Shown: one piece after another, positions 1 to 64,000 of the stretch
How positions within the stretch are numbered: the stretch's first letter is position 1
Layout of the letters: each line of letters begins with the position of its first letter
Sequence record: PV261925.1
Length of the DNA stretch: 64,000 bases
Strand: one strand, 5' to 3'
Program-made: the position numbers and the translations under genes
Notes under the pieces: generated by a model
Seen by the model: only the letters and a program-made list of their open reading frames with translations
What the model was told of the DNA's origin: nothing
The model's database searches: none

Positions 1-3000
1 ATTTGACTATCGAGTGCAGTTACCTCAAACAACGAATAGTTATAATCTTCAGAGTTGTAACCTCTACCAGTAGTATTGAAACCAATTGCAACGTTCTCAA
101 CAATTACCTTCTCACCAACTTTAAATGGCCAATCTTTTACTTCACTAAACTGTTTGGAGAAGGTAAGTCTGACAATCTTGTTGGTCGAGTTATAAGATAC
201 AGAACTTATGCTGAAACCATTTGTATTTTGAGTGGGAATAAATGTTGGTGGAACATTATTCAGTGATTTAGTGTTTTCGATAATATTGACTTCATTGTCA
301 CCAAGTTCATAATCAAGTTCGATATCAGTGATAACTTGATTAGTAAATCCATCAATAACAATAAGATCAGGTGCCTGGCTGTAGTTGACACCACCAGATG
401 AAATACCGATTGATTCAAAAGAACCAAGAGGATCTACTCTCAATACCTGTGGTAAATTACCTACAACATTAAGAGTCTTATCGGATGGATAACCAAAACC
501 AATGTAGTTGAATTTAGTTCCTAGAACACTACCAATGGTGGTAGAGGATGGTTGAATTAGTGCACCTGTACCATTCTTACTCGTAACTGAAGAGAAACCT
601 GGGAGAGACTTATACCCTACGCCTTTGTTGAGTGCATTGATCTTGTTGATTGGCCCATTTGCAGTCAATGATGAAGTATCATACTTCATAGTTGCATTGG
701 TGGTACCATATGAGACTACAGTGTCGTAGTCAAAAGGAATATTATATTCAAAAGTATCTGATGTAACACCAACTACATTATAAATTCCATCAAATTTGTT
801 TTTAGTAAGATTAATACTATTGTTATTGATAACAGTATCATCTTTAAACAATCTCAACTTGACTGGAGGAATAATATCCAAATTGTCGGGACTGAATCCG
901 TAGTAGAGATTATTTGGAATGTTATCACTCATAAACAGAGTGAGATTTGCAGTAGTATCTACACCAACCACACCAGACTTTGTAACCTCAAAGTTTCTAT
1001 CAGTTCTTGTTGTCCAGAACTCATTGACTTCTTGTGAGTCACTATAGATGAACATATCAAATGCAGAATAAGTAATACCCTTATCAACAAATGAAAGTGA
1101 TGTATCAGATAAATCAAACTTGATGTATTGATTCTTTTGTGCCCTTACTCCAGGGTTGATTTTGGAAAGGGTTCCCGTGGTGGCAGAACCAACATTTACA
1201 AAAGTAGGATTCTCACTCGATAGTTCTGAGAGATATTCGACCAGTTTAATCTTATTATTCATATAAGAATAAACATAATACATTCCAGAGGCGGTCAAAT
1301 TCTCTGATGGATCACCAGAGGTATAGATGACTTTATCACCAGTAAAATACTTGTTCTCAGGAACGTGGAATGAATTGTTGTTGGTATTGATACCAGTTGG
1401 TTGAATAGTGTCAGGATCAAATACGATTCTTCTATTGAAGTCATCATACTTGACTTGAATGGTGGTAGTGGTTGTTGGATTGACATCAACAGTAATGATG
1501 TCACCTCTCTTCATACCATGTGTTTGTGCAGTAGATACCGTGACAACGTTTTGTGAAACTCTACCTTTGATTACAGATGTAATGTTAGTATTGAAACTAT
1601 GATAACTTCCAAGACCTACAGCAGATTCGAAGTACAACAATCCACCTTTCTCAGAGTTAATACCAACATATTGACCAACAGAGTTAACACCAACTCTTTG
1701 AGTTGCTATACCAATAATATCTTTGGACAATGGAATCGCAAAAATATTTCTGGTCTCATCAAGATTAAATATAGGTGTACTTGTAATACCACTCCAACAC
1801 GCAATAGATGTTCCACCATTGGTGTAATAGATCATTGGAGTGTTCAATGACAACTTATGATCTGGGAGATAGATCTGTCGTTGATCAACTCTGACCTGTG
1901 TTAAACCAACACCTGGATTTGAGAATGTAATTGTAGTCGCAGTACCTACAGTTGATGTACCTACACCAACTGCCTCGTTTGGAGTAAAGTATAACTGTTT
2001 ATTAATTGTAAGATTTCTCTGAGTATTGATACCTGTTGAGAGGAATCTGAGTTTTCTAGGATCATCTCTAACAATAGTACCTGCAGAGTGGGCAACTGCA
2101 AGTGTTCCATCAACACCTCTAAGAACTCTGACTCTACCAGATTTTTCATCAATGTTGAGAACTTTTAATTTTTCTCTTTCAATTCTGAGAATATCATTTG
2201 CTCTAATCGAATCCTCACCGAAAGGACCATTCATATAAACGTAGGTCACAATACCAGTGACAGTATCAGTTCCTATTCCTAGTGATACATACCATCTTTC
2301 ACTTGATACACCGACCGAATACGACCCAGCGAATCCTTTGTAGTATGAAGATAACCCATCAATGAAAATTGTATCTAATGGTAAGAAGTTGTGTGGAGCT
2401 GAAGTAATACCAACAAACCCATTAGCACTTCCTGTACTTGTAAACTCCACATTTTCATAAGATGTAGTGGCAAGACTTACACTGTTTACATTCTTACCCT
2501 TAAGTTGAGATACTCTAAAGTTTGCATTTCTACCGCCAGTATTAGTTGAATTGAGTTCAACCCTATCACCAATCTTGTATCCATCACCTGGATCCAAAAT
2601 AGCCATACCATCAACACTACCTGATGATGTTGCAGTAATGTCTAAAGACTGATTTCTAAGTTTGTCTGAATTGTAAATGTAATCATATTGACTATTTCCG
2701 CCATTTGTGAAATAGTTCTTAGTATTTCTAAACCACCCATCTCCCACAATATTGTAATGAGTTTGATTAGACGCTGACTTGAAGTTGAATGGAATTGGTA
2801 AGGAATTATAATCGTTTCCAATTACATATGGGAACAATGGTCTTCTGTAGTTATTAAATGGACCAGAAGAATCTACAGTATCAGAGATAGTACAGAAGTA
2901 TGCATATACACCGTTTGGATAATCTGGTGTTACACAGAAACGACCATTGTGTTCATCAAGATCACCGTCACCAGCATAGATATAGTCATCTACAAAGAAT

Positions 3001-6000
3001 CCGTTAGGGAATGCATTGTATGAAGGTCTATTGACAGGAGTATTCTTGAGTTTGTAACTTGTAACCATTCTACGAATGTTACCAGTTCCATCGATATTAT
3101 CGAAACCGTATGGACCATAGATTGGATTACCATCGTACGCCCAACCTACGATTGGTGAGTGATACAAACTATCAATTTCTTCTCCACCAACACTTAAAGT
3201 TAAGTCAAAAATACCATATTTGATATTGTCCTCCCCAAAACCATTTAATGAGTTTAGTGACTCTCTTAATGGTCTAGGTGCATAAACTGCTGCATACTGA
3301 AGTGACTTGTTTGAAATGTTCTCCTCAATAATGCAGTCATCATCTTTAAAGTTGGAAAAGTTTCTTTCAAATAGGTTGATATTCCATCCTCTAATATTTG
3401 CCTGAGTTTTTGCACCAGATCCAGCAGGTATTACATCAATTGTGGTCTTACCAGTAACATATCCTGCACCACCTTTTTGAACATAGACACTTTCTATCTC
3501 ACCATTATTAATGATTGGCACTAAGATTGCAAAATTACCTGTCTCACTTACAATGTTGAGATCAGGTGGTGCATTGTAACCAGAACCACCTGAGTTTACA
3601 ATAACCTCAACAATCTTACCATTGTTGATAATTGGTGTTAGTTTTGCTTTTGAACCAGACTCAAAGGTGATTTCGGGTTGTCTTCTAAAATCAACAATAG
3701 TTGATGCACCATAACCAACACCACCATTGGTCAAGTCAATACTTAAGATCTCTCCTCTAAAGACAGGTTGTAGTTTTGCTTCATAAAGAAGAATATTACC
3801 GATGAATGGATCATCACTAATCAACCAGTTTGCATCAGCACTAACCAAAACATAGTATGGATTTGTGATCTCTGCTTCAGTATCAGTCCATGCAAGTACT
3901 GATACAGGAGTGATAATATTCTCTTCAATTGGTGATTCAATAATATAAAGTTCTTGGAAGTCCTCGACAAAGGTCTTATCGAACGATGCTGCTGCACCTT
4001 CTACTTCAACAGTGATTGGTGGATAGTTAAATGAACCTACGCCCTGTTTTGTGAAGTTAATACAGATTCCTCTATCATAATAATAGTCTCTTTCTACAGA
4101 TCCAGTACCAACTTCTGTCAGTGCAAATGCATCATCATTAATCTTTTTAACAAAATAATCTTTATCTTCACTCAGACCCTCAACTCTTGGAGTTCCTCTT
4201 GTATATCTTACAACTTCTTTCGATTTATAACCGTGATTTAAAATTTCAACTCTATCTGATACTGTATTGATACCAGCTGTTGAAATAGTTCTCTTTTTGT
4301 TTTCGTAACCTACACCAGGATTAGTAACTACAACACTTGATACAACCTGCTTAAGTTCTTTTGCAACAAGATATTGCACACCATCACCATAACCTGCTAA
4401 ATCAACAGTGTTGATACCTGCAAATACATCTCCTTTTGTGGTATGAAGTTGAATACTCTTTTGGCCAGTTACAAATACAAAATACTCACCACCAGTATTC
4501 AGTCCAACAATACCAGATGTATTTCTTGGTTCATAGATTACACTTTCACCATCTAAGAATTTGTGATCGGTCTCAAATGTAATCTCATTTGTTGTGAGAT
4601 TTACATCACTTGGGAAATTGGCGACGAAAGAATTTTCAAGTTTGATTGAAGTCATTCTTGGTTCTGCCTGTGCACCAGAACCATTACCACCCTTGATTGT
4701 AATCGTTGGTGGTGCATAATAACCCATACCAGGGTCAGTAACATCAAGCTTTACAAGTTGACCTTTTACGTTAGCAACACCTGTTGCACCAGTTCCTACC
4801 TCATCGACAATCTTTACTACTGGTGGATTGATAATATCGTATCCAGTTCCACCACTTGTCATAGTGAAGTCAAGAATATCACCATAATAAACACTACTGG
4901 ATGACTTATAGTTTAACAACTCAAGACCATTAACAAAAATACCTGTATATCCTGAAGTTGTTTTCTCTATTCTCTTTCTATTAGTAGGACTTAGAATCTT
5001 TCTGTAGATACCCTGTGGTTGAATCGTTTTACCATAAAAATCAAGGTAACTTAAAGAAGCATTTACTACAGACCCATTAAATGTAATATATGATTCTCTT
5101 GTAAGGTCTGCATTACTTCTTGCAAGTTTGATTTCACTTTCATTTACTCTGTAGACAAAGTAAGAACCAGTGGTAACTCCATCAAAACCATTACCTGCAG
5201 ATTGGAAATATACTGAGTCACCTGTGTAGAAACCGTGATCGGGTAATGATGTTGGGTTAGTTGGTAATGGTAAAATGTCGGTGCTCAGTAATGATGCAGA
5301 GAAAGTTACTTTCTTATCGTAAGTATTTGTCTCAATGTCATTATATTTTGGTAATGAGTTAGATGATATAAGAACATCACCATTAAACTTTGCATATGTA
5401 TTCTGTACATTGGCAACAAAATTCTTGATATAAGAATGACTTGTAGACGAACCCTTGAGTAATTGATTCTCAAGATAGAATGTACCTGAAAGATTGATCT
5501 GTTGTCCGAACCTTACATTAATCTCATTCTCTGATACAATTCTAGTGACTGTTCCGAGGTTTGATACAGTGCCATCTTCGTTTTCATATCTGAGTTCATA
5601 CCCCTCTTGGAAGAAGTGATCATTATAAAGTTTAAAGTTATATACGAATGCATCAGCATCAATTACAGAACTTTCAGCAATTTTAAATTTTGTTTGGACG
5701 TTAAGGACATAGTTATTTGCTTTCTTTCCAGGTGCCTCATATCCAAATGATTTAATCTCAATAGTGTCATTCTTTTTGAAGTAATATGTTGGATCGTTCT
5801 GTACAAAATCCTTCAGGGTAGATGTAAATCTAACCCTGATTTCTTGTGAGGTATCAATACCAACATAGGCATATGAGAAAGAATCTAACTTAACGTCAGA
5901 CTTCTTATTCAATGAATTGGTCAGACCAGATACGTTAAAGAACTGGTTTGTGGTCTTTCCACTATATGCAACACCAATCGCATTACCATCAACATCATTG

Positions 6001-7013
6001 ACGACTAATTTACCATATTCAGGAAAGTCAACGGTTGAATCAACATCAAGAACCGTTGAACCAAAACTTACAGAGGTAAGGAGTTTTGTAAGGGGGTTAG
6101 GTTCAAACTCACCAAAAATAGAACCTGTTACGTCAGTATCTCTTGCAAATCCAGCATCAATACTAATCTGATAGAATTGATAATCATCATAAGGAATCTG
6201 TTGTACATTAGTTACAGATCCTCTTGCATTCGTTCTCTTTTGGAAGATTGTAAGGTTCTGAAGATCTAATGGATCACCCTGAAGTTTCTCAACTACAAAG
6301 TCTTGAGTTACTCTATAGTTTGCATTAGAGGGAGTCAGAAGGAACTGTGATGGTTTGAGAATCTCTACATCTTCACCATACAGTGCTCTAAACAAGATTT
6401 CAAAGGACTGATCAGTGCCCTTTGAAGAATAAAAACTATCTGAGTTGTAGATAAAGTTTTTGGAGTTTAATCCACTATAAAAGTTGCGATCAGCAAAACC
6501 AGGAGTAAACTGTCCCTTAATCTTCTTAAAGAACTGTTTGAGGAAAAGAACGTTCAGGTTGACAACTTCTGTTCCAAGTAAATGAGTATCTGCTTCAGTC
6601 TGAGAGAATGTTAATTCATCTGGTGCACCTGTGGTGACATAGGTGGTGATACCACTGAATCCTCTTCTACAGTTCTGAAACTCAGTGTCAGTCTTTGTTT
6701 CGTAGAATATAATTTCATTATCAATCTGAATGATACCGTTAGTCTCAGAGAAACCTTCTGTCGATACTACAGTAACAAATCTATCATTATAATCTAAAAT
6801 TTCGGCAAGAGTCGTTGATTCGACAATATCGTATAATTCTTCTACCTTTACATACTGGTCAATATTGTTGATGATATCAACAGGACCACTTTGGTATTCT
6901 TGTGATACGTAATACTGCTCTAAAAAATCCGATAGGAGAGGAAAGTCTTCTCTAACGTATCTGGGAAGTTGACTAGCTACAATTTCCTGGAATTTGACTC
7001 TATCTACTGCCAT
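1..7013 (-). CDS. gp7: Baseplate wedge initiator gp7, N-terminal >2300 aa, truncated by the window edge; contains a YHYH-type domain
   Basis: ATG at 7013 (MAVDRVKFQEIVASQLPRYVREDFPLLSDFLEQYY). The frame was open at spot checks at 3001-3060 and 1-60. HSPIVGWAYDGNPIYGPYG and DLDEHNGRFCVTPDYPNGVYAYF motifs are present. Directly downstream of gp6, as in T4-like cyanophages. Absent from the ORF track because it has no stop inside the window. Confidence 0.85.
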   Translation of the reverse strand, partial: MAVDRVKFQEIVASQLPRYVREDFPLLSDFLEQYYVSQEYQSGPVDIINNIDQYVKVEELYDIVESTTLAEILDYNDRFVTVVSTEGFSETNGIIQIDNEIIFYETKTDTEFQNCRRGFSGITTYVTTGAPDELTFSQTEADTHLLGTEVVNLNVLFLKQFFKKIKGQFTPGFADRNFYSGLNSKNFIYNSDSFYSSKGTDQSFEILFRALYGEDVEILKPSQFLLTPSNANYRVTQDFVVEKLQGDPLDLQNLTIFQKRTNARGSVTNVQQIPYDDYQFYQISIDAGFARDTDVTGSIFGEFEPNPLTKLLTSVSFGSTVLDVDSTVDFPEYGKLVVNDVDGNAIGVAYSGKTTNQFFNVSGLTNSLNKKSDVKLDSFSYAYVGIDTSQEIRVRFTSTLKDFVQNDPTYYFKKNDTIEIKSFGYEAPGKKANNYVLNVQTKFKIAESSVIDADAFVYNFKLYNDHFFQEGYELRYENEDGTVSNLGTVTRIVSENEINVRFGQQINLSGTFYLENQLLKGSSTSHSYIKNFVANVQNTYAKFNGDVLISSNSLPKYNDIETNTYDKKVTFSASLLSTDILPLPTNPTSLPDHGFYTGDSVYFQSAGNGFDGVTTGSYFVYRVNESEIKLARSNADLTRESYITFNGSVVNASLSYLDFYGKTIQPQGIYRKILSPTNRKRIEKTTSGYTGIFVNGLELLNYKSSSSVYYGDILDFTMTSGGTGYDIINPPVVKIVDEVGTGATGVANVKGQLVKLDVTDPGMGYYAPPTITIKGGNGSGAQAEPRMTSIKLENSFVANFPSDVNLTTNEITFETDHKFLDGESVIYEPRNTSGIVGLNTGGEYFVFVTGQKSIQLHTTKGDVFAGINTVDLAGYGDGVQYLVAKELKQVVSSVVVTNPGVGYENKKRTISTAGINTVSDRVEILNHGYKSKEVVRYTRGTPRVEGLSEDKDYFVKKINDDAFALTEVGTGSVERDYYYDRGICINFTKQGVGSFNYPPITVEVEGAAASFDKTFVEDFQELYIIESPIEENIITPVSVLAWTDTEAEITNPYYVLVSADANWLISDDPFIGNILLYEAKLQPVFRGEILSIDLTNGGVGYGASTIVDFRRQPEITFESGSKAKLTPIINNGKIVEVIVNSGGSGYNAPPDLNIVSETGNFAILVPIINNGEIESVYVQKGGAGYVTGKTTIDVIPAGSGAKTQANIRGWNINLFERNFSNFKDDDCIIEENISNKSLQYAAVYAPRPLRESLNSLNGFGEDNIKYGIFDLTLSVGGEEIDSLYHSPIVGWAYDGNPIYGPYGFDNIDGTGNIRRMVTSYKLKNTPVNRPSYNAFPNGFFVDDYIYAGDGDLDEHNGRFCVTPDYPNGVYAYFCTISDTVDSSGPFNNYRRPLFPYVIGNDYNSLPIPFNFKSASNQTHYNIVGDGWFRNTKNYFTNGGNSQYDYIYNSDKLRNQSLDITATSSGSVDGMAILDPGDGYKIGDRVELNSTNTGGRNANFRVSQLKGKNVNSVSLATTSYENVEFTSTGSANGFVGITSAPHNFLPLDTIFIDGLSSYYKGFAGSYSVGVSSERWYVSLGIGTDTVTGIVTYVYMNGPFGEDSIRANDILRIEREKLKVLNIDEKSGRVRVLRGVDGTLAVAHSAGTIVRDDPRKLRFLSTGINTQRNLTINKQLYFTPNEAVGVGTSTVGTATTITFSNPGVGLTQVRVDQRQIYLPDHKLSLNTPMIYYTNGGTSIACWSGITSTPIFNLDETRNIFAIPLSKDIIGIATQRVGVNSVGQYVGINSEKGGLLYFESAVGLGSYHSFNTNITSVIKGRVSQNVVTVSTAQTHGMKRGDIITVDVNPTTTTTIQVKYDDFNRRIVFDPDTIQPTGINTNNNSFHVPENKYFTGDKVIYTSGDPSENLTASGMYYVYSYMNNKIKLVEYLSELSSENPTFVNVGSATTGTLSKINPGVRAQKNQYIKFDLSDTSLSFVDKGITYSAFDMFIYSDSQEVNEFWTTRTDRNFEVTKSGVVGVDTTANLTLFMSDNIPNNLYYGFSPDNLDIIPPVKLRLFKDDTVINNNSINLTKNKFDGIYNVVGVTSDTFEYNIPFDYDTVVSYGTTNATMKYDTSSLTANGPINKINALNKGVGYKSLPGFSSVTSKNGTGALIQPSSTTIGSVLGTKFNYIGFGYPSDKTLNVVGNLPQVLRVDPLGSFESIGISSGGVNYSQAPDLIVIDGFTNQVITDIELDYELGDNEVNIIENTKSLNNVPPTFIPTQNTNGFSISSVSYNSTNKIVRLTFSKQFSEVKDWPFKVGEKVIVENVAIGFNTTGRGYNSEDYNYSLFEVTALDSQ

Positions 7014-7024
7014 TTGTTTTTCTA

Positions 7025-9067
7025 TTAGTAGGATGCTCTGCTAACGATTGCGGTACCAAGTGGTTGTCGGGGAGTTGTGGTCAGAAGTGCCTGTTCTTGT
7101 TCAGGGGTTTCGACAGTAGTAATTGGTGTACCTCTTACTAATGCGTTTGATCCATAACTTGATGAAACAATGTAGTTTGTTCCTGATACATCATTTCCAG
7201 AGGAAATGTTGTCAGCAATAACATCGACTGTTGTATTATTTACATCCAATTGTAGATAGAGATCTTGGAGACCAATCACATCATTAGAGTATGGAGTTGC
7301 CGATACCTCTACCAATGGTGTATTTCTATTTACGATGGTAGAAATGATGTTAATTGGGTTGAGTTTGATTTCTCCCTTCTTGTAATCAATAGTACCTACG
7401 TTCTGTTTTACAATAATTGGTTCAGTAGGTGAATTAAGTTTGAAGAGGAATACCGTACCTTTCTCAAGGTCACCTGTGGGTTTATCACCAAGGTAAACCG
7501 TACCACTAATACCACTGACAGTGAAACCAGATGATTTGATATTGTAACCAACTAGGTTTCCATCGAAGACTGCACTATGACCATGATTCTTCACATGGAA
7601 ACGATTGCCGAAGCATAATTCGTACTCAGCAAACTTATTAGGAGAAGCAACCATATCTCTTCTCATATTCACATTTGTGATGTTAGAAGTTACAGACTGA
7701 TGGCTACTATCAATAACCTTTTGGAACTTGGAATATTTGAAACGAGCACCAAACTGATTAAGTTCTGATGAATCAGCGTAAGCAGTCAAGTTCTGTAATA
7801 CTACATTCTGAACGAATGATGCATTAGGTGCAAGGTTTGTATTGTAGTATGTCTCACAATCTGCTTCAACATACAGATACTTCAGGTCAATGATCTCTGC
7901 TCGAATACCAGCAACTGAGTAACTTTTGATTCTCTGTTGAAGGTTTTGTTTGATTCCACTTGATAAGAAGACACCATTATATGGTTTGACACTGATGAAC
8001 ACCTTACCAAATTGTGGTGGGCTCAGATCCTCACCACCAAATGCTGATACTGATTCAGCTTCTGGGTAGATCTGTGGAATTAATGCTTCATAATCAGCAG
8101 CAGTGACTGCTCTGTTCTGTGATGCGTAAATCTGCGGTGCATACTTCTTAATCGATTCAACAGATTCAATTGATTTACCACCTGTTGATTGTAAGACCGT
8201 TTCAATAATCGATACACCAGAACTAATTCCTGCACCGTTATTATCGTTTAGGTTACCAATAAATTGAAAGTTTGCAATGTTGTTTCCACTAGCTCCATTA
8301 CTTGTGATATAACTTGCTTCAATATAATTCTTATCTTCAAGTTTGACACCAAAGACACCATCACCAAATAGTAATTCATATCTTTCTTGTGAAATCTCTT
8401 GAAGGAAATAAGCTCTGGTTGACTTAGTTACATCAAACAGACTTGTAAACAATTCAAACTGTCTTGTTACAGTTGAACTCTGGGTGTCTCTTACAACGAC
8501 ATTCAAGAGATCAGTATCAATACCTGAGTTAGGAAGAATAAACTTCTGAAGTTTATTACTACCATCTACCGTAAAAGTTTGTTTAATGTATGTTCCTTCG
8601 TAGATATTAATATTTCTAAATGATGCAGTACCAGTTGAATCTACTGGAACAGTAATATCATTTGGAATTGAGAATATAAAATTTCGACTCTTATTGACAC
8701 CAGTTGATCTAGATGTCATGACTGCACCAGCCTTAAGTGTGACTGATACTGCGGTTGTATTACTTACGTCTACATCAAAAGATACTTGGGCGGTTGATGC
8801 TTTTCTTGATCTAGGTACATACCCAATATTCCTCGCGAGAGACACCACGTTCTCCCTCAACGTGGCGCTATCGATGAATACCTCATTAGATACCATATTG
8901 GCATTATATGAGGTGATATACGTATTATATGCTAACGTATCGATGATTGTGCTTAGATTCGATCCTTCAAAGTCGTAATCAGTGAAGTTTGAGTTCGAAC
9001 GAAGATAGTCCTTGATAGACTCTTTGATCTGATCAAAATCTAAGTTGCTAAAATTAACTAGAGGCAT
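7025..9067 (-). CDS. gp6: Baseplate wedge subunit gp6
   Basis: 680 aa; NLDFDQIKESIKDYLRS..FTDYDFEGSNLS..LAYNT..NE.FIDSATLRENVVSLARNIGYVPRS and QNRAVTAADY motifs. Confidence 0.95.
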   Translation of the reverse strand: MPLVNFSNLDFDQIKESIKDYLRSNSNFTDYDFEGSNLSTIIDTLAYNTYITSYNANMVSNEVFIDSATLRENVVSLARNIGYVPRSRKASTAQVSFDVDVSNTTAVSVTLKAGAVMTSRSTGVNKSRNFIFSIPNDITVPVDSTGTASFRNINIYEGTYIKQTFTVDGSNKLQKFILPNSGIDTDLLNVVVRDTQSSTVTRQFELFTSLFDVTKSTRAYFLQEISQERYELLFGDGVFGVKLEDKNYIEASYITSNGASGNNIANFQFIGNLNDNNGAGISSGVSIIETVLQSTGGKSIESVESIKKYAPQIYASQNRAVTAADYEALIPQIYPEAESVSAFGGEDLSPPQFGKVFISVKPYNGVFLSSGIKQNLQQRIKSYSVAGIRAEIIDLKYLYVEADCETYYNTNLAPNASFVQNVVLQNLTAYADSSELNQFGARFKYSKFQKVIDSSHQSVTSNITNVNMRRDMVASPNKFAEYELCFGNRFHVKNHGHSAVFDGNLVGYNIKSSGFTVSGISGTVYLGDKPTGDLEKGTVFLFKLNSPTEPIIVKQNVGTIDYKKGEIKLNPINIISTIVNRNTPLVEVSATPYSNDVIGLQDLYLQLDVNNTTVDVIADNISSGNDVSGTNYIVSSSYGSNALVRGTPITTVETPEQEQALLTTTPRQPLGTAIVSRASY

Positions 9068-9469
9068 TTACCTAGTGGGTTGTAATGCAAATGATAATTG
9101 TTGTGGTGCTACGTCAATACCAATGATGTCATACCGAATGACTACATCGAAGGCATTATTGTCAAAGTTAGGGTTAACTTCAACTTCTCTCAATCGAACT
9201 CTTGGTTCAAAGTTATTAATCGTGTTCTCAATCTCAGATCGAATAGAACTTGCTGTCAAGAAGTCTAAGTTTTCAAATAATAAGTTGGTGACATTTGATC
9301 CAATTGTTGGTTCAAATGGTTTCTCACCAGGAATGGTAAAGACTAAATTACGAATTGAACGAGCAATAGCATTCTCGTTTCTCAGGATAATCACATCAGA
9401 ATTGATCGGATTAACCTGAAAAGTAGCACTTACGTCTTTAAAAGCTTTACTTATCCTTTGGACAGGCAC
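9068..9469 (-). CDS. gp25: Baseplate wedge subunit gp25
   Basis: 133 aa; AIARSIRNLVFTIPGEKPFEPTIGS..LLFE..INNFEPRV motif; upstream of gp6. Confidence 0.93.
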   Translation of the reverse strand: MPVQRISKAFKDVSATFQVNPINSDVIILRNENAIARSIRNLVFTIPGEKPFEPTIGSNVTNLLFENLDFLTASSIRSEIENTINNFEPRVRLREVEVNPNFDNNAFDVVIRYDIIGIDVAPQQLSFALQPTR

Positions 9470-9495
9470 TTAATTAATATACAACAATTCTCAGT

Positions 9496-9503
9496 TATTT
9501 ATA
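9496..9503 (-). promoter_or_regulatory. T4-type late promoter TATAAATA for gp25-gp6-gp7
   Basis: Exact TATAAATA on the minus strand 26 nt upstream of the gp25 ATG. Confidence 0.85.
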
Positions 9504-9519
9504 GGGGTATCCCGACAAA

Positions 9520-9675
9520 TCACTCAGTTAAAATTTGACTATTATCTTCATTCTCCCAGAAGTCTTTCCAGTCCACCTCAGATGCTTCATAGAAACCATC
9601 TTGACGGACTTTCTTCTGATTCTTTGGTGTCTTCTGATCGTGATTGATCTCTCTCAAAAAGTTCTTGTTGTCCAT
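9520..9675 (-). CDS. Small hypothetical protein (51 aa)
   Basis: Manual translation MDNKNFLREINHDQKTPKNQKKVRQDGFYEASEVDWKDFWENEDNSQILTE; fills the gap. Confidence 0.7.
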   Translation of the reverse strand: MDNKNFLREINHDQKTPKNQKKVRQDGFYEASEVDWKDFWENEDNSQILTE

Positions 9676-9688
9676 ATAAGTCTTTTAC

Positions 9689-10315
9689 TTATATATCCTT
9701 CACCTCGTACATATAATGATCAGAGGTTTCAATCTTCCTTTTGTTCTCTACACTATAGACTGTAGTATCAATCTCAAATCCAGGATTCTTTTCAATACGA
9801 TTAAATGTCCAGGCATTATCATACCAAATGATTCGATTGTTAGGATAGGCGTAATAGTTACCAGTCTCTACTTTAAACAGGTGTGCACACTTATGTTCAG
9901 GTGTTTCTGAATAGTTGAGATCAGGTACACCTTTATTCTCCCAGGACCAATCTAAGGTGAACATATAATCACCCAATACCTTCTTACCATCAGGACGAAT
10001 CAATTGTGCTTCAAGACCAGCAAGTCGATGTCGTCTTTGTACATCAATATAAGGACTGAAGCAATCCCAATACATGATCTGCTCTAAGGGTTCTATCTCG
10101 GCCTCTGGGTCCCAACAAAATGCATGTAGGGGTCTCCGTGTCCAATTGACACCATTCTCCAGAAACGCTTCAAATAGAGGCACACGTTTCTCAATACTTG
10201 CCACACTATGAACATCGGCCTTAGTGACCTCTCCATGTCCTTTCTTGTGGTTATACAGAAACTCATTACGAATGTAACAAGACCAATCAGGTAAACTGTG
10301 ATTTAAGTAAGCCAA
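9689..10315 (-). CDS. Cyanophage-type hypothetical protein (208 aa)
   Basis: Long ORF with TTG start, overlapping the SET gene stop. Confidence 0.8.
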   Translation of the reverse strand: MAYLNHSLPDWSCYIRNEFLYNHKKGHGEVTKADVHSVASIEKRVPLFEAFLENGVNWTRRPLHAFCWDPEAEIEPLEQIMYWDCFSPYIDVQRRHRLAGLEAQLIRPDGKKVLGDYMFTLDWSWENKGVPDLNYSETPEHKCAHLFKVETGNYYAYPNNRIIWYDNAWTFNRIEKNPGFEIDTTVYSVENKRKIETSDHYMYEVKDI

Positions 10316-10677
10316 TTCCTTTCTCCTGGAAAATAATAATCAGTGAGTTCTTCGTCCTTAAGTATATCACGAACTGCATACAGTTTACCTGTACTTCGTT
10401 CATATGCTACATTCGGTTCATGTGAATGATTGATGTAATACTGTTGACCTAACCGTTGTAGATCATCATCAATCCAATAACCATTACCATCATAATAAGT
10501 CATCTTCTCTAGATACTCTCTTATTTCAGATGATATCTGCCATTCACATATTTGAACACACTTCTTAGGTTCAAAGATAATAGTATCTTTTGGAATATCC
10601 ACTAAAGAAAAAACACCCACCCCGTCACAGACTTTACTGGGAGCGAGATAGGTGTAAACAGTTAGATTATAACTCAA
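10303..10677 (-). CDS. SET-domain protein (putative protein-lysine methyltransferase)
   Basis: GVGVFSLVDIPKDT (GxGvFA..dI), YINHSHEPN (NHSxxPN) and AVRDILKDEELTDYY (RDI..gEELT.dY) SET signatures. Confidence 0.85.
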   Translation of the reverse strand: MSYNLTVYTYLAPSKVCDGVGVFSLVDIPKDTIIFEPKKCVQICEWQISSEIREYLEKMTYYDGNGYWIDDDLQRLGQQYYINHSHEPNVAYERSTGKLYAVRDILKDEELTDYYFPGERNWLT

Positions 10678-10820
10678 CGTCCTTGACCACGATAACGCTT
10701 CTTCTTACCGTTTCGAGAGGAAGCTGACAACTTAGTGTGCTTACCACTACCTTGACGTGATTTCTTTGGAGTTGACTCGATCATTGTTTGACCAGTCAGT
10801 GAACGTTTAAACTTTGCCAT
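10674..10820 (-). CDS. Small basic protein (48 aa)
   Basis: Manual translation MAKFKRSLTGQTMIESTPKKSRQGSGKHTKLSASSRNGKKKRYRGQGR; GGAGG RBS upstream. Confidence 0.8.
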   Translation of the reverse strand: MAKFKRSLTGQTMIESTPKKSRQGSGKHTKLSASSRNGKKKRYRGQGR

Positions 10821-10828
10821 AATACCTC

Positions 10829-11395
10829 CTAATATGGTTCAAAATAATTTAAAACTTCATCAATGTGAAACACATAGCACGGAGCTGTTGTGTATCCATA
10901 GTATAACATCTTTTGTATCCTATGGGAACCATCCATTGATCTATATCTCTTTCCAGTAATCGTAGTAGTACCATCTAATAAGATACCTGGATATGTAATA
11001 TCTGCTTCAATGACTCTACTACCACCACAACATGGACAATATAATGTATCTGAGGTAGCTCCATATTTCTCTTCCTGATACCATTGAATATCAGAAATCG
11101 GAACATCCAGTAGTCTATCTGAATTACGCATCCAATTCAATCTTCTTAATCGAATCCAATACCCTTCACCTACCTCTGGAATATGCCAATTGGTTTCGGA
11201 CTTGAATCCAGACTTATCATAATGTTGAAAACTATCACCCTCAAAGTAATGAGAAAATAATAACTCATCATACCATCCATCATAACCATATAACTTTAAT
11301 TCATTGTCTCGATAATCATCAATACAATAAATGTTACCAGGTATCAGTTCTGGATACTGTGAGAAACCATCATACAATACAAGTAATCCTTTCAT
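10829..11395 (-). CDS. Hypothetical protein with C-terminal ParB/sulfiredoxin-like domain
   Basis: YPGILL...YRSMDGSHRIQKML..GYTTAPCYVF resembles the ParB/Srx DGxHR motif; likely start ATG 11395 just after a terminator. Confidence 0.55.
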   Translation of the reverse strand: MKGLLVLYDGFSQYPELIPGNIYCIDDYRDNELKLYGYDGWYDELLFSHYFEGDSFQHYDKSGFKSETNWHIPEVGEGYWIRLRRLNWMRNSDRLLDVPISDIQWYQEEKYGATSDTLYCPCCGGSRVIEADITYPGILLDGTTTITGKRYRSMDGSHRIQKMLYYGYTTAPCYVFHIDEVLNYFEPY

Positions 11396-11397
11396 AT

Positions 11398-11420
11398 AAA
11401 AAAGGGGGGTCGAAACCCCC
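11398..11420 (-). terminator. Rho-independent terminator after the glycosyltransferase gene
   Basis: GGGGGT-TTCG-ACCCCC followed by a T-tract. Confidence 0.85.
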
Positions 11421-11425
11421 ATACA

Positions 11426-12205
11426 TCAGATCACCCGAGTCTTCTCATGACCCACTCGAATCCGTGGATCACACCAGATATCATATCCAGCTTCAATTGC
11501 ATCAAGACAGAATGAAACGTCTTCACCACACATATCTTGAACTGCACCACTTTCAAACACTTGCATCTTAGGAGCAAACCAAGGATACTTCATCTTCTCA
11601 TTCTCAAAGACACCATTCTGAATCAGAACCCAACCGAATCCAGTATAGTCAACAGTAAATGGCTTCTTACGCTTACTGATACCATCAACCATCTCATGAT
11701 TCATCACACCACCATTATTCCTGAAGTCATCTTCTTCCAACCAATGCGCAACAGAGGTTGTCCGCCCGTCCTCAGTCGAATACCAACCTGCAACGATTTC
11801 CTTCTCCTCACCTTCAGAGTTTAACGCGAGGTCGCACAGCTGCCAGAACTTCTCAGTGTTAAAAATAATATCAGAGTCAATCCACAACTGATAATCATAA
11901 TTCAACTTACCATCCCAAGGAATCTGGTCAGGCCCTCTCAACACATTGGCGCCGAGACACTTACAACGTGCGAAGTTCACCATAGACGAGTAATCCTGAC
12001 TGATCTGAATACTCATCTGGTTCTGTACAAGATCAAAACATAACTGTACAAAATTCTTCATGAATGCATATGAACATCCACGTCCTGGAAGACAAAAAAC
12101 AATTGCCTTCCCTCTCATCCTCTCTTTGATCGCTTCATAGTCCCACTCAGGACCTTTATCTTTCTTCTTTGGTTCTGAAGCTTTTACTGTAAAACCTTTA
12201 GCCAT
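11426..12205 (-). CDS. GT-A-fold glycosyltransferase-like protein
   Basis: VNFARCKCLG, LWIDSDIIF (DxD), VDYTGFGWVLI and GEDVSFC motifs; likely start MAKGF at 12205. Confidence 0.75.
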   Translation of the reverse strand: MAKGFTVKASEPKKKDKGPEWDYEAIKERMRGKAIVFCLPGRGCSYAFMKNFVQLCFDLVQNQMSIQISQDYSSMVNFARCKCLGANVLRGPDQIPWDGKLNYDYQLWIDSDIIFNTEKFWQLCDLALNSEGEEKEIVAGWYSTEDGRTTSVAHWLEEDDFRNNGGVMNHEMVDGISKRKKPFTVDYTGFGWVLIQNGVFENEKMKYPWFAPKMQVFESGAVQDMCGEDVSFCLDAIEAGYDIWCDPRIRVGHEKTRVI

Positions 12206-12234
12206 GAATTTGAAATCACTCCATTTCAATTTTT

Positions 12235-12263
12235 ATTATACCAAGTATGTAGTCCTCTGTCAA
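12235..12263 (-). promoter_or_regulatory. Consensus sigma70-type early promoter
   Basis: TTGACA-N17-TATAAT. Confidence 0.85.
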
Positions 12264-12285
12264 TCACTGAGGGTATCGGTAAACC

Positions 12286-12498
12286 CTACTGTGACGTGTC
12301 TGACAAATTACTGATATCCACTCCTTCTTGTAGTACATTCACTACCTCATATGAGAGATCCTCAGCTTGATAGTCAGTCTTCACTAGGCCCACCAGGTTC
12401 TTTAAAGTCTCCCAACTACTTCGAAAATTCTCTTCTGACAAACTATGTAATACACACTCGTCCTTTAAGTATATGTGGTAGATCTTTGTAGAACTCAT
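12286..12498 (-). CDS. Hypothetical protein (70 aa)
   Basis: ORF track; typical composition. Confidence 0.7.
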   Translation of the reverse strand: MSSTKIYHIYLKDECVLHSLSEENFRSSWETLKNLVGLVKTDYQAEDLSYEVVNVLQEGVDISNLSDTSQ

Positions 12499-12681
12499 AG
12501 ATGCGCCGACCTTATGACAATTTTTTTATATATGGAATTTTTTTTATATGGGCAATATCTTAAGGCCGTTTGGGGACCTTTGTAGGTTAGGAAAGGCGCA
12601 ATTTCTTTTAAGGGGGGGCTCTTTGCGGGATCCCCGCGGTACTCGAAGGCCCTAAAATACTGTCGAATTTGGCATAGTGTC

Positions 12682-12711
12682 ATTATAACATATAAGGCCA
12701 CAGAGTGTCAA
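12682..12711 (-). promoter_or_regulatory. Consensus sigma70-type promoter within an inverted repeat
   Basis: TTGACA-N18-TATAAT with TGn extension; GGCCACAG/CTGTGGCC inverted repeat flanks the -35 box. Confidence 0.8.
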
Positions 12712-12733
12712 GAACTGTGGCCCTGGTATGTTA

Positions 12734-12985
12734 TCACGCGAAGAGATAAGTTCCGCGGTCGATGCGAGTAACTCCGCGTCCTTCTTTCACAGCTTTCAGG
12801 ATAGCCATTTTAGTCATAAAGTTCCCGCAGCATTCAGTCTGCATCCATGTGTCCCATGCACGGTTGTTGTTATACAGTGCACGCAGAGTAGGATACAACT
12901 CCTGCAGTGTATATGCACCGTTGAGTGATGGGATGATGTCGCGGACCCAATTGCGGATCTCTTTGTTAATTGCTTTGGTTTCCAT
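12734..12985 (-). CDS. Hypothetical protein
   Basis: ORF track 12734-13054; likely start METKAINK at 12985 after an AC-rich leader. Confidence 0.65.
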   Translation of the reverse strand: METKAINKEIRNWVRDIIPSLNGAYTLQELYPTLRALYNNNRAWDTWMQTECCGNFMTKMAILKAVKEGRGVTRIDRGTYLFA

Positions 12986-13071
12986 GTGTTGAGTGTGTGG
13001 TGAGTAGTGTATACAAAGGGGGTTCATATAGGCCCCCTTATATAAGCCCTTCATATAGGGCCCTTATGTGA

Positions 13072-13224
13072 TCAGAACTCAAGCGGTTCGAGTGTAGGTT
13101 GGGCCTGGGGGATTTGCACCTGTTCGATGTTATCACTGTTCGTAGCGATAGCCTCAAGGATGTTCAGGATTTGAGCACCATTGTTACCCTTACGAAGCAG
13201 AGAGATCATCAGATTGCGGGACAT
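13072..13224 (-). CDS. Small hypothetical protein (50 aa)
   Basis: Manual translation MSRNLMISLLRKGNNGAQILNILEAIA...; AC-rich leader. Confidence 0.7.
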   Translation of the reverse strand: MSRNLMISLLRKGNNGAQILNILEAIATNSDNIEQVQIPQAQPTLEPLEF

Positions 13225-13295
13225 GTGTTTGTGTGAGTTAGTGTGTGAATTGTGATGAGTTTAATGACATCATCAGGTCATACAGTAAGTGTAAC

Positions 13296-13412
13296 TCAGA
13301 GCAGCGCTTTGCGTTTGCGATTGATCTGAGAGGGCAGTACAGTAACTGTTACTTTCTTGCCATTAGCTTTGAGTTCATCAATGGACTTCAGCAGTTGTTG
13401 ATAGTTGGTCAT
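13296..13412 (-). CDS. Small hypothetical protein (38 aa)
   Basis: MTNYQQLLKSIDELKANGKKVTVTVLPSQINRKRKALL; first gene after repeat copy 1. Confidence 0.6.
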   Translation of the reverse strand: MTNYQQLLKSIDELKANGKKVTVTVLPSQINRKRKALL

Positions 13413-13515
13413 GATGATTGCCGTGGTTACACTATAGCGGACCTTTGGAGGTGAGTAATTTTGAAGTCCTCAGAGTGTTACAGATAAGTGATACTGATTT
13501 GACACGATTGGGGGG

Positions 13516-13544
13516 TTGACAGAATAGGAAAGGCCTGATAGACT
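13516..13544 (+). promoter_or_regulatory. Plus-strand sigma70-type promoter with no downstream ORF
   Basis: TTGACA-N17-TAGACT. Confidence 0.65.
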
Positions 13545-13730
13545 ACGGTCTTAGACGACTATAAGATCAGGCATTTAGCAGGGGGTTTATAGGCACTCAT
13601 GAGATACTAGCGAGACCCTTTGTAGCACATTACAAGACACTTTCGCAAACATTCGCATACATTTATAAAAGGCTTTAATATACAAAAAAAGGCAAATAGC
13701 AGTATTTATTCACCTTTTTGGAGGGTAATT

Positions 13731-13901
13731 TCATTGTAACTTAGTGAAAGGATTACATGTTGTTCTTGTTACTGGATCACCTAATTGTTCTCTTGATGGG
13801 ATGTCATCATGTGGTCTATATGCACTGATGATTGGTGATAACAAGAGAGCTAATCTTTCATCCATTTGTGTATGTCTGAGGTGATAGATGTGATGATTCA
13901 T
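13731..13901 (-). CDS. Small hypothetical protein (56 aa)
   Basis: Manual translation MNHHIYHLRHTQMDERLALLLSPIISAYRPHDDIPSREQLGDP... Confidence 0.5.
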   Translation of the reverse strand: MNHHIYHLRHTQMDERLALLLSPIISAYRPHDDIPSREQLGDPVTRTTCNPFTKLQ

Positions 13902-14215
13902 ACAGTAGTCATCTCCAGATAATCAGCTTCAGTTTGTAACTTCTTACCATTCCAAATATAGATCATTGGATCATCACAAGCACCATAATCTTCAACCTCT
14001 CCATCATCATTAAAAGTTACATAATCACGCAGTGAAACTACAACCATTGCGGTCTGATTACCAAGATGATTGATACATGCTTCGAGAGTGTAATCATCAA
14101 GATCACCACAAGCTGGAGTCCATTGAATATCAAGATCTTCGTTGCGATCTTCCTCTACAATATAACGGTGCTCATCTACAGAAAAGTCAAAGGCTTCGAT
14201 AGTGGCGAATTCCAT
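13898..14215 (-). CDS. Hypothetical acidic protein
   Basis: ORF track; first gene after repeat copy 2. Confidence 0.75.
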   Translation of the reverse strand: MEFATIEAFDFSVDEHRYIVEEDRNEDLDIQWTPACGDLDDYTLEACINHLGNQTAMVVVSLRDYVTFNDDGEVEDYGACDDPMIYIWNGKKLQTEADYLEMTTV

Positions 14216-14270
14216 GTGATTGTGTGTCTTATACTATAGTGGACGTTTGAAGGTGAGTAACTTTGTAGAG

Positions 14271-14429
14271 TTATGATTGACTTACTTTATTGATAACAAC
14301 TCGATGAGCAGGGTATCTCGCTTCAACTAATTGTCTTATAAAGTCTCTATCAGAACGATCAGATTGAAGAGAAAACTCATGCCTTCTCCCCTTGTCATCA
14401 TTCCAATAACCAGTGCAATTGTAGATCAT
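14271..14429 (-). CDS. Small hypothetical protein (52 aa)
   Basis: MIYNCTGYWNDDKGRRHEFSLQSDRSDRDFIRQLVEARYPAHRVVINKVSQS; ATGA overlap with the upstream gene. Confidence 0.7.
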   Translation of the reverse strand: MIYNCTGYWNDDKGRRHEFSLQSDRSDRDFIRQLVEARYPAHRVVINKVSQS

Positions 14430-14680
14430 TTGAAGAAATTAAGACGGTGGAGTTCAGTATAAGCGAAACGACGCATATTGTCATCCTCTGTTGTATGATA
14501 CAAATTGATCATACGCTGACAATAATCAGACCTCTTTGCGATCGGTGTGATACTTTGGCGTGAAGTGTAGCCAAGGTCATTGTTACCATTGGTCCGTACT
14601 TTAGGCCGGCCAAAGTTACCAGTGACATTACCTGTTGTTCTCAGTTTAGGCTTGATCTTTGAGAGATTTGAATCAGTCAT
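14426..14680 (-). CDS. Hypothetical protein
   Basis: ORF track 14426-14701; KLRTTGNVTGNFGRPK. Confidence 0.7.
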   Translation of the reverse strand: MTDSNLSKIKPKLRTTGNVTGNFGRPKVRTNGNNDLGYTSRQSITPIAKRSDYCQRMINLYHTTEDDNMRRFAYTELHRLNFFK

Positions 14681-14810
14681 GAACTTCGGAGTTGTCATCA
14701 ATTACAGTTACAATTTGTCCGTCTTGAGTTAGAATTTCATACTGAGTTTGAAATGATGAAATATCAGCCTTTCCAACAATAATAGCAGTGGTGAGGATAA
14801 ATTCAATCAT
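14673..14810 (-). CDS. Small hypothetical protein with hydrophobic N-terminus (45 aa)
   Basis: MIEFILTTAIIVGKADISSFQTQYEILTQDGQIVTVIDDNSEVHD. Confidence 0.6.
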   Translation of the reverse strand: MIEFILTTAIIVGKADISSFQTQYEILTQDGQIVTVIDDNSEVHD

Positions 14811-14871
14811 TAGTTAAACCTTTATACAAAAAGAGTAATAAAAAAATGAGAAGAATAAAACCTATGATCGA

Positions 14872-15135
14872 TCATAACTCCCATAGCATTTCATTCATCT
14901 CATTCACATCAATGTTAGGATCATCCCAACGAACACCATCACCAGTCTTGCAGAGATGTTTACCAATTTGTCCATCCATCATACAGCGGACAAACTTATC
15001 CCAAGGAGTCTCCAAACCCTCACGGTAGGTTACACATGCCTTGGCTGTGTTGTAAAGAAACTCATCATTGCCGATCCAAAGAGCAGCGTTCCAAGTTTCA
15101 TAATTAGACCAACCGTTGTAGGTAGAATCAGACAT
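14872..15135 (-). CDS. Phage hypothetical protein (YNGWSNYETW family)
   Basis: YNGWSNYETWNAALWIGNDE motif. Confidence 0.8.
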   Translation of the reverse strand: MSDSTYNGWSNYETWNAALWIGNDEFLYNTAKACVTYREGLETPWDKFVRCMMDGQIGKHLCKTGDGVRWDDPNIDVNEMNEMLWEL

Positions 15136-15274
15136 AGTAGAAAAAGAAATAAAGGTGGTGATTAAGTGTGGTTCAGAGAAACAAGTCAGAGAAGCAATCT
15201 AGAAGAGAGAAGTCTGAGCGAGAAGTCTGAACCCTTACACCTATGTGGACATTTCGAGGTGAGTAATTCTGTGG

Positions 15275-15607
15275 TCACACAATCTTCACTTGTTCAATCT
15301 TCTCTGATTGGAAAGATTGATCCTCATACTCAACCTCAGGAGAGAATGCGACTCCAATCATACCAAGAATGATAAGATTGACAAAGTTGATCACAAAAAC
15401 ACTTGGCACACCTAATACAAACCAAGGTGTCCATTTGCCTTGAAGACCACGAAGAACTCCCCAACTTGCAAGAGCTCCAATAGGCCCAGCGGTCAATAAT
15501 CCTGCAGTGGCAGCAACACCTTGTTCAAAACCTGAGGCGGTCTGACGTACAATAACTTGTTGCTGATTGTTGGTGATAGGATCAGGAGTGGTGATAGTCA
15601 TAATCAA
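15275..15607 (-). CDS. Hypothetical membrane protein
   Basis: Hydrophobic segments AATAGLLTAGPIGALASW and FVLGVPSVFVINFVNLIILGMIGVAF. Confidence 0.75.
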   Translation of the reverse strand: MIMTITTPDPITNNQQQVIVRQTASGFEQGVAATAGLLTAGPIGALASWGVLRGLQGKWTPWFVLGVPSVFVINFVNLIILGMIGVAFSPEVEYEDQSFQSEKIEQVKIV

Positions 15608-15638
15608 AAAGTGTTAGTTTAAGAAGAAAAGTTAGAAA

Positions 15639-15980
15639 TCAGAAGTGTTGTGGACAGATACGCTTTGCAGCGTTCAATACATCAAGATCACCCATGCTGA
15701 TGGTCATCACATAGTTTTCACCATTGCGATTGACACCATTGTTTGCCATCAGTGTCAGAGTGTCGCAATGTTTAGATGCCCAATTCTCAATCTCTGAAAC
15801 TTCATATTCAGCCTCAGTTTGATCACCAATAGTTTCAACTGGTGCAGGAACTTGAGCGATTGGTGTATTGTTGGCGACTTCAGATCGCTGGATGTCTTTA
15901 CCCATATCCATAACAATCAGTCCAGAAGTCAATGCCGAGACAACACACATTGCGCCGACTTGAATGTAGTTGAATTTCAT
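15639..15980 (-). CDS. Hypothetical protein with N-terminal membrane anchor
   Basis: ORF track 15639-16076; likely start MKFNYIQ at 15980. Confidence 0.7.
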   Translation of the reverse strand: MKFNYIQVGAMCVVSALTSGLIVMDMGKDIQRSEVANNTPIAQVPAPVETIGDQTEAEYEVSEIENWASKHCDTLTLMANNGVNRNGENYVMTISMGDLDVLNAAKRICPQHF

Positions 15981-15984
15981 AAAA

Positions 15985-16143
15985 TCAGTTACCATTGAGA
16001 AAATCATGTAATGCTTCCAAATACTCTTCTTTGGTCTCAAATGTGCGACCATAGATTGTCTTTGGAAATTCGCCAAGTTCGGCGGGTTTGTTGACAGGAT
16101 CTTTGCCCTGTGACTTGATTTGATCAGTGTAAGTGTTTCTCAT
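15985..16143 (-). CDS. Small hypothetical protein (52 aa)
   Basis: MRNTYTDQIKSQGKDPVNKPAELGEFPKTIYGRTFETKEEYLEALHDFLNGN; ATG immediately follows repeat copy 4. Confidence 0.65.
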   Translation of the reverse strand: MRNTYTDQIKSQGKDPVNKPAELGEFPKTIYGRTFETKEEYLEALHDFLNGN

Positions 16144-16178
16144 ACTATAGTGGACCTTTCGAGGTGAGTAATTCTGTG

Positions 16179-16379
16179 TCAGTCTAATCTCTTGAAATGA
16201 ACTGAATTAAACTGACCTGATTTGTTCTCTAATGTAATCTTAGTGTACCATGGTTGAATGTCAACACTCTCGACAACATAGCGATGACCAACTATCAAAT
16301 GAGATGGATAATCACTCGATGCCCATAACAACTGTTCATGAGTTGCTCCCTTAAATTCTACTATATCACCTGACTGCAT
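16179..16379 (-). CDS. Hypothetical protein
   Basis: ORF track; stop abuts repeat copy 4. Confidence 0.7.
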   Translation of the reverse strand: MQSGDIVEFKGATHEQLLWASSDYPSHLIVGHRYVVESVDIQPWYTKITLENKSGQFNSVHFKRLD

Positions 16380-16575
16380 TTATCATATCCTCCCACACTT
16401 CTTCGCCCATCATATCACTAATCTCCTCTTGCAAGTCAGTTTCATCATAATCTTTCATATTTGTTTCTATTTGTTCTGCTGCCCACTGACATAGAGTCTT
16501 GAGATCCATACCATCAACGATTAGCCAGGCATAGTCATTCTTTAGGTTATCAAGTTGTTCAGGTGTGAGTGTCAT
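16366..16575 (-). CDS. Hypothetical protein
   Basis: Likely start MTLTPEQL at 16575. Confidence 0.7.
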   Translation of the reverse strand: MTLTPEQLDNLKNDYAWLIVDGMDLKTLCQWAAEQIETNMKDYDETDLQEEISDMMGEEVWEDMINAVR

Positions 16576-16605
16576 TGGATCAGTGTAATATGCGACAAAA
16601 GACAT

Positions 16606-16627
16606 AAAAAAAGAGGGTAAAACCCTC
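16606..16627 (-). terminator. Rho-independent terminator
   Basis: GAGGGT-TTT-ACCCTC followed by T7. Confidence 0.75.
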
Positions 16628-16970
16628 AAGCAAAAACATAACCAGAATGGAAATCTTCAACGTTGTAGACTTTACCAGTTACTGAAGATTCGCCAATGAA
16701 CTTGCGAACATACCAGAGAAAGTCTTTCTGGAAAACACCTTCACCAGCGATACAATACTCTTCGCAAAGTGCATTGAGTCGTGATTTAGTGGTGTTAGAT
16801 TGCCAACCACCGTCAAAGATAGTCAGGCTAGTGTCATCAACCAGAGCAATTTTATTGCCGTGGAGATAAACAGTGGAAACACCCATGTTGGTGACAACTT
16901 CAGTGTTTCCAGATTTCCAGTTTTTGTTGCCGTTGATGGCTTCAATCATCTGGGATTCAATCTTACGCAT
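16626..16970 (-). CDS. Hypothetical protein
   Basis: MRKIESQMIEAINGNKNWKSGNTEV...LHGNKIA...TTKSRLNAL; first gene after repeat copy 5. Confidence 0.8.
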   Translation of the reverse strand: MRKIESQMIEAINGNKNWKSGNTEVVTNMGVSTVYLHGNKIALVDDTSLTIFDGGWQSNTTKSRLNALCEEYCIAGEGVFQKDFLWYVRKFIGESSVTGKVYNVEDFHSGYVFA

Positions 16971-17019
16971 GTGGTTTAGTGGTTCTTACACTATAGTGGA
17001 CATTTGGAGGTGAGTAATT

Positions 17020-17487
17020 CTAGTCTCTGGTAATTAACCACCAAAGTATACCACCAACGACAATTAAGGGAATGGTAATATACCAATATGCAATGGCAAC
17101 AAATACTATACCAAGTGCAAGTAGACCTCCTATGTCACCCATTGACATACTACTTCCACCAGAGTTAGTGTTATTGTAATTGACCTGATGTGTCCCACTA
17201 GATGTAATTGGAGTGGGTGTAGATGATGCCTTGATTCTTTCCTCCTGGTCTCTAAATCGTTGGTTTTGTTCTTCTATCTTTCTCTTGCGTTCTTCTTCTC
17301 TTCTATTATGTTCTTCACGTCTTCCAATATCATAATTATCGACCAATATCGCTGATTTAACATTGGCGCCAGGATAACGTGACCGTGCAACATCAAGTGC
17401 AGCATTGCCACTATTCACACCATCAATCAAAATATCTTGGTTGCGGTAGTTACGATCGCCGTAAATGTGAATTTTGTAAGTAGGCAT
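17020..17487 (-). CDS. Hypothetical membrane protein (coiled coil plus C-terminal TM segments)
   Basis: ORF track; TAG directly abuts repeat copy 5. Confidence 0.75.
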   Translation of the reverse strand: MPTYKIHIYGDRNYRNQDILIDGVNSGNAALDVARSRYPGANVKSAILVDNYDIGRREEHNRREEERKRKIEEQNQRFRDQEERIKASSTPTPITSSGTHQVNYNNTNSGGSSMSMGDIGGLLALGIVFVAIAYWYITIPLIVVGGILWWLITRD

Positions 17488-17515
17488 GAGATTGAAGAAT
17501 AAAATACTTTAACAA

Positions 17516-17626
17516 GTGGCCTTACATTGTATCAAGGTAACCACACCAAAACATGATACAAATGCCACACATTATGGGCCTTACATGAGTGTTGTAACCA
17601 CCACAGAAATTACACTCAATGCCCAT
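17516..17626 (-). ncRNA. Tandem pair of structured hairpins (GUAAG internal-loop scaffold), candidate ncRNA
   Basis: Unit B 17574-17626: ATGGGC-AT-TGAGTGT-19nt-ACACTCA-TGTAAG-GCCCAT. Unit A 17516-17568: GTGGC-AT-TTGTATCA-19nt-TGATACAA-TGTAAG-GCCAC. Stem sequences differ but pairing is kept. Confidence 0.65.
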
Positions 17627-17629
17627 CAA

Positions 17630-17812
17630 TCAAAAAGGATTAGTCCATTTGTGGTGTTGTTGTTTCGTAATCCTACCATCATCAAGTAAACTATCAACCA
17701 CATTTAGGAAGACAGCCCACTTCATGTCACGAGTGAAAGTAATACCTTCCTCTTTGCAATGAGTGTTCACAGTATTACGAACAACGCGTTGAACTTCAGT
17801 TTTTGTCATCAT
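17630..17812 (-). CDS. Hypothetical protein
   Basis: ORF track; LLDDGRITKQQH motif. Confidence 0.7.
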   Translation of the reverse strand: MMTKTEVQRVVRNTVNTHCKEEGITFTRDMKWAVFLNVVDSLLDDGRITKQQHHKWTNPF

Positions 17813-17866
17813 TTTTGTCCTTGTTTGGTTTAGTTGGTTTCGTCCAATAATCGCGGTAAATTGACA

Positions 17867-18019
17867 TCAATTAGTGGGAAAGTTACGACAGACGGCATCA
17901 CAAAGCATACGAATTACATCATCTTTATACTCAACTTCACCAAAGTTAGATTCAATAATACAATCAATGTCCTCCATGAGTTGTTCACGAGCGGTCAACA
18001 TTTCGAGTTGGTCCATCAT
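17867..18019 (-). CDS. Small acidic hypothetical protein (50 aa)
   Basis: MMDQLEMLTAREQLMEDIDCIIESNFGEVEYKDDVIRMLCDAVCRNFPTN. Confidence 0.65.
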   Translation of the reverse strand: MMDQLEMLTAREQLMEDIDCIIESNFGEVEYKDDVIRMLCDAVCRNFPTN

Positions 18020-18174
18020 TTAGAAAGAAGAAAACGACGTGCTTCGTAGGCTTGAAATTGTGAATTGAATGTGGCAATCTTGGTCATATCTTCACGCCAA
18101 TATAATGCCCATTTGTGTGACCCTATCACACCTTTAGCGATGATAGGGTTATCAATACCAAGTGGATAAGTCAT
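18016..18174 (-). CDS. Small hypothetical protein (52 aa)
   Basis: MTYPLGIDNPIIAKGVIGSHKWALYWRED...; ATGA overlaps on both sides. Confidence 0.65.
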   Translation of the reverse strand: MTYPLGIDNPIIAKGVIGSHKWALYWREDMTKIATFNSQFQAYEARRFLLSK

Positions 18175-18332
18175 TCTTCAATAACAGATTGGATTACAAA
18201 TTGTGGTTGATTTCGATTACAAGTTGCAATTGCTTCCTCTTTACTAGAAGCAATGTAACCTAGACAATCTCTCATTGTCCAACCATTAGCACGATGATGT
18301 TCACCGTAGATCAGAAACTTAGATTCTTTCAT
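18171..18332 (-). CDS. Hypothetical protein
   Basis: Likely start MKESKF at 18332. Confidence 0.65.
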   Translation of the reverse strand: MKESKFLIYGEHHRANGWTMRDCLGYIASSKEEAIATCNRNQPQFVIQSVIEE

Positions 18333-18336
18333 GTTA

Positions 18337-18564
18337 TCAACCTCCGTAGACTTCTTCAGCCATAGGTGTATCACTCATGCGATCGAGGTGATCCCAAAGT
18401 GTGTTTTTTTCACCAAACATTTCTTGGAAGAGATCAAGATCTTGACGATCATATTGATCTTTAACAATCCAAATCTCTTGTTCAATCCATGCAAGTTCTG
18501 CACGAGCTTTATCTAGTTTCTTACGAAGTTCGTAAAGCTTTTGGTTTCTTTCTGTGAGTGTCAT
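18337..18564 (-). CDS. Hypothetical coiled-coil protein
   Basis: ORF track; first gene after repeat copy 6. Confidence 0.7.
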   Translation of the reverse strand: MTLTERNQKLYELRKKLDKARAELAWIEQEIWIVKDQYDRQDLDLFQEMFGEKNTLWDHLDRMSDTPMAEEVYGG

Positions 18565-18614
18565 AATGATTCAGTGGTTACACTATAGTGGACATTTCGA
18601 GGTGAGTAATTCTG

Positions 18615-19205
18615 TCAGCCCAACAATACCTGAGGAAAGTATGGAGTCAGGTCAGAATCTACAATCTTATGTTCACAACTCACAAATTTCTTTCGTGATA
18701 CATTCTTGACATAGATCAGGTGGTTAATGTCAATATCTTTGTAATCTTGTGGTCCACGTTTACGAATAAGACCAAAGGCTTCGTTCTCTTCGCGAGTGGA
18801 AACAACGACCTTTGAAAGTTTATCAATGTCTGTCAAAAAATGAGTGATAAGATCATAAGAACGATCTTCCACAAACTTATCATAGTGATATGCAAATATG
18901 AACTTTGAACCACTACGAACACCGCCGAAGTGTTCTTTAGTCAAACTGTGTCCACCTTTGACCTTCATATCAATCACACTGGACAAAGTTTTGTCAGGAT
19001 ATTCACTCCACTTAATAAAAGCTTGAGGAGTGAGGAGAGCACCAGTGTCATCAATTTTATGAGAACCTGCCCAACAAATACCACCAGAAAGATCTTCTAC
19101 AACCTTGAACATGGTCTCACGGGTGTAGATATTGACCTGCTCATCTGTCAGAGACATGATGAGTTTGAGTTGATTAGTTAGGTATCTTTTAGTGGTGGCA
19201 GTCAT
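18615..19205 (-). CDS. Hypothetical protein (196 aa), single-gene cassette between repeat copies 7 and 6
   Basis: ORF track. Confidence 0.8.
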   Translation of the reverse strand: MTATTKRYLTNQLKLIMSLTDEQVNIYTRETMFKVVEDLSGGICWAGSHKIDDTGALLTPQAFIKWSEYPDKTLSSVIDMKVKGGHSLTKEHFGGVRSGSKFIFAYHYDKFVEDRSYDLITHFLTDIDKLSKVVVSTREENEAFGLIRKRGPQDYKDIDINHLIYVKNVSRKKFVSCEHKIVDSDLTPYFPQVLLG

Positions 19206-19250
19206 CGGTTTAATGTGGTTACTTAAGTGGACATTTAGAGGTGAGTAATT

Positions 19251-19454
19251 CTATTTGAGCTCAATTCGGTCAATCAAGACCATACCAAGGTCAAAATATA
19301 GATCATCATCAATGTCACCAAGCTTTTCACGGAGAGCATCACCAACCATGTCGGTCATCATCTCCATATAACGCTCATCTTCATAGATTTGATTGATAAT
19401 ATCCTCCTTCAATGCGTCGGCGAGTTTGGATACACATTTTGCAGAAAGTGCCAT
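19251..19454 (-). CDS. Hypothetical acidic protein
   Basis: ORF track; TAG abuts repeat copy 7. Confidence 0.75.
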   Translation of the reverse strand: MALSAKCVSKLADALKEDIINQIYEDERYMEMMTDMVGDALREKLGDIDDDLYFDLGMVLIDRIELK

Positions 19455-19455
19455 G

Positions 19456-19536
19456 TCAGTTGTTAGTGAGAATGTTTATGATTGTGATGAATAATGCACC
19501 ACACATAACGTAGTAGATGAAACGAAAAATAACCAT
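19456..19536 (-). CDS. Putative small membrane peptide (26 aa)
   Basis: MVIFRFIYYVMCGALFITIINILTNN; TAATG coupling with the upstream gene. Confidence 0.45.
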   Translation of the reverse strand: MVIFRFIYYVMCGALFITIINILTNN

Positions 19537-19865
19537 TATCGTAAGTAAAGATAACCACCTGCCCAATCAGCACGTTCATAACATTGTTCGCGTGATTCAA
19601 TCCTCAGAAGATTGTAACGAACACCTTTGGCTGGTGCTTTGAATGATGCAGGTTTGTAAACATCACCAGTCTTCTTATCAACAAAGGCATGAACACTGCG
19701 GGAGTTACCATCAGTCTCCATGATCAGTTTGTGATACTTACGACCAGATTCAATGTAAAACTTGTAACCATCAGACTTGTAATTGTTACGGCGAAGGAAA
19801 TCTTCCATCAACACACCGCAAAGAATGTTAGCGTGTTTCTCAACAATTTGTGTGGGAGTGATCAT
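19536..19865 (-). CDS. Hypothetical protein
   Basis: GRKYHKLI...SVHAFVDKKTGDVYKPASFKAPAKGVRYNL motif. Confidence 0.8.
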   Translation of the reverse strand: MITPTQIVEKHANILCGVLMEDFLRRNNYKSDGYKFYIESGRKYHKLIMETDGNSRSVHAFVDKKTGDVYKPASFKAPAKGVRYNLLRIESREQCYERADWAGGYLYLR

Positions 19866-19882
19866 AGCTTTGTGTGGTTACA

Positions 19883-20026
19883 CTATTGTGGACCTTTGGA
19901 GGTGAGTAATTCTGAAGACCGACGATTGATGGCGGCTACTTCTACACTACTACAAGGAATCAGAACCTTTTGATTTACCCACACAATCTTGCGAGTGTCA
20001 ATATCTGATGCGATGTTGTAAGTCAT
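19883..20026 (-). CDS. Small ORF (47 aa) reading through repeat copy 8
   Basis: MTYNIASDIDTRKIVWVNQKVLIPCSSVEVAAINRRSSELLTSKGPQ; ATGA overlap with the upstream gene. Confidence 0.5.
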   Translation of the reverse strand: MTYNIASDIDTRKIVWVNQKVLIPCSSVEVAAINRRSSELLTSKGPQ

Positions 20027-20343
20027 TCAAGTTCCTCAATAGGGTTGGCGTAAAGATCATTCTCTGTGGTCACATCAGTGAACACATCTTCATCATCATC
20101 AGCAAATAACAGATATAAAATCTCATCATTGTCCTTGACATTCCACTCTTGATAGAGAGAAATAATGTCGCCAGATACTTGTTCTTTCTTTTTATTCTTG
20201 TTTAATGATTTACCTAGTTTCTTAATACGTTTTGCATATGCTTCTTGCTGATCATTGGCAAGATATTCAACTCTATCAAGATTGAAGACAAACTTGTTAC
20301 CTTCAATCTCAAAGGTTTCGGAATTTGCGGTATCAAAATTCAT
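20023..20343 (-). CDS. Hypothetical protein
   Basis: ORF track. Confidence 0.7.
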   Translation of the reverse strand: MNFDTANSETFEIEGNKFVFNLDRVEYLANDQQEAYAKRIKKLGKSLNKNKKKEQVSGDIISLYQEWNVKDNDEILYLLFADDDEDVFTDVTTENDLYANPIEELE

Positions 20344-20388
20344 AATAATAATGTGGTTAATTCAATTGTATCTTATAAACTACCGATG

Positions 20389-20592
20389 TCAATCGGTAGT
20401 GGTTGCCTTACCCACATTAGATGGGCCTTTCCAAACCAAACCATCTTCTTCCCATTTACTGATAAAGGCACGACGAAGCATCATCAGTTCATCATATCGT
20501 GATTGTTGAGATGAAGTATAGTTGAAGTTTTGTACCCTCCAAGTTTTACGAAGTTCTTGAAGTTCACGGATGATTTGAGAAGAATTGTTCAT
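20389..20592 (-). CDS. Hypothetical protein
   Basis: ORF track. Confidence 0.7.
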   Translation of the reverse strand: MNNSSQIIRELQELRKTWRVQNFNYTSSQQSRYDELMMLRRAFISKWEEDGLVWKGPSNVGKATTTD

Positions 20593-20633
20593 GATGTTGT
20601 TCTTAGATTAAGTAAAATAAGTTTAGGTTTATG

Positions 20634-20891
20634 TCATTCAATACGAGTGATTACAACGTAATTAGAATCATCATCAAATTTAGGGGGATGGATCGTCCTC
20701 GTCACTTTGTAGCCCGTTTTCTTCAATGCACTAGGAATATCTGGGCCCCTGTAGTCTTCACAATAATCATCACAGCGAAGAATGAATGACATTCCAATAT
20801 CTAGTTGTTGCCATGGGTGTTTCTGTTTACGACCCTTGCTTGGAGAATGAAATAGTTCTTCAATTTGATGGGGGGTGTAGATTTCGGACAT
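20634..20891 (-). CDS. Hypothetical protein (K-H/Y-P-W/F..L.IG.SF type, possibly DNA-binding)
   Basis: GRKQKHPWQQLDIGMSF motif; first gene after repeat copy 9. Confidence 0.7.
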   Translation of the reverse strand: MSEIYTPHQIEELFHSPSKGRKQKHPWQQLDIGMSFILRCDDYCEDYRGPDIPSALKKTGYKVTRTIHPPKFDDDSNYVVITRIE

Positions 20892-20935
20892 GATTAGACG
20901 TGATTACAATAGAGTGGACGTTTGGAGGTGAGTAA

Positions 20936-21487
20936 TTATGAACCGAGACAGAATTGTCTGAGTTTCCGAGTAATAGAGGGTGCAGTGATGTCTTCCGACA
21001 CAACATATGCCTCTAATTCTTCCAGAATAGTATCTTCATGAAGACCCTTGGCTTTCAGTCGCGAACGTAACTGAGCAAGACGTTCTTCATCATAAGATGG
21101 AGACAAAGACAAGAATTTAGCAAGTTCTTCTTCATTGAACATCGTTGTAGTTTTACCATCAGCAATATAACCACTTGCACAATCTTGGATTACATGATGT
21201 GCCTCATGTCGCAGTGTGTTGTAGTCATTCTCGGTCCATTTGTATTGTTTATTTGAACCTGGAATCATCTTATCTTGACAGATAACTAACATTCCAGAAT
21301 AAGGATAGTAAATACCATCCATTTTCTTTCTGTCATTACAATGATTGAGATGATTGACCAATGTAACTACACCAAGGTCTTGCAAAGTGTTCCACAATTC
21401 ATTATGGTCATCATGAATGTCAGCCTTGGCAATACCAGGAGTGAGAACTGCGGTTGCTGCGAGAAGAGAAAGAAATAGTTTTTTCAT
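20936..21487 (-). CDS. Secreted HExxH zinc-metallopeptidase-like protein
   Basis: Signal peptide MKKLFLSLLAATAVLTPGIAKA; LRHEAHHVIQDC. Confidence 0.6.
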   Translation of the reverse strand: MKKLFLSLLAATAVLTPGIAKADIHDDHNELWNTLQDLGVVTLVNHLNHCNDRKKMDGIYYPYSGMLVICQDKMIPGSNKQYKWTENDYNTLRHEAHHVIQDCASGYIADGKTTTMFNEEELAKFLSLSPSYDEERLAQLRSRLKAKGLHEDTILEELEAYVVSEDITAPSITRKLRQFCLGS

Positions 21488-21492
21488 GTTAA

Positions 21493-21744
21493 TCAGAAGT
21501 CAGGTCCAAGAATTTCCATAAGATCAGCAGGATCAGTACTGCCGAGATAAGTCTCAGTAAAGAGAATTGCTAGTTCTCTACTACCAAACTCAATCTCTAC
21601 ATTATCCCAGATCCTGTCATTATATACTTTGACAGTGATAGGTTGAACACCCGATTCTTCAATTGTTTCAGAAATATTATAATAAATGTCATCACCATCA
21701 CTACAATCAAAGTCATAAGTGACTTTTACAGTTGACATAATCAT
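21493..21744 (-). CDS. Hypothetical acidic protein
   Basis: Likely start MIMSTVKV at 21744. Confidence 0.65.
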   Translation of the reverse strand: MIMSTVKVTYDFDCSDGDDIYYNISETIEESGVQPITVKVYNDRIWDNVEIEFGSRELAILFTETYLGSTDPADLMEILGPDF

Positions 21745-21941
21745 TTTGATTCCTCCAGAGTAATAGTACGATACTGATTGACAATGGTCTCTAGTTCCAT
21801 AACACAATGTTGCATTGTGGCACGAGAGTAACCAGTAGCATAAGGATAACCCTGATCAGGGTTATTCAACGCATCATGTGATACATTCACTCCATCTTGA
21901 AGACTTTCGATGATTGTGATTAGTTTGGTGTCGATGTTCAT
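21741..21941 (-). CDS. Hypothetical protein
   Basis: Likely start MNIDTKL at 21941; GYPYATGYSR motif. Confidence 0.7.
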   Translation of the reverse strand: MNIDTKLITIIESLQDGVNVSHDALNNPDQGYPYATGYSRATMQHCVMELETIVNQYRTITLEESK

Positions 21942-21951
21942 GATAGGTAAT

Positions 21952-21990
21952 AAAAAACCGCTGTAGGGGATCAGAGACACCTTACAGCGG
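21952..21990 (-). terminator. Rho-independent terminator
   Basis: CCGCTGTA...TACAGCGG followed by T6. Confidence 0.75.
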
Positions 21991-21997
21991 AGAATAG

Positions 21998-22207
21998 TCA
22001 GACAGTGGTCTTAGGACCAAACTCACGTTGATAAGAATCTTTCACATACTCAACAGTTTGTTGAATGAAAGGCTTGACATAATCAACGAGTTGTTTTACA
22101 TCTTCAATGAGCTTGTTAGTCTCATACTGATGAATCTCCCAACGTACTTTGATGTCGGCAAGATACTGTTGACGAGTAATAAGAACTTGAGGAGTGGTTT
22201 GAGTCAT
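21998..22207 (-). CDS. Hypothetical protein
   Basis: ORF track; first gene after repeat copy 10. Confidence 0.75.
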   Translation of the reverse strand: MTQTTPQVLITRQQYLADIKVRWEIHQYETNKLIEDVKQLVDYVKPFIQQTVEYVKDSYQREFGPKTTV

Positions 22208-22257
22208 AGAAGTGTGGTCTCTACACTATAGGGGACATTTGGAGGTGAGTAATTCTG

Positions 22258-22461
22258 TCACCTCTTCTTTTTCTTGAGTTTGTTAATCAATGTCATCGCA
22301 GATTGTCTGTTACGACATACTTTAACCACCACACCATTGTGAACAACCACAAGTTTAGTTGTTGAACCAACCAGTGGAATTGCAGCCAGATAACCATCAC
22401 CCACAATGATAGGTAATGTTCCTGGTTTACAATCAAGGATGTGTGAGTTTGTGTAATGCAT
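22258..22461 (-). CDS. Hypothetical protein
   Basis: ORF track; stop abuts repeat copy 10. Confidence 0.7.
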   Translation of the reverse strand: MHYTNSHILDCKPGTLPIIVGDGYLAAIPLVGSTTKLVVVHNGVVVKVCRNRQSAMTLINKLKKKKR

Positions 22462-22915
22462 TTAGATATACTTGGTGGGCTTCTTCAATAGTATCATATA
22501 TCCCCAAATATTCAGTTTTACCTTCATGTGCAATACGAGAGTAATATCTACCACTATGTGCGGTCGATACACCTCTGACACCTAATTCATTATTGTTTCT
22601 TACTTTAGTATTGTAATTATTCTGTGTTTGGTCAACTGCTCGTAAGTTTTCTATTCTGTTATTACTTTTGTTTCTATCAATATGGTCTATTTGTTGTTCC
22701 TGCTCTAAGTCACCATAATGATACTGATACACCAATCTGTGCTTTAAATATATCTTCTTATCCACAGATATTTGATAATATCCAGTGTGATGTTTAGTCC
22801 CTGCAATAGAACCTGCAGGTTGTCTTCCCCTACATTTTTTGTAGATAAGTTCACCATCTTGGTAGGCGAAAAGTTCCTGTAACCTACCCTGTGAAGGGAG
22901 TTGATAATTTCTCAT
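22433..22915 (-). CDS. HNH homing endonuclease with C-terminal AP2 DNA-binding domain
   Basis: YLKHRLVY...IDHIDRNKSNNRIENLR (HNH_3) and GVRGVS..GRYYSRI..YLGIYDTIEEA (AP2). Confidence 0.9.
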   Translation of the reverse strand: MRNYQLPSQGRLQELFAYQDGELIYKKCRGRQPAGSIAGTKHHTGYYQISVDKKIYLKHRLVYQYHYGDLEQEQQIDHIDRNKSNNRIENLRAVDQTQNNYNTKVRNNNELGVRGVSTAHSGRYYSRIAHEGKTEYLGIYDTIEEAHQVYLNALHKLTHP

Positions 22916-23010
22916 GTGTGTCTTGGCGATGACATTACTATTTAGAATTTTATCATAATGTGGGACTTACGTCAATTTACCCGCCAAGACACACTGACTG
23001 CCCACATTAT
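22916..23010 (-). promoter_or_regulatory. Structured leader (GUAAG scaffold hairpin E1 + late promoter + loop-complementary RBS region) of the HNH gene
   Basis: ATAATGTGGG/CCCACATTAT stem; GTCA/TGAC inner stem; loop GTGTGTCTTGGCG (22982-22994) is the exact complement of the 13 nt before the ATG (22916-22928); TAAATA at 22939-22944. Confidence 0.75.
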
Positions 23011-24188
23011 TATTTACGAGTTACACTGTCAAGCATTTCTCCCTTCTCAAACACAATATCAACACAACGCTGGAGAGACTTTTGAGTGGAAAGTCCTACC
23101 TGATTGTAGACAGGGACGCAGAGCATACCGTAGGTTTTAGTAGAAGAACCAACCCTAATGACACGTCCGACAGTTTGAAGAAGCTCAATACTGTCCATGT
23201 TACGAAGGAAGATAACCGCCTCAAGTTCAGACACGTTGATGCCTTCAGACAGAATAGAACGGTGAAGGACAACAAATTTCTTTGACTTGTCACGACCCCA
23301 TGCATTCAGAGTATTGAAAAACTCTTCACGAGATACTTTCTGACCATCGATAACAGCACCAGTCTTGGCGGTGATATACAGATAAGAGTAACCACGTTCT
23401 GTCAACTGATCAGCGAAATCAGTCATGAACAGGTTCTGTAACTGTCGTGTGGTCTTAACACAAACCAGAATCTTCTTGATGTCAATCTGGTCAATAGATG
23501 CGAGGACATTGTTACCCTCAAGATGAGGAGTGAGAGACTTTTTGTCAATCTTATCCATCTCAATCACCTTGACCTTAGGTGGAAGAATGTAACCATTCTG
23601 AACCAGATCAGGTGCAGACACACGTGCAATCACTTGACCATAAGTCTCAGTCCAGTTCATGCCTGGTTTCTTCACAGTCACACTGGTTTTACGAGTTGCA
23701 GTGAAGTAGTAACAACGATCTGCATGCTTACTGAAATACTCAGTGGGACCGTAGAAGTTACGTTGAACAGAGTTATGTGCCTCGTCAAAGTAAATCGTAT
23801 CTACAGCAATACCAGACTCTTGAACACGATGAAGAGAGTGATATGTGGTGAAGATAATAACGTGTTCACGCATAGTGTGACACATATCAACAAATAGTTT
23901 GATACGTTCAGACTTAGTGGTACTGAAATGTTGTGTCTCTCCACTATGAACATGGAGAACATTTGCATTGGTGATATGTTCCAGATACTCTGATGACAGT
24001 TGTTCTGCCAACAGAATACGAGGAGCGACAACAACAATAGTGCGAGGAACTTTTATCTCAAATCGTCTCACTGCGTCCATGATAGCGATAAGAGTCTTGC
24101 CGCCACCAGTAGGAACAATGATTTGACCGATAGAATTATTACGAAGAGCGTAAACAGCGTCCTGTTGATGAGGGCGGAGTTTGATCAT
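23010..24188 (-). CDS. Superfamily 2 (DEAH-type) helicase
   Basis: LRPHQ, PTGGGKT (motif I), DEAH (II), TAT (III), LSEGINV (V), QTVGRVIR (VI). Confidence 0.92.
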   Translation of the reverse strand: MIKLRPHQQDAVYALRNNSIGQIIVPTGGGKTLIAIMDAVRRFEIKVPRTIVVVAPRILLAEQLSSEYLEHITNANVLHVHSGETQHFSTTKSERIKLFVDMCHTMREHVIIFTTYHSLHRVQESGIAVDTIYFDEAHNSVQRNFYGPTEYFSKHADRCYYFTATRKTSVTVKKPGMNWTETYGQVIARVSAPDLVQNGYILPPKVKVIEMDKIDKKSLTPHLEGNNVLASIDQIDIKKILVCVKTTRQLQNLFMTDFADQLTERGYSYLYITAKTGAVIDGQKVSREEFFNTLNAWGRDKSKKFVVLHRSILSEGINVSELEAVIFLRNMDSIELLQTVGRVIRVGSSTKTYGMLCVPVYNQVGLSTQKSLQRCVDIVFEKGEMLDSVTRK

Positions 24189-24231
24189 TTATGTGGTGTA
24201 TGTAATAGTGTGGACGTTTGGAGGTGAGTAA

Positions 24232-25113
24232 TTATGAACCGTATCCATTATGGAAGTTAGCATATGCAAACTCGGTACGATCTACCAGTTTAACACATCC
24301 ATAGGTGTTAGAGTGGAAAACATATCCTTCACCACTACATTTCTTACCATTAGGAAGATAAGATTGTGGTGCGTCGGTGACAATCAGACTGTCCATAATA
24401 TCCAGTTTGATTTCCATCACAAACTGATACAGATTAGTGAGATGTTGACAACCAAGAATGTCAGTCAGGGTTGCGTCATCAATATACTGACCAGATTTGA
24501 TGAGTGCGTTGATAGCAGTCTTAGCCTTAGCAGCTTCCTTATCAGTCAGAAACTTGATACCCTTAGGGTTAATCTTAGGGACAGATCCTTGGGGAGGAAT
24601 ACGATCAACAGAAGGTTGCACCCACTTGACCATAGTGGTGTCTTCAAATGTTTCCATCAAAGGTGAACACACATTCTTCCACATTTCCTCGTGAACGTCA
24701 ACAGCTGTGTGAGGAGCGATGACAAGTTTCTGGTCAATTGCTTCGTCAAAGACATACGTCAGAGTGTTCTGAGTAAACACATCAGTACGACCGAAACCAA
24801 GCCAATCACCCCAGTAAATCTTCTCGGTACGAGGAAGATACTTGAAACAATGAGACAGAATATCTACAACTTCGATTTGATGACCAAAATGAGTGAAGAT
24901 GTCGTCAATAGAGTAACAAAGACGAACTTTCTTCTTGTTAAATGCAGCTTTTGTACACACAAAAAACTTACCATTGGCAGGGTTAGTACCCCAAACCAAC
25001 GACATTCCATCCATCTTCATAGAGATGTGTGCGTGATCATAAAGAAGATCAAACACTGACATATCTCCAGTCAAAATGCAGTCTTCGGGATGTTCCAGGT
25101 GAGTTTGTGTCAT
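24232..25113 (-). CDS. Hypothetical protein with ligase-like covalent nucleotidyltransferase motifs
   Basis: SMKMDG (KxDG), EGYVF and VKLVDR in the expected order; THLEHPED N-terminus. Confidence 0.6.
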   Translation of the reverse strand: MTQTHLEHPEDCILTGDMSVFDLLYDHAHISMKMDGMSLVWGTNPANGKFFVCTKAAFNKKKVRLCYSIDDIFTHFGHQIEVVDILSHCFKYLPRTEKIYWGDWLGFGRTDVFTQNTLTYVFDEAIDQKLVIAPHTAVDVHEEMWKNVCSPLMETFEDTTMVKWVQPSVDRIPPQGSVPKINPKGIKFLTDKEAAKAKTAINALIKSGQYIDDATLTDILGCQHLTNLYQFVMEIKLDIMDSLIVTDAPQSYLPNGKKCSGEGYVFHSNTYGCVKLVDRTEFAYANFHNGYGS

Positions 25114-25164
25114 AATATGGTGTGGTCTCGTACTATAGATGACCTTTCAAGGTGAGTAATTCTG

Positions 25165-25617
25165 TCAGATCACATGTATGCTCTCTATATGTGACACTGG
25201 TGAAGATTTACAGTAGAACTGTATATTTTTGTTGTATTTGGTTCTTCTTACAATTCTCTTCAATGCGTTGTAGTCGGTGTCATTATCTCTGGCCCATTTA
25301 GATAATTGATGACATTCAACCACATCACCGTTTCTAAACCTAATTCTATATGTCTTTGCATTAGGGTTGTTATTCAACCCTTGTTCTACAAACTGTTTCT
25401 TATCTGTAAAAACATTGATACGTCCTAACACCCAACCGTCAGGTATTTCGTCTTCAAATACCATCTTATGTTCAAGTCCGTTATTTACCCATACAGACCC
25501 ACGAACATACGACACACGGGCGTCATACACAGGTGTTAGTTCTTCTTCAGTCAGTGTAATTACTGACGGTCCATCACATTCAAACGCGCGATTAAGACCT
25601 TCACAGTTCCAGTCCAT
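25165..25617 (-). CDS. Homing-endonuclease-derived DNA-binding protein, no evident catalytic domain
   Basis: WVNNG..HK..IPDGWVLGR and NPNAKTYRI..LSKWARDN resemble endonuclease C-terminal DNA-binding modules; no GIY-YIG or HNH motif seen. Confidence 0.6.
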   Translation of the reverse strand: MDWNCEGLNRAFECDGPSVITLTEEELTPVYDARVSYVRGSVWVNNGLEHKMVFEDEIPDGWVLGRINVFTDKKQFVEQGLNNNPNAKTYRIRFRNGDVVECHQLSKWARDNDTDYNALKRIVRRTKYNKNIQFYCKSSPVSHIESIHVI

Positions 25618-25625
25618 TCTTCTAT

Positions 25626-25705
25626 TGACAGGGGTAATTATATTTATACCATAAAATGGGTCTTACGTCAACCTAACACCCCTGCCATGTTGACCGCCCA
25701 ATATT
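25626..25705 (-). promoter_or_regulatory. Structured leader (GUAAG scaffold hairpin E2 + late promoter TATAAATA)
   Basis: TGGG-CG-GTCAAC-16nt-GTTGAC-GTAAGA-CCCA; loop TGGCAGGGGT pairs with ACCCCTGTCA (25626-25635); TATAAATA at 25641-25648. Confidence 0.75.
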
Positions 25706-25865
25706 ATTGAACAGGAGTTTGTCTTGAAACTCGTTTGATTACATCTTTGGTAATCTCCTGTTTCATTTCTTCCTTTTCTCTTTCCTGTTCTTTCTTGTCT
25801 CTTTCAGCATCGATCTTAGCCTGAGCCTGTTGTGCCTTTGACTGAAATTGATTGTAGTTATTCAT
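25704..25865 (-). CDS. Small coiled-coil protein (53 aa)
   Basis: MNNYNQFQSKAQQAQAKIDAERDKKEQEREKEEMKQEITKDVIKRVSRQTPVQ. Confidence 0.65.
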   Translation of the reverse strand: MNNYNQFQSKAQQAQAKIDAERDKKEQEREKEEMKQEITKDVIKRVSRQTPVQ

Positions 25866-26017
25866 GGCAATACTACCCAGACTTTGTTACCATTTTTCAT
25901 TGTAGTATGGTTATCAACATATTGTTTTGCTCTCACAATTGTCATACCATGGTTAGTTCTCAGATAAGATCTTGCTTCTGTGACTGTATTAAACAGTCGC
26001 ATCATCTTCTGTGTCAT
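25862..26017 (-). CDS. Small hypothetical protein (51 aa)
   Basis: MTQKMMRLFNTVTEARSYL...KVWVVLP; ATGA overlaps. Confidence 0.65.
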   Translation of the reverse strand: MTQKMMRLFNTVTEARSYLRTNHGMTIVRAKQYVDNHTTMKNGNKVWVVLP

Positions 26018-26676
26018 TTTAGAGCCTTTGCAGCAGCATGTGCTTTTGCGGTCAGTTGAATTGCCTCTTTCTTGTTTGGTTTTCTACCATGTTTCTTCTC
26101 AAAGTCAGCACGAAGTTGTGACTTTACATCTTTTCTACTCTTACCTGTCTCTTTATTACGAGCAGCATCTCTTTCTTTTCTTGTCATACCACCACCATCG
26201 TCAGTCTTCCAACTACGACGTGCTTTTGCTGGTTCAGTCTTCTTAGGTTCTGCCTTCTTAGTCTTCAACATCTGAGTTGCTTTCTTTTCAGCATCTTTAG
26301 TTGATGTGGTGTCTTTCTTAACTTCAGTACCTGCCTTTCTTGCAGCAATACGTGCTCTTGCTGCTGCCTTTCTTTCTGCCTTTGCCTTATCCGCATAAGT
26401 TTGTTTGACTTCTGCAGAACCACGTTCTTTTTCAGGTTGTTGTTCTCTTTCAGAACGTGCCTTAGTTGTACCTACGTCTTTACGAGTCTTATATTCACCA
26501 ACAGGTGCCATCTTACCACCACCAACTGCCTTCATTCGTGGTGATTGACCAGCCTTTCTTCTTGTTTCAGTTTCTCTCTTAGGTTGTTTCCTACCACCTT
26601 CACCAGTTCTACGAATCTGTGCACCTTTGAGGTCAGGATCGTATGCTTCTGATAGGAAATCTCTTAATGTTTTCAT
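26014..26676 (-). CDS. Highly basic protein, possible internal head protein
   Basis: MKTLRDFLSEA N-terminus, K/R/A-rich body, downstream of a late promoter. Confidence 0.7.
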   Translation of the reverse strand: MKTLRDFLSEAYDPDLKGAQIRRTGEGGRKQPKRETETRRKAGQSPRMKAVGGGKMAPVGEYKTRKDVGTTKARSEREQQPEKERGSAEVKQTYADKAKAERKAAARARIAARKAGTEVKKDTTSTKDAEKKATQMLKTKKAEPKKTEPAKARRSWKTDDGGGMTRKERDAARNKETGKSRKDVKSQLRADFEKKHGRKPNKKEAIQLTAKAHAAAKALK

Positions 26677-26864
26677 TCTTCTACGACCGTAGCATTTTTG
26701 AACCCACCAGTCTTACCATCAACGTTGGCAACCTTTGCATCTAAACCCTCACGGGTTGCATAAGTTACTTTTTCTGATGATTGATCAGACCATCTATTAC
26801 CACCAGCATAATATACTGTAATACTAGGATCAATCAATGATGGTTTAGTTGCGTAAAAGGCCAT
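26673..26864 (-). CDS. Hypothetical late protein
   Basis: ORF track; TAAATA at 26887-26892. Confidence 0.75.
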   Translation of the reverse strand: MAFYATKPSLIDPSITVYYAGGNRWSDQSSEKVTYATREGLDAKVANVDGKTGGFKNATVVEE

Positions 26865-26907
26865 GATTGGAGGGTGATAATATGATTATTTATCACCCTT
26901 GGTATTA

Positions 26908-27084
26908 TCAGGAGAAGAAACAGTCAGGTACCGACAAGTCTTCCACATAAGCCTCGATAGATTCATTACCCTGAACATCAAGAACTTTTTCCCAATCGAT
27001 ATTATGAGGATTGAAATCGTCCATTACATCTAACTCGAGCGTGACACGATACTTGGTCTTTTGAGGAAGATAAGTGGCAGACAT
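26908..27084 (-). CDS. Small acidic hypothetical protein (58 aa)
   Basis: MSATYLPQKTKYRVTLELDVMDDFNPHNIDWEKVLDV...; downstream of the promoter at 27111-27139. Confidence 0.7.
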   Translation of the reverse strand: MSATYLPQKTKYRVTLELDVMDDFNPHNIDWEKVLDVQGNESIEAYVEDLSVPDCFFS

Positions 27085-27110
27085 GAGAACTCCTGATTGA
27101 CTACCTTAAA

Positions 27111-27139
27111 ACTATAGTCTATTTAGGAGCAGGTGTCAA
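27111..27139 (-). promoter_or_regulatory. Sigma70-type early promoter
   Basis: TTGACA-N17-TATAGT. Confidence 0.8.
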
Positions 27140-27322
27140 GGGAATCGTGCCAGTGTTACAACTGTCTACTGAGTTCCAGTGACGTGCGACACCAGCGACA
27201 ATAAAACAGTTTGTGATGAAATAAGTAACAAAAACCACAGTCCTAATGACAGCGATATAATCAGCTTCCCGATCCGTTCGTCCATCTTTTCTACCTAATG
27301 CAAGTGACCATATTCTCCACAT
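27119..27322 (-). CDS. Small membrane protein
   Basis: MWRIWSLALGRK..ADYIAVIRT..NCFIVAGV. Confidence 0.7.
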   Translation of the reverse strand: MWRIWSLALGRKDGRTDREADYIAVIRTVVFVTYFITNCFIVAGVARHWNSVDSCNTGTIPLTPAPK

Positions 27323-27549
27323 TACCAGCCAGGAGGAACGACGACAATATCTTTATAGTAATCCATATTATACCAATAACAATCTAAAAGACGAAGTTCA
27401 TCTGTGGGATTAAGAATATCGTATGGATTTAACTGAGTAAATTCACTACAATGTTGAATAATTTCTTGTGGAACTTCAATCTCTCTCCAAGTAATTGGTT
27501 CTTGAATATAAATTGGAATCATTTGATGTAACCATTTTCTAACAACCAC
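27322..27549 (-). CDS. Hypothetical protein
   Basis: ORF track. Confidence 0.55.
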   Translation of the reverse strand: MVVRKWLHQMIPIYIQEPITWREIEVPQEIIQHCSEFTQLNPYDILNPTDELRLLDCYWYNMDYYKDIVVVPPGW

Positions 27550-28193
27550 TCTTTAGTCTTTGGTGTTGGTGTATATGTTTCCCACATATTACCTTTGGCA
27601 CAAGCAGTCAATGCTTTTTGTGTCATTCCTTCAGTACGTCCTGCCCATTGTGCTTCTGCCTCCCAGGGCACTGCGGATGCGGGATAGGTACGTTCAACCA
27701 TCACACGCCACAACATAGGAACATCTTCCTCTGGCAAAATAATGGCGATCAAACTATTCTTGATTGTTCCAGCCATACAATCCTGTGCAGCATGCCATCC
27801 TTCATGTCTCATCAACTGCATCAAGACACTTGGATCACCCATGTAATCTTTATTCAGGTAGAAATTATTAGTTACAGTGTGATATACACCACGATGATTC
27901 TTTGGAAAATATTTTTGATCTGCTAGATATACATTGACACCAATTTGATTCAGTGTCATCAACAGAGTATTAAACTCAAGAGAAACTGATGAAAATTCTT
28001 CAGTGTTAGGGTACTGACTTGAAATATCGAGAAGACTAAAGACTTCATTCACGTCTTTTGTACACTCTCTTACAATCATACAACCCATGGCATCCATGGT
28101 ATTGTACCCTTTAGTAATCTTTGTCTCATTAGCCATTGCTGGAGGGACGATCAACAGTGATAGTCCTAATAAAACATTGCGAATTTTCATCAT
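27519..28193 (-). CDS. Secreted HExxH zinc-metallopeptidase-like protein
   Basis: Signal peptide ..LLGLSLLIVPPAMA; MRHEGWHAAQDCMAG; downstream WEAEA. Confidence 0.65.
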   Translation of the reverse strand: MMKIRNVLLGLSLLIVPPAMANETKITKGYNTMDAMGCMIVRECTKDVNEVFSLLDISSQYPNTEEFSSVSLEFNTLLMTLNQIGVNVYLADQKYFPKNHRGVYHTVTNNFYLNKDYMGDPSVLMQLMRHEGWHAAQDCMAGTIKNSLIAIILPEEDVPMLWRVMVERTYPASAVPWEAEAQWAGRTEGMTQKALTACAKGNMWETYTPTPKTKEWLLENGYIK

Positions 28194-28449
28194 TAGATTC
28201 TCTCGTTTTAATATATTCTAATTCATCCCAAAATTGTGATTGACAGACGACTAGAATGTGATCATTACAGTGTAACTTATTTTTGACAATATTACAATAG
28301 GGTTTAGGTTTGACACCAACTTCAATGGTAATATAGTCATCACACTTGAAATATACCCAACCCTCATCACACAAATTATTGTGATGCCACTTCACATAAT
28401 CATTAACCTGAACATCAAATGTTTTCATTGTGGATATTTGGTGCTCCAA
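28129..28449 (-). CDS. Hypothetical protein
   Basis: EGWVYFKCDDYITIEVGVK motif. Confidence 0.7.
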   Translation of the reverse strand: MEHQISTMKTFDVQVNDYVKWHHNNLCDEGWVYFKCDDYITIEVGVKPKPYCNIVKNKLHCNDHILVVCQSQFWDELEYIKTRESNDENSQCFIRTITVDRPSSNG

Positions 28450-28618
28450 TAAGAGAAATTGTTTCTTGTTGTTTGAAGTACAGTTTAACGTAACAACGAA
28501 GAGCTTCTTTTAACACTACTACATCACTACATTCATCAATATCACGTGAAATCTTCTCGTATGCAAACGATTTAGATGGTGATTCTAATGTGATTTGTGA
28601 TGGGTCTAAGTCTTTCAT
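28415..28618 (-). CDS. Hypothetical protein
   Basis: ORF track. Confidence 0.7.
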   Translation of the reverse strand: MKDLDPSQITLESPSKSFAYEKISRDIDECSDVVVLKEALRCYVKLYFKQQETISLIGAPNIHNENI

Positions 28619-28908
28619 TGAAATGCTGACATGAGTGGATTGAGGTTCAACTGCATGGCAGAATACGGTGTTGTGTCTTCTGGTTTTACAATTTTACCTA
28701 TTTTGTCTTTGTGAATAGGAGCTTTAAATTGTTTAGTCTTTTGACAGAAAAAACCCCATACTGATTTAGGATGTGGATCTGAACATCCTACGAATTCATA
28801 TTTACAATTACGAATCCAAATGCGAATTACAGTTTTCGAAAATTGATCGGTCTCGTATTTGAAACCTTCAGGACACTTGTGAGGAAATTTCATAATCACG
28901 TTCTTCAT
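28615..28908 (-). CDS. Hypothetical protein
   Basis: FPHKCPEG...SVWGF...TTPYSAMQLNLNPL. Confidence 0.75.
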   Translation of the reverse strand: MKNVIMKFPHKCPEGFKYETDQFSKTVIRIWIRNCKYEFVGCSDPHPKSVWGFFCQKTKQFKAPIHKDKIGKIVKPEDTTPYSAMQLNLNPLMSAFQ

Positions 28909-29101
28909 TTTGATAAGAGTACAGAAGATCTAACATCTTCCGACGCCATTCCATCAATTCTTCGAAACATTCCTGATTGTGAGCACAACCACGAAGTTTA
29001 CTGTCTGGTTTGAGGACACTCTCAATCATAAGACCAAGAGCTCTTTTTTCAGGATCAGTCATCGAAAACTTTACATTGTGGAGCTGAGGGGTGGGTATCA
29101 C
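28868..29101 (-). CDS. Hypothetical protein
   Basis: ALGLMIESVLKPDSKLRGCAHNQECF. Confidence 0.7.
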   Translation of the reverse strand: MIPTPQLHNVKFSMTDPEKRALGLMIESVLKPDSKLRGCAHNQECFEELMEWRRKMLDLLYSYQNEERDYEISSQVS

Positions 29102-29255
29102 AAAAACTATCTAATTGTTTGTCTTTGTGACGTTCATGCCAATCATCAATCTTCCCTGAATTTGGGTCTACCTCATCTTCTGAATGAGGTTCATTTGCGT
29201 GAAAATCAACTTCGTACTCTGCGTACTTATCGTTGGGATCGTTTTCTTTTGTCAT
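29055..29255 (-). CDS. CP12-like protein (C-terminal Cys-pair motif)
   Basis: C-terminus LDSFCDTHPSAPQCKVFDD matches the CP12 C-x8-C..(Y/F)DD pattern; N-terminus is atypical. Confidence 0.55.
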   Translation of the reverse strand: MTKENDPNDKYAEYEVDFHANEPHSEDEVDPNSGKIDDWHERHKDKQLDSFCDTHPSAPQCKVFDD

Positions 29256-29485
29256 GTTAGGAAACTCTCTACAACTTCAGATGGTGCATCACCAACCAAT
29301 TCATATTTATTTGAATGACTGATGTTCTCCCTGAGTTTACCATAAAATTCAGGATATAACTCATTATCTGCTGATGTAATCAAATCAAAACATTCCTCAT
29401 CATCAGATGCTCTGACTACCCACAAACCACCATATTCTGATTGTGGAAAGGGTACATAATGATCCACAGTGTAGAGGTACTTCAT
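29252..29485 (-). CDS. Hypothetical protein
   Basis: YVPFPQSEYGGLWVV motif. Confidence 0.75.
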   Translation of the reverse strand: MKYLYTVDHYVPFPQSEYGGLWVVRASDDEECFDLITSADNELYPEFYGKLRENISHSNKYELVGDAPSEVVESFLT

Positions 29486-29519
29486 TTACTCCTGTAATTT
29501 TTCGTAAACTATAGTTGAT

Positions 29520-29684
29520 TTATACAGAAATGTCAAGACATTTCATTTGACGTTCAAATTCATATTTGAGTTTATACAATTTACTTTGAATATAACTTTC
29601 ATACTCCATCTCCTCGGTTAATGCAAGAAGATTTTCCACTTGAGCATGTGCAATCACAAGTTTTTGTTTCGGGTCGAGTTTCAT
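29520..29684 (-). CDS. Hypothetical protein
   Basis: Likely start MKLDPKQK at 29684. Confidence 0.6.
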   Translation of the reverse strand: MKLDPKQKLVIAHAQVENLLALTEEMEYESYIQSKLYKLKYEFERQMKCLDISV

Positions 29685-29826
29685 TATTTTGAAGTTTTTG
29701 AACAAGGTAATCTGCGAATGCCTCCATCCGATCAGGATGAATGGCGGTGATACTTGCCTCTTTGACAGCAATTTCCATTGAATCAATCTCTTTCTTTGAG
29801 AGATCATTTCCCTTAGGCATTGTCAT
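29599..29826 (-). CDS. Hypothetical protein
   Basis: AIHPDRMEAFADYLV motif. Confidence 0.6.
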   Translation of the reverse strand: MTMPKGNDLSKKEIDSMEIAVKEASITAIHPDRMEAFADYLVQKLQNNETRPETKTCDCTCSSGKSSCINRGDGV

Positions 29827-29837
29827 GGAATCAACAC

Positions 29838-29981
29838 TCAGTTGTTGAAATATTTACATATTTCAGAGTATAGGTCTACCTTTTTGTAAGTCTTCTTTAC
29901 ATTGTGGTAGGGATGAAATCTTTTCTTCCATCCTTCCTCCTCTGAAGTCTCTAATTCCTTACGAATCTCTTCGTAATTCAT
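29838..29981 (-). CDS. Small hypothetical protein (47 aa)
   Basis: MNYEEIRKELETSEEEGWKKRFHPYHNVKKTYKKVDLYSEICKYFNN. Confidence 0.5.
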   Translation of the reverse strand: MNYEEIRKELETSEEEGWKKRFHPYHNVKKTYKKVDLYSEICKYFNN

Positions 29982-30172
29982 TTGATCACCATCCAGTTAG
30001 GGTCATTTTGTTTTTGAAACCAGAAACTGTAATTTCCAGTAATAGAACTCAGGAACATACTGTCCTCTTTCTCTTGTTCTACACGACAACTGTGTAGTTC
30101 ATTCATTAGATTTGCAAATCGGTTCTTTGCTTTATTTGATTTTGGTTGTACACAAATGAACTTGGTCTTCAT
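29978..30172 (-). CDS. Hypothetical protein
   Basis: VQPKSNKAKNRFANLM motif. Confidence 0.75.
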   Translation of the reverse strand: MKTKFICVQPKSNKAKNRFANLMNELHSCRVEQEKEDSMFLSSITGNYSFWFQKQNDPNWMVIK

Positions 30173-30218
30173 GGTCTTAATAACTTAAAGGATCCTCATC
30201 TTCCAGGACAAGCCTATT

Positions 30219-30557
30219 CTAGTCCTGATTGTTGTACTTGTCAAGTAACAAGTTTTCTGATAGATTAGCACATATCTCACATCGTGGAATACCCATCAAA
30301 TGTTGGTACATGTGATAACACTCATGGAGTAATGTCTTAGTGTGTTCATCACCCCTTAGATTTTCATCGATTTGAATGACAAACTCATTGTCTTGTTCTC
30401 TCATACACCAACCATCAACACCTTCATCAGATAGGTCCATATAGACCACTGTAAGGTCTACACCATGGTCAGACAGATATTCTGTCATGAACCACTCTAG
30501 AAGGGGTTTACAAGACGGTACAGGTGTAAATGACGGGACAACTTCAATAGAATGCAT
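30219..30557 (-). CDS. HExxH metallopeptidase-like protein
   Basis: GWCMRE..EFVIQID..TLLHECYHMYQH. Confidence 0.65.
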   Translation of the reverse strand: MHSIEVVPSFTPVPSCKPLLEWFMTEYLSDHGVDLTVVYMDLSDEGVDGWCMREQDNEFVIQIDENLRGDEHTKTLLHECYHMYQHLMGIPRCEICANLSENLLLDKYNNQD

Positions 30558-30645
30558 GTGACAATCCTTGATAGACAACTCTGGTACCCCAATTCATCAT
30601 CCACATAAAGGATGCGATGAATATTAGTTTGTGTGTGGTGGTCAT
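30544..30645 (-). CDS. Small membrane peptide (33 aa)
   Basis: MTTTHKLIFIASFMWMMNWGTRVVYQGLSHAFY. Confidence 0.55.
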   Translation of the reverse strand: MTTTHKLIFIASFMWMMNWGTRVVYQGLSHAFY

Positions 30646-30666
30646 CTCCCTTAGGTAACTGAGCAT

Positions 30667-30722
30667 ACTATAAGACCTCCAGAGGTCATCTGGAGGTCAG
30701 GTGTGACAGTTTGTCAAGTGGT
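30667..30722 (-). promoter_or_regulatory. Early promoter with embedded stem-loop at the late/early boundary
   Basis: TATAGT at 30667-30672; 10-bp hairpin GACCTCCAGA/TCTGGAGGTC at 30674-30698; CCACTTGACAAACTGTCACAC upstream. Confidence 0.65.
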
Positions 30723-30806
30723 TTCGGATAATCCAGAGGATAAAACAGGTTTAGACATAGTTTTTAGCCGTTGCGGGATAGATTTTAAGATAATCCGTTT
30801 GTAATT

Positions 30807-31754
30807 TTATTCGGTATAATACTCGATCTGCGTGCGTAATTGAGTATTAGTTGAGCTAGTTAAATGCTGGTAATCTAGTTGGTCGTAGCCTGTATCGTTA
30901 AGGTCACAACCAAAAAAAGCAATAGTAGTATTGCTATCTATGTAAGAAATAAGAAAATCTCTTGTCATGCTAACAAAACGCAAAAACACAGGACCAACAT
31001 TTTGCTGTGAATAGCTTGCCCTAGCAAACGGTAGCCCGCCAATTGTGACACCATCAGTACTGGTAATGTTGCTGAATTGATAAAAAATACCGCTAATACT
31101 TACTTTATTTCCAATTTTTATGTAACGACATTGAGCGTTGTTTGTGTTTAAAGTTCCTTGTGTTACCGTTGGCGTCCAAGTGCCTTCCTCATAGTCATCG
31201 AGTACTTCACTGGTCGTAGTTCCACTGCCATCAGCAGTCGCAGAGAAGTCAATACCACCACCACTAGGGAATTTTAAGTCTCCACCAGTTGTAAATCTGG
31301 CTATTTCAGAACCACCAGTACCAGCATCATTTCTGGTTCTGAAGACCATTTCTGCATCATTTGAAGGGTTTCCACCTACTACAATTTCCCATGATGTATT
31401 ATCTACATTTGCATTTCTAGCCTGAAGTCTGATTGCAACGTCAGAATTTTGTGATATATGTAAAGCTTTTGTTGGTTCTTCAGTACCAATACCTACGTTG
31501 CCACTTGAATCTACACGAACTCTCTCAGTTCCATTAGTATTAAATGCGAGTTCATTATCAGCAGGGTTAGTAACAGTTGCTCCAGTACCGACTCCAAGTG
31601 ATTGTAATGATGTAATCTGATTCACAGTAATATTACTATTCGAATCAATATCAGCATTTATTGTTGCAATTCCACTGATGACTGCACCATTAGGAAATGT
31701 AGGAGCTCCAGTACCAGCACCATTGACAATGTTATTGGCTCTTATTCTAGACAT
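30807..31754 (-). CDS. Tail fibre / RBP (LDDYEEGT family)
   Basis: GNVGIGT repeats; VLDDYEEGTWTP; YIKIGNKV. Confidence 0.8.
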   Translation of the reverse strand: MSRIRANNIVNGAGTGAPTFPNGAVISGIATINADIDSNSNITVNQITSLQSLGVGTGATVTNPADNELAFNTNGTERVRVDSSGNVGIGTEEPTKALHISQNSDVAIRLQARNANVDNTSWEIVVGGNPSNDAEMVFRTRNDAGTGGSEIARFTTGGDLKFPSGGGIDFSATADGSGTTTSEVLDDYEEGTWTPTVTQGTLNTNNAQCRYIKIGNKVSISGIFYQFSNITSTDGVTIGGLPFARASYSQQNVGPVFLRFVSMTRDFLISYIDSNTTIAFFGCDLNDTGYDQLDYQHLTSSTNTQLRTQIEYYTE

Positions 31755-31773
31755 CTGAAGACTTTTTAGTTAT

Positions 31774-32142
31774 TTAGAGAGAAGAATTGTACTTATCAAC
31801 TTCTTCTTGAACCCAATCAGGAATTGGACCAATAGAAGTTCCACCAGTGATGGTCTTTGGATACTTATCTTTAATTCCTTGAATAGTATCTTTCCAAGTA
31901 GTGGTCCCATTTACTTGATCATGGAACTGCATATCTAATTGATCCTCACGAGATGGATATTCTTGTCGTCTAAGTTCGGAATAAGAAGGTTCAATAACAT
32001 CAGGACCTTCAACTATACCTAATCCATCATTCGATATATCTTCAAGAAATTTGTTGAAATAACGATTATCTCCCACTTTAAAAAATACGTTTTTGGAGAT
32101 AAGTTGAATTACCTTTAAATTTTGTTCTATAATTTTATACAT
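31774..32142 (-). CDS. Putative tail-fibre chaperone
   Basis: YSELRRQEYPSREDQLDM..WKDTIQGIKDKYPK; follows an RBP gene. Confidence 0.7.
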   Translation of the reverse strand: MYKIIEQNLKVIQLISKNVFFKVGDNRYFNKFLEDISNDGLGIVEGPDVIEPSYSELRRQEYPSREDQLDMQFHDQVNGTTTWKDTIQGIKDKYPKTITGGTSIGPIPDWVQEEVDKYNSSL

Positions 32143-32143
32143 T

Positions 32144-33445
32144 TTAGTAATCGGCGTCGAAGGCTACAAAGGAAGTGTCGTCAGAAAATCTCACATAATA
32201 TGGAACGTTAGCAACTAATCCAGAGGCTACATTTGCCTCCATTCCTATCATCCAACCATCTGATTGGGTTGTATAAGTATAAAACTTTGTCATAACAGCT
32301 GATCCAGTCAAATCAAGTTCTTCAAGTCTCATATTATTAAAAGTTGTTGTAGGATCAATTCTCATGGTGGGTAATGCAATTCCACCAAATGCTCTTGTAG
32401 AAGTAAAACCACCCATGATAAATGTTCTTGCTACTCCGTTTGAAAGATTTCTAATCTTTACAAAATATCGCTGACATTTTAATAATTCCTCTGAATATGT
32501 CCTATGCTCAAAAGGTGTTGCCCTTGTGCCTCTTTCTAGTTGGACACCAGTCAATAACCAAGTTGCCCCTGCAGTTTCTAAAACTTTTACACCACCCGTC
32601 AATCCCAGTTGACCCCCAGGAGCAGTTGTACTATATCCAGTTGATAAACTTCTATTTGCCCCTTCTCCCAAATCCCATGATATTAATAACCCACGACTAG
32701 TGGTATTTCCATATGTTCCACTTGTAAATGTTCCTGCAGGTACTGTGACTGTATGACGTTCCCAAGTATTTGTTGCACTTACAGTGTAGGAAAATGTGTA
32801 GGTTGCACTAGGTGCACCCTCGTCTTTAATAGTACCACCAAATGTTCCACTTAGTGATGATTTAACATAAAAAGATAATGTAAATGCTTCAACCTCTGCT
32901 GTGCCTAAGTTCAGACAGTTAACATCATATCCTTCAATACTATAATATATTCTACCAAAATCATCTGCTCCAGGAGAACTCCCACTTCCTACTTCTAGTC
33001 TTAATGAGTGACCAAATCCATCAGGAGCATCATTACTTTGAATTGTAGTATGTCCAGTACCAACATTGGCTTGAATTGTAAACCTGTCAATACAATATTC
33101 GGCACTGGCTGATGCTGTACTAGTAATACCATTATTTCTCTGATCAACCTGCATCCCGCCGTTAATAATAATATTACGGTTACTTAAAGGTCCATTGGTA
33201 GGATATTGTAAGTCATTAATGTATTCAGTGGTAATATTGGTACTACCAATCGTAACTGAACCCTGACCAACTGTCAGAACTCCAGTGATTCTTGCATCTC
33301 CATTTACTGTCAGAGCAGTCTGACCAACTCCAGTCACAGTCGTAATACCGAGACTGGAGATACCAACAACATTCACACCCTCAGAGAATGTGGGTGATCC
33401 AGTTCCTGCCCTATCAGTATATCTGTCAGCTCTTACTCTAGACAT
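32144..33445 (-). CDS. Tail fibre / RBP (NRNxIING...CQRY family, copy 1)
   Basis: GPLSNRNIIINGGM...GVQLERGTRATPFEHRTYSEELLKCQRY. Confidence 0.8.
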   Translation of the reverse strand: MSRVRADRYTDRAGTGSPTFSEGVNVVGISSLGITTVTGVGQTALTVNGDARITGVLTVGQGSVTIGSTNITTEYINDLQYPTNGPLSNRNIIINGGMQVDQRNNGITSTASASAEYCIDRFTIQANVGTGHTTIQSNDAPDGFGHSLRLEVGSGSSPGADDFGRIYYSIEGYDVNCLNLGTAEVEAFTLSFYVKSSLSGTFGGTIKDEGAPSATYTFSYTVSATNTWERHTVTVPAGTFTSGTYGNTTSRGLLISWDLGEGANRSLSTGYSTTAPGGQLGLTGGVKVLETAGATWLLTGVQLERGTRATPFEHRTYSEELLKCQRYFVKIRNLSNGVARTFIMGGFTSTRAFGGIALPTMRIDPTTTFNNMRLEELDLTGSAVMTKFYTYTTQSDGWMIGMEANVASGLVANVPYYVRFSDDTSFVAFDADY

Positions 33446-33464
33446 TGTGAAACTTTTTAGTTAT

Positions 33465-33629
33465 TTATTCAGGGTCAGCAGGTAGTGGTGTGTTGCCTTC
33501 GGCTAGCCATTCTAGATATCTCTGGTATTCGGAGTTGTTCTCATCATTCGGAACGTAAAATTTAAAATTGTTTCTTTGATAAACAACTCCAATTTGCTCC
33601 CCTTGATTGTTATTGTGAATTTTATACAT
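33465..33629 (-). CDS. Small tail-fibre-associated protein (YLEW.AEGNTP family, 54 aa)
   Basis: Manual translation ending VPNDENNSEYQRYLEWLAEGNTPLPADPE. Confidence 0.8.
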   Translation of the reverse strand: MYKIHNNNQGEQIGVVYQRNNFKFYVPNDENNSEYQRYLEWLAEGNTPLPADPE

Positions 33630-33671
33630 TAATTGGACTCCTTAAATTGTCAATGTAAATTTTGTACATGA

Positions 33672-34883
33672 TCATAATTCTGCATCAAAATCCATTCTTA
33701 AGTCATCATTGAATACTTCGAGCCATCCTGCATCTCCTGCAGTATATGTAACAACACTACCTCCAGTGCCATTTGAATTGCTATAAAAATCCGACAAGTA
33801 AACTATAGAGCAATTTGTTCCGCATCTTTGTGTACCAAAAGTAGAACCAGTTTGGTTCCAACTAGCCACTCCAGCAGCAAACATACGGATAAATCCAGGT
33901 GTTGATGCAGATATATTATTACTAAAGACGGGTGTTGATCTCATCGTTACTGGATGATGAATGGCAACATATATCTGGTTACTTTGCCAAACTGCTCCAG
34001 CTCCGATTCCGTCAGCAGTAGAGTCAGTACCCAAATGGGTATAAAAATACCTCTGACAGCTGGCCAGTTCATCACCATAAGAACGATGTTCGAATGGCGT
34101 GGCTCTTTCGCCGACTTCTAATTGAATACCAGTAATTGACCACTCGTTGTCAGTGCTATCTGCTAAATTTGTTTGTCCAGCAAAACGATTTGCGGTAGTT
34201 GTTTGCCATGTATTTGATTGAAATGTTCCACTTGAAAGGGTTGGTCCAGCAGCAAGACACCATTGGACATATAGACCTACACCATTGTCGTTATTAATAG
34301 CGTTTGAAGTGTCTCCAACATAAGTTAAAGTTTTATATTCCCAGGTGTTTGCTGAATTAATTGTATATTTAATGCCATTAAAAGTAGCAGCATCTCCATG
34401 ATCTAGTTCAACCACATAATCACCAGTTTTATTTGATTTAACCCAGAATGAGAGTGTAATTTGTTTTGCGGTAGAACTACCATAGTCAAGATGTACTAAA
34501 TTTTGAGCTTCAACATATTGACTAAGGAAGCAATTATCTGTACCTGTTAAAGATGCTTTTGCAGTAGTACAATCAACTTTAATACTATTTGAAAATCCAG
34601 AAGGCAAATTTGATGTAGTATTTGCTGTTGTCCAAGTACCACAGGTATTTACGTTTAACCTAAACCTATCAGCTGCCCAAGACGGACCAGCAGTCACTCC
34701 AGTGTCTCCTGTGCCCCGTTGAGCCACCTGCATCGCGCCATTGATAATCAGGTTGCGATTACTTAATGGACCAGCAGTAGGATATTGAAGACCACCAACA
34801 GTCACTGAACCATCAGTTGCAATACCAATACCACCTGCTGCGGTGGAAGGGTTTTCTATATTGTAAACTCTTAAGGTGCTCAT
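33672..34883 (-). CDS. Tail fibre / RBP (NRN family, copy 2)
   Basis: Same conserved boxes as copy 1. Confidence 0.8.
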   Translation of the reverse strand: MSTLRVYNIENPSTAAGGIGIATDGSVTVGGLQYPTAGPLSNRNLIINGAMQVAQRGTGDTGVTAGPSWAADRFRLNVNTCGTWTTANTTSNLPSGFSNSIKVDCTTAKASLTGTDNCFLSQYVEAQNLVHLDYGSSTAKQITLSFWVKSNKTGDYVVELDHGDAATFNGIKYTINSANTWEYKTLTYVGDTSNAINNDNGVGLYVQWCLAAGPTLSSGTFQSNTWQTTTANRFAGQTNLADSTDNEWSITGIQLEVGERATPFEHRSYGDELASCQRYFYTHLGTDSTADGIGAGAVWQSNQIYVAIHHPVTMRSTPVFSNNISASTPGFIRMFAAGVASWNQTGSTFGTQRCGTNCSIVYLSDFYSNSNGTGGSVVTYTAGDAGWLEVFNDDLRMDFDAEL

Positions 34884-34885
34884 GG

Positions 34886-35206
34886 TTAGCTTCCTGGTTT
34901 AGTAGGCCATGTTGGATTGGCTGGATCTGATGTATTTGATGGAAGATCTCTCAATGCCTGACGATAAGTTGTCATTTCGGCACTCAGTGTCAAATCCGAC
35001 AATGCCAAGTAGTCAGTTTCAGCCAGAAGACGATTACGTTCTTGGCGTAATTCTTTCCATTGACCCTCAACTTGAATTTCAGCTGCTGCTGTGTCTACTA
35101 ATGATTGATCAATAGTGATTTGATTACCATCGGCGTCAAATGCACCTTTACTATCACTCACATAGACTGCTTCTGGATAGACTCTTCTTATTGCTCTATG
35201 ATTCAT
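34886..35206 (-). CDS. Tail-fibre assembly chaperone
   Basis: LRQERNRLLAETDY..YRQALRDLP..WPTKP. Confidence 0.8.
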   Translation of the reverse strand: MNHRAIRRVYPEAVYVSDSKGAFDADGNQITIDQSLVDTAAAEIQVEGQWKELRQERNRLLAETDYLALSDLTLSAEMTTYRQALRDLPSNTSDPANPTWPTKPGS

Positions 35207-35790
35207 CCTGCTACCTCCATTAATGTAAAATGAGACATGGGACGACCTATCTTGACAGCATCGGTATCATTTTCAAACATGTTCACAAAAACTGTTTGAG
35301 AAGCGGAACTCATGTGTCTAATCTTTACTCCGTATGTAAACGTACCCGCACTACCTGGAGTGTCTAGAAACATAATATTGAGGGGTTGACTTGAATCTTG
35401 TCGGTCAGGGTCAGAATAACCAACAGACGAATACCTAAATCTATTTCCAGCTGCGTCAGCAATACCAATGTTTGTACCATCTCTATTCAATACAAATCCG
35501 TATGACGGAGTGGTTGCCATCATATGCATGGTACACATGATTAAAACTTTACTATTTTCTGATACTGTAATGGACTGTTCAATAATATTACTACTGACTG
35601 TCAGAGTTGCAATGTTATAACTCTCAGCATCAGATTTAACTGACTGAACAACCTGCAAAATATTTCCAGAACGCTCAAGGCGATCAAGAGTTCCACTTGC
35701 AGTGGGCATCGTCATTGTAGTGATACCAGCAACAGCTGGTGCACTCAACTCTGTATATCCAGATGTGGCACCATTTAACCTAACTGGCAT
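35203..35790 (-). CDS. Tail fibre / RBP
   Basis: MPVRLNGATSG..GNILQVVQ..FTLMEVAG. Confidence 0.75.
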   Translation of the reverse strand: MPVRLNGATSGYTELSAPAVAGITTMTMPTASGTLDRLERSGNILQVVQSVKSDAESYNIATLTVSSNIIEQSITVSENSKVLIMCTMHMMATTPSYGFVLNRDGTNIGIADAAGNRFRYSSVGYSDPDRQDSSQPLNIMFLDTPGSAGTFTYGVKIRHMSSASQTVFVNMFENDTDAVKIGRPMSHFTLMEVAG

Positions 35791-35843
35791 TTTAATGAAC
35801 CTCCATTCTTATTATATATTTATTATCTCTATAAACTGGTTTA

Positions 35844-36467
35844 TTATTGAATCATGTACCAACCAGCAACTATGACACCATCACCACTACCAAAGGTAAA
35901 AGTGTTTCCTAGTGCCGCTACTTGTCCAGAATTGTCATAATTATAAATTATTCTTAATTGATCGTTGGATGCTAGATATCCATAAAATTGAAACGCAGTA
36001 GCATCAAAATTAACTCCGCTAGTGGTGACATTAAATCTTGATGTTCCTGTGCTTTGGAATGGAAGTTGACCCATTCTAAAAATGCTGCTACCACCAGTGT
36101 TTGTTACGGTATCAACGGTTATATTAAACCGTATATAAACCATGTTGCCAATTTTTGTGTAAAATCCTTGTTGAGTGGTGTATGTAAATTCAGAACCAGC
36201 AGTTTCAATAATTGGTGTAAATGTGCCCTCCTCATAATCATCAAGAATAGAGGAAGTACTACTACCCTGAGAATCAGATGCGGCAGAGAAGTCAATACCT
36301 TGAGTATCTGGAAATACTAAATTACCACTACTATTAAACGTTGCAGCTACACTACCACCAGTTACAAATTCAATTTCATTTGTACCAGGTCTGATACCTG
36401 TATCTGAATCACCACCTTGAAAACCAGGTGCTGCTGTAGTATTTGTTCCGCTAATTCTTACAGTCAT
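35844..36467 (-). CDS. Tail fibre / RBP (LDDYEEGT family)
   Basis: ILDDYEEGTFTP, YTKIGNMV; start at 36467 by TAATG coupling. Confidence 0.8.
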   Translation of the reverse strand: MTVRISGTNTTAAPGFQGGDSDTGIRPGTNEIEFVTGGSVAATFNSSGNLVFPDTQGIDFSAASDSQGSSTSSILDDYEEGTFTPIIETAGSEFTYTTQQGFYTKIGNMVYIRFNITVDTVTNTGGSSIFRMGQLPFQSTGTSRFNVTTSGVNFDATAFQFYGYLASNDQLRIIYNYDNSGQVAALGNTFTFGSGDGVIVAGWYMIQ

Positions 36468-36772
36468 TATACTACACTCCAAACTGAACCTGAATTGACT
36501 GTGACAGTGGCACCAGATGCAACATTGATAGGACCAGCTGTCATGGCATTACGCCCTGTGGTGATACTATAACTGGTAGTCACTGTCAAATCATTCTCAT
36601 AAAAAATTCTATCAGTACCAGCACCAACTGCACCGACTAAATCACGACCATCATACTTAAATGCTGTAGCAGTTACAACACCAGAGACATTGATACCTCC
36701 CCCAATCCCAAGAGTGATATTAGGGGAGGAAGCATCTAAATGCTCTAGGTTATTAGTCTTTAGAATACTCAT
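36467..36772 (-). CDS. Short virion/fibre module protein
   Basis: C-terminal FYENDLTVTTSYSIT..NAMTAGPI..TV..GSVWSVV motif. Confidence 0.75.
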   Translation of the reverse strand: MSILKTNNLEHLDASSPNITLGIGGGINVSGVVTATAFKYDGRDLVGAVGAGTDRIFYENDLTVTTSYSITTGRNAMTAGPINVASGATVTVNSGSVWSVV

Positions 36773-36795
36773 CTCAATATCTTTTTAGGTATTTA

Positions 36796-37083
36796 TCAGA
36801 CTGCGTCTCTGGTAGCGATCAGGTGTGCCTTATATGCATCCTTGACTGCTTGTGTCCATGCAGCGTTACAAATTGCTTGAACGTCTGCATCTTCACCACT
36901 GATGTCTGTATCTACCCAGTTGTCGTCTGCATCAACTGTACCAGGCATCAGACAATGACGATGGAAAGTACGTGCAATCTCTGTACCATCTCTCTCAACA
37001 ATATCAGCTCTACGTACTTGAACTGCTTTAAATCTACCGACAACTTCAATCTTGTCGTTTTCGCTTCTTTCAGAAAGTGCCAT
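36796..37083 (-). CDS. Putative tail-fibre chaperone
   Basis: MALSERSENDKIEVV..FHRH..VQAICNAAWT; follows an LDDYE fibre gene. Confidence 0.75.
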   Translation of the reverse strand: MALSERSENDKIEVVGRFKAVQVRRADIVERDGTEIARTFHRHCLMPGTVDADDNWVDTDISGEDADVQAICNAAWTQAVKDAYKAHLIATRDAV

Positions 37084-37127
37084 TAGGATAATCCTCCGAA
37101 TTAAACAGGGTTAGGCGTAAGTATTTA

Positions 37128-38072
37128 TTATGCTTCTGTATAATAATTAAGTGTAAAAATGATAGAGCCACTAGCAGTCATCTCTGTTCCTTGCAATGGA
37201 TCCCAACCCACATTGTCCCCACACTGATAAAATGTCATGTCATTACCGCCAACATAAGTTACAAGATACGTCTTACTTGCTCCATTATCAAGATTTACAT
37301 TATTAATCATCGCGGTACCCACAGCTTCAGGAGTGTCACCAACTCCTTGAGATGCTGCAAATGGAAGTCTAATAGTTACATTGGCTGCAGCTGGGGTGTC
37401 TAATCCAGAAATTCTTCCCCATACAGTAACTTTTCTTCCGAGTTTTACATATCTAGTGCTACCACTATTAACGCCATTACCACCCGTAGCGAGTGTAGCA
37501 GTCCAAGTACCTTGCTCATAATCATCTAAAAGGTGTGCAGATGCTGTATCAGAACTACCAGCACCAGTATTCTGAAAATCAATACCTTGATGGTTAATAG
37601 TCAGATACTGTGTTGCATCTGTAGAGTCTTGTACTCTGATTGTACCACCAACAGCAACATTAACACCTGCAGAAACTGTGGTGGTATTGACACCTACACC
37701 ACCAGTTGAAGTTATACGAAGTCTTTCTGCGTCTGCAGTTTCATCATAAACATTTAAAATTGTACCACTATTTCCTATAGTAAAGGAACGAGCATTAGCA
37801 CCAGTTTTATCCAATCCTAATCTGGATATCGTTCCATCACTTACTTTGAGGTTTGTTCCATTAGCAGGAAAAGTTATCGTATTGATACCAACATTACCAC
37901 TACTATCCTCAACCATTGAGGAATGAGTTACAATACCAGCTGTGGTACTGTTCTTATAGAACTGATTGGCACTACCATTCCCATCAGGTAGTGTGATAGT
38001 ATTATCACCAGCTACAGCTGGAGCGTTGATATCAACGGCTCCAGAAGTTTGTCCTCGTAAACTCAGTCCCAT
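37128..38072 (-). CDS. Tail fibre / RBP (LDDYE family)
   Basis: LLDDYEQGTWT, YVKLGRKV. Confidence 0.8.
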   Translation of the reverse strand: MGLSLRGQTSGAVDINAPAVAGDNTITLPDGNGSANQFYKNSTTAGIVTHSSMVEDSSGNVGINTITFPANGTNLKVSDGTISRLGLDKTGANARSFTIGNSGTILNVYDETADAERLRITSTGGVGVNTTTVSAGVNVAVGGTIRVQDSTDATQYLTINHQGIDFQNTGAGSSDTASAHLLDDYEQGTWTATLATGGNGVNSGSTRYVKLGRKVTVWGRISGLDTPAAANVTIRLPFAASQGVGDTPEAVGTAMINNVNLDNGASKTYLVTYVGGNDMTFYQCGDNVGWDPLQGTEMTASGSIIFTLNYYTEA

Positions 38073-38097
38073 GGGATTATACTTTTTTAGTTATTTA

Positions 38098-39447
38098 TCA
38101 GGCAGTGGATGAAGCGGTCATTGAGTGCTGTGAACCTGGTACTGCATTTTGAATAATGACTTCATAGAAGAATGACACACCATCATCAGCTGTTGGATTA
38201 GAAATATCAATACTATATCCATTTCCGCCAGAATTATTAAATGCATAGTGACTTGCTGCTGAGTAAGTATATGCAAAAGGTGTGGTTACTGTTGCACTAT
38301 CAGAGGATGTACCACTGGAGTTTGTAAATACTCTACACATAAACTGTGCAGCAGGGTGATTGTTTGATGTATTAGATGCTGTCCAAGAACCTGTAGCATT
38401 GATTGTAATCATTGCACTAGTTCTATCAGTTCCTACAAAAGTAAATCTAGTCAGTTGTCCAGAATTCAATGTATCACTGACATAATACTTTTTGATTGCA
38501 CCACCAGCAATCTCCTCATATCTATAGACTTGGTTTTGTGTAATAGAACTATCGCCTAACTGTAAAGTGGAACCAGTTGATACATTGATGTTACCACCAT
38601 TAGTGATGCTTAGTCTTTCATTATTTCCATTTGTATAGAATTTGATTTCTCCTGAAGGTGAGCCTGAATAAGCACCTGCTATATTTAAATGATCATCACC
38701 CCAAATGTAATGAATTCTATCATCAGCAAGTTTTTTTAATTCAATCTGTCCACCACTAATATTGGCAAGAGAAAGATTTGCGTAACCAGCTGATGAAACT
38801 GGTATGTCAGTTCCAATACCAATATTGCCGGCTGTAGTAACTCTGAGTGCCTCAGTTCCACCAGCAGATATTGCAACTTGACCAGCAGCAGGGAAGAATA
38901 CGCCAGTCGTTGTATCAACACCAACTAAACCAGGTGTTGCTTCTGTACCATAACCAACTGATACTGCTGCACCAACAGGAACTGCAAGACCATAAGGGAA
39001 CTTAGGTGCCTTTACACCACTCTTATCTGTAATATTATCTACTCTTACTTTACCTTCACCACTAGCAAGAATACCAGGAGTATCTACATCTGTACCAATA
39101 CCTAAAATGTCAGGAATAAAGTCATCACCATCGGCTACAATCAGGTCTGCATCACCTTGTAGGACAATGTTGGTATATTGTGTATATGCTGCTGAAGCAG
39201 ATGCTGGTGGGTCTACAGTGATGGTAGAACCAATGGTCAGGTTTGCATCAGTATAATATATCTTATTCAACGGACTGTTTAGGTCATCTGGTAACAATGA
39301 AGTACCAAGGCCACCAGGAGTACCAGTCAGGTTTGAGCCGTCACCATAGTATTCAATTGCAGTTACTACCCCCAACCTGACATTAACAGGATTTTGAGGG
39401 TTAGTAACCGCAGAACCAAAACCAGCAAGATTACGAGCTCTTGACAT
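38098..39447 (-). CDS. Tail fibre-like virion protein
   Basis: GNIGIGT repeats, T/G-rich. Confidence 0.75.
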   Translation of the reverse strand: MSRARNLAGFGSAVTNPQNPVNVRLGVVTAIEYYGDGSNLTGTPGGLGTSLLPDDLNSPLNKIYYTDANLTIGSTITVDPPASASAAYTQYTNIVLQGDADLIVADGDDFIPDILGIGTDVDTPGILASGEGKVRVDNITDKSGVKAPKFPYGLAVPVGAAVSVGYGTEATPGLVGVDTTTGVFFPAAGQVAISAGGTEALRVTTAGNIGIGTDIPVSSAGYANLSLANISGGQIELKKLADDRIHYIWGDDHLNIAGAYSGSPSGEIKFYTNGNNERLSITNGGNINVSTGSTLQLGDSSITQNQVYRYEEIAGGAIKKYYVSDTLNSGQLTRFTFVGTDRTSAMITINATGSWTASNTSNNHPAAQFMCRVFTNSSGTSSDSATVTTPFAYTYSAASHYAFNNSGGNGYSIDISNPTADDGVSFFYEVIIQNAVPGSQHSMTASSTA

Positions 39448-39478
39448 TTTTTATACTTTTTAGTTATTTATAGGTATA

Positions 39479-40804
39479 TTATAATTCTACAGACACTTGT
39501 AGCCATGCTCCTGCGTAAGCATAAAGAACCGATGTCTGTCCTATACTACCAATACTAGTGAATCCATTTCCATAGATATGTACCGATTCTGGGGAATTAC
39601 CTAAACCAGTAAGTGTTCCTACTGTGGTGGGATTTGCGGTGTTTGGTTGTAAAAATGTCAAATTTCCAGCCGAAGTACCTGTTCCAGAAAATGTCACATC
39701 GACCGCAACAGCTGTGGTTCTCATCGAAACGGGATAATGGATAACTGCCCCACGAGGAGAGGCGGAGCTTTGTAAACTTCCTAGAGCAGCATAAGTAGAG
39801 TCTGGGTAATTAAATCTGACACAATATCTTTGACACCTAGCAAGCTCATCACCATAAGAACGATGTTCAAAAGGTGTGGCTCTTTCGCCGACTTCTAATT
39901 GAACACCTGTAATGTTCCAGTTTGCTCCAGCATCGTCATGTAAATTGACTGATTGACCAGCGGCTCTATTTACGTTTGACTCAGCAGCCCAATTCGCAGG
40001 AAGTGTTCCAGTGGTAAAGTTTGTACCCGCCTGTAACCACCACTTGATTCTGAAGCCTTCACTATTACTGTCTGTAATTGAATTCGTAGTGTCGCCAGGG
40101 AATGTAATGGTCTTATATTCCCAAGTATCGGCAGTGTCAATCGTATAAGTCTTTGCGATATGTCTGCTTTCATTCGGTCTGGATATTTCTAAAACATACG
40201 TCCCAGTTCTGTTGCCTTTTACATAAAAAGACATTGTTAAAGTTTTTGCACTGGCTGCACCATAACCTAGGCTTTGTAGGTTAAGACCTTCTATCCTTTG
40301 GTTGAGGTATACGTTTGAAGCAGTAGCAATACTAGAATCGACGCTATCTACATTCCATTTGAAAAAAGTAGGAAACCCGCTTGGTCCGCCTGATGTTTCT
40401 TGAGTGAATGTGGCTTGAGAAGCATTATCTAGCTGCACTCGCCACCGATCACAAATAGGATAGTTCGAGTATTGGCTTTGAGTTTCAGTGGTACCCCTCT
40501 GCGCCACTTGCATAGCGCCATTAATAATCAGGTTACGATTACTTAATGGACCAGCAGAAGGATAATTTAGGTCATTAATACTACTAATATATGCCGTTGT
40601 TACACCGATCGTAGCACCAACACCAGCAATATGAACATTACCTCCTGTAACTTCAATACCATTACGTGCAGTAATAACACCAACAGAATCTACATTGGTA
40701 ACATCTTCATATGTGACTGTACCACCTACAGATACACTCTGGTCAAAGGAATAACTTGTAGTTGCGCCAGTAATTGCACCGTCGCCTGAAATTGAAATTG
40801 GCAT
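39479..40804 (-). CDS. Tail fibre / RBP (NRN family, copy 3)
   Basis: Same conserved boxes as copy 1. Confidence 0.8.
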   Translation of the reverse strand: MPISISGDGAITGATTSYSFDQSVSVGGTVTYEDVTNVDSVGVITARNGIEVTGGNVHIAGVGATIGVTTAYISSINDLNYPSAGPLSNRNLIINGAMQVAQRGTTETQSQYSNYPICDRWRVQLDNASQATFTQETSGGPSGFPTFFKWNVDSVDSSIATASNVYLNQRIEGLNLQSLGYGAASAKTLTMSFYVKGNRTGTYVLEISRPNESRHIAKTYTIDTADTWEYKTITFPGDTTNSITDSNSEGFRIKWWLQAGTNFTTGTLPANWAAESNVNRAAGQSVNLHDDAGANWNITGVQLEVGERATPFEHRSYGDELARCQRYCVRFNYPDSTYAALGSLQSSASPRGAVIHYPVSMRTTAVAVDVTFSGTGTSAGNLTFLQPNTANPTTVGTLTGLGNSPESVHIYGNGFTSIGSIGQTSVLYAYAGAWLQVSVEL

Positions 40805-40815
40805 TTAATTACTCC

Positions 40816-41445
40816 TTACAGAATGACCCATCTTTCAGAACCAGGGATAGTCACTGTAACCCCAGCTGATACTGAAACAGGACCAACACTGACCGCACTG
40901 TATCCTGATGTTAATTGATAATTGGTTGTCACAACTCTCTGGTTCTCTTGGAAGACTTTATCAGGTCCACCACCTCTTGCACCACCAGAGATTGCAATAT
41001 CAATAGAACCATCACCCTTCAATGTGACTGTATTACCAGCACCAGTGAAGTTCAGTGTGGATGTAATACCAATGGTTGTACCACCTGATTGAATACCAAC
41101 TTCACCAATACCATCAACACTTGCATAAAGTGTTCCAGTGACTACCAGGTCACCACTGATAGTCTGTGATGATGCTGAACCTACAATGGCATCAGGAACA
41201 GCAAAGGTATCAAGAACCTCAATCGAGATTTCATCACCTGCTTGACAAGCATCATTCAGTGTGACAGTAGAACCATCAGCTGCTGTGTAGTCAGTGGAAT
41301 TCGTCAGACGAACACCATTTCTAAACAGAGACAGCTTGCCGAGGGTATAACCATCAGTGACTGTAAATAAAGTCTGTCCTGCGGTTGCGGAAAACCTTAA
41401 TACTCTATAATTATTTTGACTGGATATAGGATTTCCAATGGCCAT
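40816..41445 (-). CDS. Virion/fibre module protein
   Basis: FSATAGQT..NGVRL..DYTA..VTL; C-terminal VFQEN...WVIL motif. Confidence 0.75.
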   Translation of the reverse strand: MAIGNPISSQNNYRVLRFSATAGQTLFTVTDGYTLGKLSLFRNGVRLTNSTDYTAADGSTVTLNDACQAGDEISIEVLDTFAVPDAIVGSASSQTISGDLVVTGTLYASVDGIGEVGIQSGGTTIGITSTLNFTGAGNTVTLKGDGSIDIAISGGARGGGPDKVFQENQRVVTTNYQLTSGYSAVSVGPVSVSAGVTVTIPGSERWVIL

Positions 41446-41468
41446 TGTAAAACCTTTTTAGTTATTTA

Positions 41469-44400
41469 TTATTTAGCGTTGGCAGTCTTGAATGGTGATT
41501 CAGCGAAGGCAGCGAAGATGTAAGTTGCTCCACTATTATTTCCACCAAATCCCGATGCTTGTCTTACCTTAAAACCATTGGATAAGAAATCTACATCATG
41601 AGCATTATCAGTTTCCCTATCATTGGTATTTGGGAATAATACTGCAGTGATTGGGTTTATTGTTTTTCTTGAATTATCAAAAATATACCAATTTGTTGCA
41701 ACTGTTGAGGACTTAATCATCACCCAAGCAGGTTTGAATCCACAATACACAAAAGGACCATCAGCACTTCCATTACCTACATAGCTTCCAAACTTACTGA
41801 AACCTTCTATTTCTGCCCAACTATAAGTTACAAAATCATAAGCACCTGTTAAATCGCCAGCAAGGTTAATAACGCTACTTGTTGGTAAAGCACTATATGC
41901 TGGTTGACTTTGTTGTGCTCCTGTATTAAAAAATAAAGTATAGTCGTATGCGGTTAATGATTTATGCCATATTCTCCAATGAGTAGCAAGATTTCTATGT
42001 TTTGTTATCACAAATGATGGAGTTTTTCCGAGTCCGTGTCCTATACTTCCTGTGCTTCCAGTCGCCGTATATGTAGCAATACTAAACCCAGCAGTCTGGT
42101 TCGCAGAAACCTGAGAGGTTATTGAACCATCTGTGTTTGATACTGCGGCACCATTTGCTTTCCAACACCAGGCAACCATATTTTGACCATTAACATTCCA
42201 TCCATAATAACCAGAACCATCATCAACATTAAGTGAAAATCCATCATTATCAAAAGAGTTCAATACTCTTTCTGTAGAAAATGCTTCATTATCAGTAGTA
42301 TTTGAACTTAAAGTGTTATCAACTCCTCTTACACTATCAGTCAAGAGATGATACAAATTAGCAGTTCTTGATTTAATCCAAACAAGATCTGGTTTGAATC
42401 CAACACCAGTAATTGCTTTACTACCACCACTACCAGTATAAAGCACCGTCTTAAAGTAATCACCAGGATCAGCAATCGCAGGAGTTGGTAAGTTGTCCTC
42501 ACATAATGCTAGGAAACCAGTTGGAGGTTGATATCTAAATTCACCTTTTCCATTGGAATCAGCATTTCTTTGTGTTGATGCTGCTGAAACTTGACCAGAG
42601 AATGTTGGGTTTTGACCAAAGTTCCAATTGACCGTGGTTTGAGTACCACCTGACTCTCTGTAAGAAAATCTATAATCTCTCTCTGGAGTAGTGGAGATAC
42701 CAGTAGCCATTGCGGTTCCACTAGTATCAACTGCTTCATTTTTTGCAATCCAAACACTTCCAATGTCTGCGTCATATGCAATAGCAAGAATGTCACCAGT
42801 ACTAAATGCACTTAAATTACCATTGTCTGTACCACTGGTAGCAACTGTACCATCCCACATTTGAACACTTACATTGTTAGTTCCAACTGTCGCCGCGTCG
42901 TGGTCTGCATCACTTACAAGTATATTGCCTCTGGCTTGTTGGTCAACATCTCTTACCTCAACATACCATTTTCCAGAGGTAAATCCAAATGTTGAGAACA
43001 CATGTTTATCATTGGCGGTAGTTCCTGATACCTGTAAATTTCCTCTTGTCAGGGTTCCAGCTACAGCATTAGCTAATGGATTTAAAGTCGCAAAGTTATT
43101 TGCAGTACAATCAGATACTGCTCTCCAACTCTCAATACCTACTGGGGTGTAAGGTTTGGGAACATCAAAACCACCTTTGTATTTTGCTACACCTTTGTAG
43201 ACACGAACGTCTTGTATATATCCTTGAAAACCATATCCTACTCCACCATAAGCATTTTCACCAATTTGCCCCACTCTAAACTTATTAGTGCTATCTCCAA
43301 CAGTATTATTTACAATACTGGTAACTATTCCTGCTGCAACACCATTAATATAAGTAGTCCATACTAAATTTTTCCTGGAAATAGCAACGTGATTCCATTG
43401 GTTTCCTTGAATACTTGCTGATGTTAATTGATATGCACCACCCATCATCCAAAGTTGTCCAGAAGAACTTGACCCATCTATATAAACATCCCAAGCATTA
43501 TTAGTATTTGTATTTTGACCAAATAACCTAGCATTTCCACCATTTGCTATTGGATAAAACCATCCCTCTACCGTAAAGTCACCTGTTCCCATATTGAAGT
43601 CACCAGAAGTTCCTGGAGTATCTACATATGAGTTTGCATTTTGATAATTTACAGAAGTTCCATAATATGATGGAATCTCATAACCCACACCAGCATTTCC
43701 ATTTGCCGTAAGAGTCTTATTGGTTCCACTACCTTTGATGTCGGCAGAGTAATCTCTTGGTGCATCATCAACTTGTCTTACCTTGACATTATCAATGGTT
43801 AAGGTTCCACTAGTGGAACTATTTCTCATTGAAATAGTAGTAGTGGTTGATGTTGCTGTAAATGTATATCTCTTAATTCCAGTGTCAGTTGTTGACGCAA
43901 ATACATTTATTGCACCACCAACATCAAGAACAAATCCACCAGTTGTTCTTGCAACTAAATCAAGTACCAGATGATATACTTTACCATTTACTGTGGTTAA
44001 ATCTTGGCTAAATTTTGCAGTAGATCCTGTTCCATCACCATTTCTATTATATACTAATTGACCATCACTATTGACCGAATAAGTTGCTGTTGAACCAGTA
44101 GTATACCAACCAGTAGGAGGGGTAGTTCCACTGGCACCAGTCCACTCATATCCATTACTAACTATATCTGCTCCTATTGCAGTACCAATACCAGGAACAG
44201 CAAGAACCAAATTAGCAGCATAAGGGTCACTTCTCAACTGACTGACATAAGCATCAGTAGTATCAGGAGCACCGTTGCGTGGTTGTGGTAGGTCTTCTCC
44301 TTTCAGAGTGATAATACTGTTAGGAGTGGTGTGGAAGTCAGCACCCAAGTTGGAACTATCATTCATAGGAAGATAGAAACCATTGACTCCAAATCCACCA

Positions 44401-45056
44401 CTATTGTTGATAGAATTCTTAATTACTGATGGTTTCTTTGGAACCCATTGTCCTGGTCTGAAATCAGTGGATTGTGTAGAACCAGCAGAGACATATCCAT
44501 TACCATCTTTATAGAAACCAAACACATCTGGTGTGAGTGCTTGACCGTCTACAAAAAACCAATCAAAATATTCTTGTGATGGACCAGATGGAGCATATGG
44601 AACACCACCAGCTATAACAGTACCAATGGTATGCATCACTTGTGTATTTACAGCACCATCATAGTTCAGACTAGGATAACTACCAGTTAGACTATCTTGT
44701 AATGTACCATTTACATATAATTTTAATCTTTCTTGAGCAACACTTTTGGTAACATCCCATTTAAGTAATATATGCATCCAACTTCCAACATCCCTAAACA
44801 CATTTGTAGTGCTTAATTCATGATCTCCACCACCTTGATTTCTACCAAGTTGTATTGTTCCATCACCATTAAAATTTGCAACAGACTGATATGGTGATGA
44901 AGATTGTGTTGTGTAAAAATTGAAAAAAGCACCAGAAGTATTCTCTGGATTTTGATTTGCTGCTACAGCGTTCCTCTTTACCCAAAAAGATAAGGTCCAA
45001 CTATGTATGTTACCAGTGCTTGTAGGAGTTCTATGAAGGTATTCTTTTACAGCCAT
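41469..45056 (-). CDS. Large lectin-like (LamG/ConA, SPRY-like) tail fibre protein
   Basis: FTVEGWFYP..WNHVAISR..GYIQDVRVYKG (LamG-like); GKWYVE (SPRY-like); GFKPDLVWIKSR and GFKPAWVMIK repeats. Confidence 0.8.
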   Translation of the reverse strand: MAVKEYLHRTPTSTGNIHSWTLSFWVKRNAVAANQNPENTSGAFFNFYTTQSSSPYQSVANFNGDGTIQLGRNQGGGDHELSTTNVFRDVGSWMHILLKWDVTKSVAQERLKLYVNGTLQDSLTGSYPSLNYDGAVNTQVMHTIGTVIAGGVPYAPSGPSQEYFDWFFVDGQALTPDVFGFYKDGNGYVSAGSTQSTDFRPGQWVPKKPSVIKNSINNSGGFGVNGFYLPMNDSSNLGADFHTTPNSIITLKGEDLPQPRNGAPDTTDAYVSQLRSDPYAANLVLAVPGIGTAIGADIVSNGYEWTGASGTTPPTGWYTTGSTATYSVNSDGQLVYNRNGDGTGSTAKFSQDLTTVNGKVYHLVLDLVARTTGGFVLDVGGAINVFASTTDTGIKRYTFTATSTTTTISMRNSSTSGTLTIDNVKVRQVDDAPRDYSADIKGSGTNKTLTANGNAGVGYEIPSYYGTSVNYQNANSYVDTPGTSGDFNMGTGDFTVEGWFYPIANGGNARLFGQNTNTNNAWDVYIDGSSSSGQLWMMGGAYQLTSASIQGNQWNHVAISRKNLVWTTYINGVAAGIVTSIVNNTVGDSTNKFRVGQIGENAYGGVGYGFQGYIQDVRVYKGVAKYKGGFDVPKPYTPVGIESWRAVSDCTANNFATLNPLANAVAGTLTRGNLQVSGTTANDKHVFSTFGFTSGKWYVEVRDVDQQARGNILVSDADHDAATVGTNNVSVQMWDGTVATSGTDNGNLSAFSTGDILAIAYDADIGSVWIAKNEAVDTSGTAMATGISTTPERDYRFSYRESGGTQTTVNWNFGQNPTFSGQVSAASTQRNADSNGKGEFRYQPPTGFLALCEDNLPTPAIADPGDYFKTVLYTGSGGSKAITGVGFKPDLVWIKSRTANLYHLLTDSVRGVDNTLSSNTTDNEAFSTERVLNSFDNDGFSLNVDDGSGYYGWNVNGQNMVAWCWKANGAAVSNTDGSITSQVSANQTAGFSIATYTATGSTGSIGHGLGKTPSFVITKHRNLATHWRIWHKSLTAYDYTLFFNTGAQQSQPAYSALPTSSVINLAGDLTGAYDFVTYSWAEIEGFSKFGSYVGNGSADGPFVYCGFKPAWVMIKSSTVATNWYIFDNSRKTINPITAVLFPNTNDRETDNAHDVDFLSNGFKVRQASGFGGNNSGATYIFAAFAESPFKTANAK

Positions 45057-45067
45057 TATACTTTACC

Positions 45068-45676
45068 TCAACCTAAGATTACTGAACCTGATGGGAAGTA
45101 ATCAGTGATGATTTCTACCCAGTTTGTACCGTCGTATATCTCTAACGCCTTACTTGTACTGTTGAATCTAATGAAACCCTCCACACCTGTGGGTCTCTGT
45201 GCTGTTGTACCCTTTGGAAGTCCAATAGCATCAGTGTTCTGTGAAACATCAAGACTGACTTCAGGTCCAGTGCTTCCAATACCTACCGAACTACCTGCAC
45301 CAGTGACATGAATACCACCACGCGTGGTGATGATACCAAGAGAATCAACGTTGGTGACATCCTCATATGTCAGTGTGCCAGCAACTGATACATTACCTAA
45401 AAGAGTTCTGGTGTCTACACTGAGGAATGTACCAACACCAAGTGGACTATGAATACCACTTGAACTGATAGTAGTAACACCGACTAATGTGGAACCAATA
45501 CTTACAGTGTCGCTGAATGTTGCGATACCAGTAATACTTAAGTTGTTGAATTCATAAGTATTTGATGCTGTGATGTTATCAGCGTCAATACGAGTTGCGG
45601 TAACCACACCAACATTCAGGTCGGTAGGTTGCCCTATAGCAGTTGAAAAACCTGATAATGTACTTGCTCTAGACAT
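45068..45676 (-). CDS. Tail fibre-like protein
   Basis: LTYEDVTNVDSLG module; C-terminal PKGTTAQRP..IRFN..EIYDGTNW. Confidence 0.75.
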   Translation of the reverse strand: MSRASTLSGFSTAIGQPTDLNVGVVTATRIDADNITASNTYEFNNLSITGIATFSDTVSIGSTLVGVTTISSSGIHSPLGVGTFLSVDTRTLLGNVSVAGTLTYEDVTNVDSLGIITTRGGIHVTGAGSSVGIGSTGPEVSLDVSQNTDAIGLPKGTTAQRPTGVEGFIRFNSTSKALEIYDGTNWVEIITDYFPSGSVILG

Positions 45677-45696
45677 CTTGGTGTGTTTTTAGTTAT

Positions 45697-45758
45697 TTAT
45701 TCAGAGTCAACAGGTATGGTTAGTTGCTTTCAACTGCCAGTTTGGAGTTGCCTCCAGA
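45697..45758 (-). pseudogene. Degenerate remnant of a YLEW.EEGNTP chaperone gene
   Basis: ACCATACCTGTTGACTCTGAATAA vs ACACCATTACCTACTGACTCTGAATAA at the end of the intact paralog (47245); no start codon, in-frame stop. Confidence 0.55.
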
Positions 45759-47222
45759 TCAAAGTTCGGCATCGAGTTGTAGGCTAGTGAATGTCAACCA
45801 ATAAACCGCATTATCATTTACTGAAACGTTACTTACTGTGTAATCCAATGTTGGCTTAAGTTCCGAAAAATTGCCGACGGAAAATGTGGCGCTACCAAAA
45901 CTTATGTTCGTTGCGTCATACTTATATATCTGAGAAATAGTATTGTTCCTAAACACGGGAGTGCCCCTCATCGAAGATGCTAGTGAAAGAGGAAACACTA
46001 AAGTTGTTGGTGAAGATGCGGCACCGATAAGTCTTCCCAGCGGCCCAATCTGTTGAAAATAACGTTGGCATCTCTGAAGCTCATCACCATAGCTCCGATG
46101 TTCAAAAAGTGTGGCTCTGGTGCCTAATTCTAACTGAACACCAGTAAGATGAAACTCTTGGTCAGTAACACTACCAAGTCCAAAATTGGTTGGGTTGCGT
46201 TGGTTATCGTTTAAGGTTGCCCAATTTGTATTTGCAGACCCACCAGTAAAGGTGGATCCACTATTAAGCCACCATTCAATCCAAAAACCTACTCCATTGT
46301 CACCCTCACTTGATTCAGAAAGTCCATTTGCTGGGAAGGTAAGTGATTTATGTTCCCAAGTATTTAAAGCATTAATGGTGTATGTTTTTGTCATACCACG
46401 CAGGTTGCCGTCGGAATACAAAATAGTCAAAGAAGCGGTCCCTGTCCTGTTGGATTTCACCCAAAAAGATAGAGTAAATTCTTTTGCTCCAGTAGTTACC
46501 CACGCCAATCTCTGCATGTCTTGCTTTTCTACGCCATAACGGATGAAAGCGTAAGAGCCAGCAGCTGGTGACGCATTTCCACTGGTACATGTAGCGCGAT
46601 AGCTGTAATCAAATCCTGGAGGTCCGCTTGCATGTCTTTCAACGGTCCAAGTACCTAACGTGTTGATAAATTGCCTGTAACGATCAACAGTCAAATAAGC
46701 ATCTGTTGAAGTTATATTGTTGACACTGATATTCCTCTGTGCAAATTGCATCGACCCATTAATAATCATATTGCGATTACTAAGAGCACCAGCAGTTGGG
46801 AAACCTAAGTCATTAATACTATCAACACCATAGACAGAACCAATACCTGCTGTGGTTACCCCAGTAATACTTGAACTACCTGATGTTCCGTCAATCGTAA
46901 CTGAACCAGTACCAATTGTTAGAATACCAGTGATTCTAGCATCTCCATTTACTGTCAGAGCAGTCTGACCAACTCCAGTCACAGTCGTGATACCGAGACT
47001 GGAGATACCAATAACATTCAATCCACCTCTTGCAGTAACAACACCAACAGAATCAATATTAGTTACGTCTTCATAAGTCAGTGTACCACCAATTGATACA
47101 TCACCACTAAAGGATGCACCACCAGTATAAGTAGTGAAACCAGTGACAGTCAGACCCTTGGGACAATCAGGTGCACCAGTATCAAAATGATTTACAATCT
47201 CATTTACTTGGATCTTAGACAT
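45759..47222 (-). CDS. Tail fibre / RBP (NRN family, copy 4; mosaic N-terminus)
   Basis: Same conserved boxes; N-terminal blocks shared with copies 1 and 5. Confidence 0.8.
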   Translation of the reverse strand: MSKIQVNEIVNHFDTGAPDCPKGLTVTGFTTYTGGASFSGDVSIGGTLTYEDVTNIDSVGVVTARGGLNVIGISSLGITTVTGVGQTALTVNGDARITGILTIGTGSVTIDGTSGSSSITGVTTAGIGSVYGVDSINDLGFPTAGALSNRNMIINGSMQFAQRNISVNNITSTDAYLTVDRYRQFINTLGTWTVERHASGPPGFDYSYRATCTSGNASPAAGSYAFIRYGVEKQDMQRLAWVTTGAKEFTLSFWVKSNRTGTASLTILYSDGNLRGMTKTYTINALNTWEHKSLTFPANGLSESSEGDNGVGFWIEWWLNSGSTFTGGSANTNWATLNDNQRNPTNFGLGSVTDQEFHLTGVQLELGTRATLFEHRSYGDELQRCQRYFQQIGPLGRLIGAASSPTTLVFPLSLASSMRGTPVFRNNTISQIYKYDATNISFGSATFSVGNFSELKPTLDYTVSNVSVNDNAVYWLTFTSLQLDAEL

Positions 47223-47244
47223 ATCACGTAAACTTTTTAGTTAT

Positions 47245-47406
47245 TTATTCAGAGTCAGTAGGTAATGGTGTGTTACCTTCTTCAACCCATTCAAGGTATT
47301 TTTGGTAGTCAGTATTGGCAGTATCAAGTGGAATAGTTCCGATACCTTGTCCATCGATTGCAATCAACTTTTTTGTAAAAAAATCGTAAATTCCAGTGTA
47401 AATCAT
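47245..47406 (-). CDS. Small tail-fibre-associated protein (YLEW.EEGNTP family, 53 aa)
   Basis: Manual translation ending IPLDTANTDYQKYLEWVEEGNTPLPTDSE. Confidence 0.8.
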   Translation of the reverse strand: MIYTGIYDFFTKKLIAIDGQGIGTIPLDTANTDYQKYLEWVEEGNTPLPTDSE

Positions 47407-47408
47407 AG

Positions 47409-48806
47409 TCATAACTCCGCAGAAATGTAGATGTCTTCTGTTGTGAAACCAAACAAAAACGCCGTTCCTAGGTTATTGTTTGCATTGTTCGTATTTTTGT
47501 AGTTTGGATTTAAAATGTGGGTAGAGGAGCCGCTAGTAACAATAAAATTAAGTTCTGCGTTTGTTTCACCTCCATAATTTACATTTAGCATACCTGTTGA
47601 GATTGTAGCTGATCCATCACTAGCTTTTGTTGTAGGTGCAGCCCTCATTCTTGGAATAACTATAGATCCTTCTAACCGTGCATCTGAGTATGCTACACCA
47701 TTTGCACTTCTCGTGACCGATACGCCATTAGGCAGCATTTGGAAATAGCGCATACACTTTTGAAGATCATCCCCATAGCTCCGACGTTCAAATGGTGTAC
47801 TTTTAGTTCCTACTTCTACCTGCAATCCAGTAACATAAAAGTCATTATTAAGCGTATCTGACCAAGTATTAGTCATGCCAGGTGTTCCAAATAAGTTTGA
47901 ATTATGCCAAGTGTTTGCTGTACCATGAAAAGTAGTACCAACATCAATACCCATCAGTATTTCTAGACCTTTCCCGTTTGTACTTTCAAAAGTTCCTGAA
48001 TCTGCCCCAGGGATTGTAAAAGTTTTATACTCCCAAGTATTTGCAGCTTGAATTGAATACTCTCCAGTGTAGTTTTTAGTGGCTGTGTTGTTTCTAAAAC
48101 AAAAACCATAAGTGCCAGCAACACTAGATTTTACCCAAAAAGAAACGGCTACTGTTTTACAATTTGCGTTTCCATATTCAAGCTGATTTATATCATATCC
48201 TTCAAAAGAATATCCAAGAAGCACGTAGCCAAAAGCAGGTGTTCCTGCAGCGTTAGCGCTGACTCTCAATTTATATGAATATTGAAATCCTTGGCCTGCA
48301 GGTACATCCGTGTCTTGTGATTGATCAACGCTAAAAGTATTAAAAGTGCTGGAGTACGTTTTAAATCTGTCAATTAAGTATTCCCCGTCAACGGTTACAG
48401 TTACTGGTCCTGCTCCTCTTTGTGCTATTGCCATCGCACCGTTGTGGACCAAATTACGATTACTTAATGGACCAGTAGTAGGAAAACCTAAGTCATTAAT
48501 ACTATCAACACCATAGACAGAACCAATACCTGCTGTGGATACACCAGTGATACTTGAACTACCTGATGTTCCATCAATAGTAACTGAACCAGTACCAATT
48601 GTTAGAATACCAGTGATTCTTGCATCACCACCAACGACCAACTCTGTTGTGGCACCACCAACTACTGTATTACTAAATGTTGATACCCCAGTTACAGATA
48701 AACCACTACCAACATGTAAGTCACTTGAAATGGTAGTCACACCCGTCAGCACTGGTCCGTGAGAACCAGTCCTACCTGTAATAGAATTTACATTAATTGC
48801 TGACAT
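47409..48806 (-). CDS. Tail fibre / RBP (NRN family, copy 5)
   Basis: Same conserved boxes as copy 1. Confidence 0.8.
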   Translation of the reverse strand: MSAINVNSITGRTGSHGPVLTGVTTISSDLHVGSGLSVTGVSTFSNTVVGGATTELVVGGDARITGILTIGTGSVTIDGTSGSSSITGVSTAGIGSVYGVDSINDLGFPTTGPLSNRNLVHNGAMAIAQRGAGPVTVTVDGEYLIDRFKTYSSTFNTFSVDQSQDTDVPAGQGFQYSYKLRVSANAAGTPAFGYVLLGYSFEGYDINQLEYGNANCKTVAVSFWVKSSVAGTYGFCFRNNTATKNYTGEYSIQAANTWEYKTFTIPGADSGTFESTNGKGLEILMGIDVGTTFHGTANTWHNSNLFGTPGMTNTWSDTLNNDFYVTGLQVEVGTKSTPFERRSYGDDLQKCMRYFQMLPNGVSVTRSANGVAYSDARLEGSIVIPRMRAAPTTKASDGSATISTGMLNVNYGGETNAELNFIVTSGSSTHILNPNYKNTNNANNNLGTAFLFGFTTEDIYISAEL

Positions 48807-48831
48807 TGTTTATATCTTTTAAAGGTATTTA

Positions 48832-49464
48832 TCAGAGGTCACCCAACTGATATAAATCAGTCACGAGTGTTTTACCAAGACCAACAGTAATTGTAGCACC
48901 AGTGCTGACAATCATTCTTGGTTCCTGGACTACAACATATGTATTATCTGCACCTGCATTTGTCGTATTCAGGTCAATTGTCTCATTGACATAGACAGTT
49001 GCATTGATGTAACTAAATGGACTTTCTGTGTTACTAGGATAACGAATAGCAGTACCAACACCACCACCAGCACCACTGACTTCTACGTTAATGGTGTCAC
49101 CAGATTGTGAGAATGTAGTTGCAGTGCCAACAAAGTTAAGTGTATTTGCTTCACCTACAGATACACCATTGGAGTGAATACCAATGGTGGCTTGTGCTGC
49201 ATTGAATGCTTTATATGTAACAGCCTCGATAATGTCACCAGGCTGTGGATGTGTAATGAATGAGAAGTTATTACCATCACCAGCAGTGAAGTCAATACCT
49301 CTAATCTGTTTTGCACCGTTCAGATAGACATCAAAATACTGAAGATCGTATCCTGATGCAAAGTTATAGGTAGTTTGAATACCTGTGGGTTGATAGACCT
49401 GACGTGAAACAGTTACCGCTGAGTCACTAGGAGATCTTCCGATGTAACCGTTATTTCCAATCAT
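48832..49464 (-). CDS. Virion structural protein
   Basis: MIGNNGYIGRSP..DVYLNG..DFTAGDG. Confidence 0.75.
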   Translation of the reverse strand: MIGNNGYIGRSPSDSAVTVSRQVYQPTGIQTTYNFASGYDLQYFDVYLNGAKQIRGIDFTAGDGNNFSFITHPQPGDIIEAVTYKAFNAAQATIGIHSNGVSVGEANTLNFVGTATTFSQSGDTINVEVSGAGGGVGTAIRYPSNTESPFSYINATVYVNETIDLNTTNAGADNTYVVVQEPRMIVSTGATITVGLGKTLVTDLYQLGDL

Positions 49465-49991
49465 CAGGCAACTCCTGCAAGGACACTCAGATTGACATCA
49501 ACAGCTGTTGCAGTATTACAATATACCCTGACTTCTTCGTTCTGTCTCAGGATTGTCTTACCTGCATCACTGATAACAAATGAACTACCCTGTGGAACAG
49601 GAATGTTATTTGCAATATTAACAAAAGTATTTCCAACACCAACTTCTACAAAGATGTTGATATTGTTATCGGACAGGTTACAGAAAGTACCCCCGACCAG
49701 AATTGACTTGGTTGTTGCAGTGTATGCAGTGGTGACACCCAAGAAACTTACGGACTGATTAGTCGCAGAAGAAGTGTTGGTTGAAGTCTTGTCAAGTCTG
49801 ACCTGACCAGCATCAATATAAGCAACTTTTGCACCACCTCTGAAGTGAGTGGTTCTAACCATGTCACCAACAGCAACACCAGCAGTGGAGATACCAGTAA
49901 TGATGGTAACACCAGCTCCAATACTTCCGCTTGAACTAGTGGTCACAATACCAGCAGCTCTTGTCAGTGAATTTGTAAATGACTCCGCCAT
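49464..49991 (-). CDS. Virion structural protein
   Basis: IANNIPVPQGSSFVISDAGK..VNLSVLAGV. Confidence 0.75.
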   Translation of the reverse strand: MAESFTNSLTRAAGIVTTSSSGSIGAGVTIITGISTAGVAVGDMVRTTHFRGGAKVAYIDAGQVRLDKTSTNTSSATNQSVSFLGVTTAYTATTKSILVGGTFCNLSDNNINIFVEVGVGNTFVNIANNIPVPQGSSFVISDAGKTILRQNEEVRVYCNTATAVDVNLSVLAGVA

Positions 49992-50016
49992 TGTATTAAT
50001 ACTTTTTAGTTATTTA

Positions 50017-51435
50017 TCAAAGTCCACCAAGAGCAATGACCATTGCTAATGAAGGAACAGAGTTATTATTGACAGTCAGTTCACCATCAATATTAGTGTC
50101 TCCTCTGACATCTAGAGTATATAAGGGGTTTGTAGTCCCGATGCCCACCATTGTAGTGGTGGCTGTTGATACAACAGTGAATGAAGAGTTAGCAAGACCT
50201 ACCTGAAGAGCATTCAGTGGATCATCCGTACCAATACCAAGAGTTGTAATGTGTGCTGTTGGTGCAGTGACAACACCAGCAAATGATGCATTACCTGATG
50301 GTAGGAGTGTGATACCAATACCAGTACCACCACTATAATCATAACCGACGTGAATACCTTTTCTTGCAGTAACAAAACCGAGAGAGTCAATGCTCTCTAC
50401 ATCTTCATAAATCAGGGTGCCACCAATGGTGACATTACCTGTGAATGTTGCAGATGCACCTACAATATCAGTGACATATGCAGTAACAACACCGATTGAC
50501 TCAAGACCAGTGACGATTCCGAGAGTAGATATACCAGTAACAACTAATGAATCTGCAACAACATTTGCTGTATTGGCAAGACCAGTAATTGTGACATTAC
50601 CTGTTGAGCTGTCAACAGAAATATTATCACCCGCTGTAATTGAGGTGACAATACCTGATAATTCGGTGCCTCTACCATAGTAAGTTACTACACCAGCAGA
50701 ACCACCAACAGTTGCACCGACACCCGATGATGTAATCTTAAAGTCTGCGAATGAAGATATACCTACATCAACATTCAGTTGAGTGACTGATGCAATACCA
50801 CCAATTACATTGGTTGCAATTCCAGCTTGTGCTACATAAGTCTGTTGTGAGACTGTAATTGTAGCAATACCACCGTTATTATTACCAGTTGCTACTACAT
50901 CTAAACCTCTAAAATCAAGACCACTAAATGTGGTACCAAGACCTACTGAACTTCCTTCATCGAATATTAAAATACCTTCAATAGCACCTGCAGGTGCAAC
51001 AGGTAACCATTGGGGAGGTTGTCCTACTCCTCTCGAATAGAGTCCATATCCAGTTATTCCATTCTCAAATGCAGAAGTGATACCAGGTTGTGCCTGATAT
51101 AATATCTGTCCTGCAGTACCACCGTAAATATTCGTTGCATTGGTGGCACTTGTGATTCCAGTCAGTCCCAGACCAGAACCATAATATTCGTTGGCTGTAA
51201 CGACACCAACGTTAATTACTGTCGTATTATTTACATCTACCGCATCAGTCGGTGTTGAAGTACCGATGCCGATACTTCCTGAAATATAAACATTCCCTCT
51301 TACATCCAGATCCTGCATTGCAGCATCTGTATTCAAGCCGATACGTCCGACTACTTCTAGTGATGTCTTTTCCTCACTAAAAGAACTGACACCAACTTTT
51401 AAATTAAGACGGTCGTTACTTCCGTATCTTGCCAT
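50017..51435 (-). CDS. Tail fibre-like protein
   Basis: GIGT repeats; C-terminal LAMVIALGG motif. Confidence 0.75.
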   Translation of the reverse strand: MARYGSNDRLNLKVGVSSFSEEKTSLEVVGRIGLNTDAAMQDLDVRGNVYISGSIGIGTSTPTDAVDVNNTTVINVGVVTANEYYGSGLGLTGITSATNATNIYGGTAGQILYQAQPGITSAFENGITGYGLYSRGVGQPPQWLPVAPAGAIEGILIFDEGSSVGLGTTFSGLDFRGLDVVATGNNNGGIATITVSQQTYVAQAGIATNVIGGIASVTQLNVDVGISSFADFKITSSGVGATVGGSAGVVTYYGRGTELSGIVTSITAGDNISVDSSTGNVTITGLANTANVVADSLVVTGISTLGIVTGLESIGVVTAYVTDIVGASATFTGNVTIGGTLIYEDVESIDSLGFVTARKGIHVGYDYSGGTGIGITLLPSGNASFAGVVTAPTAHITTLGIGTDDPLNALQVGLANSSFTVVSTATTTMVGIGTTNPLYTLDVRGDTNIDGELTVNNNSVPSLAMVIALGGL

Positions 51436-51440
51436 TGTTA

Positions 51441-51785
51441 TTACTGATTAAGTGTCTCTAAAACAGATGAGATGAACTTCACGTCAGTATTGCTACTGGA
51501 TGATATAACCATAGAATCACCAGATTCCAGAACAAGTTTGCCAGCCAAAAGATTGGCGGCATCATTAGCAGGAACTGGGAACCCTTTCAACATTTCAGTA
51601 GTAACTGCGATACCTGAAGTGGTTCTTTCGTGTGAAAAATTGATAGTTTGTGTGTCACTACCAACGTTGGTTGCTTGTGCTAAAAGGACAATAGCACTAT
51701 AACCAGTAGGTGCGGTATAGATACCGACCGTATTGAGTCCGACAACACCTGTGATTGTCTGATAATTGTTAAGGGCTAATGCCAT
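51441..51785 (-). CDS. Virion structural protein
   Basis: IYTAPTGYSAIVLLAQATN..GKLVLESGD. Confidence 0.75.
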   Translation of the reverse strand: MALALNNYQTITGVVGLNTVGIYTAPTGYSAIVLLAQATNVGSDTQTINFSHERTTSGIAVTTEMLKGFPVPANDAANLLAGKLVLESGDSMVISSSSNTDVKFISSVLETLNQ

Positions 51786-51788
51786 CTT

Positions 51789-54700
51789 TTAGTCTCCTCC
51801 TCCTAATGCGAGAATATAAGGTGTAATGTTTGCAAACAGAGATCTTTGATATGCGTCACCTGTGATAGAACCTTCCAATTGATTAATAATAACACCATCA
51901 CCAATCTTAAAGTTACCTGCCTGGTCAGTTGATGTGTAAATGACCAGACCACCATTCTTACTTGTAACTTCATTTTCTGGTTTTGCTACACCACCTCTTT
52001 GTGGGAGTGCGGAAAGAGCAGTATTTCCAGAACCGATGTATTCAAATGCGTGGCTTGAAGCAAGTACTCTACTCTGTTTGAAGAATGGAACTGTTGTTCC
52101 TACACCAACCGCGTAAGGTACATTTTCAGTAAAGGTGACTGTAGAGATACCCCCAACTACAGGAGTAGCACTACTAACCACATAGTATGTAGGTAAGATA
52201 ACAGGGGTGCCAGTAGCAGCACCATCAATATTAACAGTAGGAGTTCCTGTATAACCTCTACCATTTGAAATCATGTCAATTGATGTTACAACACCATCAG
52301 TGAGTCTTGCGACACCTGTTGCAGTTATACCCCAGGATTCAGATGGTGCAGAGAATGTGACAACTGGTGGAGTTGCATATCCTGAACCACCATTAGTAAT
52401 TGTGACGCCACTGATAGAACTATACAATTCATCCAGATATACAACCTGACCATCATAAGGTCTAGTAACAAAGGTTTCTACCTCACCACCACTAACATAT
52501 GTGTGTGCTAATGTAGAGACACCAACATAAGCTCTGAATTGTGTGTTAGATGGTACAGAATCCACCGTAAAGATATTTCCATAAGCACCACTTGGGAATG
52601 GAGCAAATGTACTGATACTTACATTTCCACCTTCCTGATAATTGTGTGTAATAGTTGATGGACCAACGTTGACTGTGAACTCTGTGGAAGTTCCAACTGT
52701 GATAACATCAAATACATGATTTGGAGCACCATTATTGTCACCAGGAGCAGGTGGGAAGTATGCAGTGGAAACACCACCACCAGAATCACAACTGAATACT
52801 AATTGGGCGAAAGTAACACTTGCACCAACGTAGAAGTTATTATCGACTGATGTCTGAACAGTCATAATACCACTTACTCTGTCATAATTTGCGGTCGAAA
52901 TACCGAATGATGTGACAGGAAGTTGTGAATCACATGTGAAGGTCATATCCTTCATTGTGACTGACATACCAACATTGAAACCGTGGTTAGTTGATGTTGT
53001 AATTGTGGTCAGACCAGTTACATTATCATATTCAGCATTAGTAATAGTAAGTGTGTCAACACCAATGTCAAGTGGGAAGATATTTGTACCTGCTGCTTTT
53101 GCTTCTGTGACTGTACCGATGAAACCTTGTGGTCCAATACCATCAGCAACGAGACCCAATCTACCGAAGGAAGAGTTGGAGTTAGTTAGGTCACATTGAC
53201 CACCAGAAGTACAAACAATACTCTGGTCATTGTAGATTGTGAAGATTGAAACTAACTGTGCATAACCTTCATTGGAGATTGAAACACCAATACCACCCTG
53301 ATTAAGTTGAGTATAGGAGTCAACATTCATTGCTCTGGTATCACCAATGACGTGTCTACCGTCAATCTTCATACCAATACTATTTGAGATGAAGTTGGTG
53401 CAGTTACGGATGTAAGGACCCTGTGTTACATATGATGGCTTATCAGGGTTGAATGCGATAATTGCCTTACCTTCATTCAATGAACCAGTGAATGAAAGAT
53501 TTTCTACATAACTACCATTTGCAACATAGATGAGGTCTTCATCTGGGTTTTGTGGGATGATTGAAACTTCTCTCAGACTGTCACCAAGAAGTGTGACCTG
53601 TTCTGGAAGAATGATTGGGTTGTTTTCTGAATAATTACCAGCAGAAATCTTAATGACTGTAGAAGCTTCAGCAACAGTCAGTGCAGAACCAACAGTTCTC
53701 TTCGCGGATGATACCAGATAACCATCATTTTCATCATTACCATCAGGGGTAACAAACAGGATGTTGGTGACAGATACAAGACCAACAACACCAGTCAGGT
53801 TTGAACCATCACCATAGAATGCTGTTGCACTGACAATACCAGTCTGACCATACATCGTGATGGCTGCACCGACTGATGCAATACCAGAGACATACAGACT
53901 ATCAGTGACTGTTGTGAAACCAAGTGTGGTTACCCCAGTGATATTCAGTGTTGTTGCTGTAATACCAGTACCAGCAACAGTCAGTCCAGTTCCAGCAGTT
54001 ACATAACCACCCAGGGTTGAGACACCAGTTACCTCTAGTGCATGAGTTGTGGTGATACCAGTAACACCAAGATTTTGTACTGTAGTGACACCAGTCAGAT
54101 TTGAATTTTCAAAATCTCCATTAAATACGGTAACACCAGCACCCAGAGTTACATCACCTTGGAATGTAGAAACACCAGTGACTTGCAAGAACTGAGTTGT
54201 GGTGACTCCACTGACACCCAGTGTTGCAATCGTTGATACGCCAGTGACTTCAAGGAACTGTGCAGTTGCAACTCCAGTGACACCCAGAGTTTGAACTGTA
54301 CCAACACCAGTGACATCTAAGAACTGTGTGGTGGTGATACCTGTAACACCTAACTGTCCAGTGATAGTAGTCAGACCAGACAGTGATGTGAGACCAGAAA
54401 CTACCAGGTTGTTTGGTACAGTAACGTTAGTATCCAGACCAACTGTGACTGTATTACCAAGACCGATTGTATAAATCTCGTTTGTAGTACCTTTGATTGT
54501 GAAGGTCTCTTCATCAAGGTCAATAGTGCCACCACCAGTGTCGGCATCGAAGGTCATTCCGATACCAGTTCTAGTCGCGTCTACATAAGCACGAATAGAT
54601 TGTTGTGTCGCCAGAGCATCAGCTCTGTTTGACACCATATCATCCTCATCGAGAATAGTGGTGATACCAACTAATGCACCCTCTTCACCAATCTGTAATT

Positions 54701-55613
54701 GACTGATTGTAGCAACACCAGTTACTCTTAAGTCGTGAGTAGTGGTGATACCAGTAACATTTAATGTCTTTGCAGTGGCAACACCCAGTGTGGTGACACC
54801 AATAACTTCCAATGAAGTTGCGGATGAGATGTAACCACTTTGAAGATTGGTTGCAATACCAGCAAATCTTGCTCTTCTTACATCAAGTTGAGCCTTAGGG
54901 TCAATATAAATTGGAGTTGATGTACCCTGAGCAAGAATAATATTACCTGTAACACCGACAGGCATAAATGTGGTGGAGTTTAATCCATCCTGAACTGGAA
55001 TTCTACCAGCAGAACCACCTTTTAAGTTGGTTGAGATACCAGCACTATCGGCATATGCTACGTTAATTGCAGCAAGAGATGTCCAAGTTGGTGCTAAAGC
55101 ACCGTTTGACTGAAGAATTTCGCCTGCAGAACCAGCTGCAGTGAATCCAGTATCATTTGGTCCAATCTGATACAGAACTGCACCAGCAACACCACCTTTG
55201 ACATCAGTTGCAAGACCAGCGTTAGTTGCGTATCCAGCAACCGCCACACCAGTTGCAGAAATTGTAACTCTACCTTGACCAGATAAAGGACTGATTTGAA
55301 CACCAGCACCAGGAACAACTGATGTAACTACACCACTTAAATTAACACCGTCACCGTAATAAGTCGCACCAGTGACGATACCGGCAGTTGTGATACCAGT
55401 GAGATTTGAATTGAAAAGACTTGCACCGTTAGTAGCGGTGATGTAGTTGGCAGTCAGTGCATTACCAACTAAAACACTATTTGTAACACCAAGGCCAAGG
55501 ACAGTTGCAATACCAGTGACTGTAAAATGTCCACTAACAGTCGATGGACCTACAATAATAGGACCAGTATTATTAAACCTATTGGCAATCTTGTCGGCCC
55601 TAAGTAATGACAT
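51789..55613 (-). CDS. Long tail-fibre-like protein (1274 aa)
   Basis: Tandem ~15-aa LGVTGITTT/LEVTGVST repeats; FVTPDGNDENDG..GDSLREV..QGPYIRNCT domain. Confidence 0.8.
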   Translation of the reverse strand: MSLLRADKIANRFNNTGPIIVGPSTVSGHFTVTGIATVLGLGVTNSVLVGNALTANYITATNGASLFNSNLTGITTAGIVTGATYYGDGVNLSGVVTSVVPGAGVQISPLSGQGRVTISATGVAVAGYATNAGLATDVKGGVAGAVLYQIGPNDTGFTAAGSAGEILQSNGALAPTWTSLAAINVAYADSAGISTNLKGGSAGRIPVQDGLNSTTFMPVGVTGNIILAQGTSTPIYIDPKAQLDVRRARFAGIATNLQSGYISSATSLEVIGVTTLGVATAKTLNVTGITTTHDLRVTGVATISQLQIGEEGALVGITTILDEDDMVSNRADALATQQSIRAYVDATRTGIGMTFDADTGGGTIDLDEETFTIKGTTNEIYTIGLGNTVTVGLDTNVTVPNNLVVSGLTSLSGLTTITGQLGVTGITTTQFLDVTGVGTVQTLGVTGVATAQFLEVTGVSTIATLGVSGVTTTQFLQVTGVSTFQGDVTLGAGVTVFNGDFENSNLTGVTTVQNLGVTGITTTHALEVTGVSTLGGYVTAGTGLTVAGTGITATTLNITGVTTLGFTTVTDSLYVSGIASVGAAITMYGQTGIVSATAFYGDGSNLTGVVGLVSVTNILFVTPDGNDENDGYLVSSAKRTVGSALTVAEASTVIKISAGNYSENNPIILPEQVTLLGDSLREVSIIPQNPDEDLIYVANGSYVENLSFTGSLNEGKAIIAFNPDKPSYVTQGPYIRNCTNFISNSIGMKIDGRHVIGDTRAMNVDSYTQLNQGGIGVSISNEGYAQLVSIFTIYNDQSIVCTSGGQCDLTNSNSSFGRLGLVADGIGPQGFIGTVTEAKAAGTNIFPLDIGVDTLTITNAEYDNVTGLTTITTSTNHGFNVGMSVTMKDMTFTCDSQLPVTSFGISTANYDRVSGIMTVQTSVDNNFYVGASVTFAQLVFSCDSGGGVSTAYFPPAPGDNNGAPNHVFDVITVGTSTEFTVNVGPSTITHNYQEGGNVSISTFAPFPSGAYGNIFTVDSVPSNTQFRAYVGVSTLAHTYVSGGEVETFVTRPYDGQVVYLDELYSSISGVTITNGGSGYATPPVVTFSAPSESWGITATGVARLTDGVVTSIDMISNGRGYTGTPTVNIDGAATGTPVILPTYYVVSSATPVVGGISTVTFTENVPYAVGVGTTVPFFKQSRVLASSHAFEYIGSGNTALSALPQRGGVAKPENEVTSKNGGLVIYTSTDQAGNFKIGDGVIINQLEGSITGDAYQRSLFANITPYILALGGGD

Positions 55614-55692
55614 TACCTATAATACTTCTTCCGTTAGTTGTATTTATAATATGTCAAGATAAATATTTTCAATCAATTCAGTATTTAACAAG

Positions 55693-56022
55693 ATGAAAAA
55701 AGGTGAATTTTGTCCCCTAATTCAGAAAAAGTGTGTAGAAAATAAATGTGCTTGGTATACTCAAGTTAGAGGTACAAATCCAAATACTGGTCAAGAAATA
55801 GATGAATGGAAATGTGCGGTTTCATGGATGCCTATGATGGCTGTAGAAATTGCACAAAAGTCAAATCAAACTGGTGCAGCTGTAGAAAGTTTTAGAAACG
55901 AAGTGGTGAATGCAAATCACCAAAATCAAAAGTTGTATGCTCATGCATTACAGCAGGGGATTGTTCAAGCTCAAGTAACTCCGTATCCCCCTATTGATAC
56001 ATTACCTCCAGGTCAAGGATAG
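55693..56022 (+). CDS. Cys-rich tail-fibre-associated protein; only confident plus-strand gene
   Basis: CPLIQKKCVENKCAWY..EWKCAVSW..AAVESFRNE; TAAATA at 55660-55665 on the plus strand. Confidence 0.8.
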   Translation: MKKGEFCPLIQKKCVENKCAWYTQVRGTNPNTGQEIDEWKCAVSWMPMMAVEIAQKSNQTGAAVESFRNEVVNANHQNQKLYAHALQQGIVQAQVTPYPPIDTLPPGQG

Positions 56023-58355
56023 GCATCCTTAGATGCAATGATTACGTCAATATATTGAACTCTGAAGTCCATTGAAGCTCCAGAGGTACCTTCATTGTCA
56101 ACGGTAATACCGTGAGTGTGGTTTGCATTATTAATACCTACACTGGTTCCATGATTATGACTTCCACCACTGTTAATTGAGATTCCAGTTAGTCTATTGC
56201 CACTAACAAAATTAGCACGGGTAGATGCTGCAGCATTAGCACTTCTATTACCAAACTCCTTATTTCCACTAGGTGCGGAATAATCGTGGTTGTGGCCAGG
56301 ATCAGAAATACCGTGAGTGTGTGAACCACCACTTTCAACTGTAACACCATGGCTGTGATTAGCACTCTGATTACCAGATGAAGCAGTGTGATTGTGTCTC
56401 AGTAGTGGAACACTTCTTGTTGCAAAAGTTGAGGTAAACGTATTGTTACCACCCGTACCACCACCACTACCAGACACAACTCTAAGTGCCTTATTATTCT
56501 GAGTTGTTAGTTTAGTCCAACCTGATGGTGCAGATGCCTGATAGAACAACATAGTCGTTCCTGCAGGTATCACTGCAGTTCTTACTTCATCATAAACATC
56601 GGTGACAAGATTTGCTGTTGCTGCTCTGGTAGTTGATGAACTGTTAGGTGGGAAAGTATCATAAAGTTGTACTACACCCTGAGCGGTTGTTGATGCATCA
56701 GGAATTCTATCTGCATTGATAGTACCTTGTGAAATGTTTGAACCATCAAGGTTTGTAAGATTATCACCAGCACCAGTAATATTTGCTGCAGTCAGAGTGT
56801 TAGTAGATGGATTATATGTGAATTGACCTGATTGAGAGTCAATATAAGGTCTTTGATAACCAGCTCCTTGATTGTCACTGAATAATACCTGATAAGTTGT
56901 ATTATTAGATTTTTTATCTACATTAATATTGTCTGCATTGGTTGCAGTACCAGCCAAACCAGCAGTAACCGTTGTGGCTGTGATATTGGTTGATGACAGT
57001 GTATTTGTAGAAGGATTATAAGTTAATCTATCACTATCACTATCAATCAATTGTCTCTGATAGTCTGCACTTCCTGGGTTACTAAATGTAACTTGGAATT
57101 TAGTATTTGCACTGCTTGAGTCAATATTAATATTGTCAGCACCTGTTGCGATACCAGACAAGTTACCAATAACTCTATTGACAGTCAGTCGATTGGTTGA
57201 TGGGTTGTAGGACATCTGTCCATCTTCACTATCAACATACAAGTTTTGATAGTTTGAACCAATACCTAAAGTATCACTAAATGGAACTTGATATGCTACA
57301 TTATCACTCTTCTCTTGAAGACTGACTCTATCAGCACCAGTTGAAACTCCAATCAGAGCAGTCTGGTCTTGTCTGACAGTCAGAATACCAGAACTGACAC
57401 TGAAGTCTGGACCTTTCAGATTATTGATAGTACCAATACCTGAAACATAAATCTGTTCAAAGTCAGCTTGAGTATCACTGTCTAAGAACTGAGAAACTGT
57501 CAGAACACCAACAGTATAGGTTTTATTGTCATTATCAACATAAATCGTACCACCCATACCAGCAACGTTTGATGCTTGATAGTACAGGATGTTAGGTGAA
57601 TTGAATGGAACCTTGAAGGTAACAACACCAACCTGAGCACCATTGTTAGTGACACCATCTGAATACTGATTATTCAGGTCAGCAGTTGGTTGTGTCTTGA
57701 GGTAGAATGGGAAACCACCAGAGTCAAGGTGGAACTCATATTTCTGACCTCTTGAAACATAAATTTCTGGATTGTCAGTGTTCTGAGTGAAACCAATACC
57801 AGGTGGGTCACCCGCAACTAAGAATCTAAAGGTATCACTAGTGACTTCTTCAATATTAAACTTAGTATATACCTCTGCATTATTTGCATCAAGTACATTA
57901 TCTACAGTGACATTAGTAAAGCCAACTGTACCACCAGCAGAAATCTGACCTTCGAGTCGATTACCCTTAATCGTACCAGTGACTTCTACATCACCAAAAA
58001 TATATGCTGCTGTTGTACCAGTGGATACGGGACCATAAAGGTCTAAAGTATAAACTGGTGAGGTTGAACCGATACCAATCTTAGCGTCGAGTTTGTCAAT
58101 CGATACAAAAGTACCACCTACACCAACATCAATACCGTCATTGGCAGTAATGATACCAGTAAAGGCACCTCTTTGAGCTGTAATTGTGGTACCTACTGCA
58201 AGGTCTGAACTTACCTCAGCGTTACCAATTACAACTAATTTTCTATTGGGGGTGGTAGTACCTAGACCAACTTTATCATTGTCAGAATCAGCAAAAATTA
58301 AATTTTCGTTGACCTGTAAACCATTTTTAACGACAAAATCCTTATCTATCGCCAT
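56013..58355 (-). CDS. Tail fibre with C-terminal tail-collar-like domain
   Basis: MAIDKDFVVKNGL; IPAGTTMLFYQASAPSGWTK; H-x-H repeats. Confidence 0.82.
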   Translation of the reverse strand: MAIDKDFVVKNGLQVNENLIFADSDNDKVGLGTTTPNRKLVVIGNAEVSSDLAVGTTITAQRGAFTGIITANDGIDVGVGGTFVSIDKLDAKIGIGSTSPVYTLDLYGPVSTGTTAAYIFGDVEVTGTIKGNRLEGQISAGGTVGFTNVTVDNVLDANNAEVYTKFNIEEVTSDTFRFLVAGDPPGIGFTQNTDNPEIYVSRGQKYEFHLDSGGFPFYLKTQPTADLNNQYSDGVTNNGAQVGVVTFKVPFNSPNILYYQASNVAGMGGTIYVDNDNKTYTVGVLTVSQFLDSDTQADFEQIYVSGIGTINNLKGPDFSVSSGILTVRQDQTALIGVSTGADRVSLQEKSDNVAYQVPFSDTLGIGSNYQNLYVDSEDGQMSYNPSTNRLTVNRVIGNLSGIATGADNINIDSSSANTKFQVTFSNPGSADYQRQLIDSDSDRLTYNPSTNTLSSTNITATTVTAGLAGTATNADNINVDKKSNNTTYQVLFSDNQGAGYQRPYIDSQSGQFTYNPSTNTLTAANITGAGDNLTNLDGSNISQGTINADRIPDASTTAQGVVQLYDTFPPNSSSTTRAATANLVTDVYDEVRTAVIPAGTTMLFYQASAPSGWTKLTTQNNKALRVVSGSGGGTGGNNTFTSTFATRSVPLLRHNHTASSGNQSANHSHGVTVESGGSHTHGISDPGHNHDYSAPSGNKEFGNRSANAAASTRANFVSGNRLTGISINSGGSHNHGTSVGINNANHTHGITVDNEGTSGASMDFRVQYIDVIIASKDAYP

Positions 58356-58392
58356 TTGGGTTCACTCTCCCCCACTATTTTTTTATTATTTA

Positions 58393-61300
58393 TCAACTAC
58401 TGATAGTACCAAATGTCTTCCACTCATTGTTAGTTGTGTAGACCCAACCAACTGTTCCACCACTTGCTGGGTTTGCATTGTAAACGATATCACCAGGGTT
58501 ACCAGCATCAGATGGAGTGGCAATACCGACAGTGATTTTTCTAGACACCTGGGCATTACCTTGAATGAAGATGTTATTGGCTTCAATACCTTCAGATGAA
58601 GTACTGACTACCTTTTTGGTGAATTGAACAGGACCATTGAACTCTGAGAGAATGTTGGACTTGTCACCACCATCAACAACAACGTTTCTTTCAATCTTAA
58701 CCACAGAACTATCAACAAAGTTGAAATCGGAAACATCGTTTGTAGAACCAACCGTATATGGGTCTTCTCCACATATCGTTTGAACTGGCGTATCATAAAC
58801 TTGTTCTCTACCAGTATTAGATGCGATTCTCTTATTACCAATAAAGAAGTCACCTCTATCATTCATACCAGTGTAGTTGACAACACCACCACTAGTGGAC
58901 TGTGATTGAGCAGTAATTTGTTGATCAAGTGTAAGTTGTTTTGTTTGCTTATCAGGGAATGCGGTTGAGTAGTTACCTGGACCATAACCAAGATATTCAA
59001 ATGTGTGTGCAGATGCTCTGATCAGTGAGTTTCTTCTAAATTCGATAGGATAGAAAAGAATTCTCTGAACTACTGAACCAGATACATGGGTATCTGCGAT
59101 AGAACCATAAACACCTCTGAATACCTTCAATTGTGTTACACCAGAAGTTCTACTTACAGTGGTCTTGATTCTCATGATTTCATCATTGACTTGAATGTAA
59201 TCACCAATCAAGAAACCAAAGTCTGTCATATTTGATACGTTAATTGTATCAGTGGTTTTACTTGTAATAGCCGCAGACAATGTAGTTGTGATACCAGCAT
59301 AAATTGGTGTCTCTCTACCATGAAGTCTACCATTACCAACTACCAAATCACCAAAGTTATTTCTAATACCACCACTGTGAAGTCTGATAGTTCCACCAGT
59401 CACAGGAGTGACGGTATTGACACCAACTTGAAGAACAACAGTTGTCAGACCAATCTTATCAACACAAACAAATGAACCATTGTAGAATGTCTGCGCAGCA
59501 CCACTGATGACTACACTGTTATTAACTCTAAAGTTGTTTGCATAGTCTGTAGTTACTGTTGCAAGTCCAACATCCTTATTATAAACAAAATTGCTCGTAT
59601 CATATGCAGGACCGATGACAGAGAATGCAGCTGGGGCACATATATTGTTTCCAAGACCAACTGTTGTGATACCTGGTGATACTGGTGCCAATGGTTCTAC
59701 TTCAATCTCTTTAATTCCAGGAATTGAAGTCACTCTATAAAGTGAATTGTATGCTCTTCCATCATAATCATTGATACCAGCAATTCTAATGGTGTCGTTT
59801 CTGTTATCATAAATCTTGTTGACAGAACCTGTTGCTGCACTAAATCCAGTGGTTGTTGCAATACCAACAACTCTGAAAGTATCACCCTCGACGAATGCAG
59901 TACCACCATCCATGACAGCAATGTCAATAATTTCACCTGTCGATGTTCCATCTACAGTAACCAATGCTGTTGCATTTCTACCAAGTGAACCAGCACCAAG
60001 GTTTTCAAGTGTTGCATTATAATAGTATTGAATGGTTGATGAACCATCACCATATCCAGCCCCTGGGTTATCAATAACTGCTCTGGTAATTCTGTTACAA
60101 CCATGGTCAGTATCAGTAAAGATTGTATATGCAGTACCAACGTTATTTGATACAATATCTGTAATACCAGCACCAACTCCACTATCACTAAAGAGTTCTT
60201 CTAAAGTCTCTCCAGTGATACTATTGGTGGGATTATTAATAACCGTCTCACCGATATTACTTGGAATAGCATAACATGCTGCAGATGTTGCAGTTGATTT
60301 TGGATTGTCTCTATCTAACTGTGGATAAAGATTTCCGACAGGTTGTGAGAATGCATATTCTTCAACATTGAATGGTGCAACAGATGGTTTTACATCAGCA
60401 TTAAGAACACTCAGGTAATAGATACCATCTTGCTCTCCATTCTTATAGTCATTAATAGTTTCTACATTATAAACGTAAAAGTCCTTAGAGAATTTCTTTC
60501 TCTTGACTGTTGGAAGTGCAGTGGTTCTCTGTGAAGTATTGTTAGTAAAGGTACCAGGACTTGATCGAATCTGATTTACCGAGAATGTTCTTGCACTACT
60601 GATACCAGTGACCTCGTATGTACCGTTGAAACCAGAATTACCAACACCTACAGTTGGGAAGAGTGTACTTGTAACATTATTAATCTCAACGGTTGAACCA
60701 ATAGAAAGACCATGTGGTTTTTCAGTGGTATAGAATGCAAGTCCTGACCTGTAATCAACATTAGCAATAAAACTAAAGTTTCTCATTTGAGCATCATTGC
60801 TCATCGTAACAGAACCAGGGTTGAAATCAAGTGCAATCTCTGTATTTGATGTACTAGTTACATCGCTAGACTGTTGAATCACATAACCATCCAGAGGTGG
60901 TCTTGCTGAATCAGAACCTGTAGATGATGGAATGACGAATCTTACTTTATGAATTCTATCTGCAGATTGTCTGGTATCTTTCAGTCTTGTGATGTAAGAC
61001 CTTGGGGTTGCATCACCTAATCCACCACCAACAACTTTTGTGTACAGATTATTTTCAGTAGAAGCAGATGAGACATTAACATACCATTGACGTTCTGTCG
61101 TATCATATTGAACTGGGTGACCTACATCACCAGCATCCTTATCACCAACTCTACTCTCTACAATCAGAGTATCACCAAGATTGTTGATAGAAATCTTGTT
61201 TCCTGACAGTGAGTCGTTAAATGATTGTGCAAGTTGTAATTGATTACCACCCAGACCATCAACGATAGAGAAGTATACTTTATTACTCTCTAAACCATCA

Positions 61301-63294
61301 GGAAGTCTACCGTCATTTGAAATGACTCTAATCGATTCACCTTGAATGAACTGGTGGTCCTCTGTAAAGGTAAATGTAGAGTTTGTGATACTATTGCCAG
61401 TTGATACATTTCTACCAACCCTGGCCATTTTTGATCCTGTTGCCTTCTTGGTAGCATATGCAGTGTTGTCCATGACAACTCTTGCTCTGAATACTTCAGG
61501 TGTACCACTTACAGGAATGACAACATTAATATTTTCTGTTTTCTTTGAACCAAATCTATAACCCTGAATGGTCGTATTAGGTGCCTCATCAGGATTGGTG
61601 AAGTTATAAAGATAAAGTCTTGAAGTATCTCCAACAGATGTTGTCTTTGTTACATCGATAGATGAGAACTCTACTGTTGCAATTTCTGGCTTAAGTGCCT
61701 TTGGTGGGATAATTTGAGTAATGTAACCAACATCATCCTGTGAGAATACATTATTCTTATATCCTCTTGAAGTCAGAGCAATCTGACCAAAGTTGGAGTT
61801 TGAGTTTGTGACAGAAAAATCACCACCAGACTCAGCTAAGAATTGATTTGAATATCCAATTGCGAAAATGGATACCAATTGCATGAATCCATTATTGGAT
61901 ACCTTAATGTGATAGTTTGAATACTCTGGTTTATATACAGCATCAATGTCAGTGTGTAAATTAGGAATAGTGGTTGAATCATCAAACGAGCCACTATTTT
62001 GATTATACTTGACAAATGCGTTGTCATCAACTTGAAGACCTACACCAGTATATTGTGCAGCAACCATGGATTTGAAACCCGTTGCCTTACTACCATCGGC
62101 ATGCATACCACACATACCAAAAATAGATCTCAATGACACATTGAAGATATAGGGAGATGCAGAAGTAACAGTATCAGTAGAAAGAACTACACTTGTACCA
62201 GTTGGGTTAGGAAGTGCGTCACCTGGAGCTACAGGAACTTCATACTTAAATCCTGTAACACCAATTTCATTAGTAGAGGTGATTTCTGTGACAAGATAAG
62301 TACCGTTATATCTCTTATCGGTTACATCATTAATGATAACGTTAGTATCAACATTAAGACCAATGATCGCATTTGACAATTTAACATCAATGACAGAAGT
62401 TGGTGTGATACCATCACCTGCCTTGATACTGTTGATACCTACTTCACCAGAGACAGGTCCAACAATTCTATATTCATCAATTCTTGGTTCAATATCTACA
62501 TTCGCACTTGGATAATCAGGTTCAATCTCTCTTCCACTTGCTGGACCATATACAATACCAATCTTCTCATAATACATATCCAAATCAGTACGGTCTGTTG
62601 AATATGAAATAAAGTCGTCATAGATATTGACTTTATTATTACCGTCCGCATATTCAAAAACAGTCAGTTTGTGGTGTGAAAATGTTGGTTTGAATTTGTT
62701 TGTCGTATAATCTTTATATGCTGGTTTTTGTGGATCAGCATCTTTGATAGTACAACTGTTCAGATAACAACCACCAGTTACTCTTAAGATTGCTGAGGGT
62801 TCAATTGCATTATTTTCAGGGTTTGGAACATAAATCGGACGAATCACACATTTTCTAAGATCCTGTCCAACAACAGATACACCACGAGGCATAATAACAC
62901 CACCATGGATACTATTCAGTTTATAGAGAATATTGTTGGTATCAAAGATATCGAAGTTTGATGTGTTACTAAAAGCAGTAAAATCAGAAGAAGTTATACC
63001 ATTCCTCTGTAGAAACGTATTTCCTCCAGTCGGAATCCAACCAGGTCTATTATCAATGTGGTGGACACCTGGTGACAAATAAATTGTAGTCTTTTCAAAC
63101 CTATCATTATCTTTACCTTTCTGATAGGAGAACCTTGATGCCTCTACCAGAGCTCTTTGAATGGTTTTGAATGGACGTGCAAGAGAATTACCTTGGTTCT
63201 CTACCCCATCAGTTGCATCCAAATTGTTTGGATCAACATACAGAATATTTCCCTTAACGTTCTTCAGAAAATTATCTAAGCGAGATAATGGCAT
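58393..63294 (-). CDS. Large virion structural / fibre protein (1633 aa)
   Basis: MPLSRLDNFLKN..YVDPN..PFKTIQRAL; SPYIFNVSLRS..GMCGMHADGSK. Confidence 0.85.
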   Translation of the reverse strand: MPLSRLDNFLKNVKGNILYVDPNNLDATDGVENQGNSLARPFKTIQRALVEASRFSYQKGKDNDRFEKTTIYLSPGVHHIDNRPGWIPTGGNTFLQRNGITSSDFTAFSNTSNFDIFDTNNILYKLNSIHGGVIMPRGVSVVGQDLRKCVIRPIYVPNPENNAIEPSAILRVTGGCYLNSCTIKDADPQKPAYKDYTTNKFKPTFSHHKLTVFEYADGNNKVNIYDDFISYSTDRTDLDMYYEKIGIVYGPASGREIEPDYPSANVDIEPRIDEYRIVGPVSGEVGINSIKAGDGITPTSVIDVKLSNAIIGLNVDTNVIINDVTDKRYNGTYLVTEITSTNEIGVTGFKYEVPVAPGDALPNPTGTSVVLSTDTVTSASPYIFNVSLRSIFGMCGMHADGSKATGFKSMVAAQYTGVGLQVDDNAFVKYNQNSGSFDDSTTIPNLHTDIDAVYKPEYSNYHIKVSNNGFMQLVSIFAIGYSNQFLAESGGDFSVTNSNSNFGQIALTSRGYKNNVFSQDDVGYITQIIPPKALKPEIATVEFSSIDVTKTTSVGDTSRLYLYNFTNPDEAPNTTIQGYRFGSKKTENINVVIPVSGTPEVFRARVVMDNTAYATKKATGSKMARVGRNVSTGNSITNSTFTFTEDHQFIQGESIRVISNDGRLPDGLESNKVYFSIVDGLGGNQLQLAQSFNDSLSGNKISINNLGDTLIVESRVGDKDAGDVGHPVQYDTTERQWYVNVSSASTENNLYTKVVGGGLGDATPRSYITRLKDTRQSADRIHKVRFVIPSSTGSDSARPPLDGYVIQQSSDVTSTSNTEIALDFNPGSVTMSNDAQMRNFSFIANVDYRSGLAFYTTEKPHGLSIGSTVEINNVTSTLFPTVGVGNSGFNGTYEVTGISSARTFSVNQIRSSPGTFTNNTSQRTTALPTVKRKKFSKDFYVYNVETINDYKNGEQDGIYYLSVLNADVKPSVAPFNVEEYAFSQPVGNLYPQLDRDNPKSTATSAACYAIPSNIGETVINNPTNSITGETLEELFSDSGVGAGITDIVSNNVGTAYTIFTDTDHGCNRITRAVIDNPGAGYGDGSSTIQYYYNATLENLGAGSLGRNATALVTVDGTSTGEIIDIAVMDGGTAFVEGDTFRVVGIATTTGFSAATGSVNKIYDNRNDTIRIAGINDYDGRAYNSLYRVTSIPGIKEIEVEPLAPVSPGITTVGLGNNICAPAAFSVIGPAYDTSNFVYNKDVGLATVTTDYANNFRVNNSVVISGAAQTFYNGSFVCVDKIGLTTVVLQVGVNTVTPVTGGTIRLHSGGIRNNFGDLVVGNGRLHGRETPIYAGITTTLSAAITSKTTDTINVSNMTDFGFLIGDYIQVNDEIMRIKTTVSRTSGVTQLKVFRGVYGSIADTHVSGSVVQRILFYPIEFRRNSLIRASAHTFEYLGYGPGNYSTAFPDKQTKQLTLDQQITAQSQSTSGGVVNYTGMNDRGDFFIGNKRIASNTGREQVYDTPVQTICGEDPYTVGSTNDVSDFNFVDSSVVKIERNVVVDGGDKSNILSEFNGPVQFTKKVVSTSSEGIEANNIFIQGNAQVSRKITVGIATPSDAGNPGDIVYNANPASGGTVGWVYTTNNEWKTFGTISS

Positions 63295-63335
63295 CTGTCT
63301 TGCACACGATATCTATTATTAGATATTTATTACAT

Positions 63336-63359
63336 AAAAAAACCACCCAGAGGGTGGTT
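63336..63359 (-). terminator. Rho-independent terminator
   Basis: AACCACCC-TCT-GGGTGGTT followed by a T-tract; late promoter TAAATA just downstream at ~63324-63329. Confidence 0.8.
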
Positions 63360-63405
63360 GATTAGCAACAGAGTGCTTCCTTCACACGGCTCTAATATTA
63401 TAACA

Positions 63406-63720
63406 CTAGATCATATCATTGTCAAGTAGATACTCTACTGTGTTAGCAACATCATTCATCGCATCACGAAGTTCTTCTCGATTTCCACTCTCCATAATCT
63501 TGAGATTTTCGTCAGAAGTGAGTGTCCATCTCCATTCCTCCATATCGTTGGAATACCAGAAATTGACTTTCATGTGTTTTGTGTAGTGACTACTTTCACA
63601 CCGAAAATACAATCTAAGTTGTATTTCCTTCTCATCATTATATATCTCAGGTTCAGGGGTCTTGTAAGGATTTCTGGATTTGACATATATTTTGTCGTAT
63701 TTGGTTGGTGTAAGTGGCAT
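63406..63720 (-). CDS. Hypothetical protein (probable start MKVNFWYS at 63573)
   Basis: WRWTLT..MESGN..LRDAMNDVANTVEY. Confidence 0.7.
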   Translation of the reverse strand: MPLTPTKYDKIYVKSRNPYKTPEPEIYNDEKEIQLRLYFRCESSHYTKHMKVNFWYSNDMEEWRWTLTSDENLKIMESGNREELRDAMNDVANTVEYLLDNDMI

Positions 63721-63777
63721 GTATGTTTCGTATTAGGTAGTATTCTAACAACGAATAATAAAACACTCAATTCATAA

Positions 63778-63862
63778 TAGGAACGGGGAGACTTGAACTC
63801 CCACGGACATAATGCCCAACTGATTTTAAGTCAGGTGCGTCTACCGATTCCGCCACGCTCCC
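63778..63862 (-). tRNA. trnL: tRNA-Leu, anticodon UAA
   Basis: GGGAGCG/CGTTCCT acceptor stem, TGGCGGAATCGGTAGACG D-arm, CTTAAAA anticodon loop, long variable arm, GTTCAAGTC T-loop; CCA not encoded. Confidence 0.95.
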
Positions 63863-63868
63863 AAAAAA

Positions 63869-64000
63869 TCAGGTAATAGGATTACCCAGTTTATCGTAGG
63901 TTGGTGGATTTAGACGACAATACTCATTAAATGTGATTTTCATCTCTTTGTACGTCAGACCACAATTATTTGCTGCTTCTGGTAAATTCCATTTTGCGGA
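63869..64000 (-). CDS. C-terminal part of a hypothetical protein
   Basis: AKWNLPEAANNCGLTYKEMKITFNEYCRLNPPTYDKLGNPIT*. Confidence 0.65.
   Translation of the reverse strand, partial: SAKWNLPEAANNCGLTYKEMKITFNEYCRLNPPTYDKLGNPIT

Follow-up and report, generated by a model that had tools for sequence, protein, structure and literature searches.

In T4, middle promoters combine a -10 element with a MotA box at -30, and are read through sigma appropriation by MotA and AsiA. For the T4-like cyanophages Syn9 and P-TIM40, a novel regulatory element of early genes is said to have been described by Doron and colleagues in a 2016 ISME J study. PeSLs (promoter-early stem-loops) are known from the T4-like phages RB49/phi1, T4/PST and KVP40/nt-1 (Arbiol 2010, PMC2839356; Comeau 2014, PMC4122927), and a high PeSL density has been reported to be absent from the cyanomyovirus S-PM2 (PMC4503421). 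Here, we analyzed a 64,000-nucleotide stretch of record PV261925.1 (hereafter, the window), which is 100% identical in sequence to Synechococcus phage RB11-B, a marine T4-like cyanomyovirus. The repeats found in it share with PeSLs that they are short, conserved, co-oriented regulatory elements placed before small ORFans and packed densely into a hyperplastic region of a T4-like genome, often near indels that separate close relatives.

The window contains 12 co-oriented copies of a ~42-nt element between 13.4 and 25.2 kb (Table 1), all on the minus strand, which is the coding strand of every gene in the array region. Scanning with a 24-nt consensus and up to 3 mismatches recovered exactly these 12 sites, as compared to none in 100 shuffles, and a profile built from the 12 copies scored them at 36-53 bits, while the next best site of the window reached 4.8 bits. 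The remaining 146 kb of the genome held no further copies of the element. These scans bear out the original prediction of 12 copies running in one direction, and the copy-to-copy spacing, which it had put at ~0.6-2 kb, was measured as 639-1979 nt.

Each copy lies in the gap between a gene's stop codon and the ATG of the gene that follows, and is built in a fixed order: a conserved block, the TATAGT box, and an A/C-rich leader (A 35%, C 29%, G 11.5%). The stop codon overlaps the core or lies within 3 nt of it in 8 of the 12 window copies, and is found at -3, 0 or +2 in 88 of 153 copies of a wider multi-genome set. In 159 of 182 unique copies drawn from many genomes, the ATG of an ORF of 30 aa or more begins 12-23 nt after the -10, and a Shine-Dalgarno-like sequence is present in only 6 of 182 leaders. 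A start codon directly after TATAGT, as annotated in SynMITS9220M01 and at copy 4 of the window, would argue against a -10 box; in the SynMITS9220M01 gene that was checked, we rejected the annotated ATG, as comparison with homologues places the true start 15 nt past TATAGT. None of the 12 copies reached 9 of 12 matches in a sigma-70 scan (TTGACA-N16-18-TATAAT), and their usual -35 position reads ATTACT/TTACTC. The register of the -10 is ambiguous, since TATAGT overlaps with TAGTGT and, with TATAGT taken as the register, the A at -11 reaches only 70% conservation. Folding of the element gave no stable stem-loop or attC-like hairpin (z-scores from +1.5 to -1.5), a search of Rfam with it returned no match, and a palindrome, CACTATAGTG, was not kept across the copies. 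A terminator scan found 10 terminator-like sites (10.7 expected), none of them at the repeats, and neither terminal inverted repeats nor target duplications were found at the copies. The element thus looks much as first described from the letters of the window, with a stop codon usually abutting or overlapping the repeat, an AC-rich leader, a TATAGT box lacking TTGACA, and a spacer conserved beyond expectation, the block being more conserved than the -10 itself.

Table 1. Positions of the repeat copies and of the neighbouring promoters in the window.
Feature	Position	Strand	Core start	Remarks
Copy 1	13423..13464	-	13437	Core 13437-13460; followed by an unannotated 38-aa ORF, 13296-13412
Copy 2	14225..14266	-	14239	AGTTAC variant; ahead of gene 13898-14215
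Copy 3	15231..15272	-	15245	Degenerate -10 ATAGGT; leader ~110 nt; upstream edge (15273) is the end of homology with RN05-S and S-B43
Copy 4	16136..16177	-	16150	
Copy 5	16982..17023	-	16996	Core abutted by TAG stop; homology with RN05-S/S-B43 ends at 17021
Copy 6	18574..18615	-	18588	Ahead of a 75-aa gene, 91% identical to its SynMITS9220M01 homologue
Copy 7	19213..19254	-	19227	TTAAGT as -10 variant
Copy 8	19874..19915	-	19888	Read through by an annotated 47-aa upstream ORF
Copy 9	20900..20941	-	20914	Core overlapped by TAA stop; S-B43 homology resumes at 20901; 85-aa gene directly downstream, which RN05-S lacks
Copy 10	22217..22258	-	22231	
Copy 11	24196..24237	-	24210	Ahead of helicase gene 23010-24188
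Copy 12	25124..25165	-	25138	Most divergent, 3 mismatches; ahead of DUF6267 gene; RN05-S homology ends at 25168
Perfect TTGACA-N17/18-TATAAT promoter	12711-12682	-		Just downstream of the array; inverted repeat around the -35
Perfect TTGACA-N17/18-TATAAT promoter	12263-12235	-		Just downstream of the array; 4-bp inverted repeat only
Three sigma-70-type promoters, 11/12 matches	27139, 29536, 30244 (27111..30244)	-		Located upstream of the array; Shine-Dalgarno leaders (GGAG/AGGA) come next

Although the likeness to PeSLs extends to the spacing, with ATTACT-N17-TATAGT here and TTTACW-N17-TAYWAT in T4/PST, the differences are considerable. The element possesses neither a stem-loop nor a terminator (its core is abutted on the upstream side by the preceding gene's stop codon), its -35 is not sigma-70-like despite the TATAGT at -10, the supposed spacer is its most conserved part, and breakpoints between relatives are not enriched at it over other gene junctions. 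Hence, the PeSL analogy drawn in the original prediction is functionally apt, and the co-oriented cluster before small ORFs in a hyperplastic region is as it should be, but two defining features, the stem-loop and the sigma-70 -35, are missing. Sites nearer to true PeSLs, which combine a hairpin with a sigma-70 promoter, are separate and located at the edges of the array. In total, six canonical TTGACA/TATAAT sites lie on the same strand around and within the array, several of them with a hairpin at the -35. Since such canonical sites of the hairpin or Shine-Dalgarno type surround an array of unlike elements, we suggest that the region carries two classes of promoter signal.

The array also resembles an integron in that co-oriented small gene units are split by a repeated site. 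However, each unit has its own -10-containing, promoter-like element instead of being served by one common promoter, no stable stem that could correspond to an attC hairpin lies within the element, and no integrase or tyrosine recombinase (IntI) was found among the RB11-B product names, which cover all but ~10 kb of the record. Moreover, a comparison of 39 loci showed that the order of the cassettes is largely collinear, with whole cassettes present, absent or occasionally moved; the array is therefore not integron-like, and that part of the original prediction was an overreach. The repeats do partition the region as had been proposed, but into units of 1-6 genes and not of one. The region is rich in ORFans; given that conserved cyanophage genes (helicase, DUF6267, Kyano_Gp96) are included, it is not purely accessory.

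The element reportedly found in Syn9 resembles the present one in several respects: it belongs to T4-like cyanophages, occurs in a syntenic small-gene region beside the helicase, and is not of the sigma-70 type, a different class of genes being served by sigma-70-like promoters. A GTGTCCAC box in the Syn9 and Bellamy regions corresponds to the 3' half of the present element, and the SynMITS9220M01 form is intermediate. Nevertheless, the 5' half reads TGTGCCA in Syn9 and TTACTCACCT here, the box is placed ~28 nt upstream of the -10 in Syn9 whereas it abuts the -10 here, and Syn9 has a few irregular copies instead of a regular array; the leader motif of Syn9/Bellamy, AGAGTCAAAGG, is absent from the window. 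A kinship with the reported Syn9 element may be proposed from this partial motif resemblance, and the timing suggested below has the same basis. With T4 middle promoters the element shares a TAnnnT -10 without a -35, the latter being replaced by a conserved box near -30. This box, TTACTCACCT, differs from the MotA box, which has the sequence (a/t)(a/t)(a/t)TGCTT(t/c)A and its centre at -30, and is unrelated to TGCTT. The annotation of the genome lists neither MotA nor AsiA, both of which cyanophages have been reported to lack (PMC5780444).

Co-oriented arrays of the element also occur in three sister phages (RN05-S, S-B43 and S-B05) and, in IMG/VR, in 38 stretches from 35 environmental viral contigs, with 187 copies; SynMITS9220M01 carries 11 copies of a diverged version. 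Among 187 unique copies, T11, T15, A17, C18, C19, A24 and G27 show no variation, the block that varies least is TCACCT, and the -10 positions T35, A36 and T38 are conserved at 95-98%. As these positions are kept while the leaders and the flanking coding sequences diverge freely, we attribute the similarity of the copies to purifying selection and not to recent duplication. Moreover, the copies evolve in concert within genomes: over 24 positions, non-orthologous copies differ by 3.55 within a genome and by 4.32 between genomes, as compared to 3.79 for orthologous copies of different genomes, and the within- versus between-genome difference was reached in none of 1000 permutations. The excess similarity within genomes is seen at constrained positions (10, 14, 16 and 28), not at freely variable ones. 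Only a small number of independent events in the lineages contribute to this signal (L024, L011, the L023/L027/L032 group and SynMITS9220M01), and gene conversion could produce it without any factor. A 20-mer pattern scan of 185,579 bacterial and archaeal genomes gave 26 single hits, in line with a rough chance estimate of ~70, and none in cyanobacteria. Hence, with the exact motif absent from the cyanobacterial genomes scanned, there is no host regulon that would point to a host factor.

Taken together, the anatomy of the element and its conservation across many genomes support the promoter reading of the original prediction, and we consider it probable (roughly 70%) that each copy is a promoter of a distinct, lineage-specific class which drives a short operon of 1-6 small genes. 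Such a promoter would span from about -38 to +1, with the constrained upstream block AATTACTCACCTCnAAAnGTCC (about -36 to -15) in place of the sigma-70 -35 hexamer, TATAGT or the overlapping TAGTGT as the -10 box, and GTAAC as a conserved region around the start; some 15 nt further upstream, within the end of the preceding gene, there is a weak A/T signal. The predicted transcripts would begin with a very short (~8-15 nt), A/C-rich leader lacking a Shine-Dalgarno sequence and, as there are no terminators between units, transcription from one promoter would also run on into the units downstream. Copy 3, with its weak -10 and its 110-nt leader, fits this promoter reading poorly. The class may have its own timing, and by analogy with Syn9 this is probably early, serving host takeover. 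The upstream block would be contacted by a specific protein, which may be encoded by the phage or be a sigma or activator of the host. The idea that a factor reads the TTACTCACC block fits two results, namely that the block exceeds the -10 in conservation and that the copies co-vary within genomes. We put forward more tentatively, as a possibility with the odds rather against it, that a dedicated specificity factor binds the block from about -34 to -16 and so defines a separate temporal gene class in a clade of T4-like cyanophages. Such a factor could correspond in function to MotA/AsiA, be delivered with the virion, or be a particular sigma or activator of the host, and co-evolution of the factor with its site would explain why the copies of a genome switch jointly to the variants TTAGTAACC or AAAGTGTCCC.

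The main rival of the promoter-class reading is that the promoters act chiefly as portable patches of homology, as in a PeSL-type module, by which phage enzymes excise, insert or swap cassettes, possibly via mini-circles like the PeSL-mediated circles documented in RB49 and phi1 (PMC2839356); cassette swapping would then drive the plasticity of the region. Several indels and replacements among RB11-B, RN05-S and S-B43 do stop at repeat edges: blocks of homology with RN05-S or S-B43 terminate on the upstream side of copies 3, 5 and 12 and, for copy 9, on the downstream side, and in S-B43 the whole stretch between copies 5 and 9 is replaced. At some junctions, the repeat and the downstream gene are identical while the upstream cassettes are unrelated; the coming, going and occasional moving of whole cassettes would also fit, and concerted evolution points to sequence exchange between copies. 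Across the 39 loci, starts of homology accumulate where the repeat begins (5' edge) and ends of homology where it finishes (3' edge); however, this pile-up is partly an anchor effect, as the repeat is a conserved island within diverged DNA. In the controlled comparison, breakpoints per 100 nt amounted to 2.05 at repeat junctions, 1.87 at gene junctions without a repeat and 0.64 in the background, so that both types of junction are raised about 3-fold. Gene adjacency was broken in 50% of comparisons at repeat junctions versus 40% at the others, and the number of distinct successor families did not differ (3.2 vs. 3.6; p = 0.86). Furthermore, one deletion adjoining copy 9 went through 6 nt of microhomology at the ATG and not through the repeat, other rearrangements between the relatives are homing-endonuclease insertions, and in two apparent cassette deletions it proved to be a repeat that was lost or gained within a conserved run of genes. 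Gene shuffling affects the repeats no more often than it affects other gene boundaries, and the sequence comparisons point weakly to a role in recombination; the proposal that each copy is a recombination point thus found no specific support. That proposal had been tied to gene order among relatives: content varies, so order is not invariant, but it is largely collinear. We therefore regard the PeSL-type module as rather unlikely. Within the promoter-class reading, homologous exchange between copies does take place over evolutionary time, as a side effect of the repeats and not as their function.

We consider it improbable that the element acts at the RNA level, as a processing site or translational control signal in a read-through polycistronic mRNA. 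The invariant CACCUCC is similar to the anti-Shine-Dalgarno end of 16S rRNA, TCACCT varies less than any other block, the element is always found immediately 5' of a cistron and, with no terminators separating the units, it would be contained in upstream transcripts. However, no secondary structure is conserved and Rfam holds no match, the downstream genes have no Shine-Dalgarno sequence which an anti-Shine-Dalgarno mimic could mask, and the fixed distances from block to -10 and from -10 to ATG are what a promoter predicts. A selfish or neutral repeat without any role in expression, i.e., a miniature mobile element or what remains of serial duplication, would account for many near-identical copies in one region only, but is very improbable given the lack of terminal inverted repeats and target duplications, the strict way in which copies are placed and oriented with respect to stop and start codons, and the invariant positions that persist across diverged genomes while the flanks diverge. 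The 3' end of the element, CACTATAG, matches the T7 promoter, yet no single-subunit RNA polymerase is annotated, and we treat this match as a coincidence. To our knowledge, none of the NtcA, HLR1/RpaB, Pho box, LexA or ECF-type spacing patterns fits the element.

Our controlled breakpoint analysis also carries a caution, in that indels beside a repeated promoter do not prove that the repeat mediates them. The element itself is sharply defined (~40 bp) and abundant in the environment, with a recognition block that varies by lineage. It could be used as bait for the protein by which it is recognized, as a compact part for promoter work in marine Synechococcus, and as a metagenome tag for the probable host-takeover genes of this clade. 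The element bears on how genes may be timed in T4-like cyanophages, which are reported to lack MotA and AsiA.

Window positions 13000-25500 match Synechococcus phage RB11-B (PV261925.1, 210,127 bp) at 100% identity. This phage is a T4-like cyanomyovirus with Synechococcus sp. MW02 as its host, and the window comprises the final 64 kb of that record. Its nearest relatives, RN05-S, S-B43 and S-B05, were all isolated on the same host. Every gene between 10 and 63 kb lies on the minus strand, and the repeat region falls inside a 20-kb run of small genes (~10.3-30.5 kb). Baseplate and PurM genes border this run at one end and tail-fibre genes at the other; the corresponding small-gene regions in Syn9, Bellamy, SynMITS9220M01 and S-8S29 have a syntenic layout. 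The array products mostly have no known function. Since several families of cassettes (the gene groups between copies) are common to nearly all compared loci, the region is a mix of conserved and variable genes. The GenBank record has a 223-nt tRNA reaching the record end where we place a tRNA-Leu; the former looks like an annotation artefact.

Features of the array and its surroundings in the RB11-B window
Feature	Position	Strand	Remark
Perfect TTGACA-N17/18-TATAAT	12235-12263	minus	just outside array
Perfect TTGACA-N17/18-TATAAT	12682-12711	minus	just outside array
11/12-match promoter site	20365-20392	minus	inside array
11/12-match promoter site	27111-27139	minus	upstream of array
11/12-match promoter site	29508-29536	minus	upstream of array
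11/12-match promoter site	30216-30244	minus	upstream of array
ORF of 38 aa	13296-13412		unannotated; follows repeat copy 1
Stretch of 270 nt with no annotated gene	13461-13730		upstream of copy 1; RN05-S has an additional ORF nearby
Largest intergenic gap in array	17488-17629	minus	
HNH endonuclease	22433-22915		array
DEAD/ResIII helicase	23010-24188	minus	product with function in array
DUF6267 protein			array
Kyano_Gp96			array
tRNA-Leu (anticodon TAA)	63777-63863	minus	ARAGORN and Rfam

In agreement with the original prediction of twelve co-oriented copies spaced ~0.6-2 kb apart, we found 12 copies, all on the gene strand and separated by 639-1979 nt, where none would be expected by chance. 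They score 36-53 bits against the profile built from them, the next best site in the window scores 4.8 bits, and a profile search of the remaining 146 kb of the RB11-B genome returned no further copy. The gene-strand consensus opens with (C/T)A(G/A), in which the preceding gene often has its stop codon, and continues with AATTACTCACCTCnAAAnGTCCAC, TATAGT and GTAAC; a short leader then separates it from the ATG. Among 187 unique copies (profile numbering), T11, T15, A17, C18, C19, A24 and G27 are invariant, the TTACTCACCT and AAAnGTC blocks surpass the -10 box in conservation (within the latter, T35, A36 and T38 reach 95-98% and A34 only 70%), and two positions in mid-element, 22 and 26, are free to vary. 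About 15 nt upstream of the core, the last codons of the preceding gene hold a weak A-A-T signal. The stop codons said to abut or overlap the repeat end at -3, 0 or +2 of the core in 88 of 153 cases; the short AC-rich leaders (A 35%, C 29%, G 11.5%) were likewise recovered, with the ATG of an ORF of at least 30 aa located 12-23 nt past the -10 in 159/182 copies and a Shine-Dalgarno-like tetramer in only 6/182. In certain genomes the ATG is annotated immediately after TATAGT; homology of a 75-aa protein (91% identical between RB11-B and SynMITS9220M01) places its true start 15 nt beyond the annotated ATG, which removes this possible objection to TATAGT as a -10.

Among 50,697 phage records searched by blastn, the element was found in the four MW02 phages only, while a pattern scan of IMG/VR returned 38 stretches from 35 environmental contigs; these hold 187 copies by profile, co-oriented within every stretch and numbering up to 13 in 10 kb. 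Moreover, SynMITS9220M01, whose host is another Synechococcus strain, carries 11 diverged copies in the syntenic region, of the form AAT(G/A)TTACTCACC(T/C)CTAAAGTGTCCCTATAGT. Hence, the element is a lineage trait of a marine cyanomyovirus group rather than an oddity of one genome. A scan of 185,579 species did not find the exact motif in cyanobacterial genomes and gave 26 scattered single matches in unrelated taxa. In two Anaerolineales MAGs (L052, L053, L060, L064, L065, L073, L074 and others), the 20-mer search pattern also occurs near many contig ends, at a distance of 12-36 nt, which suggests an unrelated repeated element that breaks these assemblies.

A promoter is the most likely function of the element, given its position, its orientation, its fixed distance to the ATG, its conserved -10 and the purifying selection on it; at orthologous junctions of diverged genomes the core is kept while the flanks change. 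Since the -34 to -16 block is under stronger constraint than the -10, a specific protein that would read this block is suggested. The original prediction of a promoter possibly read by a phage factor is retained as regards promoter and specific reader; the latter might come from the phage or from the host. A canonical sigma-70 promoter is ruled out, as 0/12 copies reach 9/12 matches in our scan. Terminator-like sites number 10 against 10.7 expected, with none at a repeat; six copies folded with their flanks gave no stable structure (z-scores +1.5 to -1.5), and Rfam found only a tRNA in the whole window. The match of CACTATAG at the repeat 3' end to T7 promoter positions -7 to +1 was judged a coincidence, because the genome annotation contains no single-subunit RNA polymerase. 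In S-B43, DNA carries a glycyl-carboxymethyl modification on the C of GC dinucleotides (PMC12783734). The core has no GC dinucleotide in 11/12 window copies and would therefore stay unmodified, although this may be chance, as only ~1.6 GC dinucleotides per copy are expected by estimate.

The repeats were also proposed to be recombination points of an integron-like array. Homology with RN05-S and S-B43 indeed ends at the upstream edge of copies 3 (15273), 5 (17021) and 12 (25168), and at the downstream edge of copy 9 (20889/20901); S-B43 has 3.5 kb of opposite-strand tail-fibre-like genes in place of the whole interval that separates copies 5 and 9. In a comparison of 39 loci, the starts of homology cluster at the repeat 5' edge and the stops at the 3' edge, and cassette content varies. 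However, breakpoints occur at 2.05 per 100 nt at junctions with a repeat and at 1.87 at gene junctions without one, against an array background of 0.64, so that their enrichment is a general property of gene boundaries. Comparisons at the protein level showed broken adjacency in 50% of cases at junctions with a repeat and in 40% at others, and distinct successor families numbered 3.2 and 3.6, respectively (p = 0.86), both tests relying on crude gene calls that add noise to either class. Individual events, moreover, often have other causes, such as homing endonucleases, microhomology or gene swap. A homing endonuclease gene sits at the position of 14672, on the opposite strand, only in RN05-S (L002 2557-3060) and S-B43 (L003 5404-5907); the free-standing HNH gene, present in RB11-B only, accounts for another difference; the 85-aa gene beside copy 9 is explained by a 6-nt microhomology at the ATG; and at 17022-17511 a divergent homologue, 34% identical and carrying a repeat of its own, takes the place of the RB11-B gene, one boundary of the swap lying outside any repeat. 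Content thus differs among relatives, but cassette order is largely collinear with few translocations, unlike an integron. Repeats can and do exchange sequence, and the breakpoint and adjacency controls gave no evidence that they are preferred shuffling sites. Two further observations come from S-B43 and S-B05. In S-B43 (L003 8357-11463), opposite-strand genes of tail-fibre-like and carbohydrate-binding type take the place of four cassettes, and the copy at L003 11440-11463 is now directed into a convergent gene at its 3' end; this copy is either an orphan promoter, which would give rise to antisense RNA, or points to a problem with the assembly or an inversion. In S-B05, an annotated 102-nt repeat_region (L004 14400-14501) lies exactly where the array stops and opposite-strand structural genes begin. 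An earlier partial record of 40.5 kb ends there too, and the site may be an assembly join.

Copies within a genome also evolve in concert. Non-orthologous copies differ on average at 3.55 of 24 core positions within one genome and at 4.32 between genomes (orthologous copies between genomes, 3.79), a within-minus-between difference reached in 0/1000 permutations. Genome-wide variants are AGTTAGTAACC (or AGTTAGTTACC) in 5/6 copies of locus L024 and AATAGCTCACC in 5/7 copies of L011; AATTGACC is common to L023, L027 and L032, and GTCC is shifted by 1 nt in all SynMITS9220M01 copies. The excess similarity lies at the constrained positions 10, 14, 16 and 28 and not at freely variable ones, which fits co-evolution with a putative reader protein, while the shared 1-nt shift would spread more easily by gene conversion. 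Both may act; independent events are few.

The genome uses a second, clearly different set of expression signals beside the repeat, the canonical promoters (TTGACA-N16-18-TATAAT). In several of them the -35 is flanked by the arms of an inverted repeat, and those at 27139, 29536 and 30244 are followed by GGAG or AGGA Shine-Dalgarno leaders. This set is closer to true PeSLs (the promoter-early stem-loops of T4-like phages) than is the 12-copy repeat; the latter, originally likened to PeSLs, would work like their promoter half but has neither a sigma-70-like promoter nor a stem-loop or terminator. The largest intergenic gap contains two tandem ~57-nt units (GGTTAC ... ATGTAAGGCC), is 100% identical in RB11-B, RN05-S and S-B05 despite a swapped neighbouring gene, and folds at -37.7 kcal/mol (z = -1.8). 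The gap may represent a small RNA or a regulatory site.

With T4 middle promoters the element shares its architecture, a box at -30 plus a -10, but the box sequence is unrelated. Doron et al. (2016) are reported to describe a novel element at Syn9 early genes and host-like promoters at middle genes. Syntenic regions of Syn9 and Bellamy carry a GTGTCCAC box matching the 3' half of the RB11-B element, and the SynMITS9220M01 form is intermediate. However, the elements diverge in their 5' half and in their spacing from the -10, and a regular array is lacking in Syn9; hence, we can only infer the temporal class of the RB11-B element. The regulatory repeat is genuine, sharply defined and widespread in the environment. 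Its sequence features are best explained by a non-canonical promoter class of a cyanomyovirus lineage, possibly a lineage-specific version of the early-gene element that has been reported in Syn9.

Follow-up and report, generated by a model that had tools for sequence, protein, structure and literature searches.

GUAAG-loop RNA hairpins between genes of the cyanophage RB11-B and their proposed role in mobile promoter cassettes

Promoter-early stem-loops (PeSLs) of T4-type phages, described by Arbiol et al. (2010, PMC2839356) and Comeau et al. (2014, PMC4122927), are the closest described relatives of the elements analyzed here, and such cassettes of stem-loop and promoter occur at indel breakpoints (PMC4122927). 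A second related system is the control of the T4 genes e, soc, 49, I-TevI and segB and of Aeh1 mobE, in which the initiation region is sequestered in read-through RNA and freed in transcripts from a late promoter (PMC3014915). Expression exclusively from the gene's own, chiefly late promoter was experimentally shown for T4 e, I-TevI and Aeh1 mobE (PMC3014915).

In this study, we analyzed a window of 64,000 nucleotides, which is the final 64 kb of the genome of Synechococcus phage RB11-B, a T4-like cyanomyovirus. Exactly four hairpins on the minus (coding) strand, E1 to E4 (Table 1), share one fold plan consisting of an outer stem, an asymmetric internal loop (5′-CA(U)/3′-(U)GUAAGN), an inner stem and a loop of 16–19 nt. 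The pattern GGGC-N18-46-GTAAGNCCC matched three times (0.02 expected), and E1 represents a GUGGC/GCCAC variant of it. A covariance model seeded from other contigs only and applied to the 64 kb with filters off recovered E1 to E4 and nothing else, the next match scoring 10.9 bits. In the remaining 146 kb of the genome, no GUAAG-loop hairpin was found. Fold and covariance model thereby recover precisely the four elements of common architecture, with their coordinates, that the original prediction had proposed from the window. Their predicted position close to an upstream stop codon also holds: E2 starts 3 nt past the TGA of a 60-aa ORF, the E3 core 4 nt past a TAA, with E3 overlapping the helicase stop codon (23012..23010), and E4 3 nt past the TAA of a 53-aa ORF. 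An identical E3 copy is carried by L278.

Table 1. Positions of hairpins, promoter elements, genes and cassettes in the 64-kb window.
Feature	Position	Strand	Remarks
E1	17516..17568	-	second of tandem pair; 16.2 bits; GUGGC-AU-UUGUAUCA-loop-UGAUACAA-UGUAAG-GCCAC
E2	17574..17626	-	31.7 bits, E 1.5e-6; AUGGGC-AU-UGAGUGU-loop AAUUUCUGUGGUGGUUACA-ACACUCA-UGUAAG-GCCCAU
E3	22955..23010, core 22960..23005	-	35.0 bits, E 1.8e-7; outer stem up to 10 bp, AUAAUGUGGG/CCCACAUUAU
E4	25657..25700	-	24.2 bits, E 2e-4; UGGG-CG-GUCAAC-loop-GUUGAC-GUAAGA-CCCA
E3 apical-loop antisense segment GUGUGUCUUGGCG	22982..22994	-	exact reverse complement of 22916-22928
E3 anti-loop CGCCAAGACACAC	22913..22928	-	putatively masked initiation region; adjoins ATG of HNH gene
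E3 putative sigma70-type promoter	22947..22975	-	overlaps hairpin; -35, 17-nt spacer, -10
E3 -35 TTGACG	22975..22970	-	inner-stem 3′ arm plus G of GUAAG
E3 -10 TG-n-TAAAAT	22952..22947	-	after 17-nt spacer
T4-type late-promoter-like box CTAAATA	22939..22945	-	between E3 hairpin and anti-loop
HNH homing endonuclease gene, 160 aa	22433..22915	-	Pfam HNH_3 4.4e-17; phrog_99 1.3e-54
Inserted E3 cassette (E3, promoters, HNH gene)	22453..23015	-	presence/absence among siblings
E4 loop antisense segment GGCAGGGGU	25678..25686	-	9 bp with 25627-25635, one of them G·U
E4 anti-loop ACCCCUGUC	25627..25635	-	ends 9 nt before ATG (25617..25615)
E4 putative promoter region	25641..25671	-	-35 TTGACG (25671..25666), 17-nt spacer, TATAAATA (25648..25641)
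150-aa ORF	25165..25617	-	phrog_10820 8.6e-7, profile positions 176-211 of 214
Inserted E4 cassette (53-aa ORF, E4, 150-aa ORF)	25169..25871	-	absent from RN05-S
Replaced segment (promoter-less leader, 155-aa ORF)	17022..17511	-	breakpoint 4 nt past E1 foot
Near-identical early promoter TTACTCACCTCCAAATGTCCAC-TATAGT, 9 copies	span 13431..25159	-	promoter half of PeSL-type units
Early-promoter copies 1-5	25159..25132, 22252..22225, 20935..20906, 19909..19882, 18609..18582	-	
Early-promoter copies 6-9	17017..16990, 16171..16144, 14260..14233, 13458..13431	-	

E1 to E4 are members of a large, abundant and previously uncatalogued family of cyanophage RNA hairpins located between genes; 182 unique members from viral contigs were used as family sample. 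No Rfam family matches the hairpin, in agreement with the original prediction. A search of 596 Gb of cellular genomes gave 9 matches, where roughly 35 were estimated from the database size, and eight of them were non-hairpins; the family is phage-specific. S-EIVl-like phages also carry it, as does a contig encoding a family A DNA polymerase. Inner stems of at least 4 bp were found in 40% of the pattern matches, compared to 1–2% once shuffled, and the first position extending the outer stem was paired in 76–87% (37.5% by chance). Double-sided changes occurred in eight of ten scaffold pairs, with a covariation score of 0.695 vs 0.17. Hence, what had been read from four copies, namely differing stems with pairing kept and a constant scaffold with variable apical loops, applies to the homologues beyond the window as well: the internal loop is conserved and both stems co-vary strongly. 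The hairpins are strictly co-oriented with genes and start at a median of 6 nt past the stop codon, and the next start codon follows at a median of 30 nt downstream. They would thus be transcribed as 3′ tail of the upstream cistron, from 2–7 nt past its stop codon.

Such repeats might also reflect common descent of mobile DNA cassettes, DNA-level promoter constraints (TTGACG as -35 box, spacer) or recombination through a DNA hairpin, without any RNA function. The cassettes are indeed mobile and located at breakpoints, the 3′ arm is the -35 box in E3/E4-type copies, and PeSLs were proposed as recombination substrates (PMC4122927). However, compensatory changes in both stems are also found among members without any promoter, the ratio of 53 G·U pairs to 2 A·C mismatches speaks for RNA of the sense strand, and the long-range helix described below co-varies. 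G·U excess and strict co-orientation both indicate selection on the sense-strand RNA fold. An origin without RNA function is extremely improbable.

With PeSLs, the RB11-B elements have in common that the stem-loop immediately precedes a strong sigma70-type promoter and a small gene's start, that near-identical copies are dispersed through a hyperplastic region, and that they are located at insertion, deletion or replacement breakpoints between siblings, in RB11-B at the E1 foot and at the promoter copy 25159..25132. We therefore propose that the hairpin is the stem-loop half of composite mobile cassettes and may represent the cyanophage counterpart of T4-type PeSLs. In contrast to the simple, terminator-like PeSL stem-loops (GN-loop-CN; A3-4G3-loop-C3T3-4), it is devoid of a U-tract, and its asymmetric internal loop is invariant. 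Some copies have no promoter at all, among them copies between tRNA genes and in non-T4 cyanophages. In E3 and E4, the hairpin overlaps the -35 box and is joined to a late box, and its loop complements the initiation region. Of the window's promoter units, which number at least 13, only four carry the hairpin.

PeSL stem-loops, which lie just upstream of the promoter, are called effective terminators (PMC2839356; PMC4122927). By analogy, the hairpins could be terminators or attenuators ahead of a restart at the cassette promoter, the internal loop being incidental or tuning termination by the cyanobacterial RNA polymerase. They closely follow stop codons, and in promoter-type cassettes the 9 nt past the foot are T-rich, with at least five T in 57%. 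This does not extend to the non-promoter classes, in which at least five T follow the foot in only 14–18%, and a simple terminator scan flags none of E1 to E4. Furthermore, hairpins are found 0–10 nt from tRNA genes (0 nt after tRNA-Arg, 4–10 nt before tRNA-Gly, 1–7 nt before tRNA-Leu) and 24–43 nt from downstream start codons. As a promoter would not fit into these intervals, transcription has to continue through the hairpins, and pairing between loop and initiation region makes sense only with read-through RNA. Termination is therefore an unlikely function.

More than half of the family members have loops of only 2–11 nt without antisense capacity, so the primary role of the scaffold is independent of antisense. 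We infer that it is an intercistronic RNA processing signal or a 3′-end-stabilizing signal recognized by a host or phage factor; the missing U-tract and the adjoining tRNA genes count for processing and against termination. The RNase III processing sites of phage T7, studied by Dunn and Studier, are reportedly multi-copy intercistronic hairpins of two helices with an asymmetric internal loop. They are located within polycistronic RNA, just past stop codons. The RB11-B hairpins resemble them in all these respects. They differ in the shorter total helix of about 9–16 bp and in the invariant sequence of the internal loop. By inspection, none of the known 3D motifs K-turn, 11-nt receptor and sarcin-ricin fits the internal loop.

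Protein binding to the scaffold, as assumed in the original prediction, is possible. In a stricter form, the scaffold would be the operator of a translational repressor or another RNA-binding protein, e.g. a phage RegA homologue or a host protein, which controls the downstream cistron or stabilizes one fold. An invariant internal loop between co-varying helices is what protein recognition sites typically show. RB11-B encodes a 'translational regulator' where RegA would be expected, and E1 and E2 contain AUGUAA, which may resemble part of the T4 RegA SELEX consensus. However, E3, E4 and most members lack AUGUAA, and the family is also carried by the S-EIVl-like phages and the contig with family A DNA polymerase, for which a T4-type RegA would not be expected. 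We give this operator model little chance.

In E3, pairing over 13 of 13 nt joins the loop (22994..22982) to the stretch immediately before the HNH start codon ATG (22928..22916). In the MFE fold of the read-through RNA, loop and anti-loop form a long-range helix (-31.5 kcal/mol, z = -3.9). Complementarity to a translation initiation or flanking sequence, which had been claimed for all loops, is thus confirmed in cis for E3 and, with 9 bp, for E4, while that of E1 and E2 concerns a promoter-associated box that is located in cis in relatives (see below). Among 67 long-loop members, 24 show at least 8 nt of perfect complementarity between loop and downstream sequence, compared to 2 of 67 in the upstream control, and in 18 members 11–13 nt of complementarity end 0–2 nt from the ATG. 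The predicted co-variation of loop and target was found for the E3/E4 type: in 19 independent cassettes, a 12-bp loop/anti-loop helix is 95.6% paired, with seven pairs showing double-sided changes and no pair a one-sided change, a score reached by 0 of 500 shuffles. RNAalifold predicts the same helix independently. Relatives of the E4 loop and anti-loop co-vary as well (GCAGGGGU/ACCCCUGC, UUGUGGGGG/CCCCCACAA, GUGUCAGGGGU/ACCCCUGACAC). The strength of E4-type masking is uncertain, since the anti-loop stops 8–10 nt short of the ATG and is no Shine-Dalgarno sequence. A 13-bp loop helix is sterically incompatible with the inner stem being intact, so the RNA probably adopts either the scaffold or the masking helix.

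A late box, (T/C)ATAAATA or CTAAATA, lies between hairpin and anti-loop in all cassette relatives, and a TATAAT-like -10 box follows TTGAC(G)/TTGC(G) at a distance of exactly 17 nt in 77–82% of that class vs approximately 0–1% of other members. The DNA of the hairpin 3′ arm in E3 and E4 doubles as -35 box of a putative sigma70-type promoter, whose -10 box 17 nt downstream coincides with or precedes the putative T4-type late box; in E4, TATAAATA reads as both a sigma70-type -10 box and a perfect late box. Genes downstream of family cassettes belong to HNH_3, HNH and NUMOD3/GIY-YIG-like types, with a match of the ORF behind E4 to a phrog HNH family. As the module is common to these unrelated endonuclease families, it behaves as a portable expression cassette. 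The HNH gene behind E3 is annotated as 'homing endonuclease' in S-B05. The 150-aa ORF behind E4 has no Pfam family and matched only the C-terminal part of the PHROG HNH-endonuclease family, so it probably derives from a homing endonuclease gene or is degenerate. Both cassettes are missing from sibling phages with clean junctions. The E3 cassette is present in S-B05 and absent from RN05-S and S-B43, and its 3′ end provides a new start codon to the next gene; the E4 cassette has its insertion site directly 5′ of one of the early-promoter repeats.

The RB11-B system would thus be cis regulation of the known phage T4 type on a new RNA scaffold. As in T4, the 5′ arm of the inhibitory helix lies upstream of the late promoter and the 3′ arm over the initiation region, homing endonucleases are among the controlled genes, and covariation backs the helix. 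In RB11-B, however, the 5′ arm is the apical loop of a separately conserved scaffold instead of a simple stem, sigma70-type -35 and -10 boxes are superimposed, and one module of hairpin, promoters and anti-loop serves unrelated endonuclease families. We infer translational masking, promoter activity and timing from the sequence and by analogy to T4. Upstream read-through RNA would contain the E3 or E4 loop together with its complement of 9–13 nt just upstream of the endonuclease (or endonuclease-derived) gene start, form the long-range helix and be masked for translation, whereas RNA from the cassette's own promoters would lack the loop and be translatable. Endonuclease synthesis would therefore depend on the gene's own promoter alone, which is mainly a late one. 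If the sigma70-type promoter fires early, synthesis would not be strictly late, and masking would only insulate the gene from upstream read-through. Other endonuclease genes of RB11-B have late boxes without the scaffold, which is therefore not required for their control. As a whole, the reading of E1 to E4 as GUAAG-loop hairpins in mobile stem-loop and promoter cassettes, combining masking with processing or stability, appears reasonably probable to us.

The original prediction had gone further and proposed a protein-binding scaffold with a reprogrammable antisense loop, acting apparently in trans for E1 and E2. On this model, their loops would target GUAACCAC leaders of early-promoter units elsewhere in the genome. 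The scaffold is indeed constant and the loops vary between copies. The E1/E2 loops complement GTAACCAC, a box after the -10 of the repeated early promoter, which occurs 13 times in the window vs 2.3 expected, four times directly after early-promoter -10 boxes. Duplexes predicted for the E1 loop go as low as -18 to -22 kcal/mol, beyond the 1% random quantile of -15. Also, both loops are strongly conserved across phages and the orphan pair is retained in RB11-B. However, all proven pairing is in cis, with a promoter always between hairpin and target, and most loops of the family are too short for antisense. Lacking both a promoter and a terminator of their own and beginning 3–4 nt past a stop codon, the hairpins belong to the upstream mRNA rather than being discrete genes. 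Since the GTAACC box lies between the -10 box and the expected transcription start, most of it would be missing from promoter-proximal mRNAs, and three of seven coding-strand sites are inside large genes. Among relatives, the candidate target leader differs, whereas the E1/E2 loops do not. As the loops co-vary with no target, action in trans is unsupported, and a guide-like silencing system is very unlikely.

Instead, E2-E1 represents a PeSL-type unit that in RB11-B has kept its stem-loop half, while promoter and gene were exchanged. The pair is kept as a unit in L163, L206, L140, L118 and L119, and the E2 loop is unchanged on different, compensating stems in L111, L221 and L180. In relatives, the tandem unit precedes the repeated early promoter, and the GTAACCAC partner of the loops sits in cis. 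The strong conservation of both loops without a cis partner that complements them consistently does not follow from the cassette model. The 155-aa ORF of the replaced segment matched no family and has a hydrophobic C-terminus. In RB11-B, the cis partner was lost through this replacement, in which recombination at the hairpin foot exchanged the promoter-plus-gene half and left the orphan pair; sibling phages carry an early promoter and a 205-aa gene at this position.

The record of Synechococcus phage RB11-B (PV261925.1) comprises 210,127 bp and describes a T4-like cyanomyovirus with Synechococcus sp. MW02 as isolation host. The window is identical to the final 64 kb of this record, and window positions equal record positions minus 146,127. 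Since every gene between 13 and 28 kb of the window lies on the minus strand, the "coding strand" of the original prediction refers to the minus strand, so that CTTAC in the plus-strand sequence corresponds to GUAAG in the RNA. The four hairpins proposed there (E1-E4), each with an outer stem, an internal loop containing GUAAG, an inner stem and an apical loop, were recovered. The minimum-free-energy fold of each element was the hairpin as drawn in the table, and a covariance model built from 43 seed members, exclusively from other contigs, and run over the window with filters off returned exactly these four (35.0, 31.7, 24.2, and 16.2 bits), followed by the next match at 10.9 bits. The proposed start of the hairpins within a few nucleotides of a stop codon was also found. 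The pattern GGGC-N18-46-GTAAGNCCC occurred three times in the window at an expectation of 0.02. A descriptor scan of all GTAAG sites of the window yielded no further convincing copy, and no scaffold copy was present in the remaining 146 kb of the RB11-B genome. One candidate at 17045..16975 (-), a weak hairpin with a 10-bp outer stem and GTAAG that overlaps the end of a 155-aa ORF and an early-promoter copy, was rejected. It is probably a chance fold over the promoter repeat, because it is missing among the covariance-model matches listed (E up to 10).

Positions of the hairpins, their relatives in tRNA clusters, promoter repeats, and nuclease-type genes (window positions for RB11-B unless marked as record positions)
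Feature	Position	Strand	Description
E2	17626..17574	-	AUGGGC-AU-UGAGUGU-(19-nt loop)-ACACUCA-UGUAAG-GCCCAU; starts 3 nt past TGA
E1	17568..17516	-	GUGGC-AU-UUGUAUCA-(loop)-UGAUACAA-UGUAAG-GCCAC
E3	23010..22955	-	(AUAAU)GUGGG-CA-GUCAGU-(16-nt loop)-AUUGAC-GUAAGU-CCCAC(AUUAU); core 4 nt past TAA
E4	25700..25657	-	UGGG-CG-GUCAAC-(16-nt loop)-GUUGAC-GUAAGA-CCCA; starts 3 nt past TAA
ACCACCACCACCUC-loop scaffold copies in tRNA clusters	L046 11335-11382; L127, L141, L147, L148, L181, L194, L198		Loop anti-Shine-Dalgarno-like
Early-promoter repeat	25159..25132, 22252..22225, 20935..20906, 19909..19882, 18609..18582	-	(A)GAA-TTACTCACCTCCAAATGTCCAC-TATAGT
Early-promoter repeat	17017..16990, 16171..16144, 14260..14233, 13458..13431; variant near 19250..19223	-	(A)GAA-TTACTCACCTCCAAATGTCCAC-TATAGT
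Further nuclease-type genes	RB11-B record 13433-13912, 18925-19425, 24539-25111, 28648-29091, 33881-34420, 36456-36881, 36928-37386, 106491-106982, 116049-116279		

Relatives of the hairpins were collected by three pattern scans of IMG/VR, two of them with 17-18 specified bases, followed by an architecture filter, which was needed because a first viral-contig scan with 14 specified bases gave mostly chance matches. The architecture-filtered matches listed comprise at least 182 unique members. In these, the internal loop consists of CA or CAU on the 5′ side and of (U)GUAAG on the 3′ side, followed by U or, less often and in this order, C, G, or A. Among the matches listed, the outer stem spans 4-10 bp, the inner stem 3-13 bp, and the loop 2-32 nt. 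An inner stem of at least 4 bp, which the pattern does not presuppose, was present in 40% of the raw pattern matches listed compared to 1-2% with a shuffled interior, and the first unconstrained outer-stem position was paired in 76-87% of the matches listed versus 37.5% by chance. As stated in the original prediction, the stems differ and the pairing is kept: 8 of 10 pairs in the seed alignment carried double-sided changes, and the covariation score was 0.695 compared to 0.17 in shuffles and at most 0.17 in slid controls. The inner-stem pairs of the matches listed comprised 564 Watson-Crick pairs, 53 G·U pairs, and 2 A·C mismatches. This asymmetry, together with the strict co-orientation with genes, argues for an RNA fold on the sense strand and against a DNA or antisense structure, and it disfavours IS200/IS605-type TTAC hairpins, N4-type hairpin promoters, and cruciforms. 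Again among the matches listed, the 5′ foot lies a median of 6 nt (mode 2-4) past the stop codon of a co-oriented ORF, and a co-oriented start codon follows the 3′ foot at a median of 30 nt; both placements were seen in 140 of 182 members.

In Rfam 15, no family was found for the elements at the gathering threshold, no family matched the hairpins at E ≤ 10 over 17400-25800, and the multi-copy contigs L108, L229, L176, and L240 gave no match at E ≤ 1, in agreement with the earlier impression that no named family is involved. A pattern scan of 185,579 bacterial and archaeal genomes yielded nine matches, eight of which were non-hairpin chance matches; a host origin of the scaffold was rejected, as matches in cellular genomes are at chance level. 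Contigs with many short-loop copies were related to Synechococcus phage S-EIVl, whose own genome carries two strong copies, and one other carrier contig encodes a family A DNA polymerase. Carriers of these two types indicate that the scaffold is common to unrelated cyanophage lineages. Literature searches for GUAAG internal-loop phage hairpins and for cyanophage RNase III, terminators, or stem-loops returned nothing relevant. The GUAAG-loop hairpin is an abundant, cyanophage-restricted family of structured RNA outside Rfam and, according to one pattern scan, outside cellular genomes. Its features are clear and testable: the asymmetric internal loop is invariant, both helices co-vary, and the placement is fixed at 2-7 nt past a stop codon.

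Regarding the function of the scaffold, an intrinsic (rho-independent) terminator, i.e. a GC-rich stem followed by a U-tract, was rejected for the family, because a U-tract is missing and hairpins abut tRNA genes. At least five T in the 9 nt past the foot were found in 14-18% of the non-promoter members among the matches listed, and a terminator scan of the window flagged none of E1-E4. In tRNA-adjacent members, the hairpin is located 0-10 nt from the tRNA genes. At least ten cyanomyovirus contigs carry a copy with the loop ACCACCACCACCUC 0 nt past tRNA-Arg and 4-10 nt before tRNA-Gly, and S-EIVl-like contigs have a copy whose end lies 1-7 nt upstream of tRNA-Leu (e.g. L108 8000-8037, L176). 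For most short-loop copies among the matches listed, a start codon follows after 24-43 nt, and the intervening stretch contains no promoter. Given this tRNA adjacency and the lack of a promoter before the start codon, transcription must run through the hairpin, and the hairpin has to be excised from tRNA precursors. The simplest interpretation is that the scaffold serves as an intercistronic processing or 3′-end-stabilising signal, with the invariant internal loop as the probable recognition feature. The RNase III sites of T7 offer a functional analogy. Like the scaffold, they are intercistronic two-helix hairpins with an internal loop in polycistronic RNA; however, cleavage there occurs at the internal loop within about two helical turns of double-stranded RNA, whereas the scaffold helices of about 9-16 bp are short for RNase III. 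Alternatively, the scaffold might be a repressor-type binding site. When compared by eye, none of K-turn, 11-nt tetraloop receptor, sarcin-ricin/loop E, and UAA/GAN appeared to fit the internal loop. The presence of the scaffold in T4-like, S-EIVl-like, and other cyanophages and beside tRNA genes points to an uncharacterised RNA processing or stabilisation step in infected cyanobacteria. The tRNA cluster of RB11-B is without a scaffold copy. The sole Rfam match in the window (54 bits) is an 85-nt tRNA with a long variable arm at 63778-63862 (-), whose anticodon loop CUUAAAA suggests tRNA-Leu(UAA).

A promoter was also considered. The Syn5 RNA polymerase recognises the promoter ATTGGGCACCCGTAA (PMC3950665, PMC4538805). 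This cyanopodovirus promoter has GGGC and GTAA in common with the scaffold in a different block order, and E4 partly resembles it with ATTGGGC...GTAAG (25700..25690 and 25666..25662). We judge the likeness a coincidence, because the block order differs and because T4-like phages as a group have, to our knowledge, no single-subunit polymerase.

E3 and E4 are part of cassettes in which the hairpin is followed by promoter boxes, a sequence complementary to the apical loop (anti-loop), and a gene. E3 is flanked by a helicase gene and the gene of an HNH endonuclease (HNH_3, 4.4e-17 in Pfam; phrog_99, 1e-54 in PHROGs). Its loop segment GUGUGUCUUGGCG (22994..22982) and the anti-loop CGCCAAGACACAC (22928..22916) are exactly reverse-complementary over 13 of 13 nt, and this anti-loop abuts the ATG; fold prediction for the 115-nt read-through RNA gave the long-range helix at −31.5 kcal/mol (z = −3.9). 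The E4 loop GGCAGGGGU forms 9 bp with ACCCCUGUC (25635..25627), whose end is 9 nt upstream of the ATG. Among the matches listed, 67 members have loops of at least 12 nt. In 24 of these, the loop was perfectly complementary over at least 8 nt to the region separating hairpin and start codon, versus 2 of 67 in the upstream control. In 18 members, the pairing spans 11-13 nt and stops 0-2 nt short of the ATG, and in each case an (A/T/C)TAAATA box lies between hairpin and anti-loop. Changes in the variable loop portion are accompanied by changes in the anti-loop, e.g. in the pairs GUAAGUCUUGGCG / CGCCAAGACUUAC, GUGUCAGGGGU / ACCCCUGACAC, GUAGUUAGGGGUA / UACCCCUAACUAC, and GUAGUCUGGGGA / UCCCCAGACUAC. 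Across 19 aligned cassettes, the 12-bp loop/anti-loop helix was 95.6% paired, with double-sided changes in 7 of 12 pairs and single-sided changes in none; its covariation score was reached by 0 of 500 shuffles, and RNAalifold independently predicted the same helix as consensus fold.

For E3, a consensus promoter scan detected TTGACG-17-TG-n-TAAAAT at 22975..22947, and a T4-type late-promoter-like box, CTAAATA (22945..22939), lies between hairpin and anti-loop. E4 carries a perfect TATAAATA late box (25648..25641) in the same layout, and a late-type box was found in all 19 aligned cassettes. Where TTGACG or TTGCG(T) is formed by the 3′ arm of the inner stem together with the G of GUAAG, a TATAAT match of at least 5/6 was present at exactly 17-nt spacing in 77-82% of the members, whereas members outside this class had such a −10 in about 0-1% (both among the matches listed). 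The −10 either is contained in TATAAATA as its six initial bases (e.g. in E4) or is a separate TATAAT/TAAAAT followed 1-3 nt on by CTAAATA or ATAAATA (e.g. in E3). With the 3′ arm as −35, the −10 at 17 nt, and the late box, hairpins of the E3/E4 type are thus composites of stem-loop and promoter, and loop and target are separated by a sigma70-type and a late-type promoter, both predicted. Late boxes also precede scaffold-less endonuclease genes of RB11-B.

In T4 e, soc, 49, and I-TevI as well as in Aeh1 mobE, the initiation region is sequestered in read-through RNA and freed via a late promoter inside the 5′ arm (PMC3014915). Correspondingly, the initiation region of E3 and E4 pairs with an upstream segment in the predicted read-through RNA, and a TATAAATA-type box, a predicted promoter, is located between 5′ arm and initiation region; at the sequence level, the overall logic of E3/E4 matches that of these genes. 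In T4-type systems, long transcripts are translationally repressed, whereas those starting at the proximal promoter are translated. New are the conserved GUAAG-loop scaffold and its spread over cyanophage lineages and tRNA clusters, the use of the scaffold's apical loop to present the masking sequence, the superimposed −35/−10/late boxes, and the fact that the cassette as a whole is portable between homing-endonuclease families that are unrelated. The ORFs downstream in the cassettes encode NUMOD3-containing, HNH_3, and HNH homing endonucleases, the first with a GIY-YIG-like N-terminal motif as read by eye. For the unannotated 150-aa ORF after E4, PHROGs gave a match to the C-terminal portion of an HNH-endonuclease family (8.6e-7), and the homing-endonuclease link of this ORF comes from PHROGs only. 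The genes downstream of the hairpins were rejected as paralogues (17-20% identity; HNH domain by Pfam in only one). The portable expression cassette of hairpin, −35/−10, late box, and start-site mask travels with at least three unrelated homing-endonuclease families and gives a concrete handle on the silencing of selfish endonuclease genes on host-gene read-through transcripts.

Comparison with sibling phages indicated mobility of the cassettes. The segment 22453-23015 (E3 and HNH gene) is missing in RN05-S and S-B43 and present in S-B05, and 25169-25871 (53-aa ORF, E4, and 150-aa ORF) is missing in RN05-S; a third sibling breakpoint lies at 17511/17512, the E1 foot. Judging by its junctions, the HNH cassette fits precisely between helicase stop codon and next gene, for which the cassette supplies a new start codon, and the E4 cassette junction lies directly 5′ of the early-promoter copy at 25159..25132. 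The 3′ end of the HNH gene overlaps the downstream 67-aa gene and gives its start (22433-22461 / 22258-22461); in phages with the empty site, the ATG of this gene overlaps the helicase stop (TAATG), and the HNH insertion rewrote its first 3-4 codons.

In Arbiol 2010 and Comeau 2014 (PMC4122927), PeSLs (promoter-early stem-loop cassettes) are laid out as stem-loop, promoter, and gene. A stem-loop upstream of a sigma70-like early promoter and the start of a small gene was likewise found in the relatives of E2-E1 and, with TTGACG/−10, in E3/E4. PeSLs occur in many near-identical copies in hyperplastic regions and at indel breakpoints, as do the promoter copies and the three breakpoints here; recombination between PeSL copies yields mini-circles. 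Judging by these arrangements, the genomic behaviour of the RB11-B cassettes appears to be that of PeSLs (PMC4122927), which extends the idea of mobile regulatory cassettes to marine cyanomyoviruses. In contrast to the simple hairpin and efficient terminator of PeSLs, the scaffold has a conserved 2x6 internal loop, few T-tracts, and tRNA-adjacent copies and would not be of this stem-loop type.

Two further features of these genomes were noted. At least nine further free-standing nuclease-type genes are present in RB11-B (loci L342 and L344), none with a scaffold; they include HNH, TnsA-like, and Endo VII-like (between psbD and psbA) genes and an "intron-encoded endonuclease" adjoining gp23, several with upstream CTAAATA or TATAAATA boxes and some with local hairpins near the start codon. 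In S-B05 (MK799832.1), a 102-bp "repeat_region" is annotated at 40399-40500 and 158813-158914, where synteny with RB11-B breaks (loci L119 and L356). This looks like a permutation or assembly junction and not like hairpin biology; the helicase-E3-HNH segment is about 118 kb away in the record.

The tandem pair E2-E1 is connected to the early promoter TTACTCACCTCCAAATGTCCAC-TATAGT, which has nine near-identical copies in the window between 13.4 and 25.2 kb, each with a leader of about 10-20 nt, often GTAACCAC, before an ATG. The copies cross-match between siblings, mark indel breakpoints, and look like a PeSL-type promoter repeat; their −35 region contains TCACCTCC, which is identical to the 16S rRNA 3′ end (anti-Shine-Dalgarno). 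In RN05-S, S-B05, and contigs L163, L140, and L111, E2-E1 or a lone E2-type hairpin is followed 10-20 nt on by TTACTCACC..N..TATAGT and the ATG of a gene. In RB11-B, homology to the siblings stops 4 nt past the E1 foot, and a promoter-less leader and an unrelated 155-aa ORF (17020-17487, -) follow in place of the siblings' 205-aa gene, i.e. E2-E1 has lost its promoter half. This ORF, whose middle is charged and coiled-coil-like and whose C-terminal segment is hydrophobic, matched no Pfam or PHROG family and would depend on read-through across E2-E1, because it has no recognisable promoter of its own.

For this pair, the original prediction had proposed targets in trans. The GTAACCAC box, located past the −10 and ahead of the expected transcription start, is complementary to the loops of E1 and E2 (GGUGUGGUUAC, GUGGUGGUUAC), and possible trans sites comprise four after other promoter copies and three within genes, with E1 loop duplexes of −18 to −22 kcal/mol. 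The box varies in relatives (GTAACCACAC, GTAACTGC, ACAACCAAC, GTAGTTCT, ATGACTAAC) and the loops are constant, so the pairing is not consistently maintained and there is no covariation; nothing supports use of the trans sites. Complementarity kept by covariation of loop and target thus holds for the cis cassettes, E3 and E4 included, and not for E1/E2. A trans-acting small or guide RNA has its own promoter and 3′ end and co-varies with its target, whereas the hairpins start 3-4 nt past stop codons without a promoter of their own and all proven targets are in cis. A guide-like or trans system is without support, and the proven pairing acts in cis through a known mechanism of T4 type. The modular scaffold with variable, target-complementary loops is real. 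The observation is confirmed and its interpretation partly supported, namely as PeSL plus initiation-region masking with promoter bypass on the basis of an RNA motif that has not been catalogued. A broader reading, which we consider unlikely as a whole, would have the invariant CA(U)/(U)GUAAGN loop as the site of a putative host or phage RNA-binding protein or nuclease common to unrelated cyanophage lineages. The scaffold would then be a general platform for grafted programmable apical loops, i.e. the initiation masks of homing endonucleases, the ACCACCACCACCUC loop of tRNA clusters, and the conserved GUGGUUAC loops of E1/E2, some acting in trans on read-through leaders of early-promoter units.

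E1-type hairpins of several relatives have GGTTACCTTGTTAC as their 3′ half (L154 2976-3030, L163 about 5340-5395). This sequence equals the 14 initial nt of the universal 16S primer 1492R and would thus pair with 16S rRNA close to the 3′ end of that RNA. In RB11-B, the match is lost through a compensated stem change (TGTATCA/TGATACA), which suggests that it is coincidental.

Follow-up and report, generated by a model that had tools for sequence, protein, structure and literature searches.

The two hairpins that lie side by side at positions 17516-17626 (Table 1) are real members of a conserved and previously uncatalogued family of RNA hairpins in marine cyanophages. The window, that is, the whole stretch of 64,000 nucleotides analysed, is the final 64 kb of the genome of Synechococcus phage RB11-B (PV261925.1, 210,127 bp), a T4-like cyanomyovirus whose isolation host is Synechococcus sp. 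MW02; positions 16500-18500 of the window correspond to 162627-164627 of the record with 100% identity. The same scaffold is found in three settings, before early genes (type A, to which the two hairpins belong), with a late promoter (type B) and between tRNA genes (type C). On balance we think it probable, with some reserve, that the scaffold presents its loop as an antisense to the 5' leader of a nearby downstream gene and silences that gene on read-through transcripts.

The hairpin pair fills the intergenic gap between two minus-strand ORFs in a hyperplastic, early-type region of small genes, and the genes around it are small, hypothetical and without exception on the minus strand. Unit 2, which begins 3 nt past the stop codon of the upstream gene, is the first transcribed, and unit 1 is the second and has the promoter-proximal position in relatives. 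The description of both hairpins in the earlier note is borne out base for base on the plus strand; the offsets that it gave, 59 nt at the anchor CTTACA and 57 nt at the anchor AT, are right, and both units have the internal loop CTTACA / AT and a 19-nt apical loop, with GTAACCAC in each apical loop on the plus strand. The octamer GTGGTTAC/GTAACCAC, common to both loops, has 13 occurrences in the window, where 2.4 would be expected. The phrog_336 gene that lies upstream of the pair also precedes family hairpins in contigs L008, L056, L130 and L151.

Table 1. Features of the hairpin family and of its surroundings (window coordinates unless stated; apical loops of gene-sense RNAs in parentheses).
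Feature	Position	Strand	Description
Upstream gene, 60 aa	17630..17812	-	Stop codon 17630-32; phrog_336, function unknown (PHROG match, E 2.6e-18)
Scaffold hairpin unit 2	17574..17626	-	Gene-sense RNA AUGGGC AU UGAGUGU (AAUUUCUGUGGUGGUUACA) ACACUCA UGUAAG GCCCAU
Unit 2, 5' half	17574-79; 17580-85; 17586-92; 17593-611	+	ATGGGC; CTTACA; TGAGTGT; 19-nt loop TGTAACCACCACAGAAATT
Unit 2, 3' half	17612-18; 17619-20; 17621-26	+	ACACTCA; AT; GCCCAT
Spacer between units	17569..17573	-	5 nt, ACATT on the plus strand
Scaffold hairpin unit 1	17516..17568	-	Gene-sense RNA GUGGC AU UUGUAUCA (UGUUUUGGUGUGGUUACCU) UGAUACAA UGUAAG GCCAC
Unit 1, 5' half	17516-20; 17521-26; 17527-34; 17535-53	+	GTGGC; CTTACA; TTGTATCA; 19-nt loop AGGTAACCACACCAAAACA
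Unit 1, 3' half	17554-61; 17562-63; 17564-68	+	TGATACAA; AT; GCCAC
Replaced cassette	17020..17511	-	155-aa ORFan (17020-17487, start 17487) and short leader, no promoter-like repeat
Early-promoter-like repeats	13431-13458, 14233-14260, 15240-15266, 16144-16171, 16990-17017	-	Sequence repeat
Early-promoter-like repeats	18582-18609, 19221-19248, about 19883-19910, 22225-22252, 25132-25159	-	Sequence repeat
Early repeat and leader GUGUAACCACACAAAGCUAUG	19865..19910	-	Best predicted partner of unit 1 in the window, -19.6 kcal/mol, top 0.1%
Early repeat TTACTCACCTCCAAAGGTCCGCTATAGT, then leader GUGUAACCACGGCAAUCAUCAUG	13400..13458	-	Predicted partner of both loops
Early repeat and leader GUAACCACAUUAAACCGAUG	19205..19248	-	Predicted duplex with unit 1, -18.2 kcal/mol, top 0.3%
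Type B scaffold hairpin	25656..25703	-	Gene-sense RNA GGGC G GUCAAC (AUGGCAGGGGUGUUAG) GUUGAC GUAAG ACCC
Late-promoter consensus TATAAATA	25641..25648	-	Between type B hairpin and complementary leader
Leader UUACCCCUGUCAA	25625..25637	-	Complements type B loop; 8 nt upstream of the AUG at 25617
150-aa gene behind type B cassette	25165..25617	-	Weak HNH-endonuclease similarity (phrog_10820, E 8.6e-7)
Type C copies	L190:1836-1888 (isolate Bellamy, NC_047838.1 about 155488-155538)		Also in about 30 IMG/VR contigs (L153-L185)

Single-sequence folding recovers both hairpins on each strand, with energy z-scores of -1.7 for the minus and -2.9 for the plus strand. These values are modest, so folding energy alone is weak evidence, and it is the homologues that indicate that the hairpins are more than chance. 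In a scan of the window against Rfam 15 the tRNA-Leu alone attains the gathering score and the hairpin pair has no match; a permissive local Rfam scan at the pair gave unrelated eukaryotic snoRNA models as its best matches (E 0.8-5), and a tRNA/tmRNA search found none there. A blastn search with the 153-nt region returned near-identical phages only; a match in S-RIM4 sits inside a CDS and was rejected as chance. Pattern scans of IMG/VR, which imposed no stem complementarity, found the family in about 100 uncultivated cyanophage contigs, and it is present in isolates as well.

The constant parts of the scaffold, in gene sense, are an outer stem GGGC/GCCC and an asymmetric internal loop AU / UGUAAG. 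In the inner stem of 6-9 bp the pairing alone is conserved and the sequence covaries freely, and the apical loop has 12-20 nt. Both units are present unchanged in RN05-S and S-B05, and in IMG/VR contigs this internal loop and the loop motif recur on stems of other sequence that pair perfectly. The loop of unit 2, for example, is found as an identical stretch of 19 nt on three inner stems (TGAGTGT, GAGTGT and TTGTAATAC), and the L125 group has the loop of unit 1 on another inner stem. Where relatives have two units, these are 4-6 nt apart. Among 30 distinct sequences, 96.7% of the pair cells are standard pairs, compared with 71% in shuffles and 37-50% when the partners are slid; double-sided changes are found in 10 of the 13 pairs, and none of 500 shuffles matched the observed covariation score. 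The internal loop and the apical loops are far more conserved than the stems. A lack of conserved structure in homologues was one part of what the earlier note said would refute its reading, and in this set the structure is conserved with covarying stems. With a covariance model made from 13 members of the family, unit 1 scores 76.1 bits (E about 1e-19) and unit 2 scores 62.4 bits (E about 1e-15), and in the rest of the window the model finds one further, weaker site of 17 bits, at about 25656-25703. These are also the three copies found by a scaffold scan of the whole RB11-B genome (210 kb). On the host side, there is no true scaffold hairpin among the 120 matches listed from a loose-pattern scan of genome contigs. 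A scan for composites of hairpin and promoter with free loops returned already known members and chance matches only.

Other identities for the pair were considered. A protein repeat had already been denied in the earlier note, and the homologues agree: their indels are not multiples of 3, their loops are of 16, 17, 19 and 20 nt on stems of 6-9 bp, and the stems covary. The idea of a structured, RNA-type element in which a constant scaffold bears an informational, guide-like loop has likewise held. The more specific reading as a repeat-spacer-like precursor is not supported. Here the split internal loop and the outer stem are what is constant and the inner stems vary freely, the loops lack the diversity of spacers (they are conserved across phages, one of them on three stems), and none of the relatives found has more than two units. 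A CRISPR-like array of near-identical direct repeats and variable spacers is likewise not supported. Because the hairpins form the upstream half of a cassette in relatives, a cis-regulatory or class-wide antisense role is indicated instead of a processed array. The hairpins do not fit a Rho-independent terminator: they have a 19-nt loop and a gene-sense tail UUGUUAAAG, and a terminator scan did not call them. REP/MITE-like palindromes are rejected since RB11-B has only three copies and the stems covary rather than stay conserved. TACAAT-like boxes of a sigma-70 promoter within the hairpin are unconserved among members, and inspection of the internal loop gave no match to an NtcA site, a K-turn or a loop-E. 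Folding of the plus strand had been suggested by a recurrent GGGT...GCCC variant, which gives a U.G pair on that strand. The suggestion was withdrawn, as GGGA...GCCC variants occur too, the phage Bellamy carries the GGGT...GCCC variant within a tRNA operon, with U.G on the sense strand as well, and the search patterns had fixed the 3' side.

Without exception among the relatives, the flanking genes are on one strand and the CTTACA side is on the other. Read in the direction of the genes, these loci have a stop codon, then a single hairpin or a pair, some 12 nt, a conserved 40-nt repeat, about 10-20 nt more and an ATG; the repeat reads TTACTCACCTC-N10-TATAGT-GTAACCAC. In S-B05 the identical hairpin pair is directly followed by such an early-promoter-like repeat. 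In the window this repeat, as (AGAA)TTACTCACCTC-N10-TATAGT-GTAA..ACCAC of about 40 nt, lies directly 5' of at least 10 small genes; it often abuts the preceding stop codon, and most of these repeats are without a stem-loop. From its position, its TATAGT box and the analogy to T4-type phages, the repeat presumably serves as early promoter in this phage group. Its -35 region, however, is a poor sigma-70 match, and a promoter scan did not call it. A 10-bp palindrome, CACTATAGTG, spans the -10-like box of the repeat. Also within the repeat, UCACCUCC matches the anti-Shine-Dalgarno end of 16S rRNA.

The relation between loop and leader is clearest in type B. The late promoter of cyanomyoviruses is NATAAATA (PMC2984593). 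A scan for type B gave 18 distinct contexts, the window copy and 17 further ones, and in all of them the loop is complementary to a leader between the late box and the ATG, with a TATAAATA/CTAAATA box at the same position between loop and leader. In the window copy the loop and leader are predicted to form 11 pairs, including two G.U pairs, with an energy of -19.7 kcal/mol that was equalled by 1 of 296 random windows; for the antisense strand the predicted value is -14.4. The predicted duplexes of type B range from -16 to -27 kcal/mol, and 15 contexts were unequalled by about 290 random 100-nt windows of their own contig. Loop and leader also change together, with compensatory pairs that reflect independent changes (GTGTCTTGGCG/CGCCAAGACAC, GAGTCTTGGCG/CGCCAAGACTC, TGTCTTGCCGG/CCGGCAAGACA, TTGTGGGGG/CCCCCACAA and TGCGGGGG/CCCCCGCA) and further co-changing pairs (TGCAGGGG/CCCCTGCA and GTGTAGGGGT/ACCCCTACAC). 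Owing to G.U pairs, in 11 of 16 cases the duplex is more stable on the gene-sense strand. The genes behind type B cassettes are of homing endonuclease types, having HNH, HNH_3 or NUMOD matches or seg-like N-termini. The complete type B cassette at 25618-25703 in the window probably serves a free-standing homing endonuclease that is expressed late and is kept from being translated on read-through RNA, and the type B cassette seems to travel with endonuclease genes. The regions L313:9876 and L321:10543 have two type B cassettes per contig, with their own loop/leader pairs, each before a seg-like endonuclease gene.

In the silencing mechanism that we favour, the element would be read as RNA on the gene-sense (minus) strand, and the apical loop would be an antisense copy of the 5' leader, that is, of the promoter-proximal sequence up to the AUG, of a gene behind its own promoter. 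On a read-through transcript initiated upstream, the loop would pair with the leader and block, or at least mark, the translation start. Transcripts from the intervening promoter would carry no hairpin and would be translated. Since type A loops match a shared early leader (GUGUAACCAC...), early genes would be insulated from read-through translation, and these loops could also act in trans on other early leaders. The hairpin structure, its conservation, orientation and context, the covariation of loop and leader in type B and the recombination junctions are established by the sequences, whereas we infer the transcription pattern, the translational silencing and any action in trans. For the pairing of loop to leader on read-through transcripts the support is good in type B and moderate in type A. 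Points against the mechanism are that transcription may start inside the complementary segment, that type C lacks a leader partner and that early leaders do not come out on top in a genome-wide duplex search of RB11-B.

The closest known kinds of element are the promoter-early stem-loop (PeSL) cassettes, discussed below, and the leader sequestration of T4-type phages. In the latter the RBS is sequestered on upstream-promoter transcripts only, and a late promoter inside the structure gives a translatable RNA; the examples are I-TevI, I-TevII, I-TevIII, segB and Aeh1 mobE, and T4 soc and e are listed too (PMC2988022). Type B shares with this system a segment complementary to the translation start that would be present only on upstream-promoter transcripts, a late promoter between the two segments, and regulated genes that are largely homing endonucleases. 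The inhibitory segment in T4 is, however, the 5' arm of one simple hairpin, whereas in the cyanophages it is the apical loop of a separate conserved scaffold and the pairing is loop-to-linear, or pseudoknot-like. The cyanophage targets also lie at the 5' end of the leader and not on the Shine-Dalgarno sequence, and type A is attached to early instead of late promoters. Antisense RNAs that are presented in a loop, such as CopA/CopT, RNA I/RNA II and Sok/hok, are separately transcribed from the opposite strand and act in trans or as cis-antisense RNAs. In these, too, a single-stranded antisense segment in a hairpin loop nucleates pairing with the target leader, but in the cyanophages the antisense loop is on the same strand and transcript as its target.

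Type A loops read ...GUGGUGGUUACA in gene sense and so are complementary to the segment UGUAACCAC... found after the TATAGT box in early repeats, and the loops of units 1 and 2 match the consensus early leader. In most type A contexts of relatives, not all, the adjacent leader is complementary to the loop, and adjacent leaders pair better than other promoter-like sites in the same contigs (median -13.4 vs -8.0 kcal/mol, Mann-Whitney p = 1.7e-4). The entire loop of 18-19 nt mirrors the leader up to the AUG in L133, L012, L109 and L056, which would explain why the loop has a length of about 19 nt. Several neighbouring leaders match poorly, at about -2 kcal/mol in L017 and L038 and at -9 to -10 in S-B05; the best matches of type A loops are consensus leaders elsewhere in the same contig, and the loops are more conserved than the neighbouring leaders. 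Pairwise covariation in type A is therefore much weaker than in type B, and the type A loops track the leader of the class and not one neighbour.

This better fit to the class-consensus leader than to the neighbouring one would also be expected of trans-acting small antisense RNAs, cut from the early transcript, whose loops pair with the shared early leader or with host RNAs and so switch off or stabilise a whole class. In the window, 4 of 10 early leaders are within the top 0.5% of predicted partners of unit 1 and a fifth is within the top 3%, relative to a null of 3000 random 30-mers, and the leader at 13400-13458 is predicted to pair with unit 1 at -17.0 kcal/mol (top 0.5%) and with unit 2 at -18.4 kcal/mol (top 0.1%). 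Action in trans would be consistent, too, with the persistence of the hairpins in RB11-B without a cis partner and with type C, which tRNA processing would excise as a piece of about 50 nt. Against this, the surroundings of type A give no evidence of processing sites, the whole genome has only three scaffold hairpins, and a genome-wide duplex search of RB11-B for trans partners was unspecific, the early leaders not being top-ranked. Transcription may, moreover, start inside the complementary segment, in which case early mRNAs would keep only part of the motif. A search of IMG/VR for the exact cognate leader of the unit 2 loop gave one unrelated match. We consider trans-acting RNAs of this kind rather unlikely.

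The hairpins are also the places where the genomes of close relatives part. By their blastn breakpoints, RB11-B and S-B05/RN05-S cease to be homologous at 17512, which is 4 nt off the base of unit 1, and are homologous again at about 17030; RB11-B therefore has a different, promoter-less gene there, a 155-aa ORFan with no Pfam or PHROG match. At the same position S-B05 has an early-promoter-like repeat and a different gene of 205 aa. In RB11-B the repeat is absent at 17488-17515, there is no complementary leader downstream of the hairpin pair in the window, and no cis partner of the loops was found within 100 nt of the pair. Because the promoter and leader are absent, the cis mechanism cannot run in RB11-B as it would in relatives. 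The promoter/leader half has been replaced by recombination, and the two units are thus the orphaned stem-loop half of a PeSL-like cassette, which may act in trans or be a relic.

At the opposite end, L012 and L020 diverge 9 nt beyond the hairpins, and identical hairpins have different neighbours upstream or downstream in different phages. With breaks within 4-9 nt of their ends, the hairpins mark recombination junctions, as PeSLs do. Both breaks and the exchange of flanking genes would follow if the hairpins worked as DNA only, either as linkers for gene shuffling by PeSL-mediated exchange or as targets of a DNA-binding protein or nuclease, and Mosig et al. (1998) tied GGGC/GCCC inverted repeats to the endpoints of T4 deletions (reported in PMC2839356). 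We think a DNA role without any RNA role very unlikely, given that the orientation to transcription is invariant in all contexts, conserved loops go with covarying stems, the G.U pairs of the loop/leader duplexes favour gene-sense RNA, and the type C hairpin directly abuts the 3' end of a tRNA. A DNA-level role in recombination may well coexist with an RNA role.

PeSL cassettes have been described in the T4-type phages RB49/phi1, T4/PST and KVP40/nt-1 (Arbiol et al. 2010, PMC2839356; Comeau et al. 2014, PMC4122927); we found no mention of cyanophages in these two papers. As in the family described here, PeSLs are intergenic composites with a stem-loop directly upstream of an early promoter, among the small ORFan genes of hyperplastic regions, with G/C-rich basal stems (GGGC...GCCC), and coincide with insertion or replacement junctions between close relatives. 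In the cyanophages the adjacency to an early-promoter-like repeat is found in relatives, including S-B05, but in the RB11-B window the repeat is missing downstream of the hairpins. The stem-loops of PeSLs, as described, are simple Gn-loop-Cn terminators, whereas the cyanophage hairpins have two tiers and a conserved asymmetric internal loop. Their loop of 12-20 nt is conserved or matched to a leader, no U-tract follows them, and the scaffold is present at only three genomic sites and is also used with late promoters and between tRNAs.

The likeness raises the question of a plain PeSL-type stem-loop, which would act as a terminator or attenuator or stabilise the 3' end of the upstream early mRNA, the sequence of its loop being incidental, for example an inverted duplication of the promoter region. 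Placed after a stop codon and before an early-promoter-like repeat, the hairpins have precisely the layout of a PeSL; their outer stem is rich in G+C, and stem-loops of this kind in RB49 have been shown to terminate transcription (PMC2839356). The cyanophage stem has no trailing U-run, however, and was not called in the terminator scan; a loop of 12-20 nt and an asymmetric internal loop beside a basal stem of 4-5 bp would make a poor intrinsic terminator. A terminator would likewise be out of place between two tRNA genes of one co-transcribed cluster, where the same scaffold is found. The apical and internal loops are far more conserved than the stems, and the covariation of the type B loop with its leader would be needless for a terminator. 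We therefore regard termination or 3'-end stabilisation with an incidental loop as unlikely.

T4-like cyanophages are among the most abundant viruses of the ocean, and the timing of their gene expression is little understood. They are without the T4 genes alt, modA, modB, motA and asiA (PMC2984593). With a conserved, modular RNA device one could explain how genes in dense polycistronic regions are insulated from read-through, how homing endonucleases are kept silent until late in infection and how newly shuffled gene cassettes carry their own regulation. If it is true to the silencing mechanism proposed here, the family could be a compact, sequence-programmable translational insulator. It is directly testable, because it is easily recognised, is not in Rfam and has textbook covariation, in the hairpin itself as well as between loop and target.

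In type C, found in Bellamy-like cyanophages, the scaffold has the loop ACCACCACCACCUC; it fits exactly between tRNA-Arg(UCU) and tRNA-Gly(UCC) and abuts the 3' end of tRNA-Arg; in some contigs the loop has one extra ACC. This position in a tRNA cluster indicates that the element is read in gene sense and argues against a terminator role. With one tRNA gene on either side, the scaffold would be set free as a fragment of about 50 nt when the tRNAs are processed. Small RNAs derived from the spacers of tRNA operons include 3'ETS-leuZ of E. coli and the stable RNAs of the T4 tRNA cluster. Type C shares with them a structured RNA between tRNA genes that is releasable by tRNA end-processing, but there is no similarity in sequence or structure. 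No cis leader partner of type C loops was found nearby. In Bellamy the loop complements (GGU)n runs, which are very frequent in glycine-rich structural genes (30-56 kb). The loop and the adjoining stem together read CACCUCCU, which resembles the 3' end of 16S.

Type C also lets one imagine a wider, programmable antisense platform, in which the handle GGGC / AU...UGUAAG / GCCC, perhaps bound by a protein or nuclease of phage or host, carries exchangeable guide loops, and RNAs of about 50 nt act in trans on classes of mRNA and time the infection. Type A would be aimed at early leaders, type C at structural mRNAs rich in (GGU)n or at Shine-Dalgarno-like sequences. We find a platform of this breadth improbable.

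Some further observations were made around tRNA genes. S-SM2 has the same tRNA pair with 4 nt between its members and without the hairpin. In RB11-B, at 64010-64224 of the record (L187:14010-14224) and so outside the window, a simple hairpin, GGAGAU UGAUC AUCUCC, lies directly 3' of tRNA-Arg. An unannotated spacer of about 210 nt separates this hairpin from tRNA-Thr, and there might be another small RNA there. A lone tRNA-Leu(UAA), at 63777-63863 of the window on the minus strand, is close to the end of the record and far from the main tRNA cluster at 62056-64297 of the record.
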